From assembly GCA_964364615.1 (NCBI GenBank), contig CAYINH010000001.1, positions 25,965 to 61,889 on the forward strand: DNA of 35,925 bases. Reading direction: 5' to 3'. The position numbers were made by a program, and so were the translations under genes. Every line of letters begins with the position of its first letter. The stretch's first letter is position 1. This document shows, piece by piece, positions 1-35,925 of this stretch. The notes beneath the pieces were generated by a model. The model ran no database searches. It was not told where the DNA came from and was given only the letters and a program-made list of their open reading frames with translations. The DNA comes from an uncultured Gemmatimonadaceae bacterium. GTDB lineage: Bacteria; Gemmatimonadota; Gemmatimonadetes; Gemmatimonadales; GWC2-71-9.

Positions 1-2
1 CG

Positions 3-815
3 GGAGCCGACTCGCTCGAATTCCGGGATATCCATGCCCTGAGCGCCGACCTGGCTTGGGCCATGACCGCCGGGCCGGGGCCCGCCTCCCGGATCTACCG
101 CACCACCGATGGCGGGAAGCACTGGGTGTTGCAGTGGACCAACCAGGAACCCAGGGCCTTCTTCGACTGCCTCTCCTTCTGGGACGAGCGACGCGGGATC
201 GCCATCAGTGACGGAGTGGATGGGGCGTTCGTGCTGACGGCCACCGACGATGGGGAGACCTGGCGGCGGGTACCGCCCGAGAGTTCGCCACCGGCCCGCG
301 AAGGGGAGGGGCTCTTTGCCGCGAGCGGGACCTGTCTCGTCACCCGCGGGACGAATCGAGCCTGGTTCGGCACCGGGGTCAATGCGGGACGGGTGGGGCG
401 GACCACCGATGGCGGCCGGAGCTGGTCTCTGGTCAACACTCCGATCCTCCAGAGCACCGGGACCGCGGGCCTCACCTCGCTGGTCTTCTTTGACGACCGG
501 ATCGGGCTCGGCGTCGGCGGGGATGTGGCCGCGCCGGACAGCCTGCGGGACCGGGTAGTGATGACCGAGGACGGGGGCGCCACCTGGCGGCTGGGCGGTG
601 ACCTGCCGTTTGGCGGGGCGGCCTTCGGCGCCGCGATGGTCGGTGGACACACCGCAGTCGCGGTGGGTCCGAAGGGGTCGGCCTGGACCAGTGACGGGGG
701 GAAGAGTTGGGCCGCGCTGGACACCCGGGACTACTGGAGCGTGGGGTTCGCCGGCAACAGCGGCTGGATGGTGGGCCCCGGAGGGAGAATCACCAAGGTG
801 GAATTCGCCAAGTGA
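3..815 (+). CDS. BNR/Asp-box repeat beta-propeller protein (Ycf48/sialidase-like), 5' end outside window
   Basis: The track ORF is 63..815, but the same frame is open from base 3 (GADSLEFRDIHALSADLAWA precedes the ATG). The gene therefore probably starts upstream of the window. Five regularly spaced Asp-box motifs (S/T-x-D-x-G-x-x-W) are present: TTDGGKHW, TDDGETW, TTDGGRSW, TEDGGATW, TSDGGKSW. G/C third-position bias is strong. Confidence 0.85.
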   Translation, partial: GADSLEFRDIHALSADLAWAMTAGPGPASRIYRTTDGGKHWVLQWTNQEPRAFFDCLSFWDERRGIAISDGVDGAFVLTATDDGETWRRVPPESSPPAREGEGLFAASGTCLVTRGTNRAWFGTGVNAGRVGRTTDGGRSWSLVNTPILQSTGTAGLTSLVFFDDRIGLGVGGDVAAPDSLRDRVVMTEDGGATWRLGGDLPFGGAAFGAAMVGGHTAVAVGPKGSAWTSDGGKSWAALDTRDYWSVGFAGNSGWMVGPGGRITKVEFAK

Positions 816-829
816 AGGTCGAGAAGGCG

Positions 830-1333
830 ATGGCCACCGTCTGGCACCTGGAGGTCCGGGGCCTGGCGGCACTGGTGCCGGCCCGCGGCGAGCGGCAGTT
901 TGGGCTGGAGCGGCTGATCGGTCCCACCCCGGCCGTTGCCAGGGCGCTGTACGCCGGCGTCGGGGCCGACTACCACTGGGCCGACCGGCTGCCGTGGAGT
1001 GATGCGGAGTGGGCTGAGCGAATCGCCGATCCCCGGGTCGAGTTCTGGCTCGCCAGTGAGGGCGGCACCCCGCTCGGCTACTTTGAACTCTGCCGGAATG
1101 ATCCGGAGACGATGGAAATCGCCTACTTCGGGCTGTTGCCGCATGCGGTGGGGAGGGGGCACGGTGGGCAGCTGCTGGAGGCCGCCGTCCGGCGGGGGTT
1201 CGAGGCTGGCGCCGAGCGGGTGTATCTCCACACCTGCTCGTTCGATCATCCGGCCGCTCTCAAGAACTACCAGGCCCGGGGGTTCACCGTCATCCGCACT
1301 GAGCAGAAGCTGGTGGCGGTGTCAGTGTCCTGA
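830..1333 (+). CDS. GNAT-family N-acetyltransferase
   Basis: This is the 3' part of track ORF 707..1333. The ATG at 830 follows the upstream stop (813-815); GTG at 812 is an alternative start. The acetyl-CoA-binding-type motif LLPHAVGRGHGGQLLEAAV (R-x-x-G-x-G) and the C-terminal NYQARGFTV segment are typical of the GNAT fold. Confidence 0.8.
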   Translation: MATVWHLEVRGLAALVPARGERQFGLERLIGPTPAVARALYAGVGADYHWADRLPWSDAEWAERIADPRVEFWLASEGGTPLGYFELCRNDPETMEIAYFGLLPHAVGRGHGGQLLEAAVRRGFEAGAERVYLHTCSFDHPAALKNYQARGFTVIRTEQKLVAVSVS

Positions 1334-1528
1334 GACCCCCGCCCGCATCATTCGCGTCACCTTTCGCTTGATCGGATTGTTCACCCAGTCGTAGTCCCCC
1401 ATTGCCACCAGGGTGTACCCGCTGTGCGGGGTACCGTAATAGTCCCCTGTTTGGTGCCTACGCGGACGGGAAGCCTACGCAAGCACCGACATGGCAATGC
1501 CATGCCTCGATCATTGAGTAAAGACTAT

Positions 1529-1582
1529 TTGTCATATTGACAAGGACATAAAATATCATTATTGTCCTTATCATAATGACAA
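1529..1582 (+). promoter_or_regulatory. AT-rich promoter/operator: 20-nt imperfect inverted repeat with consensus -35 and a -10; near-leaderless start
   Basis: This is the only strongly AT-rich stretch in the window. The left arm TTGTCATATTGACAAGGACA (1529-1548) matches the reverse complement of the right arm TGTCCTTATCATAATGACAA (1563-1582) at 17/20 positions, with a 14-nt A/T spacer. A perfect -35 TTGACA lies at 1537-1542, followed by a 17-bp spacer and TATTGT at 1560-1565. The ATG at 1576 sits inside the right arm about 10 nt after the -10, with no SD. Confidence 0.55.
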
Positions 1583-2898
1583 ACATACAAACCGTGCTCC
1601 TCCAACAACTTACCAACGCCATTGCCGGCCCGCTCCACGCCCTGACCCGGCGCGACGTCCGCCTCCCCGGAGTTCCGGGAAAGGCCATGGCGGTAGTCGG
1701 GATGCGACGAGCGGGGAAGACCACATTTCTGCGGCAGTGCCTGAGGGATCGGTTGGACCAGGGGCGGCCCAGGGAGTCCCTCGTCCTGCTGGGACTGGAA
1801 GACGACCGGCTGGCCGGAATCGAGACCTCGGACCTCGACTGGCTGGTGGAGGAATACTTCCGGCAATACCCAGCCCTCCGCCACGGGGGATCACTGACAC
1901 TCTGCCTGGATGAGATCCAGACCGTACCGGGCTGGGAACGATTGGCTCGGCGATTGATGGACACTGAGCAGATCGAACTCTTCTTGTCTGGATCGTCCGC
2001 GAAACTGTTGAGCCGGGAGGTCGCGACCGCCCTGCGGGGCAGGGCGATGGAAGTGCTGGTGCATCCGTTCTCGTTCCGGGAAGCGCTGCGGCACGCGGGT
2101 CAGGAGCCAGCCCAGTCCTGGGAGAAGCTCGACAAGGCCGAGCGCTCGACGCTGGAACACCACCTGCGCCAGTACCTGGTGGCGGGCGGCTTCCCGGAGG
2201 CCCAGGGCACGGAACCCCGCGATCGGATCCAGCTGCTCCGCAGCTACGTGGATACCACCGTCCTCCGGGACGTGATCGAACGCCACGCCGTCTCGAATCC
2301 GGTGGCGCTACGCTGGCTGCAGCGCCAACTCCTGGGATCCCCAGCCGGAGCATTCAGCGTCACCAAGTTCTTCGCGGCCATGCAGTCTCAAGGCATCGCG
2401 GTGGGCAAGGACACGGTCTACCAGTATCTATCCTACCTCGAGGATACCTTCCTGGTCCGGACGGTCTCGCTGCACACCGCCTCGGAGCGCCAGCGGATGG
2501 TGAATCCCCGCAAGGCCTATCCGGTGGATCCCGGGCTCATCAGCGTCTATGAGCGGTCCGGCCGGGCACAGGCCGGGCACGCGCTGGAGACCGCGGTGCT
2601 GGTCGAGCTGGAACGGCGCGGGTATGAGGCGGGCTACCTGAAAACCGCGGAGGACTGGGAGGTGGACTTCTTCGCGGTGGCTCCGGGGAAGCAATCACTC
2701 CTCATCCAGGTGTGCAGCGAGACTGGGAACCCGGCAACCCTCGACCGGGAACTCCGGGCTCTGCGGAGCGCCATGACCGTCCATCCAGCGGCGCGGCCAA
2801 TGCTGGTGACCCTCGATGGGGCACCGCCCCCTGCTGAGGTTCCGGACGGGGTCATCTGGTGGCCTGCCGCCCGATGGCTGCTCGAGCCAGAGGATTGA
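1576..2898 (+). CDS. AAA+ ATPase of the AAA_14 + DUF4143 (COG1373) type
   Basis: 440-aa ORF. Walker A is GMRRAGKTT (aa 42-50) and the Walker B-like segment is LTLCLDEIQ (aa 107-115). The C-terminal segment HALETAVLVELERRGYEAGYLKTAEDWEVDFF...LLIQVC resembles the PD-(D/E)xK-like DUF4143 module. Codon bias is host-like. Confidence 0.8.
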   Translation: MTNIQTVLLQQLTNAIAGPLHALTRRDVRLPGVPGKAMAVVGMRRAGKTTFLRQCLRDRLDQGRPRESLVLLGLEDDRLAGIETSDLDWLVEEYFRQYPALRHGGSLTLCLDEIQTVPGWERLARRLMDTEQIELFLSGSSAKLLSREVATALRGRAMEVLVHPFSFREALRHAGQEPAQSWEKLDKAERSTLEHHLRQYLVAGGFPEAQGTEPRDRIQLLRSYVDTTVLRDVIERHAVSNPVALRWLQRQLLGSPAGAFSVTKFFAAMQSQGIAVGKDTVYQYLSYLEDTFLVRTVSLHTASERQRMVNPRKAYPVDPGLISVYERSGRAQAGHALETAVLVELERRGYEAGYLKTAEDWEVDFFAVAPGKQSLLIQVCSETGNPATLDRELRALRSAMTVHPAARPMLVTLDGAPPPAEVPDGVIWWPAARWLLEPED

Positions 2899-2929
2899 GG
2901 ATGAGAGACTGCCCGAGGAGACCATCCTC
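2897..2929. terminator. Candidate bidirectional hairpin between convergent genes
   Basis: GAGGATG (2897-2903) pairs with CATCCTC (2923-2929), giving a 7-bp stem and 19-nt loop. The arms overlap the stop codons of both convergent genes (TGA 2896-2898; minus-strand stop 2928-2930). There is no U-tract. Confidence 0.3.
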
Positions 2930-4400
2930 ACCACCCCTTTCCCTCGATCAGCTTCATCAGGTTCCGCTTGGCCCGGTGCCGGGCGCGGATCGTCGCCAGG
3001 TATGAGGGAAAGTCAGCCGTCTGACCGATCCGCCCCATCAGGCGCCTGATACGACCCAGGAGGACGACGGCCTCCTGATAGGCGTCGTTGTTGGTCTGCT
3101 GAATGATCGGCTCGACCTGCTGCTGGTACACCGCGACCGCATCCGCGGGATGATCTTTCTCTCGCGTCTTGGCCAACTCCAGCCAGAGCCCGGCCTCGCA
3201 TCTTCCCGTCTGGGCTTCCTGCCAGGCCAGCTCGAACTCCTGTTCCCACAGGAACACCCGCACCAGCTCTGAATGGTCCCGCCGGCCAGCCCAGCCGAGC
3301 CCGGCACCGGCCGGAGCCCCACCAGAGGCGAGGGACGACCGAAGCTCGGCCAGCGCCCGGTCCCGCCACTGTTCCCACGCATCGATCAGCTCGGCATGGC
3401 GGTGGAGTTCCTGATACGCCCAAAGGAATGGAGTTTCCTCGAATCGCCGCCAGATCAACTGCATCGCCTCACCGTGGCGCCCCAGCCGATGGTAGCCGTT
3501 GGCGAGGAACTCCCGCAGTCGCTGATCCGTCTGGGTTGGAAAGGCGGCGACTCCGTGTTCGGCCCACTCCAGCGCGCGGTCAGGCTGCCCGGCTTCCTGG
3601 TACAGCTCGGCGATCTGGAGATAGTCGAATGCCTGGGAGAGATCCCGCGCCATGACGGCGACCAGCTCTTCGAGGTCGCCCGAAGTCTTCGCCAGCGTCT
3701 CCATGATGTGGGTAATCCGAAACCGTCCCGGATCGTAGGTCCTGTCCCCATCGCCGGGCCCCAGGGCCGGAAGCCGTGCCCACTCTTTCTCGGCCAGGCG
3801 GCGATACTCCGCCAACCCCTCTCTACCGAGCAGGTCAGCGTAGCGCTCCGCGGCCCCGAGGAAGGTGTCCCAATCGGTCCGAAGTTCCCATGAGAAGAGG
3901 GTCTTCGCCAGCACCTTCGGAGGAGGGACCGCCACCACGCAGGCGGCGTGGTGCAGTTGCTGGAGCCGCTCGAGGATCGGACTCATGTGGCCGTCCGAGT
4001 CGTCCATTCTGCCAAGCGCGGACTCGACCCGGCGCAGAGCATGCTCGATGAGAGTCATCGCCTCCGCACCGCGGCCGGCCTCCACCAGCCCCTCGAGCGC
4101 GTCCACTACGTCGTCAAGTCCCCTGGTGTAAGCGTACGCCTCCCGGTAGGGAATGAACCGCCGATGGCCCACCGCCTGATCGATCAACTGCCGGTATGTC
4201 TGCACACCCAGGTGCCGAGCACTGGCCGCGGCAACCTTCAACACCAGGTGGCGCCGCAGGTGGTCATCATCCTGGGCATGATCGAGCAGGAACTCGACCA
4301 GGGCTTCCTTGGGGGAGGCCAGCAGATCAGTGCGCAGTTTCGCCAACTCATCGCCGCTCATGGTTCCGTCACAGGTTGAAGGCGAAGAAGTGCCGGCCAC
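2928..4400 (-). CDS. Hypothetical all-alpha (TPR-like) repeat protein
   Basis: 490-aa ORF with strong G/C third-position bias; the alternative start ATG at 4361 gives MSGDELAKL. The protein is helix-rich and acidic/Arg-rich, with TPR-like segments (YLQIAELYQEAGQPDRALEWAEHGV, FLANGYHRLGRHGEAMQL). I see no catalytic motif. It lies 63 nt downstream of the 1340-aa regulator gene on the same strand. Confidence 0.7.
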   Translation of the reverse strand: MAGTSSPSTCDGTMSGDELAKLRTDLLASPKEALVEFLLDHAQDDDHLRRHLVLKVAAASARHLGVQTYRQLIDQAVGHRRFIPYREAYAYTRGLDDVVDALEGLVEAGRGAEAMTLIEHALRRVESALGRMDDSDGHMSPILERLQQLHHAACVVAVPPPKVLAKTLFSWELRTDWDTFLGAAERYADLLGREGLAEYRRLAEKEWARLPALGPGDGDRTYDPGRFRITHIMETLAKTSGDLEELVAVMARDLSQAFDYLQIAELYQEAGQPDRALEWAEHGVAAFPTQTDQRLREFLANGYHRLGRHGEAMQLIWRRFEETPFLWAYQELHRHAELIDAWEQWRDRALAELRSSLASGGAPAGAGLGWAGRRDHSELVRVFLWEQEFELAWQEAQTGRCEAGLWLELAKTREKDHPADAVAVYQQQVEPIIQQTNNDAYQEAVVLLGRIRRLMGRIGQTADFPSYLATIRARHRAKRNLMKLIEGKGW

Positions 4401-4432
4401 GACTGGTCCCGACCGCCCCTGATCGACCCGTG

Positions 4433-4470
4433 CCGGTAGCCCGTCGCCACGTTTCCGAACTGGCTACCGG
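4433..4470 (-). terminator. Intercistronic hairpin overlapping the stop codon of the 1340-aa gene
   Basis: CCGGTAGCC (4433-4441) pairs with GGCTACCGG (4462-4470), a perfect 9-bp stem with a 20-nt loop. The stop codon at 4464-4466 lies inside one arm. There is no U-tract, so this could be an attenuator or mRNA-processing site rather than a terminator. Confidence 0.3.
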
Positions 4471-7400
4471 CCTCGGTCGAGGATGCTCCAGTCCACGTCG
4501 GTCCGTACCCCGGTCCAGACCTGCAGCGGACCGACGAGCATCCTGGTGCCGACCGTCTGGCCGTACAAGGAGAAATTCCAGAAGTGTTGCGGATCCAGCA
4601 CGGCTCGGCCCCGGAAGATCGGGATTCCGTCGAGGGCTACCCCGCAGGTGCCATCCGGGAAGAGCTGGATGCGCAGACGATACCAGCTACCCGTTCTCAG
4701 TACGGAATCAGCCCTGAACTCATGCCCCAGTTGGTTGGAGGTCGCGCGCGCCAGCCCCATCGCCGCCGCGCCTTCTCCCCCCGGGATGTCGAATCCGCAA
4801 CTGGCCAGGGTGAGGATCCCGGACTGCAGGATTGGTCCCGACCGGAGGAACTTGACGCGGAGGCTTTGCCACTTCGGTTGTGAGATCGGTGTCGCGATGA
4901 CGGTTTCGAGCCCCAACCCCGCGCCACCGGCGATTCGGAGCCGGCTGAGCACCCCGCTCTCGAACTGTCCATCGCCATTGTTGATCAGTGCCGGGAGTCC
5001 GCCAGGGCCACTCACGATCGCGGGCACCGGATCGCCGTACCGCTGCCAGGCTTCCAGCGTCGGGTCTGTCCATTCCTCCCGAAACACGGTGGCCCAACCG
5101 GCGGGCACCACTTCCAGGACCAGCGAGTCGCGACGCCATCCGCCTGCGGACACCCGAACGGTCACCCGACCCGCTCTCAACGGATGGAGGACTCCGCTTT
5201 GTTTGGAGATCACAGCGATGGAGATGTCGGAGACCTCCCAGGCCTGGATCCCGGAGTGCACCGCCACCGTGTCTCCTTCCCCATTCAAGCCGACCGCCGT
5301 GAGGAAGTGGCTGATTCCCAGAATCGCCGGCCCCGACGCCGGCGCAATCCGGACGCTTTCGATGACTCCATGGCTGGCAGCAGGTTGATCCCAACCGAAA
5401 CGGTAGCCCCCGACCGTGATGGTCTCCTCCCACGGGCGCCAGCTCCCGGGTTCACCAACTCGGCCAACGACCAGGCGGCCGCCACCCAGCAGACTGACTC
5501 CGGCCATCCAGCTTCCTCCGGGCTGCACTCGAGCCGACTGCAAACCGGTTGTGACGACGGTAGTGATGCTGGTGGAGTCCACGGCCCATTCCGAAAGGAG
5601 CGCCCCATCGGAGTCGCCCGAGGATTGAAAGCGCAACCGGCGGGAGTCGGTCCAACTGAGCTCTCGAGGGTCCCGGTAGCTCGGGTAGCTCGGCGGGGTG
5701 CACTGTTCCCACGATCCGTCCACCGTGACCCAGCAGATCGTTCGGAGCCCGCTTGACGCGTCGAGTCGGGTGAAGGCAGCCCGGGTACCGTCAGGCGACC
5801 AGGCCGGATGACCGTCGGAGTCCGGCCCGGCAGTGAGCTGCCGGATCTCTCCGGTGGCCAGATCGAGAATGGCGATGTCGGAATCTTCGTCACCATGCGG
5901 AGTCCAGCGAGCGGTGCCGAAGACGATCGCCGATCCATCGGGGGCCCAGGCGGGACCGAAGTCGTCACCGGGCGCCTCCGTCAGCCGGCGGATCCGGCCA
6001 TCGGGCTCTCGCAACACCAGGTCGATGCCCCCGGAATCCGGGAACACACGGTCGAACAGGATGCGCCCCCCGTCGGGGGCCGGAACGATGGTGGTGTAGT
6101 ATGAGTACCCCTCAGGCAGCACCCCGATCCTCTTTCCCTCGGCGAGAGTGAGCGGCACCCCGACCGGCCAGCGAGCCGGGAAGATCGGAATCTGGTAGAG
6201 CTCCATTCGCTCTCCGGCCTGGACATCACCGATGGCGGCAAGCAGGGTGGCCTCCGGCAGTCCGGCGGGCCGCCGGGCCAGTACCATCGCCAGGGGCAGG
6301 AGCGAGAGTGCGGCCAGGGCGGCCGCCACCGCCGTCCTGCTGGTGTGGTAGGTCCACCGCTCCACCGCCCGCATCTCGTGGGTCAGCCGGGTGACCTCGC
6401 TGGGGCCGGCATCGGGGCCGAGCGCCTGCCGGGCCAGGGCCTGCAGGGTGATCGGCTCCTTCCGCTGCCGAGCCCTGCGGGCCTGGGCCTTGAACAGGCG
6501 GACGAGGGCGTCGGGTTGCCCGGCGTGGCGCCAGTGGCGTGCGGCGCGCTGGTAGGCGCCGGGATCCTGCCCGATCCGGCCCGAGGTCCAGCTCGCCAGA
6601 GCGGCATGCGCGGCGGTCAGTTGGTCGGGGGTCGCCAGGCGGAGGGCGGCGGCCGCGATCTCGTCGTGGGCCGGGAGCAGCAGTTCCCCGGTGCGGGTGA
6701 TGAGACCCGCCTGTTCGAGCTGGTCAACGGCGGCTTCCCAGCCGATCCCCATCGCGCTCAGGGCTCGGCCCGGGAGGGGGACCTGGGCCACCGCAAGCCA
6801 GCGGAGCGCGGTGCGTGGGTCTTCCCGCAGGGTCCCGATCCGGTGCCGCAGCGGATCCACTTCGGCCAGATCTGCGATCATCGCCTCGGGATCGTCCCAC
6901 CGCCACCCCTCGGCGCCGATCTCCAGCCGGCCGCGCTGGATGGCCAGCTGGAGCAGCTCCAGGCCAAGCAGCGGCGAGCCACCGGATGCCTGGTGGAGTA
7001 CTGCGGCAAGCCGGGGAACGGCCGGGTGGTTCGGGTCCGAACCCAGGCTGGTCAGGAGCGCCTCGACCGCGGGCAGGGTCAACGGTTCCAGGTTGACCCT
7101 GACGGTCGCTGACCCCGCCGGCACGCCCCGGGTTTCCTCACGCGCCGCCGTGACGACCAGTACCCGGGCCGGCGCGAGCCGGTCCACCAGCCCGTCAATG
7201 ATGGCCCATGACGTATCATCGACCCAATGCAGATCGTCCAGCAACAGGACGAGGGGCGCTTCCTGGGCCACGCTTTCCACCAGCTCGGCGAGGGCCAGGG
7301 TGCGGTAGGGGACGCTGCCCGGTGTGCGCCGGGTGGCCGGAGCGGCGGGCAGGAAGGAGGACAGCGAGGGCGCCAGGGTCGTGAGTTCCGCGAGGGCGTC

Positions 7401-8486
7401 GGGGGAGACCCCGGTGACGCCCGGCAACTGGCCCAGGGCGTGAACCAGATCCCCGAGGAAGGCGCAGTCGCGGTGGCGCTCCCCGGGGGTGCCACGAACC
7501 TGGACGATTCGTCCGCGGCTGATCCGGAGGCGTCGCGCCAATTCCTCGAGGAGTCTGGTCTTGCCGAGTCCGGCCGGCGCCGAGAGGTGGACGTGCCGCC
7601 CGGGCCGGGTCTGGCTCGCTGGCCAGGCCTCGAGCAGCAGGGCAAACTCGCGCTCCCGGCCAACCAGCTCCGGGTTCAGCCGATCAGGCCCGCCGGGCGC
7701 TGAACCGGCTGGGGACGGGACCTCCGGCTGGCGGAGCCGTGCCAGCAGCCGGGCGGTGGCAGGTTCCGGCTCCCGGTCGCTGGCGTGCAACTGGCCCAGG
7801 AGGGCGTCGGCTTCCAGCGACGCGCCGGGGCGATTGCCGGCGGCGAGCAGGGACTCGAGCAGCAGCCGCCAGGCGGGTTCAGAGGCGGGGCAGAGGTCGC
7901 GGGCCTTGCTGGCCAGGCGGAGGGCGTCCCTAGGGTTGGGCCGGTCCAGCGCCTGGCGGACCGCGGATTCGGCGGCGCGCAGGAAGGCTGCCTGGAGCTG
8001 GTCCCGCTCCAGGTCGGCCCACTGCTCGAACCCCGCGGCACCCGGCGCCGCGTAGGCGGGAAAGAACTGGCCGCCGTACAACCCGACCGCTTCGGAGGCG
8101 CGTCCGCCGTGGATTGCCGCCAGGAAGAGGTCCCGGTCACAGGTAAGGTCGAGATTCAGGGTGACCGATTCGCCAACCGAGGTGATCGCCTCGGCGCCCA
8201 GAGCGGCCCGAATCCGGTAGATGGTCTGGCGGAGGGTCTGTCGGGCGGCTTCCGGGGAACAGTCGTTCCAGAACCGGTCGGTCAGGTGCTCCCGGGTGGC
8301 GGTGCGGCCGGGTGAGCAGTGGAGATATACGACCAGGGCCAAGCCCTTGCCGGGGGGCAGGCGGTCGGCGCCGGGGGCTCCGGTTGCCTGGTCAGCCTCG
8401 GCCAGGCGTGCGGTACCCAGGGTGAGGAGCGTGAAACGCCCGTCAGCGGTTGGGAGGTGGGATTGGAATTGTCTCGGACTGCTCAT
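4464..8486 (-). CDS. Membrane-anchored SARP-family regulator fused to a STAND ATPase and periplasmic TolB-like propeller, Big_2 and LamG-like domains
   Basis: 1340-aa ORF starting at ATG 8486.
- aa 1-255: winged helix plus BTAD (LRQTIYRIRAAL; FFPAYAAPGAAGFEQWADLERDQL).
- aa ~270-460: AAA_16/STAND ATPase (Walker A APAGLGKTRLL, Walker B LVLLLDDLHWVD), followed by a helical region.
- aa ~717-737: one hydrophobic helix (TAVAAALAALSLLPLAMVLA) flanked by Arg.
- PD40/TolB-type repeats (PAWAPDGSAIVF, PAWSPDGTRAAFTR).
- aa ~1040-1127: Big_2-like Ig domain (AWEVSDISIAVISKQSGVLHPLRAGRVTVRVSAGG).
- A jelly-roll-like C-terminus of about 210 aa. Confidence 0.85.
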   Translation of the reverse strand: MSSPRQFQSHLPTADGRFTLLTLGTARLAEADQATGAPGADRLPPGKGLALVVYLHCSPGRTATREHLTDRFWNDCSPEAARQTLRQTIYRIRAALGAEAITSVGESVTLNLDLTCDRDLFLAAIHGGRASEAVGLYGGQFFPAYAAPGAAGFEQWADLERDQLQAAFLRAAESAVRQALDRPNPRDALRLASKARDLCPASEPAWRLLLESLLAAGNRPGASLEADALLGQLHASDREPEPATARLLARLRQPEVPSPAGSAPGGPDRLNPELVGREREFALLLEAWPASQTRPGRHVHLSAPAGLGKTRLLEELARRLRISRGRIVQVRGTPGERHRDCAFLGDLVHALGQLPGVTGVSPDALAELTTLAPSLSSFLPAAPATRRTPGSVPYRTLALAELVESVAQEAPLVLLLDDLHWVDDTSWAIIDGLVDRLAPARVLVVTAAREETRGVPAGSATVRVNLEPLTLPAVEALLTSLGSDPNHPAVPRLAAVLHQASGGSPLLGLELLQLAIQRGRLEIGAEGWRWDDPEAMIADLAEVDPLRHRIGTLREDPRTALRWLAVAQVPLPGRALSAMGIGWEAAVDQLEQAGLITRTGELLLPAHDEIAAAALRLATPDQLTAAHAALASWTSGRIGQDPGAYQRAARHWRHAGQPDALVRLFKAQARRARQRKEPITLQALARQALGPDAGPSEVTRLTHEMRAVERWTYHTSRTAVAAALAALSLLPLAMVLARRPAGLPEATLLAAIGDVQAGERMELYQIPIFPARWPVGVPLTLAEGKRIGVLPEGYSYYTTIVPAPDGGRILFDRVFPDSGGIDLVLREPDGRIRRLTEAPGDDFGPAWAPDGSAIVFGTARWTPHGDEDSDIAILDLATGEIRQLTAGPDSDGHPAWSPDGTRAAFTRLDASSGLRTICWVTVDGSWEQCTPPSYPSYRDPRELSWTDSRRLRFQSSGDSDGALLSEWAVDSTSITTVVTTGLQSARVQPGGSWMAGVSLLGGGRLVVGRVGEPGSWRPWEETITVGGYRFGWDQPAASHGVIESVRIAPASGPAILGISHFLTAVGLNGEGDTVAVHSGIQAWEVSDISIAVISKQSGVLHPLRAGRVTVRVSAGGWRRDSLVLEVVPAGWATVFREEWTDPTLEAWQRYGDPVPAIVSGPGGLPALINNGDGQFESGVLSRLRIAGGAGLGLETVIATPISQPKWQSLRVKFLRSGPILQSGILTLASCGFDIPGGEGAAAMGLARATSNQLGHEFRADSVLRTGSWYRLRIQLFPDGTCGVALDGIPIFRGRAVLDPQHFWNFSLYGQTVGTRMLVGPLQVWTGVRTDVDWSILDRGR

Positions 8487-8768
8487 GTGACGGCCGTGTT
8501 ACGCTGGGAGTTGCATCTTGGGGGCACGATCCAGAGGGAGTCCCAAGAACAACGCCTTGTCCCAGCTTCCACGCGGCATGGTCCGGCTTTTCTTCGGGTC
8601 GCACTGAAGAAGGTACCGGCTGGTGGGGGAGGGGGCAAGGTGTTCCTCCGGCGGCCCCAGCTGCGGTCGGAATCGTTTCACGCTGCTCGGGCGGATCGTT
8701 GTTCCGGATCAAGCGCTTCAAACTCCTTCGCCACCAGGATGGACATCATGAGCCACGTTTTCTGTAGA

Positions 8769-9605
8769 ATGCGCGAGTCGAAATCGTACTCCGTCAATTT
8801 GGGCCTGGTTGTGATCCTCGGGACCGCACTGGGTTCCGCATGCGTCCCGGCGAAACCGGTGGAGCCTCCAACGCCACTGCCTGCTGCGCGCTACGATTTC
8901 ACGCCTTCCGATTGCCAGCAGCCAGGTTCCACACGACTCACCTTGGCCGTCATCGCCCCGCGCTGGCAGACCCCGACCCAGGCAACGTCCAGCGCGGCAG
9001 CGATGTATACAGGTTACGCGGCCCCAAGGGTGTTCCTCGACCTCGCCAATGCGATGCGAGGGGACTTCCTCGAACTGGCATCGTGTCGCGGATACCTCGC
9101 CAAGGGTCCATACGATTCATTCGAGGCGATGGTCTTTCCGGATCGAGAGGCCTCACAACTTCTACTGGAGCCCGACCTGCAGATCGATGTCAGTATCACC
9201 AACCTCGAAGCGGTGCCCAAGGCCGGCTTGGCTGGCTTGTTCACCCGGGGGAATGAGATGAACCAGATCAGCGGGCAGGCCAGCATTGGTGGGCGCGTCA
9301 CGCTTACCCTCAAGGAACCGGTGACCAACACGCGTATGTGGACCCGAAGCATCGATGTGCCTTCGCAAGCGTTCGCGTTCACCAGTCAGCGCGACTATTC
9401 GACGAGCGCCATGACAGAAGATCAGGCTCGTGTAGCTCTTTTGGAGGACGGGGGCTTCCTTCGGCTGCTACTGCCCAAGCTTGAGGGCATGTATGGGGCG
9501 GTGCTCCAGACGGCGGAGAACTACCTGGATGCCCGTGAGGTCCGTACCGTGGCCACCCAGGCTGCCGACGTCCGGAAGCGGGGGGCGGTAACGATACCGA
9601 GATAG
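8769..9605 (+). CDS. Hypothetical lipoprotein
   Basis: This is the 3' part of track ORF 8319..9605. The ATG at 8769 gives MRESKSYSVNLGLVVILGTALGSAC, with a charged n-region, a hydrophobic core and a Cys lipobox-like end. Alternative ATGs lie at 8739 and 8748. There is no clear SD. GC3 is lower than in the flanking genes. Confidence 0.65.
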   Translation: MRESKSYSVNLGLVVILGTALGSACVPAKPVEPPTPLPAARYDFTPSDCQQPGSTRLTLAVIAPRWQTPTQATSSAAAMYTGYAAPRVFLDLANAMRGDFLELASCRGYLAKGPYDSFEAMVFPDREASQLLLEPDLQIDVSITNLEAVPKAGLAGLFTRGNEMNQISGQASIGGRVTLTLKEPVTNTRMWTRSIDVPSQAFAFTSQRDYSTSAMTEDQARVALLEDGGFLRLLLPKLEGMYGAVLQTAENYLDAREVRTVATQAADVRKRGAVTIPR

Positions 9606-9773
9606 TTTGCGGCCGCGCCTGTCGCTTGCCCAGCATTGGTCATTCTGCGCGTGGCAGCAGCAGCAAGGGGATCCCCAATCGATGGGTTAGGGTACAGTCT
9701 GCGAGAGTTGCATGGTCTTGCATGGCGTCTACGACCGCCTTGGCGAGATCCGTGAGTTGATGAGGAAACAACC

Positions 9774-10574
9774 ATGAAAGCGATGTGCCATATGCGACGG
9801 ACCCGGGTGGGTGATCGCGCCGGTCGCCGCCACCATAGCCTTGCCGCCTTAGCGATTCTCCTCCTCCTTGGTTGTTCATCGAGGAACGCACCGTCTGGCG
9901 ATTCCGAGGTCAGAGCAGCCATCGAGTCAATGTTCAACGAACCTGACGTCGGTGTGGGGATCGGCGACATTGGGTTTGGGACTGGCCGCAGCGACATTCG
10001 CAAGAGCCAAGATCAGCTCTCAGAACTCCCTATCTATCGGGCCCTTGCAGCGAAGGGACTAATCAGTATCGCAAACGAAAGGGACCTTACAAGCAACTTC
10101 GGCGGTTGGGGGGATTGGTTTGCCCTTACCCAAGATGGCATCAAGAGAACCGCGACCGTCTCCATTGAGGATGAGAACCTGAAACAGCTACCGCCCTGCA
10201 AAGCGGAAGGTGGCAATGTGAACTGCCGAGTTCGCTTCGATGGCGTCGACCAACTCTGGCTGAGAATCGGCAAAAGCAAGATCCAAGACATTGTCGCCAA
10301 CGATAGCGTACTCATCGGCGCGACTCGCTACCGTGTTGTCATGGGAACCCATACCTATGAAGTGCCACCTGACTTGCAGGCTGCCATGGATTCAGCGAGA
10401 GGTGCTATGGGCCGTGAGCGTCGTTTCAAGGTGTTGCTCGAGTATGATCCATTTGTCAAGAGGTTCAAGTTGGTAGCCCTGGATCTTGCTGAGCGCTCCA
10501 AAGACTTTAGTTCGTCGAGCGTCGATGATCTACTGGCACAACTGAGACTCTGCGGCCCGTCGGGCTGCCAGTAA
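9774..10574 (+). CDS. Hypothetical lipoprotein
   Basis: 266-aa ORF. SD GAGGAA lies 7-8 nt upstream of ATG 9774. The signal peptide with lipobox is HHSLAALAILLLLGCSS. I recognise no domain. Codon third positions are A/T-rich compared with the flanks. Confidence 0.7.
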   Translation: MKAMCHMRRTRVGDRAGRRHHSLAALAILLLLGCSSRNAPSGDSEVRAAIESMFNEPDVGVGIGDIGFGTGRSDIRKSQDQLSELPIYRALAAKGLISIANERDLTSNFGGWGDWFALTQDGIKRTATVSIEDENLKQLPPCKAEGGNVNCRVRFDGVDQLWLRIGKSKIQDIVANDSVLIGATRYRVVMGTHTYEVPPDLQAAMDSARGAMGRERRFKVLLEYDPFVKRFKLVALDLAERSKDFSSSSVDDLLAQLRLCGPSGCQ

Positions 10575-10642
10575 GGTCCCGACCCCCGCAGAATGAGTGA
10601 TGGTGCGACAACCACCTTGACATGTACCGTAAGGATGAAATC

Positions 10643-13600
10643 ATGAAAGCTCTGGATTGGGCTCACTCCACACCTTCGCACCAGCGGCGTTGGTTACGAC
10701 AGTCTCGTTCAGTGGCAATCGCCGTCTTCGCTTCGCTTTCCTGCTCCCAACCTACTGCCCTAGAGCCGGTCGCGTCCGTTGCAATTCTCTCAGCACCTGA
10801 TGTCATGCTGGTGTCAAGCACCACGCAACTGAAGGCCGATCTCCGTGACACGAATGGTCGGACCCTTAATGCGAGAGCGGTGTCATGGGCTTCCAGTAAC
10901 TCCGCAGTACTCATGGTCTCGGCCTCAGGCCTCGCGACCGCGACCACCGCAGGCGGGCCCGTCTCTGTAACCGCTACTTCGGAAGGGCGGTCTGCCTCGG
11001 TGTCGATCGAGGTCGTATCGCTAGAAGTGGCGCCAGTCAATGACACCCTCTACGTCGGATCAAGCCGCGTCTTCGCCGTCGTAGGCGTGGGGGCCTCCGG
11101 TGCAGTGGGCCAGCTCCCTCCTGGCGCAGTGTCCTGGTCGACGTCAAATAGCCTCGTCGCGACTATCACACTGTCCGGTATTGTCCGCGGTCAGGCTCCC
11201 GGGACTGCACTCGTATCGGCGGTCTTGGCTGGTGTCTCGGCTTCAGGGAGCGTGATGGTAGAATCGGCACCGTCGGTTACGCAGCCTTCAAAGACTGTGG
11301 TTGGCACGGTGATCGTTCCTTCAGGTGTGAACCTCGAAGGAGTGACTATTCTAGCAGGAGCGGCGGGAGTCACTTCCGCAAACGCGCACGGCCAGTTCTC
11401 TATCACTACCTCCTCTGCCATCGAGACGGCACTAGTCGCCATGTACTCGGACGCGGTGATCGGCTTAGCAATCGCCCCAGCGCAGGGCGGCACGTCGATC
11501 GGAATCGACCCCCAAAGCACCGCCGTAGCGCTGGTATATCTTACCCCGACATTCGCGGTAGCGCCGCAAGGTGTAACGGCTGAGCTTCTGCAGCTACTCA
11601 GTACAATCCCGGCTGTTAGGAGTCTCGGCGACTTCCTGGGCAACACGACCACGCAGCGAATCGGGCTGCCAGATACAACAAACATGCAGTTCATGGTCCT
11701 CTACAGGGCTGCGGTTCAAGCGGCAGAGGCAACGTTGTTCGCACAGGCAGCAACCCCGGCTCAGTCAATTGCCCCGTCGCCATGGCAAGCCAGCGGGGTG
11801 AAGCTCACGTGGACATCGCCAACCCAAGCCCGTCTGTCGGTCCAACTACAGAACATATATGGACGCGACGCCGACGTTTACGCCGACCCTGCGAATCCAT
11901 CTGGCAATCCAGTCAGTGATCTGTCGGCGTTGAGTTGGAACCAGGCGCTTAACGATCGCATTTGGCTCCCTCCTGCAGACTATATCCCGAATGTCCTGAG
12001 CCTCTCTAGCTGGCTCAGAATCGCCCGTGGCGAGTACGGTCCATCTGCACCACGGAGCATGCAAGTGGATTTTACGTTCGCCTCTCCGCGGTATCGAGTC
12101 TCGGCATACGGAATTGGCGAGAACAACTGGACGGCCGACTGGGCCCGGATGCAGGGTGGTGAAAGGAGTCGGGCCATTCTACCAATGGGGATCACGGGTC
12201 TCTTTGGGGTAGTGATGCCCATAGTCGAGGTCGTGAGCGGCATCAAGATCATCGCGGCGGGAGGTGCCACTGTGCCGTCCCCGTTGATGGAACGGTTCAA
12301 GGTCTTTGCTGGCTCTCTGAACTTCACACGCTGTCTCACCGTCGGCGGAGTGGACGCTGTACCTTGCGTCTTTGACGTCATCTTCAAGGCGTCAATCACG
12401 GACCAAGCCTTCCTGCGAGAGACCCTCCTCGCCCTTGCCGCTTACCAGGGGATCACCCTATCCCGCACCGCCCTCACCGCAATCATGAACAATGTCAACG
12501 TCCTCGTGAGAACGGTGTCAAGCGTAACGGGAGTGGCCAAGGTGGGTCAGACACTCTATGCAGTCCGTAACGCGCGGCCCCGCGAGGATTTCGATTTTGC
12601 ATACAACGATTTGATCGGCGCAGACGCGATCCAGGTGTTCGGAGGGAATAATCAGGTGGGCAGCCAGGGGGCCGTGCTCTTCCAATCGCTTGCAGCACGC
12701 GCGGTGAATAGCGAAGGTGGCCCGGTGGCCAATGCATGGGTGACCTGGGCCCCGGATGTCGCCAACGGGGCGCCAAGCCCCGCCGCTGCGGTGACTGATC
12801 AACAGGGCGTTGCGCGAACAACATGGACCCTCGGTTCGGGTGCCCAACAGGGGATGACAGCGACCCTTGCAGGAACTGCGCGCACTGCCCGCTTTGCCGC
12901 AACGACGTCTGCACCACTTGGCAGCGCAACAGGCAGGGTAATCCACGGTCAAACCTCTGTCGGGATCGGTAGTGCACTAGTGGATGCTCGAACCGCAGCG
13001 GGGAGTGCAGGCGTCACCCAAACCGATGCTCAGGGGTTCTACACCATTACATTGCCGGCCGGAGCGTATGATTTGGTTATCACACGAACTGGGTTCGTCG
13101 CGGCCACCTTGTACGGGGTCACGGTCACGGCTGGATCGTCGCTGTCGATTCAAGACGTGCCCCTCGTGCCAACAAGTTCCTTCCTTGGTGGAATCGCTGG
13201 GACCGTTCGCGATGCGCAGACTTTCGGAGGTCTCACAAACGTCTCGATTGAGCTGCGAAGTGGCGTGAATAATGCGACGGGCAGCGCCCTCGCTACCACA
13301 ACGAGTGGCACCGCTGGCGCGTTTCAATTCAGCGGCCTTGCCGCCGGTACCTATTCGTTAAGGGCAGTTAGGTCAGGTTATTCGGTGGGTAGCCGGACTG
13401 GCATTGCCGTCGGCAGTACGACCGTCTCAGGCCAAGATATTGTAATGTCAGCGACGTCCGGGTCGGTGAGAATCGTTTTGACATGGGGCGCCGAGCCTGG
13501 TGACCTTGATTCTCATCTGACGGGTCCTATACCAGGCGGTGGTCGGTTTCATGTCTTCTATCAGATGCTCGGTTCCCTCACTGCGAGCCCCTTTGCTGCG

Positions 13601-14014
13601 TTGGACCGTGATGACACTTCCTCGTTTGGGCCTGAAACAGTAACAATTCAGGAAATCGCCACAGGAGTGTACCGCTACTCAGTCTTCAACTACTCGGCTG
13701 CCTGTGACCTTTTTGGAGGAGCCCCGTTGAGCCAGTCTGGGGCTCGGGTAGAGATCTACGTTGGCGGATCCCTTGCACGTCAGTACTTCGTGCCTAACCA
13801 GCCTGGAACGTTGTGGACTGTATTCGAACTGCAAGGATCCTCGATCACTCCGGTGAACCAAGTGACCGTACGTTCATGTGATGGCGGTGGTGTAGGCATT
13901 CCCGCTCCTCCGGCTGGGGATGGAGTGGCGGCTCAGGAGAATGACGGATGGTTGATTGGGCGGGTGAGTCGTTCGCATCCGAAGGAGCGGGCATTCTCGC
14001 CGAAAAGGCCGTAG
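10643..14014 (+). CDS. Large secreted multi-domain protein (Big_2 x2, CarboxypepD_reg-like x3, Big_1-like, DUF2135/YfaP-like C-terminal domain) with an unassigned central core
   Basis: Track ORF 10622..14014. ATG 10643 is preferred because AAGGA (10631-10635) lies 7 nt upstream. Residue numbers below follow the 1130-aa track ORF.
- Signal peptide ...SVAIAVFASLSCSQP.
- Two Big_2-like units (aa ~50-132 and 133-213).
- PEGA/CarboxypepD_reg-like units at aa ~226-290, 770-850 (TDAQGFYTITLPAGAYDLVI) and 856-942 (GAFQFSGLAAGTYSLRAV).
- Ig-like unit at aa ~666-762.
- aa ~947-1080: VRIVLTWGAEPGDLDSHLTGP...LDRDDTSSFGPETVTI...GVYRYSVFNYS resembles DUF2135. This assignment is tentative. Confidence 0.8.
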   Translation: MKALDWAHSTPSHQRRWLRQSRSVAIAVFASLSCSQPTALEPVASVAILSAPDVMLVSSTTQLKADLRDTNGRTLNARAVSWASSNSAVLMVSASGLATATTAGGPVSVTATSEGRSASVSIEVVSLEVAPVNDTLYVGSSRVFAVVGVGASGAVGQLPPGAVSWSTSNSLVATITLSGIVRGQAPGTALVSAVLAGVSASGSVMVESAPSVTQPSKTVVGTVIVPSGVNLEGVTILAGAAGVTSANAHGQFSITTSSAIETALVAMYSDAVIGLAIAPAQGGTSIGIDPQSTAVALVYLTPTFAVAPQGVTAELLQLLSTIPAVRSLGDFLGNTTTQRIGLPDTTNMQFMVLYRAAVQAAEATLFAQAATPAQSIAPSPWQASGVKLTWTSPTQARLSVQLQNIYGRDADVYADPANPSGNPVSDLSALSWNQALNDRIWLPPADYIPNVLSLSSWLRIARGEYGPSAPRSMQVDFTFASPRYRVSAYGIGENNWTADWARMQGGERSRAILPMGITGLFGVVMPIVEVVSGIKIIAAGGATVPSPLMERFKVFAGSLNFTRCLTVGGVDAVPCVFDVIFKASITDQAFLRETLLALAAYQGITLSRTALTAIMNNVNVLVRTVSSVTGVAKVGQTLYAVRNARPREDFDFAYNDLIGADAIQVFGGNNQVGSQGAVLFQSLAARAVNSEGGPVANAWVTWAPDVANGAPSPAAAVTDQQGVARTTWTLGSGAQQGMTATLAGTARTARFAATTSAPLGSATGRVIHGQTSVGIGSALVDARTAAGSAGVTQTDAQGFYTITLPAGAYDLVITRTGFVAATLYGVTVTAGSSLSIQDVPLVPTSSFLGGIAGTVRDAQTFGGLTNVSIELRSGVNNATGSALATTTSGTAGAFQFSGLAAGTYSLRAVRSGYSVGSRTGIAVGSTTVSGQDIVMSATSGSVRIVLTWGAEPGDLDSHLTGPIPGGGRFHVFYQMLGSLTASPFAALDRDDTSSFGPETVTIQEIATGVYRYSVFNYSAACDLFGGAPLSQSGARVEIYVGGSLARQYFVPNQPGTLWTVFELQGSSITPVNQVTVRSCDGGGVGIPAPPAGDGVAAQENDGWLIGRVSRSHPKERAFSPKRP

Positions 14015-14216
14015 GATGGAAGCGATCTGATGGGGAGCATTGGTTCGCAGTACCACTGAGAAGTTCAGACCCCCCCTCGCCCCGCGGACCCGAAATGGGC
14101 CGGAGCCCGGTTAGGGGCTGTGAATAAACAACTTGACGATCGCTCTACGGGGATGGTCCTGCCTCAGTTGAAATGTGACTCCTACCCGCTCCATGCTGTG
14201 GAGCCTGGTGGAGTCC

Positions 14217-14489
14217 ATGAGTCGAGAGAACGGCAAGGTCCGGCGGCACTTCCTGCCTGACGAGAAGGCGACCATCCTCCGGCGGCATCTGGCGGACAAG
14301 GTGCCCGTGTCGGACCTCTGCGACGAGTACCAGATCCAACCGAGCCTCTTCTACCTGTGGCAGCGGCAGGCGCTGGAGCATCGCAGCGCCGCGTTCCAGG
14401 ATGGGCGCACGCGGCGGGGCCAGCAGCAGAGCGCACAGAGTGAGCGCCACCGCATCGCCGCGTTGGAAGCGAAGCTCGCGAAGAAGGAC
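14217..14489 (+). mobile_element. Truncated IS3-family transposase OrfA (HTH_Tnp_1) fragment
   Basis: MSRENGKVRRHFLPDEKATILRRHLADKVPVSDLCDEYQIQPSLFYLWQRQALEHRSAAFQDG...RIAALEAKLAKKD matches the N-terminal HTH plus the start of the leucine-zipper of IS3-group OrfA proteins. After KKD (14489) the frame degenerates into Arg/Pro/Gly-rich sequence that is antisense to the next gene. There is no orfB. A possible left end is TGTGAATAAACAACTTGACG at 14119. Confidence 0.7.
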
Positions 14490-14595
14490 ACTCGCCCCGG
14501 TCAGAATCACCGCAGGCATGACCTCGAGCCGTGTGGCGAGGCTCTGGGTGAGGTGCCTGGGGAGCGGAGATCTGCGGCTGGTCGCCGGGTCGGTG

Positions 14596-15357
14596 TCAGC
14601 GACCTGAGGTCGCCGCCCGGGCAAAATCCGACAGCACCAGCAGGCCGCTCACCACCGCGCGCTCGGGGAGCAACGTCTCCCACTGCTCGGTCCCCTGCCA
14701 GAAGGTCTGCTTCATCTGCGCCATCGCCTCGGGACTCGAGGCGGCCAGGCGAGTGGCCAGTGCCTGGACCGCGCTGTCCACCTCCTCGACCGTACTCAGC
14801 ACTTCGGAATAGAGCCCCTTCTCCCGGGCCCACTCGGCGTCGCGCCATTCGGTGGCGTTGACTGCTAGGGTGGTGAGCGCCGAAAGCCCGAGCTTCCGCT
14901 CGATGACCGGGCCCACCACGAACGGGCCGATCCCGATCGCCAGTTCACTCAGCTTGATCGAGGCACCGGGCCCGGCAATGGCGTAGTCGCTGGCCGCGAC
15001 CACTCCGACCCCGCCGCCCACGGCCTTCCCGTGGACCCGGGTGATCACGAACTTGGGGCATCGGATCATCGCCAGGATGAGCTTGGCAAACCCCATGAAG
15101 AACTGGGTTCCCTCCTCGGCGCTCCGGATGGCCTGGAGCTCCTGGAAGCTGGCGCCGGCGCAGAAGGGACCGGTCCCGTCGCTCCGGAGGACGATCACCC
15201 GCACCTCCCCATCGGTCCCGAGCGCGGTGACTTCGGCCGCCAGCCGCTGGAGCAGGGTCGCGGGGAGGGAATTGCCCTTGGGATGGTGAAATCGGATGGT
15301 GCCGATGCCCTCGGTGATCTCGACCAGGACCCGTCCGGGTTCGACGGCTGAACTCAC
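14596..15357 (-). CDS. Enoyl-CoA hydratase/isomerase (crotonase) family protein, possible PaaF role
   Basis: The track ORF 14596..15396 starts at a TTG. GTG at 15357 is preferred because AAGGAG lies 7 nt upstream. Crotonase motifs are present: [18 protein letters not shown] and [24 protein letters not shown]. The gene is divergent from paaA. Confidence 0.8.
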
Positions 15358-15514
15358 GGCGACGCTCCTTCCAGTGCAGCGTGGGGTATCCTCCAAAGAT
15401 AACGGGACTGGAATGCCTCCCGCCCTGGCCGGCCGGGCAACGTCTCTGGCATTCGGCCCTTCCCGTCTATTTTACGGGGAGACCGGCCGTCCTGGCCGGA
15501 GCCAAGGAGCCGAG

Positions 15515-16504
<990 letters not shown>

Positions 16505-16514
16505 GGAGGATCAG

Positions 16515-16820
16515 ATGACCGACGAAACCCCGACGGGTCAGACCCAGTGGCCGCTCTGGGAGGTCTTTACCCAGCCCGCCACCGGGCAGCCCCACGAGCA
16601 CGCCGGCAGCGTGCATGCCCCCGACGCCGAACTGGCGCTCCAGAACGCCCGGGACACCTACGCCCGGCGCGGCGAAGCGGTCAGTCTCTGGGTGGTCCCG
16701 GCCGACGCAATCACGGCCAGCAGTCCAGGTGACGCGGGGCCGTTCTTCGATCCCGGCAATGACAAGACCTACCGGCACCCCCAGTTCTACAAGGTGCCGC
16801 GTGGCGTCCGGGGGTTCTGA
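16515..16820 (+). CDS. paaB: 1,2-phenylacetyl-CoA epoxidase subunit B
   Basis: SD GAGGAGGA (16504-16511) precedes ATG 16515. The 101-aa product contains WPLWEVF...HAGSVHAPDAELALQNARDTYARR, typical of PaaB. Its position is immediately after paaA. Confidence 0.9.
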   Translation: MTDETPTGQTQWPLWEVFTQPATGQPHEHAGSVHAPDAELALQNARDTYARRGEAVSLWVVPADAITASSPGDAGPFFDPGNDKTYRHPQFYKVPRGVRGF

Positions 16821-16824
16821 CCCG

Positions 16825-17586
16825 ATGAGCCATCAGGCCGCTCTGTTCGACTACCTGCTCGGCCTGGCCGACGACCGGCTGGTGCTGGGGCATCGGCTCA
16901 GTGAATGGTGTGGCCATGGACCGATCCTCGAGGAGGACATCGCGCTGACCAATGTGTCGCTCGACCTGATCGGTTCAGCCAACCTGTGCTACGGACTGGC
17001 CGGAGAGGTGGAAGGGAAGGGCCGCGACGCCGACGCCCTGGCCTACTTCCGGGAGGCGATCGAGTTCCGGAGTCACCCACTGGTCGAGCTGCCCCGGGGG
17101 GACTACGCTTTCACCATGGTGCGGCAGTTCCTGTTCGATGTCTACAGCTGGCAGCTGCTGAGCGCGCTGCGCCAGAGCAAGGAAACCCGGCTCGGCGACA
17201 TCGCCGCCAAGGCCTGGAAGGAAGCGGCCTATCATCTCCGCCACAGTTCGGAGTGGGTGGTCCGGTTCGGCGACGGCACCGGGGAAAGCCATCGGCGGGC
17301 CCAGACTGCGCTGGACGAGGCGTGGCGTTGGACCGGAGCCCTGCACCAGCCCACGGTGCCGGAAGCTGAGCTGATCGCGGCCGGTATCGCACCGGACCTG
17401 GCGGTGCTCCGGACCGACTGGGATCGGTTGGTGCGGGAGGTACTCGACCGGGCCACCCTGACGCTGCCGGAGGAGGTGCCCCCCACCGGTCGCGGATACC
17501 GCCGGGGCGATCACACCGAGCACCTGGGGCAGCTGCTGAGCGAGATGCAGAGCGTGGCCCGGGCCCACCCCGGGGCATCGTGGTAG
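16825..17586 (+). CDS. paaC: 1,2-phenylacetyl-CoA epoxidase subunit C
   Basis: ATG 16825 lies 4 nt after the paaB stop. LLGLADDRLVLGHRLSEWCGHGPILEEDIALTNVSLDLIG is typical of PaaC. Gene order paaABCD is conserved. Confidence 0.9.
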   Translation: MSHQAALFDYLLGLADDRLVLGHRLSEWCGHGPILEEDIALTNVSLDLIGSANLCYGLAGEVEGKGRDADALAYFREAIEFRSHPLVELPRGDYAFTMVRQFLFDVYSWQLLSALRQSKETRLGDIAAKAWKEAAYHLRHSSEWVVRFGDGTGESHRRAQTALDEAWRWTGALHQPTVPEAELIAAGIAPDLAVLRTDWDRLVREVLDRATLTLPEEVPPTGRGYRRGDHTEHLGQLLSEMQSVARAHPGASW

Positions 17587-18074
17587 CCACCGGCGCCGAG
17601 GTGGTCGAACTGCTGCACGAGGTCAAGGACCCCGAGGTGCCGGTCATCAGCATCGTGGAACTGGGGATCGTGCGTGGGGCGGAGGTGGACGGCTCCCGGG
17701 TGGTGGTCGACCTCACCCCGACCTACTCCGGCTGCCCCGCGATGCGGGTGATCGAGGAAGAGGTGCAGGCGGCGCTGACTGGACACGGGTTCACCGAGGT
17801 GGAGGTGCGCACCGTGCTCCGGCCGGCCTGGACCACCGACTGGATCACCGAGGACGGGAAACGGAAGCTCCAGCAGTACGGGATCGCCCCGCCCGGGCCG
17901 GCCCCCGACCTGGAGGCCCCGCTCGCGCTGGGACCGACCGTCCGGGTAGTGGGGTGCCCGTACTGCGGATCGGACCAGACGACCCTCCGGAGCGGTTTCG
18001 GCTCCACCGCCTGCAAGGCGCTGTATTATTGCAATGCCTGTCACCAGCCGTTTGAGCACTTCAAGGCCTTCTAG
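17580..18074 (+). CDS. paaD: Phenylacetate degradation protein PaaD (DUF59-type)
   Basis: GTG 17580 overlaps the paaC stop (GTGGTAG). The N-terminal DUF59-like segment is VKDPEVPVISIVELGIV...TYSGCPA. The C-terminal Cys cluster is CPYCGS...CNAC. Confidence 0.88.
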   Translation: MVATGAEVVELLHEVKDPEVPVISIVELGIVRGAEVDGSRVVVDLTPTYSGCPAMRVIEEEVQAALTGHGFTEVEVRTVLRPAWTTDWITEDGKRKLQQYGIAPPGPAPDLEAPLALGPTVRVVGCPYCGSDQTTLRSGFGSTACKALYYCNACHQPFEHFKAF

Positions 18075-18115
18075 TCTCCCGGTCTGACCGGCCGGTGGAC
18101 GCCTCGGAGCAACCG

Positions 18116-19537
18116 ATGACCCGGCCCCGTCCTGGCTTGGCTACATTCGTCCTGCTGGCCGCCCTGGCCCTGCCGGCCTGCCGGGTGGCAGAACCGGAAG
18201 CGACCCGCCCCAACATCGTCGTCGTCCTGGTGGATGACCTCCGGTGGGATGACATCGCGGTGGCGGGGCATCCATTCGTCGAGACCCCCAACATCGATCA
18301 GATGGCGGCCGAGGGGGTCCGGTTCCTCAACGCCTTTGCGGCGACTCCGCTCTGCTCTCCCAGCCGGGCCAACATCCTGACCGGGCAGTACGCTCATACC
18401 AACGGGATCGTCGACAACACGGCCCGGGATGCCACCAGCCATCGGCTCGCGACCTTTGCCCGACCCCTGGCCGACGCCGGGTATCGGACCGCCTTCCTCG
18501 GCAAGTGGCACATGGGGAACGACGACACTCCGCGGCCGGGGTGGACCCGCTGGGTGGCGATGAAGGGGCAGGGCGAAGCGATGAACCCCGGGCTCAATGT
18601 GGATGGGGAGCGGATCGTGGCGCCAGGGTATGTCACCGACGTGCTGACCGACTACGCCGTCGACTTCATCAAGGCCGACCAGAGCATCCCGTTCATGCTC
18701 TTCCTGGCCCACAAGGCCCTGCATCCGAACGTGATGCAGCGGGATGACGGGAGCACCGACAATCTGACCGATCAGCCGAGCGGGTTCGTGGCCGCGGAGC
18801 GGCATCGGGGGCGCTATGCGACGGCAGAGCTTCCCCGACGGGCCAACTACGGAGTGGCGCCGGTCTGGAAGCCGGCTTTGCAGCGGAAGATCGACACCCT
18901 GCCGCCGCTCGGGCCCGGCACGGTCACCCCGGACAAGGAGATCCGGGACCGTCTCGAGATGGTGCTCGGGGTGGACGAGAGCCTGGGGCGGATCGTGGCG
19001 GCCCTCCGCGAGCTGGGACAGCTGGACAACACGGTGCTCATCGTCACCAGCGATCACGGGTACTTCTACGGTGAACACGGACTCAACGAGGAGCGACGGC
19101 TGGCCTACGAGGAGACCGCCCGGATCCCGCTGATCATCCGCTACCCGAAGGTGGCACCGGCGGGTGAGACGATGGGGCAGCTGGTGCAGACCATCGATCT
19201 GGCGCCCACGGTCCTGGCGCTGGCCGGCATCGTCGACACCGCCCGGCGCGACGGGGTGTCGCTCACCAGTCTCCTGACGGGCCACTCCACGGACTGGCGC
19301 ACCTCACTGCTGATCGAGTACTGGACCGATACCGTCTTCCCGCGGATGCTGACGATGGGGTACCAGGCCGTCCGGACCGAGCACTACAAGTACATCCACT
19401 ACCTGGCGCTGTCCGGGGCAGACGAGCTCTATTACCTGGCCTCCGACCCGTTCGAGCTGAACAACATCATCGACACCGAAGCCGGCCAGGCGGTGCTGCC
19501 GGAGCTGAAGGCCGAGCTGCGGCGGCTCCAGCGATGA
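18116..19537 (+). CDS. Formylglycine-dependent sulfatase with lipoprotein-type signal peptide
   Basis: Track ORF 18095..19537; ATG 18116 gives MTRPRPGLATFVLLAALALPAC. Sulfatase motifs are present: IVVVLVDDLRWDD, CSPSRANILTG (C-x-P-x-R) and GKWHMG. It is on the same strand as paaD, 41 nt downstream. Confidence 0.9.
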   Translation: MTRPRPGLATFVLLAALALPACRVAEPEATRPNIVVVLVDDLRWDDIAVAGHPFVETPNIDQMAAEGVRFLNAFAATPLCSPSRANILTGQYAHTNGIVDNTARDATSHRLATFARPLADAGYRTAFLGKWHMGNDDTPRPGWTRWVAMKGQGEAMNPGLNVDGERIVAPGYVTDVLTDYAVDFIKADQSIPFMLFLAHKALHPNVMQRDDGSTDNLTDQPSGFVAAERHRGRYATAELPRRANYGVAPVWKPALQRKIDTLPPLGPGTVTPDKEIRDRLEMVLGVDESLGRIVAALRELGQLDNTVLIVTSDHGYFYGEHGLNEERRLAYEETARIPLIIRYPKVAPAGETMGQLVQTIDLAPTVLALAGIVDTARRDGVSLTSLLTGHSTDWRTSLLIEYWTDTVFPRMLTMGYQAVRTEHYKYIHYLALSGADELYYLASDPFELNNIIDTEAGQAVLPELKAELRRLQR

Positions 19538-19670
19538 CAAGGAGGCCGGCTGGAGGGTGACGGCTCCCGGGTCACGAATTCGGCGGAAGGCCTCTTCTTC
19601 ATCCGGCTGCCCAACGGCGACCTGAGTCTGGAGCCGCTGGGGACGCTGACCAGGAACCGGCCCGACTGAG

Positions 19671-20528
19671 CTACTTCCGGCCCTTGAGTTCGATTTCGGA
19701 GATGATGAATCCGAATCCGTTCCAGCCGTCGGTCTGGACGGCCCGGGTGAACGCCGCCGTGGCCGCGGCGGTGTCGCCCCGGACCAGGTACCAGTTGCCG
19801 AGTCCGTAGCTCAGGGTTGCGACCTGAACCCCGGCGGTGTCGGCCGGGGTGAACAGCTCGTCGGGACCGATCTCTCCGCGGTAGAGTCGGAGCCGGGCGG
19901 CGTAGGCGTTGTTGACCGGCAGCGAATCCGGCCGCTGGGCCAGCATCGCCCGGGCCTCGGCGCCCCGGCCGGCCCGCGAAAGCGACATCCAGAGCCAGTC
20001 CGTCGACCCGGCCAGTTCACCCGCGTTCGGCGCGATCGGCTGGCCCTTCGCAAACGCCTCCGCGGCGCCAGTGAAGTCGCCTCGGGCAAACAGCACGATT
20101 CCCAGGTGATACCAGATCCCGTAGATACCGGGGTCCAGCCGACCGCCTCGGGTCAGGTCGGCGAGGGCTTTGTCGAACTCCCGGATCGAGAGATACCGGT
20201 GCCCCCGCCATCTCAGCAGCATCGCGTGGTCGGGCGCCAGCGCGAGCCCGCGGCTGAAGGTGGCGATCGCCTCCCGATACTGGGTGGCCCCGGCCTGGGC
20301 CAGGCCAAGCTGGAGGATCAGGTCGACGTTGTTGGGTGCGGCGGCCAGGGCGGCCTCGGCGCGGGCAATGGCCCCGGTGTCCGGTTGCGACCGGAACTCG
20401 ATGCCGGCATTGGAGCGGTACTGCACGGACTGCCCCTGGAGCGGGACGGCAGTGGTCCCGGCGGCGATCATGACCGCCAGGGCCCAGGTCAAGCGGGGAG
20501 CACGTCGCATCGGAGAGTGGGTTGGCAT
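19671..20528 (-). CDS. Secreted TPR-repeat protein
   Basis: Track ORF 19671..20591. ATG 20528 (or 20510) avoids overlap with the upstream stop at 20540. The signal peptide is RLTWALAVMIAAGTTAVPLQGQ. TPR-like repeats include AIATFSRGLALAPDHAMLLRWRGHRY and DKALADLTRGGRLDP. Confidence 0.75.
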   Translation of the reverse strand: MPTHSPMRRAPRLTWALAVMIAAGTTAVPLQGQSVQYRSNAGIEFRSQPDTGAIARAEAALAAAPNNVDLILQLGLAQAGATQYREAIATFSRGLALAPDHAMLLRWRGHRYLSIREFDKALADLTRGGRLDPGIYGIWYHLGIVLFARGDFTGAAEAFAKGQPIAPNAGELAGSTDWLWMSLSRAGRGAEARAMLAQRPDSLPVNNAYAARLRLYRGEIGPDELFTPADTAGVQVATLSYGLGNWYLVRGDTAAATAAFTRAVQTDGWNGFGFIISEIELKGRK

Positions 20529-20539
20529 CGGGGTTCCGG

Positions 20540-21052
20540 TCAGAGATATCGAGCGACGGCCATCGCGATCGTCGTGGCAGCGAGCAACCACGCCACCACC
20601 TTGGCCGCTCCGGCGGCCTTCCCTCTCAGGGCCTGGGCCTCGGCCTGCATGCCCTCTCGTGACTCGGCCGGCGCTCCGGCCGTCGCCTGGGCCAGCTGCA
20701 TCGCCCGCTTCATCGAGGGGCGCACGATGGCCAGCCCCAGGGCCAACGCCAGCAGCGCGGTGACTGACCCCAGACCGATGGCCATCCCGGTACGGGAGCC
20801 CATGTACTCGGGGGAAAAACCAGCGGAGCTCTTCCAGTACAAGTAGAACCCGGAGAGTACGGTCACCAGCGCGGCCGCCGGCATGATGTCGATGAACCGG
20901 CGCCTGGCGAGTCCGGCCGCCACCTTGGCGCCGTCCGGGCCCGCCTCTTGAATTGAGGGGAGCAGGAAGGTGGCCACGAAGATCATGGCGCCGGCCCAGA
21001 AGACGCCGAGGCCGATGTGTAATACCCGGGCGACGAGCATCGGAACATCCAT
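20540..21052 (-). CDS. Hypothetical integral membrane protein (about 4 TM helices)
   Basis: 170-aa ORF with four hydrophobic segments: VLHIGLGVFWAGAMIFVATFLL, IMPAAALVTVLSGFYLYW, GMAIGLGSVTALLALALGLAIV and VVAWLLAATTIAMAVA. It lies 19 nt downstream of the E2 gene on the same strand. Confidence 0.7.
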   Translation of the reverse strand: MDVPMLVARVLHIGLGVFWAGAMIFVATFLLPSIQEAGPDGAKVAAGLARRRFIDIMPAAALVTVLSGFYLYWKSSAGFSPEYMGSRTGMAIGLGSVTALLALALGLAIVRPSMKRAMQLAQATAGAPAESREGMQAEAQALRGKAAGAAKVVAWLLAATTIAMAVARYL

Positions 21053-21071
21053 GAGTATCTCCTTGAAAGGG

Positions 21072-22247
21072 CTAGGGCCAGTTCTCGAGTACCTCGACCC
21101 ACCGGGTCAGGAAAGCGTTGGCGCTGAACCCGTCGAGCACCCGGTGGTCGATCGTCAGCGTCACATAGGCCATCGGGCGGACCACCACCTGTCCATCCCG
21201 CACCACCGCCCGGTCCTCCAGCTTGCCGACGCCGAGGATCGCCGACTGGGGCTGATTGATGATGATCGGGGTGGCGACCATGCTCCCGCTCACCCCGTGG
21301 TTGCTGATGGTGAAGGTCCCGCCCTGAACGTCCGCAGGCGAGAGCGCCCCGGTCCGGGCCCGCTCGGCCAGATCCGCGACGGCGCGCGCGATACCCAGCA
21401 GGTCCAGGTCCTCCGCTTTCCGGAGTACCGGCACGATCAGGCCGCCGGCCTCCAGCGCGGTCCCGATGCCGATGTTCATCTCCTGCCAGATCTCGAGCGC
21501 GTCGGGGTGCCACCGGGCGTTGGTCTCCGGCACCACCTTGATCGCCTCGACCGTGGCCCGGACGAAGTACGCCGTGTAGGTCAGCCGTACCCCTTGCTTC
21601 TCGAATTCCGCCTTGCGCCGCCCCCGATCAGTCTTGACAGCGGTCAGGTCGACTTCGAACACGGTCGTGACATGGGGCGCCGCGCGGACGCTCTCGGCCA
21701 GGTGGTGCGCAATGCTCTTCCGCATCTGGCTGTGCGGCACCCGCCGACTGGGGATGCCAGTCGCTCCCGGCCCCGCGGGGCTCCCGTCCGCCAGGTAAGC
21801 TTCAACATCCTGCGCCGAGATCCGGCCGCCGGTGCCGGTGCCCGTGATCGACGAGGCTGACAGGCCGTGCTGCTTGAGCAGGCGGCGCACCGCCGGTGTC
21901 AGTTCCGGGCTCCGGTCTTCATCAGCCCTGCCGGTGGTAGCCGGAGCGGGTCGCGAGGGGGCGGGGGCCGGCGAGGCTGCTACCGGGGCGGCCCCGGCCG
22001 TCACGCCGGTGGCGATCCGTCCAATCACCTCACCCAGCTCGATCTGCTCCCCCTCCTGCTTCAGGATTTCGTGGAGCACTCCCGAGGCGGGCGCGGCAAT
22101 CTCGACGGTCACCTTGTCGGTGCTGATCTCGACCAGCGGCTCGTTCTCGACTACCGACTCGCCGACCGCCTTGAACCAGACCGCGACCACCGATTCGGTG
22201 CCCTCGGCTTGCTCCGCCGGCAGTCGTACATCGACCAGGTCAGCCAT
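21072..22247 (-). CDS. 2-oxoacid dehydrogenase E2 (dihydrolipoamide acyltransferase)
   Basis: The track ORF 21072..22655 has a spurious N-terminal extension. ATG 22247 has GGGGAG 6 nt upstream. The product has a single lipoyl domain with EISTDKV, an Ala/Pro linker, an E3-binding-like segment PAVRRLLKQHGL, and the catalytic motif DHRVLDG near the C-terminus. Confidence 0.9.
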   Translation of the reverse strand: MADLVDVRLPAEQAEGTESVVAVWFKAVGESVVENEPLVEISTDKVTVEIAAPASGVLHEILKQEGEQIELGEVIGRIATGVTAGAAPVAASPAPAPSRPAPATTGRADEDRSPELTPAVRRLLKQHGLSASSITGTGTGGRISAQDVEAYLADGSPAGPGATGIPSRRVPHSQMRKSIAHHLAESVRAAPHVTTVFEVDLTAVKTDRGRRKAEFEKQGVRLTYTAYFVRATVEAIKVVPETNARWHPDALEIWQEMNIGIGTALEAGGLIVPVLRKAEDLDLLGIARAVADLAERARTGALSPADVQGGTFTISNHGVSGSMVATPIIINQPQSAILGVGKLEDRAVVRDGQVVVRPMAYVTLTIDHRVLDGFSANAFLTRWVEVLENWP

Positions 22248-22309
22248 GTGCATCTCCCCAAGAGACGTCCGCCCCCGTCCGGAGAACCGGCCGGGCGTGT
22301 CGTACCAGG

Positions 22310-24367
22310 CTAGAAGTCCACCAGCTCGCGCAACCGCCCGGCAATCCGGTCCACCGACGGCAGCACGACGTTCATGAGCGGCACATTGTACGGGGTCGGA
22401 ATGTCCTCGATTGCCAACCGGGCCACCGGAGCGTCCAGTTTGAGGAACGCCTCCTCGGCCACCACCGCGGCGACCTCTGCCCCGAACCCGGCTGTCATCA
22501 GATCCTCGTGCACGACCAGCACCCTGCGGGTCCGCCTGACCGACTCGAGCACCGCTTCGCGATCCCATGGCACGATGGTCCGGAGGTCCAGGATGTCGGC
22601 GGCGACGCCGGCCTGCTGGGCGGCCTCCTGGCAGCGCTCCACCATGGCGCCCCATGACACCACGGTGATCTCGTCGCCCGCCGTGATCCGCCGAGCCTGA
22701 CCCATGGGGACCAGATACTCGTCACCCGGGTACGGCCGCCGGGCCCAGACCCCGTCCAGCAGGGCGCGGTGCTCGAAGAAGATGGTGGGGTTCTCACTCC
22801 GGAGCGCGGTCCGCAGCAGGCCAACCGCATCCTCTGCGTTGGATGGAATGCAGACCTGCCAACCAACGGCATGGGCCCACTGCACCTCGCTACAGACGCT
22901 GTGCCAGGGGTCGCCGCACCTGGGGGCGTATCCACCGGGAATCCGGACCACGATCGGCGCCGCAAACCGGTTGTTGGTCCGCCACCGGATGGTGCCGCAG
23001 TTGTTGAGCTGCTCGGTGGCCGGGTCAGCGTACTTCCGGAATTGAATCTCCGGGACCGGGGTGAGCCCGGCGATCGCCATCCCGACCGCCCGACCGATGA
23101 TCCCCTCCTCCGAGAGGCTGGTATCGAACACTCGCGCCACTCCGAAGTGCTCCTGCAGTCCGATCGTCGCCGCGTGCACCCCACCCTTGGCGCCCACATC
23201 CTCCCCGAACACCACCACGTTCGGATTGATCTGGAGTTCGTGCTCCAGGGTGCGCCGGATGGCGGTGAGCATGTTGATCCGGGTGGGCTCCGGCTGCGGC
23301 TCCGGCGACCCCACGGGGTGCAGCCGACCGCTGGTTGCCCGCCCGCCGAAGGCCTGCAGGTCCTCACTGCCGTTGACCCCGACCTCCAGGAACCGGTGCC
23401 GGTGGGCCGAGCCGAGATCGGGCCCCGGACGAGCCAGGGCACCCTCCAGCGCGGCGTTGATGTCCCGGGACACGGTGGCCTCGAGGGCGACCCACTCCGC
23501 CTCGGAGATGACCTTCGGGACCAGGTGGGCCCGGAGCCGAGGGAGCGGGTCGTTGGCCTGCTCCTGCTCGACCAGTCCCGCGGGCTTGTAGGCCTGGGTG
23601 TCCTGACCCGAGTGGCCACTCAGCCGAGGCACCGTCAGTCGCAGCAGGGCGGGGCCCGTCCCGCTCCGGGCATGGCCGACCGCTTCGCGGCAGAGCCGGT
23701 CGGTCTGGGCGGGATCGGTGCCGTCACCGTTCAGGACGAAGAGGTTCCCGAACGAGGCCAGGTTCTTCGAGATGTCGCCACCGGGCGTCTGGTGATCGCT
23801 GGTCACCGAGATCCCGTACCCGTTGTCCTCGACGTAGAACAGCATGGGCAGTTTGAGCGTGGTCGCGATGGTCAGGGCCGACCAGAAGCCGTTGGTCGCC
23901 ACCGCGGCCTCGCCGCCCAGGACCACCGCGATCGCGCCGTCCCACGAAGCATCACCCAGCTGCCGGGTGTGGTACTGGATGCCCTGGGCCCAGCCGGCCG
24001 CCGGGGTGAACTGGGAGCCGACGTCGCCGGACATCGGGAGCATGGTGGGACCGTTGAGGCCCGGAAGGTTGCAGACCACCCCGATGTCGCGGCCATTGCT
24101 GAATCCACCGGAGCGGCCCATCGGCCCCGCGAACCCGTCCTCCAGGGTGAGCCCGAGCGACAGCAGGGTCGGGCGCGACCGGTAGTACGCCCCCACCGCG
24201 TCCCGCGGGTGGGTGATGTACCGCGCCAGGATGCACTGGGCCACGTCATGGCCCCGGGCCGTGAACTGGTACAGCACTTCCTTCTCGGGGACCAGCCGGT
24301 GCTCCTCGATGTCATCCATCATTCGCGAGGCCAACACGGTGTAGGCGACCTGCTTCCAGTCTCTCAT
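22310..24367 (-). CDS. Fused 2-oxoacid dehydrogenase E1 alpha-beta (ThDP-dependent)
   Basis: 685-aa single ORF. The N-terminal half is E1-alpha-like. From about aa 365 it is E1-beta-like (INMLTAIRRTLEHELQINPNVVVFGEDVGAKGGVHAATIGLQEHFG, RVFDTSLSEEGIIGRAVGMA). ATG 24367 overlaps the paaI stop (ATGA). Confidence 0.9.
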   Translation of the reverse strand: MRDWKQVAYTVLASRMMDDIEEHRLVPEKEVLYQFTARGHDVAQCILARYITHPRDAVGAYYRSRPTLLSLGLTLEDGFAGPMGRSGGFSNGRDIGVVCNLPGLNGPTMLPMSGDVGSQFTPAAGWAQGIQYHTRQLGDASWDGAIAVVLGGEAAVATNGFWSALTIATTLKLPMLFYVEDNGYGISVTSDHQTPGGDISKNLASFGNLFVLNGDGTDPAQTDRLCREAVGHARSGTGPALLRLTVPRLSGHSGQDTQAYKPAGLVEQEQANDPLPRLRAHLVPKVISEAEWVALEATVSRDINAALEGALARPGPDLGSAHRHRFLEVGVNGSEDLQAFGGRATSGRLHPVGSPEPQPEPTRINMLTAIRRTLEHELQINPNVVVFGEDVGAKGGVHAATIGLQEHFGVARVFDTSLSEEGIIGRAVGMAIAGLTPVPEIQFRKYADPATEQLNNCGTIRWRTNNRFAAPIVVRIPGGYAPRCGDPWHSVCSEVQWAHAVGWQVCIPSNAEDAVGLLRTALRSENPTIFFEHRALLDGVWARRPYPGDEYLVPMGQARRITAGDEITVVSWGAMVERCQEAAQQAGVAADILDLRTIVPWDREAVLESVRRTRRVLVVHEDLMTAGFGAEVAAVVAEEAFLKLDAPVARLAIEDIPTPYNVPLMNVVLPSVDRIAGRLRELVDF

Positions 24368-24816
24368 CCACCCCCCCCGGATCCCTGGGCGGCCTCATGC
24401 CGCCGTTCGGTGCGATACACCGTTCCCCGAAAATGGGCCACCGCCGTCCCGTCCTGCCTGGAAACTGTCACCCGATAGAAGGCCAGCCTTCGACCAGCAC
24501 TCTCCTCTTCGGCCCGGGCCGTGAGCCGGTCACCTGCATGCACCGGCGCGGGGTAGCTGATGCTGTTGTCCACGCTGACGGTGATCTGCCCATTGGTATT
24601 GGAGGCGAATGCCAGCGCGCTGTCCGCCAGGCAGAAGGTGACTCCCCCATGGCACACCCCGAACCCGTTGAGCATCTCATCCCGGACCGTCATGGTGCAG
24701 GTTGCCTTCCCTGGTGTCACCTCAGTGACCTGGATGCCGAGCCACTGGCTCAGGGTGTCCTTGGCAAACATCCCCTCCACCACGGCCGTGGCCAGGGCCT
24801 GCGGGTCGCGGATCAT
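24364..24816 (-). CDS. paaI: Hydroxyphenylacetyl-CoA thioesterase (hotdog fold)
   Basis: The stretch [31 protein letters not shown] matches the PaaI hotdog core (N-x-x-G-x-x-H-G-G). Its start overlaps the paaH stop (ATGA at 24813-24816). Confidence 0.88.
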
Positions 24817-25994
24817 GAGTAGAAGACCGTGCCGTCGTGGACCATCTCGCGTAGCAGCACCGAGGGCCGGTACCGGTCCTCGGCGTAGAGCGCGTGCAGG
24901 TCCTCCAGCTGTTCGAGCACCGCGTCCAATCCCAGCTCATCGGCCCAGCGGAGGAGACCCTTGGGATAGTTGACACCTTTGGTCATGGCCAGGTCCAGGT
25001 CATCGCGACTGGCCACCTTCAGGTAGAGGGCATCGACCGCCTCGTTGATCAGCATCGACACGATCCGCAGGAAGATCTGGTCCCCCAGTTCCGGGTCAGT
25101 CTCAGGCTCAGGTGCGGTCGCCCCATCCCGGTAGTCGTAAAACCCGCGCCCGGTCTTCCGGCCCAGCAGGTTCGCGTCCACCATCTGCTTCTGGACCAGC
25201 GAGGGCCGGTACCGGGGATCGTGATAGAACGCTTCCCAGACCGACCGGCTCACCGAGTAGTTCACATCCAACCCGATCAGGTCCATCAGCTCGAACGGTC
25301 CCATCCGGAAGCCGTGCTCCCGCATCGCCCAGTCGATGGTGGCCGCGTCAGCGATCCCCTCCTCCAGCAACCGGAGCGCCTCACCATAAAAAGGGCGGGC
25401 TACCCGGTTGACGATGAACCCGGGGGTGTCCTTGGCCTGCACCGTGGTCTTGCCCCAGTTATCGACCAGCTCCCGGACATTCTTGACCACCTGCTGGTCG
25501 CTGGAATAGCCGGCCACGATCTCCACCAGGGGAAGCAGGGGCGCCGGGTTGAAGAAGTGGACCCCCAGGAGGCGCTCAGGGTGCCTGACGGCGGCGGCGA
25601 TGGCGGTGACCGAGAGGGAACTGGTGTTGGTCGCGAGGATCGCCTGCGGTGCGGTGGTCTCAAGTGCCGCGAAGGCCACCCGCTTGAGCTCCAGGTCTTC
25701 GACGATGGCTTCGATGATCAGGTCACAGCCCGCAAATGGCGCGAAGGCCGGCGGGTGCACCGTGGCGAAGGTGATCCGGGCCAGGAGCGCGTCCGCCTCA
25801 GCCCGGGTCTTCCGCTCCCTCTGAACTTCCCGGTCCATCACCGCCCGAAGGGTGACTTCCGATCGTTCGACGACCGCGGCGATGGTATCGGCCACCACGA
25901 CCTGGTGTCCTGCCTGAGCCGCGACCTGAGCGATCCCGGTCCCCATCGACCCGGCGCCCAGGACTCCGATTATGCTGCCGGCGCCGAGCGGCAC
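24813..25994 (-). CDS. paaH: 3-hydroxyacyl-CoA (3-hydroxyadipyl-CoA) dehydrogenase
   Basis: GTG start at 25994 directly abuts the paaG stop. Rossmann motif [14 protein letters not shown] is present. 3HCDH N- and C-domains are recognisable ([24 protein letters not shown]). Confidence 0.88.
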
Positions 25995-26786
25995 TCAGCG
26001 ACCCCGGAAGGCCGGAGGCCGCTTGCCGAGAAAGGCGTTGACCCCCTCGGTGTAGTCGTGGCTGTGGCCGGCTTCGCCCTGGAGGGTGGCCTCCATGGCT
26101 AGCTGGGCCTCGAGGTCGTTGGTGGGGCTGGCGTTGAGCAGCCGCTTGGTGAGACCGAGACCCTTGGTGGCCATCGTGGCCAGCTGCTCGGCCAGCGCGG
26201 TGGCCGCGGTCATCAGCTCATCAGGCGACACCACCCGGTAGATCATCCCCATCGCCTGGGCCTGCTCGGCCGTCACCTTTTCTCCGGTCATCATCAGAGC
26301 GGTGGCGCGGGCCAGCCCGACCAGGCGGGGCAGGAACCAGGTTCCCCCGGTGTCGGGGACCAGCCCGATCCTGCTGAAGGCCTGGATGAACGAGGCCTTC
26401 TCGGAGGCAACCACGAAATCGCAGGCCAGGGCCAGGTTGGCGCCGGCGCCGGCGGCGACCCCGTTGACGGCGGCCACGACCGGCTTTTCCAGGGTCCGGA
26501 TCCGGCGGACGATCGGGTTGTAGGTCGCCTCGAGGTGCGCCACGAAGTCCGGTACCGACCCATCGTCCCTGGGGCGGGCCTCGTCGAGGTCCTGGCCGGC
26601 ACAGAAGGCCCTGCCGCTGCCCGTCAGGAGCACCGCGCGGACCGCCTCATCCTTGGCCGCCTGGTCCAGGGCTCCAATGACTTCCGCTGCCATCGCGCTG
26701 TGGAAACTGTTCAGCACGTCCGGCCGGTCAAAGGTGATCCGGAGGACCCCAGCAGCGGTGTCGGCGCGGATGAACCGGTTGGGCAT
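25995..26786 (-). CDS. paaG: 1,2-epoxyphenylacetyl-CoA isomerase (crotonase family)
   Basis: Collinear with E. coli PaaG as I recall it. Shared stretches include LTGSGRAFCAGQDL, YNPIVRRI, VAAVNGVAAGAGANLALACD, GLVPDTGGTWFLPR and the C-terminal DYTEGVNAFLGKRPPAF. Confidence 0.9.
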   Translation of the reverse strand: MPNRFIRADTAAGVLRITFDRPDVLNSFHSAMAAEVIGALDQAAKDEAVRAVLLTGSGRAFCAGQDLDEARPRDDGSVPDFVAHLEATYNPIVRRIRTLEKPVVAAVNGVAAGAGANLALACDFVVASEKASFIQAFSRIGLVPDTGGTWFLPRLVGLARATALMMTGEKVTAEQAQAMGMIYRVVSPDELMTAATALAEQLATMATKGLGLTKRLLNASPTNDLEAQLAMEATLQGEAGHSHDYTEGVNAFLGKRPPAFRGR

Positions 26787-26849
26787 GGGCCTTCAGGGGT
26801 GAGGGCGGGTGCACCGCCGGAAGCCCGGAGAATATAGTAGATTCAGCCC
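26787..26849. promoter_or_regulatory. Divergent paaG / paaJ control region with a -10-like TATAGT
   Basis: The intergenic spacer is 63 bp. TATAGT at 26833-26838 lies 11 nt before ATG 26850, with no SD, so the paaJ mRNA would be near-leaderless. A short inverted repeat GAAT-N7-ATTC at 26830-26844 overlaps it. Confidence 0.4.
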
Positions 26850-28073
26850 ATGTCCAATCGCGACGCCTATATCGCGGACGGCGTGCGGAGTGCGATCGGC
26901 AGCCTGGGCGGTGCCCTGGCCCCTGTCCGGGCCGACGACCTCGCCGCCATCGTGATCCGCGCCCTGCTCGCCCGCCATCCGGCTCTCGATCCGGCTCTGC
27001 TCACCGACGTGATCCTCGGCTGCGCCAATCAGGCCGGCGAGGACAACCGGAATGTGGCCCGGATGGCCTCCCTGCTGGCCGGGGTGCCCTGGTCGGTGCC
27101 TGGCGAGACGATCAACCGGCTTTGCGCGTCGGGGATGAGTGCGGTGGCCCATGCCGCGCGGCAGGTCCGGCTCGGGGGCGGGGACCTGTTCGTGGCCGGT
27201 GGGGTCGAGCAGATGACCCGCGCTCCGTACGTTCTCTCCAAGTCGTCGCGGCCCTTTGGACGGGACGCGGAACTGTTCGACACCAGCCTGGGGTGGCGAT
27301 TCGTCAATCCGCAGATGCTGGCGCATTTCGGGGTCGATGCGATGGGCCAGACCGCCGAGAATGTGGTTGAGCTGTTGGGGATCTCGCGAGAGGACCAGGA
27401 TCAGTACGCAGCCGGTTCCCAGACCAGGGCTGCGGCGGCACGGACCCGAGGGCGGTTTGCCAGGGAAATCGTGCCGATCGAAACGGTCGCGGCACGGAAA
27501 GGGAATCCCCCGGTGGTCTTCGACCAGGACGAGTTCCTCCGACCGGACACCACGCCCGAAATCCTGGCTCGGCTCCGACCGGCCTTCCGCACCGATGGGA
27601 AGGGCTCGGTCACCGCCGGCAACGCCTCGGGGCTCAACGATGGGGCCTGCGCCCTGCTGGTCGGCGCCGACTCCGCGATCCGTTCCTTCGGCGCCACTCC
27701 GCTGGTCCGCATCGTGGCGGCGGCCGCGGCTGGAGTCGAGCCGCGGTTGATGGGCCTGGGCCCGGTCCCCGCCACCCGGCTGGTGCTGGAACGGACCGGG
27801 CTCACGCTGCAGGACATGTCGGTCATCGAACTCAATGAGGCGTTCGCCGCCCAGGTGCTGGGGGGACTGAGGCAGCTGGGCCTGGAGGACGACGATCCTC
27901 GGGTCAATCCCAACGGTGGCGCGATCGCCTTGGGTCACCCGCTCGGCATGTCCGGCGCGCGCCTGCTGCTCACCGCGGCGCTCGAACTGCAGGAGACGGG
28001 GGGGCGCTACGCCCTCTGCACCATGTGCGTCGGGGTCGGCCAGGGGATGGCCACCATTCTCGAGCGGGTCTGA
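26850..28073 (+). CDS. paaJ: 3-oxoadipyl-CoA / 3-oxo-5,6-dehydrosuberyl-CoA thiolase
   Basis: Thiolase hallmarks are present: [11 protein letters not shown] (active-site Cys), [20 protein letters not shown] and CVGVGQGMA. The N-terminus is typical of PcaF/PaaJ ([14 protein letters not shown]). Confidence 0.9.
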
Positions 28074-28083
28074 ACCGCCTTCC

Positions 28084-28689
28084 ATGATCTATCGATTCAA
28101 GGATTGGACGCCGGTGGTCCACCCATCGGCGTTCGTCCATCCCCAGGCGGCGGTCACCGGGAAGGTGGTGATCGGACGGAACGTGTACCTCGGTCCCGGG
28201 GCGGCACTCCGAGGGGACTGGGGGGGCATCGTGGTCGAGGATGGCTGCAACGTGCAGGAGAACTGCACCGTTCACATGTTTCCCGGAGTGACCGTGGTGC
28301 TGGAGGAGGGGGCGCACATCGGCCACGGCGCGGTGATCCACGGGGCCCGGATCGGCCGGAACGCCCTGGTGGGAATGAACGCGGTGGTGATGGACCGCGC
28401 CGTGGTGGGCGCCGGCTCGATCGTGGGCGCCCTGTGCTTCGTGCCCAGCGAGATGGAGATCCCCGAACGGAAAGTCGTGGTGGGGAATCCGGCCAGGATC
28501 ATCAAGGATGTGACCGACGAGATGCTGGCGTGGAAGACCGAGGGCACCCGGCTCTACCAGGCACTCCCCGCCGACCTGCACCGGGGACTCGAGGCCTGTG
28601 AGCCCCTGCGCGAAGTCCCCTCCGACTGGGCCGTTCAGGACTCGCTCTATCGGACCTGGCGGGAAAGCCGCCGGGAGGACGACCTCTGA
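28084..28689 (+). CDS. paaY: Phenylacetate degradation protein PaaY (hexapeptide-repeat, gamma-CA-like thioesterase)
   Basis: ATG 28084 lies inside track ORF 27916..28689. The product is collinear with E. coli PaaY as recalled: TPVVHPSAFVHPQAAV, GPGAALRGDWGGIVVEDGCNVQENC, RNALVGMNAVVMD and LAWKTEGT. Confidence 0.88.
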   Translation: MIYRFKDWTPVVHPSAFVHPQAAVTGKVVIGRNVYLGPGAALRGDWGGIVVEDGCNVQENCTVHMFPGVTVVLEEGAHIGHGAVIHGARIGRNALVGMNAVVMDRAVVGAGSIVGALCFVPSEMEIPERKVVVGNPARIIKDVTDEMLAWKTEGTRLYQALPADLHRGLEACEPLREVPSDWAVQDSLYRTWRESRREDDL

Positions 28690-30728
28690 TGCGACTTCAG
28701 AATCTGGTCTACGGCGATTGGCGCGAGGGGACCGGCCCCGGCACCCCGCTCTACCACGCCGTCACCGGCCAACAGCTGGCGGTGGCCGGCACGGAGGGCC
28801 TCGACTACCGGGCGGTACTCGACTACGGCCGCACGGTCGGAGGCCCCCCGCTCCGGAAGATGACCTTCCATGAGCGGGCCCGGATGCTCAAGGCCCTGGC
28901 CCAGTACCTGATGGGCCGGAAGGACGAGTTCTACCCGGTCTCGGCCGGGACCGGGGCGACCAAGGCCGATTCGTGGATCGATATCGAGGGCGGGATCGGC
29001 ACCCTGTTCGTCTACGCCAGCAAGGGGCGGCGCGACTTTCCGGATGAGCGGTTCCATGTGGATGGCCCGGTTGAGGGGTTGAGCAAGGGCGGGACCTTCG
29101 TGGGCCGCCACATTGCGGTGCCACTTGAAGGGACGGCCCTCCACATCAACGCCTTCAACTTCCCTTGCTGGGGGATGCTGGAGAAGCTGGCGCCGACCCT
29201 CCTCGCGGGAGTGCCTGCGATCATCAAGCCGGGTACCGTGACATCGTTCCTGACCAACGCCATGGTCCGGGCGATCCACCAGTCAAAGATCCTCCCGGAA
29301 GGGGCGCTGCAACTGCTCTGCGGTGGAGTCGGTGACATGTTCGACCACCTGAGCTACCAGGACATCGTCACCTTTACCGGTTCCGCTTCCACCGGACGGA
29401 AGCTCAAGACCCACCCCGCGATGATCGAGAATTCGGTCCGGTTCAACATGGAGGCCGATTCCCTCAACTACAGCATCCTCGGCCCTGACGCCGGCCCCGA
29501 CACTGAGGAGTTTGGACTGTTCATCCGGGAAGTGGCCAAGGAGATGACCGTCAAGGCGGGGCAGAAGTGCACCGCCATCCGTCGGACCATCGTCCCCCGC
29601 CAGCACGCGGATGCCGTGGTGGCGGCGCTCGGCAAGCGGCTGGGGGAGCTGCGGCTGGGGGACCCGGCGGTCGACGGGGTCCGGATGGGCCCCCTGGTCG
29701 GCCGGAGTCAGGTCCAGGAGTGTCACCGGGCGGTGGCGGCGATCCGGGCCGGGGCCGAACTGGTGTACGGCAACCTGGAGACGTTTGATGTGCAAGGTGC
29801 CGACCGGGAGAAGGGCGCCTTCTTTCCCGCGCTCCTCCTGTACTGTGACAAGCCGTTCGAGACCAATGCGCCCCACGACGTGGAGGCGTTCGGGCCGGTC
29901 AGCACCGTGATGCCGTACGACTCGGTGGACGACGCGGTGGCGCTGGCTCGGCTGGGGAAGGGAAGCCTCTGCGGTTCGATCTTCACGGCGGATGACGGGG
30001 TGGCCCGGGAGCTGGTGCTTGGCACCGCGGCCCACCATGGGCGGATCATGGTTGTCAACCGCCATTGCGCCAAGGAGAGCACCGGCCATGGGAGTCCGCT
30101 GCCCCACCTGGTGCATGGCGGGCCGGGTCGAGCCGGCGGTGGTGAGGAGCTGGGTGGCTCGCGGGCGGTGATGCACTACCTGCAGCGGACCGCGATTCAG
30201 GGCTCGCCCACGACCCTGACCAGAGTGGCCGGGGAGTGGATCAAGGGCGCCGAGGCCCCCACGGGCACATTGCACCCCTTCCGGAAGCACTTCGAGGAGC
30301 TGGAGATCGGGGAGACCCTGATCACCGACCGCCGGACGATCACCGAGGCCGATGTGGTCAACTTCGCCGAGCTCAGTGGCGACTACTTCTATGCCCACAT
30401 GGATGACGCGGCAGCGCGGGAGTCGATCTTCGACGGCCGGGTGGTGCACGGCTACTTCGTGCTCTCGGCGGCGGCGGGGCTGTTCGTGGATCCGGCGCCG
30501 GGTCCGGTGCTGGCCAACTACGGACTCGAGTCGCTCCGGTTCGTCAAGCCGGTCTATCCGGGGGACACCATCCAGGTGCGGCTGACCTGCAAGAAGAAGA
30601 CCGCCAAGGACCCGATCGAGGGCCAGCCTCCGCAGGGCGTGGTGGAGTGGGATGTCGAGGTGACCAACCAGGAGGGGGAATCAGTGGCGGTGTATTCGAT
30701 TCTGACCCTGGTCCGCCGGCTCGGGTGA
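28689..30728 (+). CDS. paaZ: Bifunctional oxepin-CoA hydrolase / 3-oxo-5,6-dehydrosuberyl-CoA semialdehyde dehydrogenase
   Basis: ATG overlaps the paaY stop (TGATG). The N-terminal ALDH domain contains HINAFNFPCWGMLEKLAP and KESTGHGSPLPHLVHGGPGRAGGGEELGG. The C-terminal MaoC hotdog domain contains FAELSGDYFYAHMD and RVVHGYFVLSAAAGLFVD. Confidence 0.93.
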   Translation: MRLQNLVYGDWREGTGPGTPLYHAVTGQQLAVAGTEGLDYRAVLDYGRTVGGPPLRKMTFHERARMLKALAQYLMGRKDEFYPVSAGTGATKADSWIDIEGGIGTLFVYASKGRRDFPDERFHVDGPVEGLSKGGTFVGRHIAVPLEGTALHINAFNFPCWGMLEKLAPTLLAGVPAIIKPGTVTSFLTNAMVRAIHQSKILPEGALQLLCGGVGDMFDHLSYQDIVTFTGSASTGRKLKTHPAMIENSVRFNMEADSLNYSILGPDAGPDTEEFGLFIREVAKEMTVKAGQKCTAIRRTIVPRQHADAVVAALGKRLGELRLGDPAVDGVRMGPLVGRSQVQECHRAVAAIRAGAELVYGNLETFDVQGADREKGAFFPALLLYCDKPFETNAPHDVEAFGPVSTVMPYDSVDDAVALARLGKGSLCGSIFTADDGVARELVLGTAAHHGRIMVVNRHCAKESTGHGSPLPHLVHGGPGRAGGGEELGGSRAVMHYLQRTAIQGSPTTLTRVAGEWIKGAEAPTGTLHPFRKHFEELEIGETLITDRRTITEADVVNFAELSGDYFYAHMDDAAARESIFDGRVVHGYFVLSAAAGLFVDPAPGPVLANYGLESLRFVKPVYPGDTIQVRLTCKKKTAKDPIEGQPPQGVVEWDVEVTNQEGESVAVYSILTLVRRLG

Positions 30729-30732
30729 CGGG

Positions 30733-30750
30733 GGCTACGGTGTCGTAGCC
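30733..30750 (+). terminator. Hairpin immediately after the paaZ stop
   Basis: GGCTACG (30733-30739) pairs with CGTAGCC (30744-30750), a 7-bp stem with loop GTGT, 5 nt after the TGA. There is no U-tract. A second hairpin, GGCCGC-aaa-GCGGCC, lies at 30809-30823. Confidence 0.35.
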
Positions 30751-30875
30751 GGATCAGCCGAGGGTGCCCCCCCGATGCGCCCGCAGTGTGCGCCCCCCGG
30801 GCCATCTGGGCCGCAAAGCGGCCGAGGTGTTCCTCTTGCTGCTGGACCTCGGCCACCGGGTAGCCAACCGGAACA

Positions 30876-33716
30876 TCAGGATCCTGGTGCAGCCCCAACC
30901 TTCGCGCGGGATGGACGGCCTGGTCGTCCCGGAAGTCCGGCACGGGTCCTGGCCCGCTGGTATCGGGCCGCATACGCCGGGTCGGCATGCCGCCAGGCCT
31001 GTTCCACCGCCCGGTAGTGGGATTCGGCACTGTCAGCCATCCCAGCCAGATCAAAGGCATCGGCCAGGGCCTCGTGGAGCTCGGTGCGGGACGTATAGGT
31101 ATTGCTGCCGTCCACACCGCCGCGGAGGGCCGGCTGCAGAACCCCGATGGCCTCCTGCACTTTCCCCAGCGCCAGGAGACTCTGGGCCATCAAGAGGTTC
31201 GTCACCGTATATCCGTCCGTCATGGAGAAGATCCCGCTCCGAAACGCCTCGACCGCCTCGGCATGTCGGCTTTGCCGTTGCAGCAGCAGCCCCCGCAGGA
31301 GATAGTGCAGCCGCCCGTCCCGGCCAAAGCTGCTCGCCGCCCCGATCGCCTGCACCGAGTCCACCAGGCGGCGGACCGTCGTCGTGTCACCGGCCGTTGC
31401 CAACGCCGTGCCTGCCAGGGCCAGCATCCATGCCTGGAGCCGGGCCTTCAAGCCTGGCGGACCGTCCGACCCACCGATCTGCCGAGCCCGCTCTTCGAAC
31501 AATCGCCCCGCCTCCGCGGGCCGCCCCATCTCCAGGGCCAGGATCGCGACCTGGCTGGGATCGCTCGCCAGATCCCGCGCCTCGCGGAGTCGTCCCTGAT
31601 ACCGCAAACTGATCCACAACAGCCAGCGGGCCTCGTCACGGGTCGGCTGTGACGGACTCCGCAGGTCGGGACGCAGCGTGCGATCGAGCTCGTCGAATCC
31701 GCCCCACCGCAGCAGATCGCGGTCGAGGCTCGGTCGAGGAGAGAACCGGACCAGGCTCAGCGCGATCCCCTCCTCCGCCGCGGCTTCCGCCTCGGCCCGG
31801 CGACCCTGGCGGAGCAGCGGCTCGACCAGGTTGCTCCAGCCGATGTGGTCATGCGCCCGCAGGGCGATCAGGCGCCGAGCCGACCGCTCAGCCGCCCCGG
31901 CGGAGTCCCACCAGAGGTAGGCGTGGGACATGACGGCAAGAGTCGTACAGATCCGGCAATAGCTGCCTGCGGTGGCGCCGGCCATCGAGTCGATGGCCAC
32001 GGCACGCTCCAGGGCGGTCACCGCGAGGGCCCACTCCCCGTTCTGGAATCTGACCTGGCCGAGGAGGATCTGGCCGTCCGGGTCCAGCGGATAGCGAACC
32101 GACAGGGTCTCCGCGATAGCGACGGCCCGGGAAATGGGGGCGTCGAGGGCAGCGACCGCCCCTTCGATCAGCAGACGCTCCCGCTCGCTGGCACGGGGCG
32201 CCAAACGCTTGGCCAGTTGGAACCCCCGTCTTTCCTCCGCCTCGTCCACCAGGCCACGCCCAGCCATCCAGGCGTAGTACGCCGCCATCGCGAAGCTGCT
32301 GTCCCGCTCCAGCGCGGCGGTCATCAGCCGATGGGCCGCGGGGCCATCGTACTGGTAGTACGCCCGCAAACCCTCCTCATATACCGCATACGCCGCTGAC
32401 GAGGCGGTTCGGATGTCGGCAAACGCCCCGCCGGGAGGCGCCAGGTGGAGGTCCCGCGCGAGGGCCGCGGTTGCGCTGTCCACCAAGGCATAGCGGTCGG
32501 CCGCCCTCACCTGGTATCCCTGCACGACCACCCCGGTCTCGATGGCGACCCGCCGGAACGTCATGACCAGGCCGGCCGGATCGGGCTGGATCTCGCCCTC
32601 GATCAATTCCGTCGCCCCAGCCCTCCGGGCGGCGTCAGTGGTGGCCCGCGACAGGGTGTCATCCCCCGGCAGCATGAGTTCGACCAGCCGGCTGTTGGCC
32701 ACTACCTGAAGCCCGCCAACGCGACCCAGATTGGTCGCCAGCATGTCCCGCAGCACCCCGGCTGGACCGGCCGCATCGGCCAGCGCCGGTGAGCGGATCG
32801 CCCCGACCGCGAGAACGGGTGCTCGAGGTCCCGCACGGGGCCACAGGGCGACAAAACCGATCGCCAGCCCGGCCGCAATGATCAGCAGCGCCCCGAGCCT
32901 GCGCCGGGGTGGTCGGGTCGAGACTCGGGGTGATGGGGTCGCTGGGGGTGATGGCGTCGTTTCCGTCACCTCAGCGAAGGTGGGAGGCTGTTCCACCTTG
33001 GGGGGGTGAGAATGAGGCCGCGCCGCCGGTGCGCGGAGCGACGCGACGAGCTGTCGCGCCGCCGGATCGAGGTCGGTGTCGAGTTCCCGCCGGATCACCT
33101 CCTCGTGCAGCCTGGCGTGCGCCAGCGCGCCCGACCGGTCCCCAGCGGCCGCAAGCGCCCGCATCAGGCCCGTGGCGAACCGGCCGCTGAGGGGGTCGAG
33201 CTCCGTGAGCCGGTGCCACCACTTGAGGGCTTCGGTCCGCTGGCCGGTTTCGTCAGCGCGCACTGCCAGCGTCTCGATGGCGCGCAGCGCGAGGACGTGG
33301 AGGCGGCCTCGCTCGCTCTCGACCCATCGTTCGAACCCCGGGGCGCCGGGCACGTAAAAGCCCTCGAGGAAGGGGCCGGCGTAAAGCTCCGCAGCGGCCG
33401 CGAAGTTGCCCGTGGCACACGCATCCAGAAAGTCCCTCACGTCACTGCTCACCGCCGGGTCCAGCCGCAACTCTGCACCGACCGTGATCCAGTCCCGGCC
33501 GGCTTCCTTTTTCAGGCTATGGAGAGTCTGGGAGAGGGTATGCCGGGCCTGATCCTCGGCGGACTCCGGCCAGAACAGGCCAACGAGACGGTCCCGGCTG
33601 ACTCCCGTTCTTCCAGCCGCGGCGATCACAGCCAGCAGGCCCATCCGCCTGGGCCCGAACTGCGGCGGGACGGAGTCAGACTCGATTGCGAACCCGCCGA
33701 AGGTCCTGAGGCGCAA
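30876..33716 (-). CDS. Membrane-anchored SARP-family (winged helix + BTAD) regulator with periplasmic domain and TPR repeats
   Basis: 946-aa ORF starting at TTG 33716.
- aa 1-230: wHTH plus BTAD (RLRTFGGFAIE, LSQTLHSLKK, YAGPFLEGFYVPGAPGFERWVESERGRL).
- Pro-rich linker.
- TM helix LGALLIIAAGLAIGFVALW (aa ~274-292).
- A TolB-N/FlgO-like domain of about 130 aa (VLAVGAI...LIEGEIQPDPAGLVMTFRRV).
- About 500 aa of TPR-like repeats. Confidence 0.85.
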   Translation of the reverse strand: MRLRTFGGFAIESDSVPPQFGPRRMGLLAVIAAAGRTGVSRDRLVGLFWPESAEDQARHTLSQTLHSLKKEAGRDWITVGAELRLDPAVSSDVRDFLDACATGNFAAAAELYAGPFLEGFYVPGAPGFERWVESERGRLHVLALRAIETLAVRADETGQRTEALKWWHRLTELDPLSGRFATGLMRALAAAGDRSGALAHARLHEEVIRRELDTDLDPAARQLVASLRAPAARPHSHPPKVEQPPTFAEVTETTPSPPATPSPRVSTRPPRRRLGALLIIAAGLAIGFVALWPRAGPRAPVLAVGAIRSPALADAAGPAGVLRDMLATNLGRVGGLQVVANSRLVELMLPGDDTLSRATTDAARRAGATELIEGEIQPDPAGLVMTFRRVAIETGVVVQGYQVRAADRYALVDSATAALARDLHLAPPGGAFADIRTASSAAYAVYEEGLRAYYQYDGPAAHRLMTAALERDSSFAMAAYYAWMAGRGLVDEAEERRGFQLAKRLAPRASERERLLIEGAVAALDAPISRAVAIAETLSVRYPLDPDGQILLGQVRFQNGEWALAVTALERAVAIDSMAGATAGSYCRICTTLAVMSHAYLWWDSAGAAERSARRLIALRAHDHIGWSNLVEPLLRQGRRAEAEAAAEEGIALSLVRFSPRPSLDRDLLRWGGFDELDRTLRPDLRSPSQPTRDEARWLLWISLRYQGRLREARDLASDPSQVAILALEMGRPAEAGRLFEERARQIGGSDGPPGLKARLQAWMLALAGTALATAGDTTTVRRLVDSVQAIGAASSFGRDGRLHYLLRGLLLQRQSRHAEAVEAFRSGIFSMTDGYTVTNLLMAQSLLALGKVQEAIGVLQPALRGGVDGSNTYTSRTELHEALADAFDLAGMADSAESHYRAVEQAWRHADPAYAARYQRARTRAGLPGRPGRPSRAKVGAAPGS

Positions 33717-34010
33717 GAGATTCCAGGCTTGATAGGGGTTTGATCAGGCCGTGATGTCGGCCTGACGGGACCGCACTACCCTCCGAGGAAGCTACCGGCC
33801 ACGACGGATTCGGCAAGCGTGGCCTAGTGACCGAGACAACCCCAACACCCACAGGAGCTTGGCCATGGTCACCGCCCAGGAAGCCTTCCCCTGCCCGGGA
33901 ATGGTCAGGGGCCGCGAGAAGCACTGGGACCAGGAGTGTCTCGGATCCAGCAAGAGCCGGGGAGGCACCAGCGGGCTCCCCTGGATCAGCCGGACTCCCA
34001 GGTGACCACG

Positions 34011-34454
34011 GTGTCCCGCCTGGCGGCACTGCTCGCAGGTCTTTCGGGCACCCTCTGGCCTCCGCTTCCCCAGCAGGCCCTCTGGCAGGCCGACCTCCAG
34101 ATCCGCAGCCTCACGGTCACGGCGGGGCGCGGCGCCCTCCTTGCCCGGGTGGTCGTTGGCTCCGAGTTCGGGGAGGCGATAGCGACCCGAGTCGAGGTTC
34201 TGCTGCCGGTCGGGGTGGGCCTGCTGGAAACCGACGTAGGGTGCACCGCCAGCCCCAGCCCTCCGGGCGTGAGCGTCCTCCGGGCGAGGGTGGTCTGCGT
34301 GCTCGGCAACCTCCCTGCCCATTCAAGCAGGGCCTTCCAGGTACTCACCACCATTCCACCCATCGGGGTGACGCGGGGATTCGGGGTACTGGCGGTGAGC
34401 GACACACCGGACCCGCGACCGGGCAACAATTTCGCCGAAATGGCCATCCCCTGA
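34011..34454 (+). CDS. Small secreted DUF11 (conserved repeat domain) protein
   Basis: This is the frame of track ORF 33936..34454, the only overlapping frame with consistent G/C third positions. GTG 34011 has AGGTG 6 nt upstream; GTG 34002 is an alternative start. The signal peptide is SRLAALLAGLSGTLW. The DUF11 pattern is present: ADLQIRSL..., C....VVCVLGNL..., VSDTPDPRPGNNFA. Confidence 0.6.
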   Translation: MSRLAALLAGLSGTLWPPLPQQALWQADLQIRSLTVTAGRGALLARVVVGSEFGEAIATRVEVLLPVGVGLLETDVGCTASPSPPGVSVLRARVVCVLGNLPAHSSRAFQVLTTIPPIGVTRGFGVLAVSDTPDPRPGNNFAEMAIP

Positions 34455-34478
34455 CTACGACTCATACGAGGAGCCGCA

Positions 34479-35588
34479 ATGCGTGACCACCACACTCCGG
34501 CGCAAGATCGCCTCCAGCCTACCCTCGGGCCCGCCGGGCCCCGGCTGACCCGCCCGGTCCTGATCCTGGCGCTGGTCGCCGGGCTGTGGGCGCCGGCCCG
34601 GGCACAGGCGCCGGCCGGCTCCCGGGTCTGGGAGAATTACGACTTCGTTCCCGGGAACAGAGTGATCTTCTTCACCGACTTCAGCGAGGACAAAGTCGGC
34701 AACTTCGCCAATCGGCTCCGGTTCGTGGGCGGGGCGATCGACGTCGTCGAAGTCGACGGGGTCAAGATGCTGCGGAGCACCGCCCGGTCCCAGTTCCTGA
34801 TTCCGGTCGGGAAGCAGCTGCCGGAGCGGTTCACCATCGAGTTCGATGTCATCGCGCCTGCTCTGACCGGCTACGAGGTGTTGAACTTCGAGGGCGGCGC
34901 CAGGCTGGATCGGGGCGACGCCTCGGCCGAAATCATCTGGCACCCGAAGAGCGCCGCAATCCTGGGCAGCGGGAAGGGCATGGCCGGCCAGGTCACGTTC
35001 CCCGAGGAGCTGCAAGCGGTGACCATCGACAACCTGGCCCACGTCCGGGTCCTCATGGACGGCCCCTATTTCAAGATGTACACCAACGAGCGCCGGCTCT
35101 ACAACATCCCCCAGCTCGCCTTCAAGCGCGATTCTGTCATTCGGGTCTTTCTCAACGGATCGGAGGAGGAGGGGCAGGCGGTGTATCTCGCCAGCATCAG
35201 GGTGGCCGAGAGTCAAGTCGACGTGCTGTACGACGCCCTGGCCGCCAAGGGCCGGTGGGCAACCCAGGGGATTCTGTTTGCGACCGGCAAGGCGGAGCTG
35301 CGGCCGGAGTCGCGGCCGGTGCTCAAGGAAATCGCGGCCGCTCTGAAGGCCCACGCCGACCTCAAGGTGCTGATCGAGGGCCATACCGACAACGTCGGCG
35401 GAGCAGCGGCCAACCTGGCCCTGAGCGACGCCCGCGCGGCGGCGGTGAAGACCGCGTTGGTCGTCGACTTCGGGATTCCGGCCGAGCAGATTACCACCAA
35501 AGGCCTTGGTGACACCAAGCCGGCGGTCCCCAACACCACCGCGGAAGGCCGGGCCCAGAACCGTCGGGTCGAAATCGTCAAGCAATAG
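34479..35588 (+). CDS. OmpA-family protein with an N-terminal beta-sandwich-like domain
   Basis: SD GAGGAG lies 5 nt before ATG 34479. The signal peptide is LILALVAGLWAPARAQA. The C-terminal OmpA/MotB domain is FATGKAELRPESRPVLKEIAAALKAHADLKVLIEGHTDNVG...ALSDARAAAV...NRRVEIV. Confidence 0.88.
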   Translation: MRDHHTPAQDRLQPTLGPAGPRLTRPVLILALVAGLWAPARAQAPAGSRVWENYDFVPGNRVIFFTDFSEDKVGNFANRLRFVGGAIDVVEVDGVKMLRSTARSQFLIPVGKQLPERFTIEFDVIAPALTGYEVLNFEGGARLDRGDASAEIIWHPKSAAILGSGKGMAGQVTFPEELQAVTIDNLAHVRVLMDGPYFKMYTNERRLYNIPQLAFKRDSVIRVFLNGSEEEGQAVYLASIRVAESQVDVLYDALAAKGRWATQGILFATGKAELRPESRPVLKEIAAALKAHADLKVLIEGHTDNVGGAAANLALSDARAAAVKTALVVDFGIPAEQITTKGLGDTKPAVPNTTAEGRAQNRRVEIVKQ

Positions 35589-35617
35589 ACCAGCGTCTTC
35601 TCACCGAGGATCCGGAC

Positions 35618-35925
35618 ATGATCCAGCAACGGCGCCTTCGATTGCCCCTGTTCGGGCTGATTGCCCTTGTCGCAATCATGTTCGGGGTGGTGTCCTCCGT
35701 GCAGGCGCAGGTGCGCCGGGTGGTCACCGGCGGGACCTTTACCCCAGGGAGCCAGGTGCTGTTCGCCACCGACTTCTCTCAGGACGCTCCCGGCAACTTT
35801 CCCGCCGGACTCAAGTACCTGAGCGGCCCCCTCGAGGTAGTTCAGCTGGAGGGCGTCAACCTGCTCCGCAGCATCGGCCACGGCGAGTTCATCATCCCCC
35901 TCGCCCAGTCCCTGCCCCAGGACTT
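35618..35925 (+). CDS. Paralog of the preceding OmpA-family protein (N-terminal part only; runs off the window)
   Basis: Not in the track because there is no stop in the window. ATG 35618 is preceded by GAGGA 7 nt upstream. The signal peptide is LFGLIALVAIMFGVVSSVQAQ. The segment TPGSQVLFATDFSQDAPGNFPAGLKYLSGPLEVVQLEGVNLLRS aligns with VPGNRVIFFTDFSEDKVGNFANRLRFVGGAIDVVEVDGVKMLRS of the upstream gene. Confidence 0.75.
   Translation, partial: MIQQRRLRLPLFGLIALVAIMFGVVSSVQAQVRRVVTGGTFTPGSQVLFATDFSQDAPGNFPAGLKYLSGPLEVVQLEGVNLLRSIGHGEFIIPLAQSLPQD

Follow-up and report, generated by a model that had tools for sequence, protein, structure and literature searches.

Large SARPs such as AfsR and, in particular, the Streptomyces SARP-LALs PimR, SanG and FilR begin with an OmpR-type winged helix-turn-helix (wHTH) and a BTAD domain, behind which lie a P-loop STAND NOD carrying a His-Asp motif and a TPR sensor. 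In AfsR, inhibition of the SARP module by NOD and TPR is relieved by ATP, and the module binds as a dimer arranged side by side (PMC10936776). AfsR is switched on and off through its HD motif (bioRxiv 10.64898/2026.09.02.748808), and the AfsR structures 8k60 and 8hvr present the SARP domain within transcription initiation complexes. A 2024 review considers SARPs exclusive to actinobacteria (PMC10972967). Transmembrane transcription regulators (TTRs) work from the membrane, and single-pass proteins are their commonest class (PMC10269533); in ToxR, TcpP and CadC, one transmembrane (TM) helix joins an N-terminal cytoplasmic OmpR-type wHTH to a periplasmic sensor at the C-terminus. STAND/NLR proteins (MalT, Apaf-1/CED-4, plant NLRs, bacterial Avs, 6mfv) share an NBD-HD-WHD NOD with Walker A/B, sensor-1 Arg, GxP and xHD motifs, and the order effector, NOD, arm, sensor.

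The 1340-aa protein described here is encoded in a window of 35,925 nucleotides, the whole stretch of Gemmatimonadaceae DNA that was analysed. Inside the cell it is predicted to have a DNA-binding module of the antibiotic-regulator type and an ATP switch resembling that of NLRs; a sensor of 600 residues would lie outside, and one helix would connect the two sides. This architecture suggests a new way of carrying a signal across the bacterial membrane. Each element named in the original prediction is present, in the order given there (Table 1). In the literature searched, no description of a SARP-STAND-TM-propeller-Ig-β-sandwich architecture was found, and the text of the TTR census mentions neither BTAD, AAA_16 and PD40 nor Gemmatimonadota. 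The combination had been called unusual, which holds against this literature but not in sequence databases, where a large family is automatically labelled 'DNA-binding SARP family transcriptional activator' or 'AAA family ATPase'.

Table 1. Features of the SARP-STAND gene and of other genes in the window (AF2, structural model).
Feature	Position (nt)	Strand	Residues (aa)	Basis or remark
Complete gene	4464..8486	(-)	1340 + stop codon	unbroken ORF
OmpR-type winged helix-turn-helix DNA-binding domain	8139..8438	(-)	17-116	Trans_reg_C, AF2/Foldseek
BTAD helical domain	7731..8138	(-)	117-252	Pfam, Foldseek
Pro/Gly-rich flexible linker	7671..7730	(-)	253-272	pLDDT, identity
P-loop nucleotide-binding domain of STAND NOD (AAA_16)	7092..7670	(-)	273-465	
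Walker A, APAGLGKT	7557-7580	(-)	303-310	GLGKT at aa 306
Walker B, LLLDDLHW	7224-7247	(-)	414-421	
NOD helical domain and winged-helix domain	6630..7091	(-)	466-619	
GxP motif, G503-S-P505-L506	6969-6980	(-)		G503/P505/L506 invariant
Switch motif, A-H607-D608	6663-6671	(-)		H607-D608 invariant
Six-helix 'arm', NOD to membrane	6339..6629	(-)	620-716	AF2 helices
Single transmembrane helix	6276..6338	(-)	717-737	hydropathy
Extracytoplasmic TolB-like PD40 β-propeller and its N-terminal strands	5382..6275	(-)	738-1035	
Big_2-type Ig-like domain	5103..5381	(-)	1036-1128	family profile, homologue Pfam matches
C-terminal β-sandwich, ~210 aa, family-specific	4467..5102	(-)	1129-1340	AF2, Foldseek
Candidate defence gene PDC-S01	1576-2898			E 6.7e-90
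Candidate defence gene PDC-S62	2928-4400			E 1.8e-41
Simpler membrane-anchored SARP, wHTH-BTAD-TM-TPR	30876-33716			same window

The gene and its family

The ORF begins with ATG and contains zero internal stops, and protein P0001 of a public collection is identical to its product. NCBI, JGI, ENA and Logan assemblies, which are independent of one another, yielded at least 120 homologues over the full length (1300-1390 aa, 33-51% identity, 96-100% coverage), and all of these align collinearly across the TM region. In 68 of 79 homologous genomic loci the ORF is intact over at least 1250 codons. The protein belongs to a large Gemmatimonadota family, with at least 427 loci in species-representative genomes and a Gemmatimonadota origin for 78 of the 79 loci inspected. 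The family shows paralogous expansions and a fast-evolving sensor: pairwise identity is 43-51% in the cytoplasmic domains and 31-35% in the ectodomain, as would be anticipated for a sensor whose coupled output is conserved.

Cytoplasmic domains

In the AF2 model, wHTH and BTAD together form a SARP module that is AfsR-like in structure. This region superposes on the AfsR SARP domain with TMt 0.64-0.66, and its Foldseek matches comprise AfsR (8k60/8hvr) and EmbR (2ff4). The N-terminal wHTH-BTAD had been predicted originally. In Pfam, BTAD (aa 130-251) scores 23.4-24.6 bits, above its cutoff of 22.1, and Trans_reg_C (aa 48-98) reaches 24.3-25.6 bits, just below the gathering cutoff of 26.2; homologues match the two profiles in 17/20 and 19/20 cases, respectively. 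Both domains are the best-conserved parts of the protein (49-51% pairwise identity), and the wHTH residues R65, W73 and R86 are invariant among homologues. By sequence the protein resembles AfsR only marginally (E 0.16), which, like the Trans_reg_C score below the cutoff, counts against the activator function proposed below; a profile comparison shows weak similarity to the DNA-binding domain of ToxR (E 0.19). The linker that follows has a pLDDT below 50 (aa 254-271) and a pairwise identity of only 19.5%.

AAA_16 was matched by Pfam at aa 273-445 (E 3e-18) and in all 20 homologues. Both Walker motifs are located where the original prediction had placed them, and its STAND label is strengthened by the invariance of G306, G308, K309, D417, D418 and the sensor-1 Arg R449, together with the GxP and His-Asp motifs, and by Foldseek matches of the NOD to NLRs and bacterial STANDs (Sr35, ZAR1, 6mfv STAND-TPR, Avs3, CED-4, NLRC4; E 5.6e-8 to 1e-6; pLDDT of the N-terminal model 83). 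Weak MarR-type wHTH profile matches fall within the NOD at aa 537-598. The arm helices (aa 620-714) are modelled with pLDDT of ~82-94 and are 32% identical between homologues.

Ectodomain

The ectodomain model has a pLDDT of 86. Its PD40 propeller, foreseen from the start, gives two Pfam matches (E 6.7e-12), matches the TolB PDB profile with E 2.8e-20 and, in Foldseek, TolB 2w8b with E 1.3e-15 over ~300 columns at ~20% identity; it contains an invariant Cys pair, C918/C929. TolB orthology was rejected, as the NCBIfam TolB equivalog model scores 41.9 bits and has a cutoff of 343. TolB of the Tol-Pal system is secreted, whereas here the propeller would be membrane-anchored, with Ig and β-sandwich domains behind it.

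For Big_2, the protein itself has no direct Pfam match, but the assignment is supported indirectly through the family, whose profile (aa 1033-1122) matches LigA/LigB Big_2 structures with E 6e-9 and whose ectodomains were matched by Pfam in 14 of 22 cases. The C-terminal domain, modelled with ~15 β-strands and holding the invariant Cys pair C1230/C1281, has zero Pfam or PDB matches by sequence. Foldseek relates it to propeller-plus-lectin sialidases and to a phage 'Concanavalin A-like lectin/glucanase' protein. The LamG-like C-terminus of the original prediction is likewise supported indirectly, as a β-sandwich probably of ConA/LamG type; model and matches are consistent with such a fold but do not prove it. 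This domain occurs in 469 representative proteins at E<=1e-30 and in 1216 at E<=1e-3; in the best 150 of these 1216 it is always C-terminal, within full-length proteins of ~1340 aa or shorter ones. All seven shorter carriers inspected begin mid-domain and are therefore fragments.

Transmembrane helix and topology

TM helix and topology were assigned from hydropathy scales. Residues 717-737 are the sole strongly hydrophobic stretch of the protein, with a Kyte-Doolittle 19-residue score of 2.37 (next best segment 1.38) and a summed Hessa-type dG of -0.07 (next best +7.1), which confirms the one helix expected there. Among 120 homologues, 109-112 have their top hydrophobic segment at this position, while helix identity is only 21%; evidently, position is kept and sequence is not.

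The ToxR/CadC-like topology already proposed, with the N-terminus in the cytoplasm and the C-terminus outside, is supported, because flanking K/R residues among homologues amount to 3.3 on the N side and 1.6 on the C side, because the ectodomain Cys count is even in 116 of 120 homologues (the cytoplasmic half showing no such parity), and because the domains C-terminal of the helix are of periplasmic type. Domains of the PD40/TolB and Big_2 kinds typically belong to exported proteins. In the 1340-aa protein itself the charge bias is slight (3 versus 2), since two Arg directly follow the helix.

Comparison with known systems and proposed mechanism

The switch His has nearly the same position as in AfsR (H607 here, H594 in S. 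peucetius AfsR). The NTPase is of AAA_16 type, like the AAA_16 / LAL-guanylate-cyclase type of SARP-LALs (PMC10972967), whereas AfsR has NB-ARC. Large SARPs have a TPR sensor, whereas here a short arm leads into a TM helix and a sensor of 600 aa predicted to be extracytoplasmic; the host is a gemmatimonadote and not an actinobacterium, and no biosynthetic gene cluster lies near the gene. ToxR and CadC have a short linker from the DNA-binding domain to the membrane, whereas here ~600 residues (BTAD, STAND NOD, arm) intervene, and a putative ATP-driven switch further separates the protein from TTRs. Unlike in known STAND/NLR proteins, the sensor would lie across a TM helix in another compartment, and the place of the effector is taken by a SARP DNA-binding module.

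We estimate at about 60% the probability that the protein is a one-component transcription activator that crosses the inner membrane once, has its N-terminus in the cytoplasm and uses a periplasmic sensor to gate an ATP-dependent STAND switch. The cytoplasm would contain the SARP module (DNA binding, RNA-polymerase recruitment), the complete STAND NOD and the helical arm, and the periplasm the propeller-Ig-β-sandwich sensor. At rest, ADP would occupy the NOD, His607-Asp608 of the winged helix would lock it closed, and the SARP module would be inhibited by NOD and arm, the logic expected from AfsR, where ATP relieves inhibition by the NOD (PMC10936776). Binding of a putative ligand, or ectodomain clustering, might then be relayed via TM helix and arm, most plausibly through altered lateral association, so that the NOD could exchange ADP for ATP and oligomerise at the membrane. 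The oligomer would set SARP modules side by side on repeats in putative target promoters, overlapping the -35 element, and transcription would be switched on from the membrane, as with ToxR/CadC-type regulators. The relay is the weakest link of this mechanism, because a single TM helix poorly conducts the conformational clamp usual between STAND sensor and NOD; located in another compartment behind this helix, the sensor could not clamp the NOD directly.

Alternative explanations

A misassembly or an indel near 6.2-6.4 kb, a possibility named in the original prediction, might have fused two genes, and GC content indeed drops right at the TM boundary, from 72.7% in the cytoplasmic part to 66.6% in the ectodomain part. 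The identical step, however, was found in 25/25 homologous loci tested, and the ORF is intact in most loci. Since the collinear homologues from independent assemblies run through the TM region, this family evidence excludes a chimera or hidden frameshift: judged by sequence comparison the gene is real, and the chance of an artefact is negligible. Alternatively, the hydrophobic segment might form an amphipathic helix or one buried inside the protein, leaving the entire SARP-STAND-propeller chain in the cytoplasm, like WD40-bearing STANDs. C-terminal β-propeller sensors are common among STANDs, the NOD has NLR matches, the charges flanking the helix are nearly balanced in the protein itself, and the TM call derives from hydropathy scales. 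Yet this reading is very improbable: the single strongly hydrophobic stretch, with so distinct a dG, is fixed in position but not in sequence, divides a half with even, paired Cys from one without parity and precedes domains usually found in exported proteins.

A membrane-bound protein might also be an inactive tethered precursor, from which an envelope signal at the ectodomain would trigger site-1 and site-2 (intramembrane) cleavage, the freed SARP-STAND part acting like cytoplasmic AfsR or a SARP-LAL. Such release is equally compatible with the architecture and removes both the single-helix relay problem and the DNA-to-membrane problem. The TM helix contains helix-destabilising Pro/Gly/Ser (LSLLPLA), frequent in intramembrane-protease substrates, and the TTRs CadC and TcpP are under proteolytic control according to two reports (PMC11484849, PMC11323476). 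We nevertheless regard it as unlikely: no protease gene is conserved beside family members, the juxtamembrane region (19-21% identity) contains no conserved cleavage motif, and cleavage as sole control would make the invariant, complete set of STAND motifs redundant, unless these serve as a second checkpoint. More doubtful still is an NLR-like role in surveillance of the envelope or in defence, with the STAND oligomer as output and wHTH-BTAD as a protein-interaction module or non-specific DNA-binding effector. The likeness of the NOD to immune NLRs and Avs3, the paralogous expansions and fast-evolving sensor, and the two candidate defence genes adjoining the SARP-STAND gene in this window would suit it; but PADLOC gave no match for the protein, defence-gene neighbours were found at none of the 79 homologous loci, a toxic effector domain is absent, and the most conserved domains, with their invariant wHTH residues, are those that superpose on AfsR bound in an RNAP-promoter complex.

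Genomic neighbourhood

Two negative results count against the proposed activator: the homologous loci examined share no conserved neighbour gene that would point to a regulon, and a search of the 260-bp intergenic region upstream of the gene yielded neither operator-like direct repeats nor a promoter. The window does contain a second, simpler SARP (BTAD E 2.7e-14), whose SARP module is 32% identical over 225 aa to that of the 1340-aa protein. It has no NTPase; its one TM helix (aa 274-292) directly follows BTAD, and its extracytoplasmic part is a TPR domain. The presence of this membrane-anchored SARP indicates that the host uses membrane-tethered SARPs.

Gene structure and family

The gene at window position 4464-8486 (minus strand) is one ORF with an ATG start and 1340 codons without internal stop. 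The original prediction had described its product as a chimera of a wHTH-BTAD module and a Walker-type ATPase, joined by one hydrophobic helix to a TolB-like propeller, a Big_2 domain and a LamG-like C-terminus. At the N-terminus, BTAD scored above its Pfam cutoff and Trans_reg_C just under, and the AF2 model of this part superposes on the SARP domain of AfsR; the ATPase motifs and the helix lie where they had been claimed. NCBIfam gave two partial, far sub-threshold matches, one to a kinase/cyclase fusion, in its ATPase part, and the other to TolB (TIGR02800, 41.9 bits where the cutoff is 343.15). The protein is not orthologous to TolB; the propeller alone aligns. PF26549 and PF26550, precomputed for most of the 120 homologous proteins discussed below, were not found in the window protein by a local Pfam scan, even at E<=1.

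Features of the window protein, of the genes around it and of two paralogue-bearing loci
Feature	Position	Evidence or remark
Trans_reg_C	aa 48-98	Pfam 24.3 bits (up to 25.6), cutoff 26.2
BTAD (PF03704)	aa 130-251	Pfam 23.4-24.6 bits, cutoff 22.1
AAA_16	aa 273-445	Pfam E 3e-18
GLGKT	aa 306	Walker A
LLLDDLHW	aa 414	Walker B
Hydrophobic stretch TAVAAALAALSLLPLAMVLA	aa 718-737 (nt 6276-6338)	
PD40 repeats (n=2)		Pfam E 6.7e-12, window protein
Propeller	to ~aa 1035	TolB fold match E 1.3e-15, ~300 columns, 20% identity; family profile E 2.8e-20
Big_2-type Ig domain	~aa 1036-1128	Profile to LigA/LigB E 6e-9; Pfam in 14/22 homologues
β-sandwich	last ~210 residues	~15 strands in AF2 model
AAA_14/DUF4143/Mrr_cat gene, next after the DUF6880/TPR gene	1576-2898 (+)	PADLOC PDC-S01, E 6.7e-90
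DUF6880/TPR gene, downstream	2928-4400 (-)	PADLOC PDC-S62, E 1.8e-41
Divergent upstream gene	8749-9605 (+)	Probable ATG 8749; no Pfam match; likely N-terminus MSHVFCRMRESKSYSVNLGLVVILGTALGSAC, lipoprotein-like signal
ORF of 266 aa	in low-GC stretch ~9000-14900	No Pfam matches
Big_2/Big_1/CarboxypepD_reg surface-type protein, 1130 aa	10622-14014	In low-GC stretch
Transposase-type HTH ORF	14175-14861	In low-GC stretch
Simpler membrane-anchored SARP, 946 aa	30876-33716 (-)	wHTH-BTAD-TM-TPR, without ATPase
Locus L013, full-length paralogues	8001-11867 and 12059-16051	Tandem
Locus L059, full-length paralogues	498-4484 and 8001-11999	Within 4 kb, opposite strands

A protein search over 5.8 billion clusters returned 413 matches at E<=1e-5. 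The best 120 of these are drawn from NCBI, JGI, ENA and Logan assemblies; for the most part they measure 1290-1390 aa, with 33-51% identity and in most cases 96-100% query coverage, and their source annotation reads 'DNA-binding SARP family transcriptional activator' or 'AAA family ATPase [Gemmatimonadota]'. A genome scan with one genome per species yielded at least 427 coding loci, and the best 79 of them, from 78 different assemblies, were inspected. Gemmatimonadota MAGs account for 78, the remaining one being a 4-kb contig binned as Acidimicrobiia, and in 68 the ORF is unbroken over 1250 codons or more. Two loci each hold a pair of full-length paralogues, which indicates local duplication.

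Misassembly or a hidden frameshift, raised together with the original prediction as a possible source of the architecture, can be excluded. The homologues are collinear and their alignment is unbroken across the TM region. At the TM boundary GC content drops from 72.7% in the coding sequence of the cytoplasmic half to 66.6% in that of the ectodomain, which could have hinted at a chimera; this step recurs in 25 of 25 homologous loci tested (mean difference 3.8 points). Being common to all of them, it is therefore due to the differing amino-acid composition of the two halves.

Cytoplasmic half

The AF2 model of aa 1-716 (alignment of 20 sequences, pLDDT 83) consists, in order, of a β-strand/helix wHTH, an all-helical BTAD, a disordered Pro/Gly linker (aa 254-271), an α/β P-loop domain, a helical domain, a winged helix (aa 555-605) and six helices (aa 620-714) belonging to the arm that leads to the membrane. 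In Foldseek searches against the PDB, the SARP part matched the SARP domain of AfsR in its complexes with RNAP and promoter (8k60/8hvr; 256 columns, TMt 0.64-0.66, rmsd 4.3-4.6 A) as well as EmbR (2ff4). The nucleotide-binding part (NOD) matched wheat Sr35, ZAR1, Avs3, CED-4, NLRC4 and the bacterial STAND-TPR protein 6mfv (407 columns, rmsd 6.1 A). Similarity at the sequence level is weak (AfsR E 0.16, ToxR E 0.19). The OmpR-type N-terminal wHTH of the SARP family is present, as seen from the AfsR superposition and from Trans_reg_C matches in 19 of 20 homologues (E<=0.01, best 5.6e-7). The BTAD, matched by PF03704 in 17 of 20 (best 7.8e-11), stands directly behind it, as the family requires.

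AAA_16 was matched in all 20 homologues, and the P-loop domain carries the Walker A, Walker B and sensor-1 Arg elements of STAND NTPases. In a 60-sequence alignment, G306, G308 and K309 of Walker A, D417 and D418 of Walker B (hhhhDD) and the sensor-1 residue R449, which closes a VVTAAR strand, are invariant. Family alignments likewise show an invariant GxP motif in the helical domain (G503, P505, L506) and, in the winged helix, an invariant H607 followed by a D608 conserved in at least 90% of sequences. H607-D608 is the counterpart of the MHD motif in plant NLRs. In Streptomyces peucetius AfsR the F/Y-HD motif (residues 594-595) is the activation switch, and its mutation renders AfsR constitutive (bioRxiv 10.64898/2026.09.02.748808).

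Predicted membrane helix and topology

No stretch of the protein other than aa 717-737 is of membrane grade; this segment has a 19-residue Kyte-Doolittle score of 2.37 (next best 1.38) and a summed Hessa-type dG of -0.07 (next best +7.1). The most hydrophobic segment occupies the equivalent place in 109-112 of the 120 homologues, at a pairwise identity of just 21%; a position kept while the sequence varies marks it as a membrane anchor rather than a helix of a folded core. On average, the K/R residues in its flanks number 3.3 on the N side versus 1.6 on the C side. The C-terminal half has an even number of cysteines in 116 of 120 homologues (four in 77, six in 35), a parity absent in the cytoplasmic half, and it includes two invariant pairs, C918/C929 on neighbouring propeller strands and C1230/C1281 within the β-sandwich. 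Hydropathy, charge bias and Cys parity, together with DNA-binding and ATPase modules that need the cytoplasm, support a predicted N-in/C-out orientation. The ToxR/CadC-like build that had been proposed is supported by the combination of a wHTH, a unique TM-grade helix and, C-terminal to it, even Cys counts and periplasm-type domains.

Ectodomain

The ectodomain (aa 738-1340) was modelled by AF2 as an all-β structure in three parts (alignment of 22 sequences, pLDDT 86, pTM 0.75). The anticipated TolB-like propeller was found both by fold and by family profile. The Big_2 assignment stands for the family, by profile and by Pfam, and the window protein itself has no Big_2 match in Pfam at E 0.05. 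Of the LamG-like C-terminus, a β-sandwich was recovered in the model, with no sequence relative in Pfam or in the PDB, where the best E was 0.61. Fold matches covering propeller and sandwich together are sialidases bearing lectin-like domains, and a viral-library match is annotated 'Concanavalin A-like lectin/glucanase'; ConA/LamG-like is a plausible and probably apt label for the sandwich.

A profile of this C-terminal domain (A5) searched against 1.84 billion representatives matched 1216 proteins at E<=1e-3, 469 of them at E<=1e-30. Among the best 150 of the 1216, the domain is always at the C-terminus of proteins of ~1340 aa or shorter. Seven shorter proteins that were inspected begin mid-domain and are therefore N-terminally truncated fragments. 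Judged by these matches, the sandwich looks specific to the SARP-STAND family. Pairwise identity is 31-35% in the ectodomain versus 48-51% in wHTH, BTAD and NBD, so by this measure the ectodomain evolves faster than all three. The family has expanded into paralogues whose ectodomains diverge fast, and this implies many different cues from the environment or the envelope.

Comparison with known classes

SARPs have been described as actinobacterial and linked to antibiotic clusters, a review calling them exclusive to actinobacteria (PMC10972967), whereas the best loci of the present family lie, with one exception, in Gemmatimonadota, and no biosynthetic genes are found nearby. The same review distinguishes small, medium and large SARPs and SARP-LALs, none of them with a TM helix (PMC10972967). 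Large SARPs of the AfsR type are soluble and combine the SARP module with an NB-ARC NOD and a TPR sensor; the window protein, in contrast, matches AAA_16 and not NB-ARC, lacks TPR and has a TM helix and a β-rich ectodomain behind its arm. Its NTPase being of the AAA_16/LAL type, the cytoplasmic half is therefore closest to SARP-LAL among described SARPs (PMC10972967). Transmembrane transcription regulators of the ToxR/CadC type unite a DNA-binding domain, a TM segment and an extracytoplasmic domain in one polypeptide, and with its predicted topology the window protein fits this description.

Each module is known, and their combination was not found described in the literature searched. A full-text search for transmembrane STAND or SARP regulators and for Gemmatimonadota SARPs yielded nothing relevant, which does not imply absence elsewhere; the text of the census of transmembrane transcription regulators mentions neither BTAD, AAA_16, PD40 nor Gemmatimonadota. 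The nearest item concerns an expansion of oyster (metazoan) receptors that carry a TM helix and intracellular STAND modules (PMC8195603). Large and auto-annotated as it is, the family is not a rare one; its members are uncharacterised and their signalling logic undescribed.

Proposed mechanism and its rivals

STAND/NLR proteins are understood as intracellular sensors in which the sensor domain physically clamps the nucleotide switch. The window protein keeps the canonical STAND order of effector, NOD, arm and sensor, with a TM helix inserted between the last two. The sensor, normally contiguous with the NOD and in the same compartment, would on the predicted topology lie beyond the membrane, and such a separation would require a different coupling mechanism. 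In AfsR, NOD and TPR inhibit the SARP module until ATP binding lifts the inhibition, and the SARP domains form a side-by-side dimer over the -35 element, in contact with sigma region 4 as well as with the core of RNAP (PMC10936776). ToxR-type regulators activate transcription from the membrane-bound state (PMC10269533).

In the main reading, proposed by analogy with AfsR and transmembrane transcription regulators, the resting protein would be ADP-locked and the active state an ATP-bound oligomer put together in the membrane plane. Control from outside would be exerted as ectodomains, TM helices and arms associate in response to a ligand; this relay through a single helix is the least secure step. 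A bolder reading, with a probability of roughly 0.4, is that the family is a true 'transmembrane NLR': an outside ligand would act through one TM helix to make the NOD exchange ADP for ATP and oligomerise, and the oligomer would directly assemble a SARP array that activates transcription at the membrane. The main rival is regulated proteolysis, by which a soluble SARP-STAND module would be freed from the anchor. Less likely is an NLR-like role outside transcription, given that the protein is best conserved in its DNA-binding module.

If signalling does proceed as a transmembrane NLR, this mode would differ from histidine kinases, chemoreceptors, Ser/Thr kinases, anti-sigma cascades and simple ToxR-type regulators, would add a further bacterial route for transmembrane signal transfer, and would represent a bacterial analogue of a cell-surface receptor fused to an intracellular NLR. 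The SARP-STAND regulator type extends beyond actinobacteria, into a poorly studied phylum of soil and water. The His-Asp motif offers a handle, since the autoactive HD-to-GV exchange made in AfsR could bring regulons to light even without known ligands.

Genomic context

Genomic context gives no pointer to a regulon. Clustering of ORFs within 5 kb of the gene in the 79 loci (on a given side, about 44-57 of them are flanked by 3 kb or more of sequence) revealed no neighbour shared by over 10. The largest cluster, variable in position and orientation, comprises Pkinase-TM-PD40 kinases: L009 12942-16358 (+) and related ORFs in about 10 loci encode a Ser/Thr kinase with a TM helix and, as ectodomain, a PD40 propeller (in L009, Pkinase E 4e-50, PD40 E 2e-26). 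BLAST of the kinase ectodomain against that of the family found nothing at E<=0.01, both being PD40 by Pfam. With such kinases near family members in several Gemmatimonadota genomes, PD40 ectodomains seem, in this phylum, to be coupled to more than one kind of cytoplasmic output.

Among the gene's own neighbours in the window, the lipoprotein-like gene upstream is the only one that recurs, with homologues near family members in just two loci, L008 (56% identity) and L062 (31%); in L062 it again lies immediately upstream and divergent. The gene is a weak candidate for a target or partner. The 260 bp between the two genes (8487-8748) contain short palindromes alone, with no direct repeats and no sigma-70-like promoter.

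Just downstream of the SARP-STAND gene, the two adjacent genes matched by PADLOC candidate models make up a small candidate defence islet, and neither of them is present in any of the 79 homologous loci. The window protein itself matched no PADLOC family at E<=0.01, known anti-phage STAND proteins (Avs, bNACHT and others) included. On the other side, GC content falls to 56-61% at ~9000-14900, versus ~66-73% elsewhere, and this stretch is possibly a horizontally acquired insert.

A phenylacetate-type catabolic cluster occupies 15296-30728, with two PaaA/PaaC-family oxygenase subunits, a fused E1 dehydrogenase/transketolase-like protein, a 3-hydroxyacyl-CoA dehydrogenase, an enoyl-CoA hydratase and a PaaZ-like aldehyde dehydrogenase-MaoC fusion. 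Directly behind it comes the gene of the simpler SARP, whose BTAD (E 2.7e-14) belongs to a region 32% identical to aa 40-254 of the window protein. One strong TM helix at aa 274-292 (Kyte-Doolittle 2.44) is followed by about 650 presumably periplasmic residues with TPR, and this protein shows that membrane-tethered SARPs belong to the host's repertoire.

Follow-up and report, generated by a model that had tools for sequence, protein, structure and literature searches.

Closest described systems

Regulators of the ToxR/CadC type exert direct transcriptional control across the membrane without a phosphorelay, with ToxS as the partner of ToxR, and lipoproteins of the outer membrane, RcsF and NlpE among them, act as sensors that signal the state of the envelope to an inner-membrane component. 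In the Bacteroidota, polysaccharide-utilisation loci combine hybrid two-component sensors that carry periplasmic propellers with Ig-stalked surface lipoproteins. In Streptomyces, AfsR-type “large” SARPs join SARP, NOD/STAND, and TPR regions, and the target promoters of SARPs contain direct repeats 11 or 22 bp apart that overlap the -35 region, the 3' repeat being located 8 bp from the -10 element (PMC10936776). The fold of the Helicobacter pylori lipoprotein HpaA has been reported to be distinctive to Helicobacteraceae (PMC10936181).

Here, we analysed a 35,925-nt stretch of DNA from an uncultured Gemmatimonadaceae bacterium (GCA_964364615.1 CAYINH010000001.1:25965-61889; hereafter, the window), in which genes for three predicted lipoproteins, ORF1, ORF2, and ORF3, lie divergent from the gene of a large regulator, REG. 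We found that, in related bacteria, the ORF1 and ORF3 families recur along with REG and a DNA repeat motif, which points to an undescribed envelope-sensing circuit. A first-pass annotation of the window knew of no described system with such a composition, and none was found in our literature search.

Composition and boundaries of the locus

The three ORFs are consecutive on one strand (8769, or 8748, to 9605; 9774-10574; 10643-14014), with short intergenic gaps of 168 nt and then 68 nt; a search for terminator-like sites gave none. They occupy a segment of about 8.5-14.2 kb with 54-63% GC as compared to about 68% in the flanks; 500-nt windows between 8501 and 14000 range from 0.538 to 0.628, whereas most flank windows range from 0.65 to 0.75. 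At 200-nt resolution, GC drops on the left at about 8450-8500, at the REG start codon, and recovers on the right at about 14200-14300, within an IS remnant. The GC3 values of ORF1, ORF2, and ORF3 are 0.724, 0.614, and 0.617 (z of -2.5, -4.7, and -4.6), as compared to 0.844±0.049 for 18 flank genes. All 12 of the 200-codon windows in the segment have a GC3 of 0.72 or less (flank minimum 0.71, median 0.845), and the synonymous-codon log-loss relative to flank usage is 1.20-1.45 in the segment and 0.66-1.12 in the flanks. The lower GC and the A/T-richer third positions described in the first-pass annotation were thus both reproduced.

The right end of the segment is marked by an IS3-family orfA remnant (14175 to about 14490, plus strand), which was identified by Pfam, NCBIfam, and PHROG and retains the N-terminal HTH alone. 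HTH_Tnp_1 scores 26.6 bits, over its cutoff, the PHROG match is a transposase, and the transpos_IS3 profile is matched at positions 2-71 of 369 (28.6 bits against a cutoff of 160). An intact IS3 has orfA, orfB (the DDE transposase), and terminal inverted repeats, and orfB is absent beside the remnant. At the left end, no IS, tRNA, integrase, or flanking direct repeat was found, so that the earlier description of the segment as IS-bounded applies to its right end, where a truncated IS3 orfA had been correctly recognised. While the composition is atypical, as in genomic islands, an integrase, a tRNA target, and significant flanking repeats are missing, and there is no recombinase anywhere in the window. 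A clean island was rejected because both the REG-ORF1 pair and the DNA between the two genes are conserved in a Gemmatimonadales MAG. The proposed horizontal acquisition holds in part, as a foreign composition that is clearest in ORF2 and ORF3.

To the left of REG, PADLOC matched 1576-2898 to PDC-S01 (E 7e-90) and 2928-4400 to PDC-S62 (E 2e-41); the PADLOC matches are confined to such neighbouring genes, and neither PADLOC nor PHROG matched REG or ORF1-3. A paa cluster lies on the other side of the segment from REG.

A predicted membrane-spanning regulator

REG (4464-8486, minus strand; 1340 aa) is divergent from ORF1 across a gap of 282 bp, and its size and position are as previously annotated. 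Pfam and NCBIfam searches, together with hydropathy, describe it as a membrane-spanning one-component regulator with Trans_reg_C, BTAD, AAA_16, and PD40 as its Pfam domains. The hydropathy profile contains one hydrophobic helix (residues 717-738), from which we infer a single TM helix between cytoplasmic DNA-binding and periplasmic parts. The predicted cytoplasmic part consists of a SARP domain (an OmpR-type winged HTH followed by BTAD), an AAA_16 STAND NTPase, and a helical region, and the predicted periplasmic part, of about 600 aa, of a PD40/TolB-like beta-propeller, an Ig-like domain, and a C-terminal beta domain.

The Trans_reg_C match is slightly below its cutoff (E 3.3e-5, 24.3 bits against 26.2) and that of BTAD above (23.4 bits against 22.1); SARP domains are matched in three of three REG orthologs (best E 1.6e-6 and 7e-9). 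The AAA_16 match (residues 273-445, E 3e-18) covers the entire profile, and the orthologs show weak nSTAND and NACHT matches; with helices after the P-loop NTPase, REG has the order of AfsR/MalT-like STAND NTPases, in which an AAA_16/NOD-type domain precedes a helical or repeat sensor arm. As in ToxR-like architectures, there is one TM segment, with PD40 repeats and conserved Cys residues on its C-terminal side, and these periplasmic Cys residues are conserved in the full-length orthologs of two other loci (L011 and L017). The GC3 of REG is host-typical (0.82). BTAD-type regulators are multicopy in this genome, and a paralog in the window resembles REG in the wHTH-BTAD part only.

REG was rejected as a TolB, which would have a complete N-terminal domain, a six-bladed propeller, and tol-pal neighbours, since TIGR02800 reaches 41.9 bits against a cutoff of 343 with a match limited to residues 830-906, and no tol or pal genes were found nearby. 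The first-pass annotation had also assigned the same Big_2 domain type to REG and ORF3. Pfam finds no Big_2 in the REG of the window and a match at E 0.058 in one ortholog; BLAST matches of REG to a Big_2 protein (E 1.5e-6) and of the L017 regulator to the second Big_2 of ORF3 (E 6e-5) tentatively suggest such a relationship.

Three predicted lipoproteins

ORF1-3, each previously annotated with a signal peptide or lipobox, are predicted lipoproteins: all three begin with a signal-like stretch that runs up to a lipobox Cys, and this Cys is invariant in alignments of the respective family. Some lipoboxes are non-canonical, for example SLSC in ORF3. Pfam and NCBIfam searches gave no enzymatic domain for any of the three.

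ORF1 (8769-9605, plus strand) has 278 aa, or 285 aa if it starts at 8748, and about 46 relatives; no Pfam profile matches it at E<=0.01. C25 is invariant in 38 relatives, which also share the motif GGRVTLTLKEPVTNTRMW. The top Foldseek match of its AF2 model (pLDDT 86.9) is HpaA (E 5e-10, target-normalised TM 0.66-0.70). It is followed by FlgT, CsgG, DUF330, GNA1162, LptE, and PelC, with probabilities of 0.9-1.0 and low TM-scores (0.2-0.45), a modelled likeness that denotes a fold class and no family assignment. With the lipobox Cys and the alpha/beta sandwich fold of the CsgG/LptE/LpoB type, ORF1 models as an HpaA/CsgG/LptE-like outer-membrane lipoprotein. Membership in the HpaA/NLBH family (PF05211) was rejected, as there is no profile match and the likeness is in fold only.

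ORF2 (9774-10574, plus strand; 266 aa) represents a very rare lipoprotein family, for which homolog and profile searches found five relatives among 5.8 billion clusters and no match in Pfam, NCBIfam, PADLOC, PHROG, or PDB sequences. C34 is invariant across the six family sequences.

ORF3 (10643-14014, plus strand) is a modular lipoprotein of 1123 aa with its lipobox Cys at position 34, characterised by Pfam, AF2, and an ortholog. Two Big_2 domains (10769-11272) precede a central domain of 460 aa (11315-12712), which is followed by Big_1 (12689-12886), two CarboxypepD_reg domains (12929-13417), and a DUF2135/PPC-like jelly roll (13463-13912) recognised in an analysis of the C-terminal domain. 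The model of the central domain (pLDDT 82.9, pTM 0.81) has no match in PDB or BFVD. An exhaustive search with this domain as the query gathered the family, in which every member read has the Cys followed by a G/S/D-rich linker, and which includes P0139, a full-length ortholog with 41% identity. Some members bear PD40 propellers and Big_2 domains resembling those of the periplasmic part of REG. ORF3 is thus a predicted giant Ig-stalked lipoprotein; across its family the core is conserved, and the C-terminal binding modules are interchangeable.

A candidate operator and its occurrence elsewhere

The region between REG and ORF1, with a long ORF1 leader (8487-8768, plus strand), is conserved at the nucleotide level in L011, and the blocks shared with the Gemmatimonadales MAG include ACGCCTTGTC, GGGTCGCAC, and GGCAAGGTG; Rfam has no match in this region. 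The insert of four genes in L011 has a 330-bp duplication on its flanks, from which it follows that the ancestral REG-ORF1 pair was directly divergent. Given the conservation of the pair and its intergenic DNA with the MAG, ORF1 is probably an older partner of REG.

A motif search revealed a candidate operator, GTGACGG-N4-GTTACGC with a weak third copy, GTTGCAT (8487-8516, plus strand), whose heptads are spaced 11-12 nt apart and directly abut the REG start codon. It is the sole match to GTGAC-N6-GTYAC in the window, where 0.15 are expected. The layout of these candidate sites, tandem yTGACG heptads with 11-nt spacing, resembles that described for SARP promoters. A second heptad pair, CTGACGG-N4-TTCACG (8430-8446, minus strand), lies inside REG codons 14-19 and may be functional or a mere product of the coding sequence; a divergent arrangement of pairs, with 30-40 bp between them, is also present in L017 and L009.

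L011, L017, and L009 have the candidate operator element at the 5' end of REG, and L018, L019, and L020 have it ahead of ORF3-family genes. The strict heptad-pair pattern has 13 matches in 194 kb as compared to 0.77±0.9 in shuffles; eight are at REG 5' ends and three just upstream of ORF3-family genes with no REG close by. In L019, the ORF3-family gene is preceded by six heptads; L020 has three, the third of which ends 8 nt ahead of a TATCCT -10-like hexamer. In L011 and L014, a palindromic reading of the element is possible as well.

No heptad motif occurs directly upstream of ORF2 or ORF3 in the window, so that control of both hinges on putative read-through, and ORF3 could have its own promoter at a sigma-70-like match (10617-10644). 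Autoregulation of REG could be the sole role of the plus-strand heptads, which adjoin its ATG and are separated by about 245 nt from the start of ORF1.

The comparison loci are a handful, mostly short metagenome contigs. In L006/L011, L009, and L014, ORF1 relatives have a REG ortholog divergent from them, as has, in L017, an operon whose last gene encodes P0139; the REG orthologs match full-length, including the periplasmic part (35-41% identity), or to the contig end. The L017 operon has a composition typical of its genome, and the module sits among housekeeping genes. Within the available sequence, REG is missing in about half of the ORF1 contexts (L004, L005, L012/L013, and L016), ORF1 relatives being found in at least five other contexts without it, and in two of the four informative ORF3-family contexts (L019 and L020), where the ORF3-family genes are solitary. 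The link to REG that had been proposed finds support in its recurrence with ORF1 relatives and an ORF3 ortholog, and in a common TGACG direct-repeat motif at the promoters, through which REG would act. The co-occurrence of ORF1-3 as a unit did not withstand the neighbourhood comparison: a conserved trio was rejected because relatives of ORF2 are never beside those of ORF1 or ORF3, and none of the latter is near the ORF2 relatives in L001 and L002.

Proposed circuit and alternative explanations

We give even credence to the explanation that the segment is the target operon of REG, a regulator-controlled envelope lipoprotein operon that has been partly replaced by lateral transfer, rather than a mobile system complete in itself. 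The propeller module of REG would sense a periplasmic or envelope cue and pass the signal to the STAND switch, whereupon the SARP domain would bind the tandem yTGACG heptads, one helical turn apart, at the divergent promoter. Bound REG would drive ORF1 and, by read-through in a putative common transcript, ORF2 and ORF3, and all three products probably reside in the outer membrane or at the surface. As the protein that recurs with REG, ORF1 may assist in sensing or in assembly. With a GC3 of 0.61, ORF2 and ORF3 look like later arrivals or replacements; their present copies, and perhaps that of ORF1, would derive from a relative with lower GC, through lateral transfer or through allelic replacement, with the decayed IS3 element left behind at the distal end. 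Several observations speak against this explanation: the trio is not conserved, part of the ORF1 and ORF3-family contexts lack REG, no heptads directly precede ORF2 or ORF3, the plus-strand heptads could serve REG alone and the minus-strand pair is in coding sequence, the element has a palindromic reading in two loci, BTAD-type regulators are multicopy, and the comparison loci are few.

ORF1-3 might instead be unrelated accessory genes that collected between REG and the paa cluster, at a spot prone to recombination, with REG regulating itself and at most ORF1, and with ORF2 and ORF3 as independent cargo. We consider this accidental neighbourhood a real but distinctly weaker candidate. The lack of a conserved trio would fit it, as would the GC3 step from ORF1 (0.72) to ORF2 and ORF3, which suggests separate histories, the REG-adjacent genes that vary from locus to locus, the candidate defence genes across REG, which suggest a variable neighbourhood, and the IS remnant. 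However, L017 pairs REG with a full-length ORF3 ortholog of genome-typical composition, and in L018, L019, and L020 the heptad motif is found ahead of ORF3-family genes; such repeated independent association makes chance a poor explanation.

It is improbable, in our view, that the segment is remnant cargo of an integrative or conjugative element, its lipoproteins serving that element and not a host sensing circuit, for instance through surface exclusion, entry exclusion, or functions of the envelope in mating. The ORF1 relative in L004 and the ORF2 relative in L002 adjoin a common backbone, in which a TrwB/TraD-like ATPase is 45% identical and a 266-aa protein 54% identical between the two loci, accompanied by a serine recombinase in L004 and a mer operon in L002. 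L016 has a TrwB-like gene, and these contigs have 57-62% GC, like the segment, which has the IS3 remnant at its end. However, no ORF3-family gene was seen on TrwB/TraD-type backbones, the window contains no coupling ATPase, recombinase, or attachment repeats, and the REG-ORF1 pairing, with its conserved intergenic DNA, suggests inheritance on the chromosome in linkage with the regulator. Many defence systems contain STAND NTPases, and SNF2/DUF1156, Cap15-like, and related defence-type genes are near the ORF1 relatives in L009 and L004, as PDC-S01 and PDC-S62 are near REG. An anti-phage or anti-invader surface module, in which a STAND-type sensor within a defence island controls lipoproteins that mask or modify receptors, nevertheless seems very unlikely to us, as REG and ORF1-3 themselves lack PADLOC and PHROG matches, the SARP domain and periplasmic sensor are typical of transcriptional signalling, and the L017 module is among housekeeping genes.

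Comparison with known systems

The proposed target operon of REG resembles several systems in part. A PD40 propeller gene beside a gene for an outer-membrane-type lipoprotein recalls TolB-Pal, while REG matches the TolB propeller model only partially and ORF1 has no sequence relationship to Pal, RcsF, or NlpE. The best structural matches of the ORF1 model, H. pylori HpaA, HP0410, and HP0492 (PF05211; E 5e-10 to 1e-8, target-normalised TM 0.62-0.70), are lipoproteins, as ORF1 is predicted to be, but the identity is 12-14% and ORF1 has an additional C-terminal helical hairpin; the likeness in fold implies no adhesin role.

By analogy only, the locus recalls those of the Bacteroidota, in that a propeller-bearing membrane regulator adjoins genes for multi-domain surface lipoproteins with distal binding modules, whereas the regulator chemistry differs and there is no SusC/SusD pair, TonB-dependent transporter, or glycoside hydrolase. 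REG has in common with ToxR/CadC the cytoplasmic OmpR-type wHTH, the single TM helix, and the periplasmic sensor, which in REG is a beta-propeller, and it has an extra BTAD and STAND ATPase before the membrane. Like AfsR-type SARPs, REG has the order wHTH, BTAD, STAND NTPase, and helical repeats, and its candidate target site has the 11-nt tandem direct repeats of SARP promoters (PMC10936776), although the repeat sequence, yTGACG, differs. REG comes from the Gemmatimonadota and lies beside lipoprotein genes rather than antibiotic biosynthesis clusters, and, unlike AfsR, it runs on through a TM helix to a putative periplasmic sensor of about 600 aa with PD40, Ig-like, and beta domains.

REG, a predicted membrane-spanning regulator

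REG, encoded on the minus strand at 4464–8486 (1340 aa), matches Trans_reg_C, BTAD, AAA_16 and PD40 and contains one hydrophobic helix (aa 717–738), so that its SARP-STAND half should be cytoplasmic and its last 600 aa periplasmic. These features uphold its first-pass annotation as a transmembrane SARP-STAND protein. The periplasmic part, referred to here as the sensor arm, would consist of the PD40 propeller, an Ig-like domain and a beta domain, and three full-length REGs can be aligned throughout, with their periplasmic cysteines conserved. The assignment of a periplasmic Big_2 domain has weak support. The Ig-like domain aligns with Big_2 proteins by BLAST (E 1.5e-6), the REG ortholog of contig L017 aligns with the second Big_2 of ORF3 (E 6e-5), and Big_2 appears at E 0.058 in one REG ortholog, but Pfam does not call the domain Big_2 in the window protein and returned nothing for the C-terminal 300 aa as a single sequence.

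The window encodes a second BTAD regulator on the minus strand (30876–33716, 946 aa), which is membrane-anchored, with a TM helix at aa 272–296 and TPR repeats after it. Its similarity to REG is confined to the wHTH-BTAD part (32% over 225 aa), and its presence implies that BTAD regulators are multicopy in the source genome.

Composition and edges of the low-GC segment

ORF1 (8769–9605), ORF2 (9774–10574) and ORF3 (10643–14014), the three plus-strand genes divergent from REG, lie in a segment whose GC is 0.538–0.628 in every 500-nt window from 8501 to 14000, against a mean of ~68% for the whole window. At 200-nt resolution, the drop begins at ~8450–8500, the position of the REG start codon, and GC recovers at ~14200–14300. 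GC3 is 0.844±0.049 in the flank genes (n=18), as compared to 0.724 in ORF1 (z -2.5), 0.614 in ORF2 and 0.617 in ORF3 (z about -4.6 for both); in 200-codon windows the island never exceeds 0.72, while the flank median is 0.845. Scored against the synonymous codon usage of the flanks, the island genes reach 1.20–1.45 nats per codon and the flank genes 0.66–1.12, so all three score worse than any flank gene. The low GC and frequent A/T third positions noted previously are thus confirmed, and the step in GC3 from ORF1 to ORF2 and ORF3 suggests that ORF1 does not share the history of the other two.

An IS3-type orfA fragment (14175 to about 14490), of which only the HTH is present, separates the ORF3 stop from an enoyl-CoA hydratase gene that is convergent with ORF3 and belongs to a phenylacetate (paa) cluster. 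At the left end, searches for an IS, a tRNA, a recombinase or a direct repeat found nothing. The segment is therefore IS-bounded, as had been proposed, on its right side only, and boundaries set by flanking repeats, a tRNA or a recombinase were rejected, because the searches found none. A phage origin was rejected as well, since PHROG gave no matches apart from the transposase and BFVD no fold match. An identical 4.3-kb contig (L003) is present in the groundwater metagenome ERZ1292636. The paa cluster of the right flank (14596–30728) encodes the enoyl-CoA hydratase, PaaA/PaaC-type oxygenase subunits, a 3-hydroxyacyl-CoA dehydrogenase and a PaaZ-like Aldedh-MaoC fusion, and is broken up by genes for a sulfatase (18095–19537), a TPR protein and an E1 dehydrogenase/transketolase-like protein.

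Three families of predicted lipoproteins

In ORF1, ORF2 and ORF3 alike, an N-terminal signal-like segment ends in a Cys that is invariant in the family, so all three are predicted lipoproteins, a status read from conserved lipobox patterns only. None contains an enzymatic domain, and the earlier description of three proteins with a signal peptide or lipobox and no recognisable enzymatic domain agrees with both results.

ORF1 has 46 relatives (35–60% identity), none of them named or with a Pfam domain, among which the motif GGRVTLTLKEPVTNTRMWTRSIEVP is strongly conserved. Among 185,579 species-representative genomes, only three contain a relative (two Gemmatimonadales, one Longimicrobiales). 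The named relatives of ORF1 and of the ORF3 Big_2 region are nearly all from Gemmatimonadota, and the window is accordingly taken to derive from a genome of this phylum. A confident AlphaFold2 model of ORF1 from a 38-sequence alignment (pLDDT 86.9, pTM 0.79) found its best PDB matches by Foldseek in H. pylori HpaA, HP0492 and HP0410 (E 5e-10 to 1e-8; target-normalised TM 0.62–0.70), followed by weaker matches to FlgT, CsgG, DUF330, GNA1162, LptE and PelC. This ranking places the modelled ORF1 in the outer-membrane lipoprotein fold class to which all these matches belong, most like HpaA.

ORF2 is much rarer, with only five relatives among 5.8 billion protein clusters and no match in Pfam, NCBIfam, PADLOC, PHROG or PDB sequences. 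PDB sequence-profile searches gave nothing significant for ORF2 or the ORF3 central domain. Inverted repeats of 19 nt (9631–9649 and 10587–10605, 79% complementary) flank ORF2, probably by chance, as eight such pairs occur in 7 kb. Homology of ORF1 or ORF2 to the small lipoproteins of the REG-linked operons in L017 and L009 was rejected, because only the signal peptides aligned.

A word-indexed search with full-length ORF3 returned only Big_2 matches (~15% of the query), suggesting an orphan, and this was overturned by an exhaustive HMMER search with its unannotated central 466 aa, which found 25 proteins, 11 with E<1e-30, carrying the domain at the same relative position. The family shares an order of lipobox, optional Big_2 domains, small beta domain, central domain, Big_1 and a variable C-terminal module. 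In ORF3 this module comprises two CarboxypepD_reg domains and a jelly roll; in other members it is made of RCC1 repeats, a PD40 propeller, an FGE-sulfatase domain or other beta-propeller-like modules, and some modules of the family share their PD40 or Big_2 type with the REG sensor. In shorter members of 620–790 aa, the lipobox and the central domain are joined only to the same jelly roll. Although the ORF3 C-terminal 180 aa gave nothing against Pfam as a single sequence, a per-member scan of the family alignment showed weak relatedness of the jelly roll to DUF2135 and PPC; it is also weakly related to the C-terminal domain of subtilisin Tk-SP. The ORF3 family looks like a surface or envelope scaffold that displays exchangeable binding modules.

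P0139, the full-length ORF3 ortholog encoded in L017 (41% identity over 1099 aa), aligns through the C-terminal tail, so ORF3 is intact and has not been truncated by the IS. The confident AF2 model of the central domain (pLDDT 82.9, pTM 0.81) matched nothing in the PDB (best E 0.07, TM below 0.2) or BFVD. A strongly hydrophobic stretch of 33 residues in this domain, RAILPMGITGLFGVVMPIVEVVSGIKIIAAGGA (aa 510–542, 12170–12268), is modelled as a long helix that might be buried in the domain core or insert into a membrane. An ORF3-type jelly roll also ends an M4 metallopeptidase of a Lachnospiraceae genome (P0042 aa 1055–1197, 36% identity), and P0160, a 786-aa, low-GC-looking lipoprotein, lacks Big_2 but combines the central domain with two CarboxypepD_reg domains and the jelly roll; both indicate that the core architecture extends beyond Gemmatimonadota. 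As to whether the trio maps to characterised families, ORF2 and the ORF3 central domain are unmatched in the searches above, but the fold of ORF1 resembles HpaA.

Gene contexts of the lipoproteins and of REG

The idea of a trio whose homologs co-occur was not borne out, and a conserved trio was rejected: ORF2 relatives never accompany those of ORF1 or ORF3. The two with usable context have neither nearby; in L001 a CsgG/LpoB-like lipoprotein gene lies three genes upstream, and in L002 the context is mobile, with a mer operon. ORF1 relatives also occur without REG. The one in L004 lies on a mobile element that encodes a TrwB-like ATPase and a serine recombinase, L016 has its relative near a further TrwB-like gene, and in L005 the neighbour is a 776-aa protein homologous to the ORF3 C-terminal third, with Ser/Thr kinases near. 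In L012/L013 the ORF1 relative (L013 8107–8925) follows an ECF sigma factor gene, precedes an Hsp70-like gene and, in L013, is divergent from a Ser/Thr kinase gene, which is a different signalling neighbourhood for this family. L004 (9048–15483; serine recombinase, ORF1 relative) and L002 (1–2954; mer operon, ORF2 relative) share a mobile backbone, consisting of a ~990-aa TrwB/TraD-like ATPase (45% identity) and a 235–266-aa protein (54% identity), so ORF1- and ORF2-type genes travel on the same kind of element. The element contigs have 57–62% GC, like the island.

The co-occurrence of surface genes with a SARP-STAND regulator, in contrast, recurs elsewhere. REG orthologs detected by tblastn are divergent from ORF1 relatives in L006/L011 (36% identity across the whole length), L009 (41%) and L014 (36%), the latter two cut by contig ends. 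On L017, a 73%-GC contig, the REG ortholog is full-length (35% identity over 1345 aa) and divergent from four genes of composition typical of the contig, namely three small ones (two lipoproteins and one weakly LPP20/FlgT_N-like) and the ORF3 ortholog. Of about 8 independent ORF1 contexts, 4 include REG, as do 2 of the 4 informative ORF3-family contexts, counts drawn from few loci, mostly short metagenome contigs. The regulator linkage is stronger than the first-pass annotation could know.

A candidate operator and the REG-ORF1 spacer

Tandem yTGACG repeats (heptads) ~11 nt apart lie at the REG 5' end (8487–8516). Beside the REG ATG they read GTGACGG-N4-GTTACGC in the window, GTGACGC-N4-GTCACGC in L011 and CTGACGC-N4-CTGACGG in L017, and TTGACG pairs occur in the REG-lipoprotein spacer of L009. 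GTGAC-N6-GTYAC is found at a single site in the 36-kb window, where 0.15 sites are expected. A strict heptad-pair pattern has 13 matches in 194 kb (window plus loci) as compared to 0.77±0.9 (maximum 3) in shuffles that keep mononucleotide content only. Eight of the 13 lie at REG 5' ends and three directly upstream of ORF3-family genes on contigs without REG. In L019, six heptads spaced 11–12 nt apart precede the ATG by 50–120 nt; L020 carries three, and the end of the last one is separated by 8 nt from a downstream TATCCT hexamer and by about 20 nt from the probable start of the lipoprotein gene; and in L018 GTGACC-N4-GTGACGG lies about 30 nt before an ORF3-family gene. In SARP target promoters, direct repeats have 11-bp spacing and the 3' repeat lies 8 bp from the -10 element (PMC10936776). 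We infer that the REG SARP domain would bind yTGACG direct repeats. A CRP-like palindrome, GTGAC...GTCAC, is disfavoured, because the units are unambiguous direct repeats in L009, L017, L019 and L020; the direct-repeat reading fits all loci better than the palindrome, which works for L011 and L014 only.

The REG-ORF1 spacer of the window is alignable at the nucleotide level with sequence upstream of the L011 ORF1 relative. Blocks ACGCCTTGTC, GGGTCGCAC and GGCAAGGTG are conserved with L011 in the ~230 nt from the heptads to the ORF1 start (8520–8747), where neither an Rfam match nor a conserved small ORF was found; the region may be a structured leader or contain further operator sites. L011 itself carries a 330-bp direct duplication (5845–6170 and 9454–9778, 91–97% identical) of the REG 5' coding end and upstream DNA, implying an ancestral direct REG-ORF1 divergent pair there, as in the window. 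Between the copies lies a 3.6-kb insert with four genes (for proteins of 214 aa and 171 aa, ClpP and a ClpP-like protein), which looks like integration by recombination at the REG promoter.

Gaps of 168 nt (ORF1-ORF2) and 68 nt (ORF2-ORF3) without visible terminator-like structures make co-transcription of the three genes plausible. A scan of the region found no intrinsic terminators, and its sigma-70 matches were at chance level, so the scan is uninformative. A sigma-70-like site on the plus strand (10617–10644; TTGACA, 16-nt spacer, AATCAT; 10/12 matches, TG-extended) ends at the ORF3 start codon, and could be an internal promoter or a sign of a leaderless start or of an alternative start at 10622.

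Origin and proposed function

Import of the present ORF copies from a lower-GC relative is indicated by GC3, which is low in ORF2 and ORF3, by the mobile elements that carry relatives of ORF1 and ORF2, and by the IS remnant. The proposed horizontal acquisition holds best for ORF2 and ORF3, while ORF1, with a spacer conserved with L011, is probably an older partner of REG; import may have proceeded by replacement at a pre-existing REG-controlled locus.

Unrelated accessory genes could have gathered next to REG by chance, but the repeated REG linkage and the shared motif argue against this. The genes could also be remnant cargo of an integrative element, such as exclusion-type lipoproteins, an explanation that finds no element backbone in the window. 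A defence-related surface module is suggested by two neighbours on the far side of REG, an AAA_14/DUF4143/Mrr_cat protein (1576–2898, plus strand) and a DUF6880/TPR protein (2928–4400, minus strand), which PADLOC assigns to the candidate anti-phage systems PDC-S01 (E 7e-90) and PDC-S62 (E 2e-41). However, REG and ORF1–3 have no PADLOC match, on which ground their membership in a defence system was rejected, and the architecture of REG is that of a transcription factor. L009 holds a 66%-identical copy of the 1576–2898 protein, 5 kb from its REG and ORF1 homologs, beside SNF2 and DUF1156 genes.

A more far-reaching reading, possible but on balance doubtful, is trans-envelope signalling of an undescribed kind, in which a membrane-spanning NLR-like (STAND) SARP regulator of Gemmatimonadota with a periplasmic beta-propeller sensor recognises yTGACG direct repeats at 11-nt spacing and controls a lipoprotein regulon, including the HpaA-fold outer-membrane partner ORF1 and a family of giant modular surface lipoproteins built on a 460-aa domain without a solved-structure match, with swappable distal binding modules. 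In the mechanism that we propose, a periplasmic cue would switch the STAND module, and the SARP domain would then act on the heptads of the divergent promoter; ORF1, the recurrent partner of REG, could be an outer-membrane co-sensor or assembly factor. STAND/NLR-type switches are normally cytosolic. If the signalling model is true, a STAND switch with its sensor outside the cytoplasmic membrane and a DNA-binding domain would be a compact coupling of envelope cues to transcription, and REG-type regulators would open a way into gene regulation in Gemmatimonadota, which are widespread but have been little studied. With a candidate operator in place, the regulon can be tested directly. Three unannotated protein families are defined here, one of them with a confidently predicted domain without a solved-structure match.

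The literature searched contained no account of transmembrane SARP-STAND-propeller regulators or of the three lipoprotein families, in line with the earlier impression that no system of this composition is described. HpaA (PF05211) has the fold most like that of ORF1, which lacks sequence-level membership in that family; the HpaA fold has been described as distinctive to Helicobacteraceae (PMC10936181), and the ORF1 family would extend it beyond Helicobacter. A TolB-Pal or RcsF-like logic for ORF1 and REG is offered as an analogy only. In its architecture, REG itself is a novel version of known kinds of regulator, and would act as a ToxR-like version of an AfsR-type regulator, resembling AfsR in its SARP-STAND type and ToxR in its proposed attachment to the membrane.
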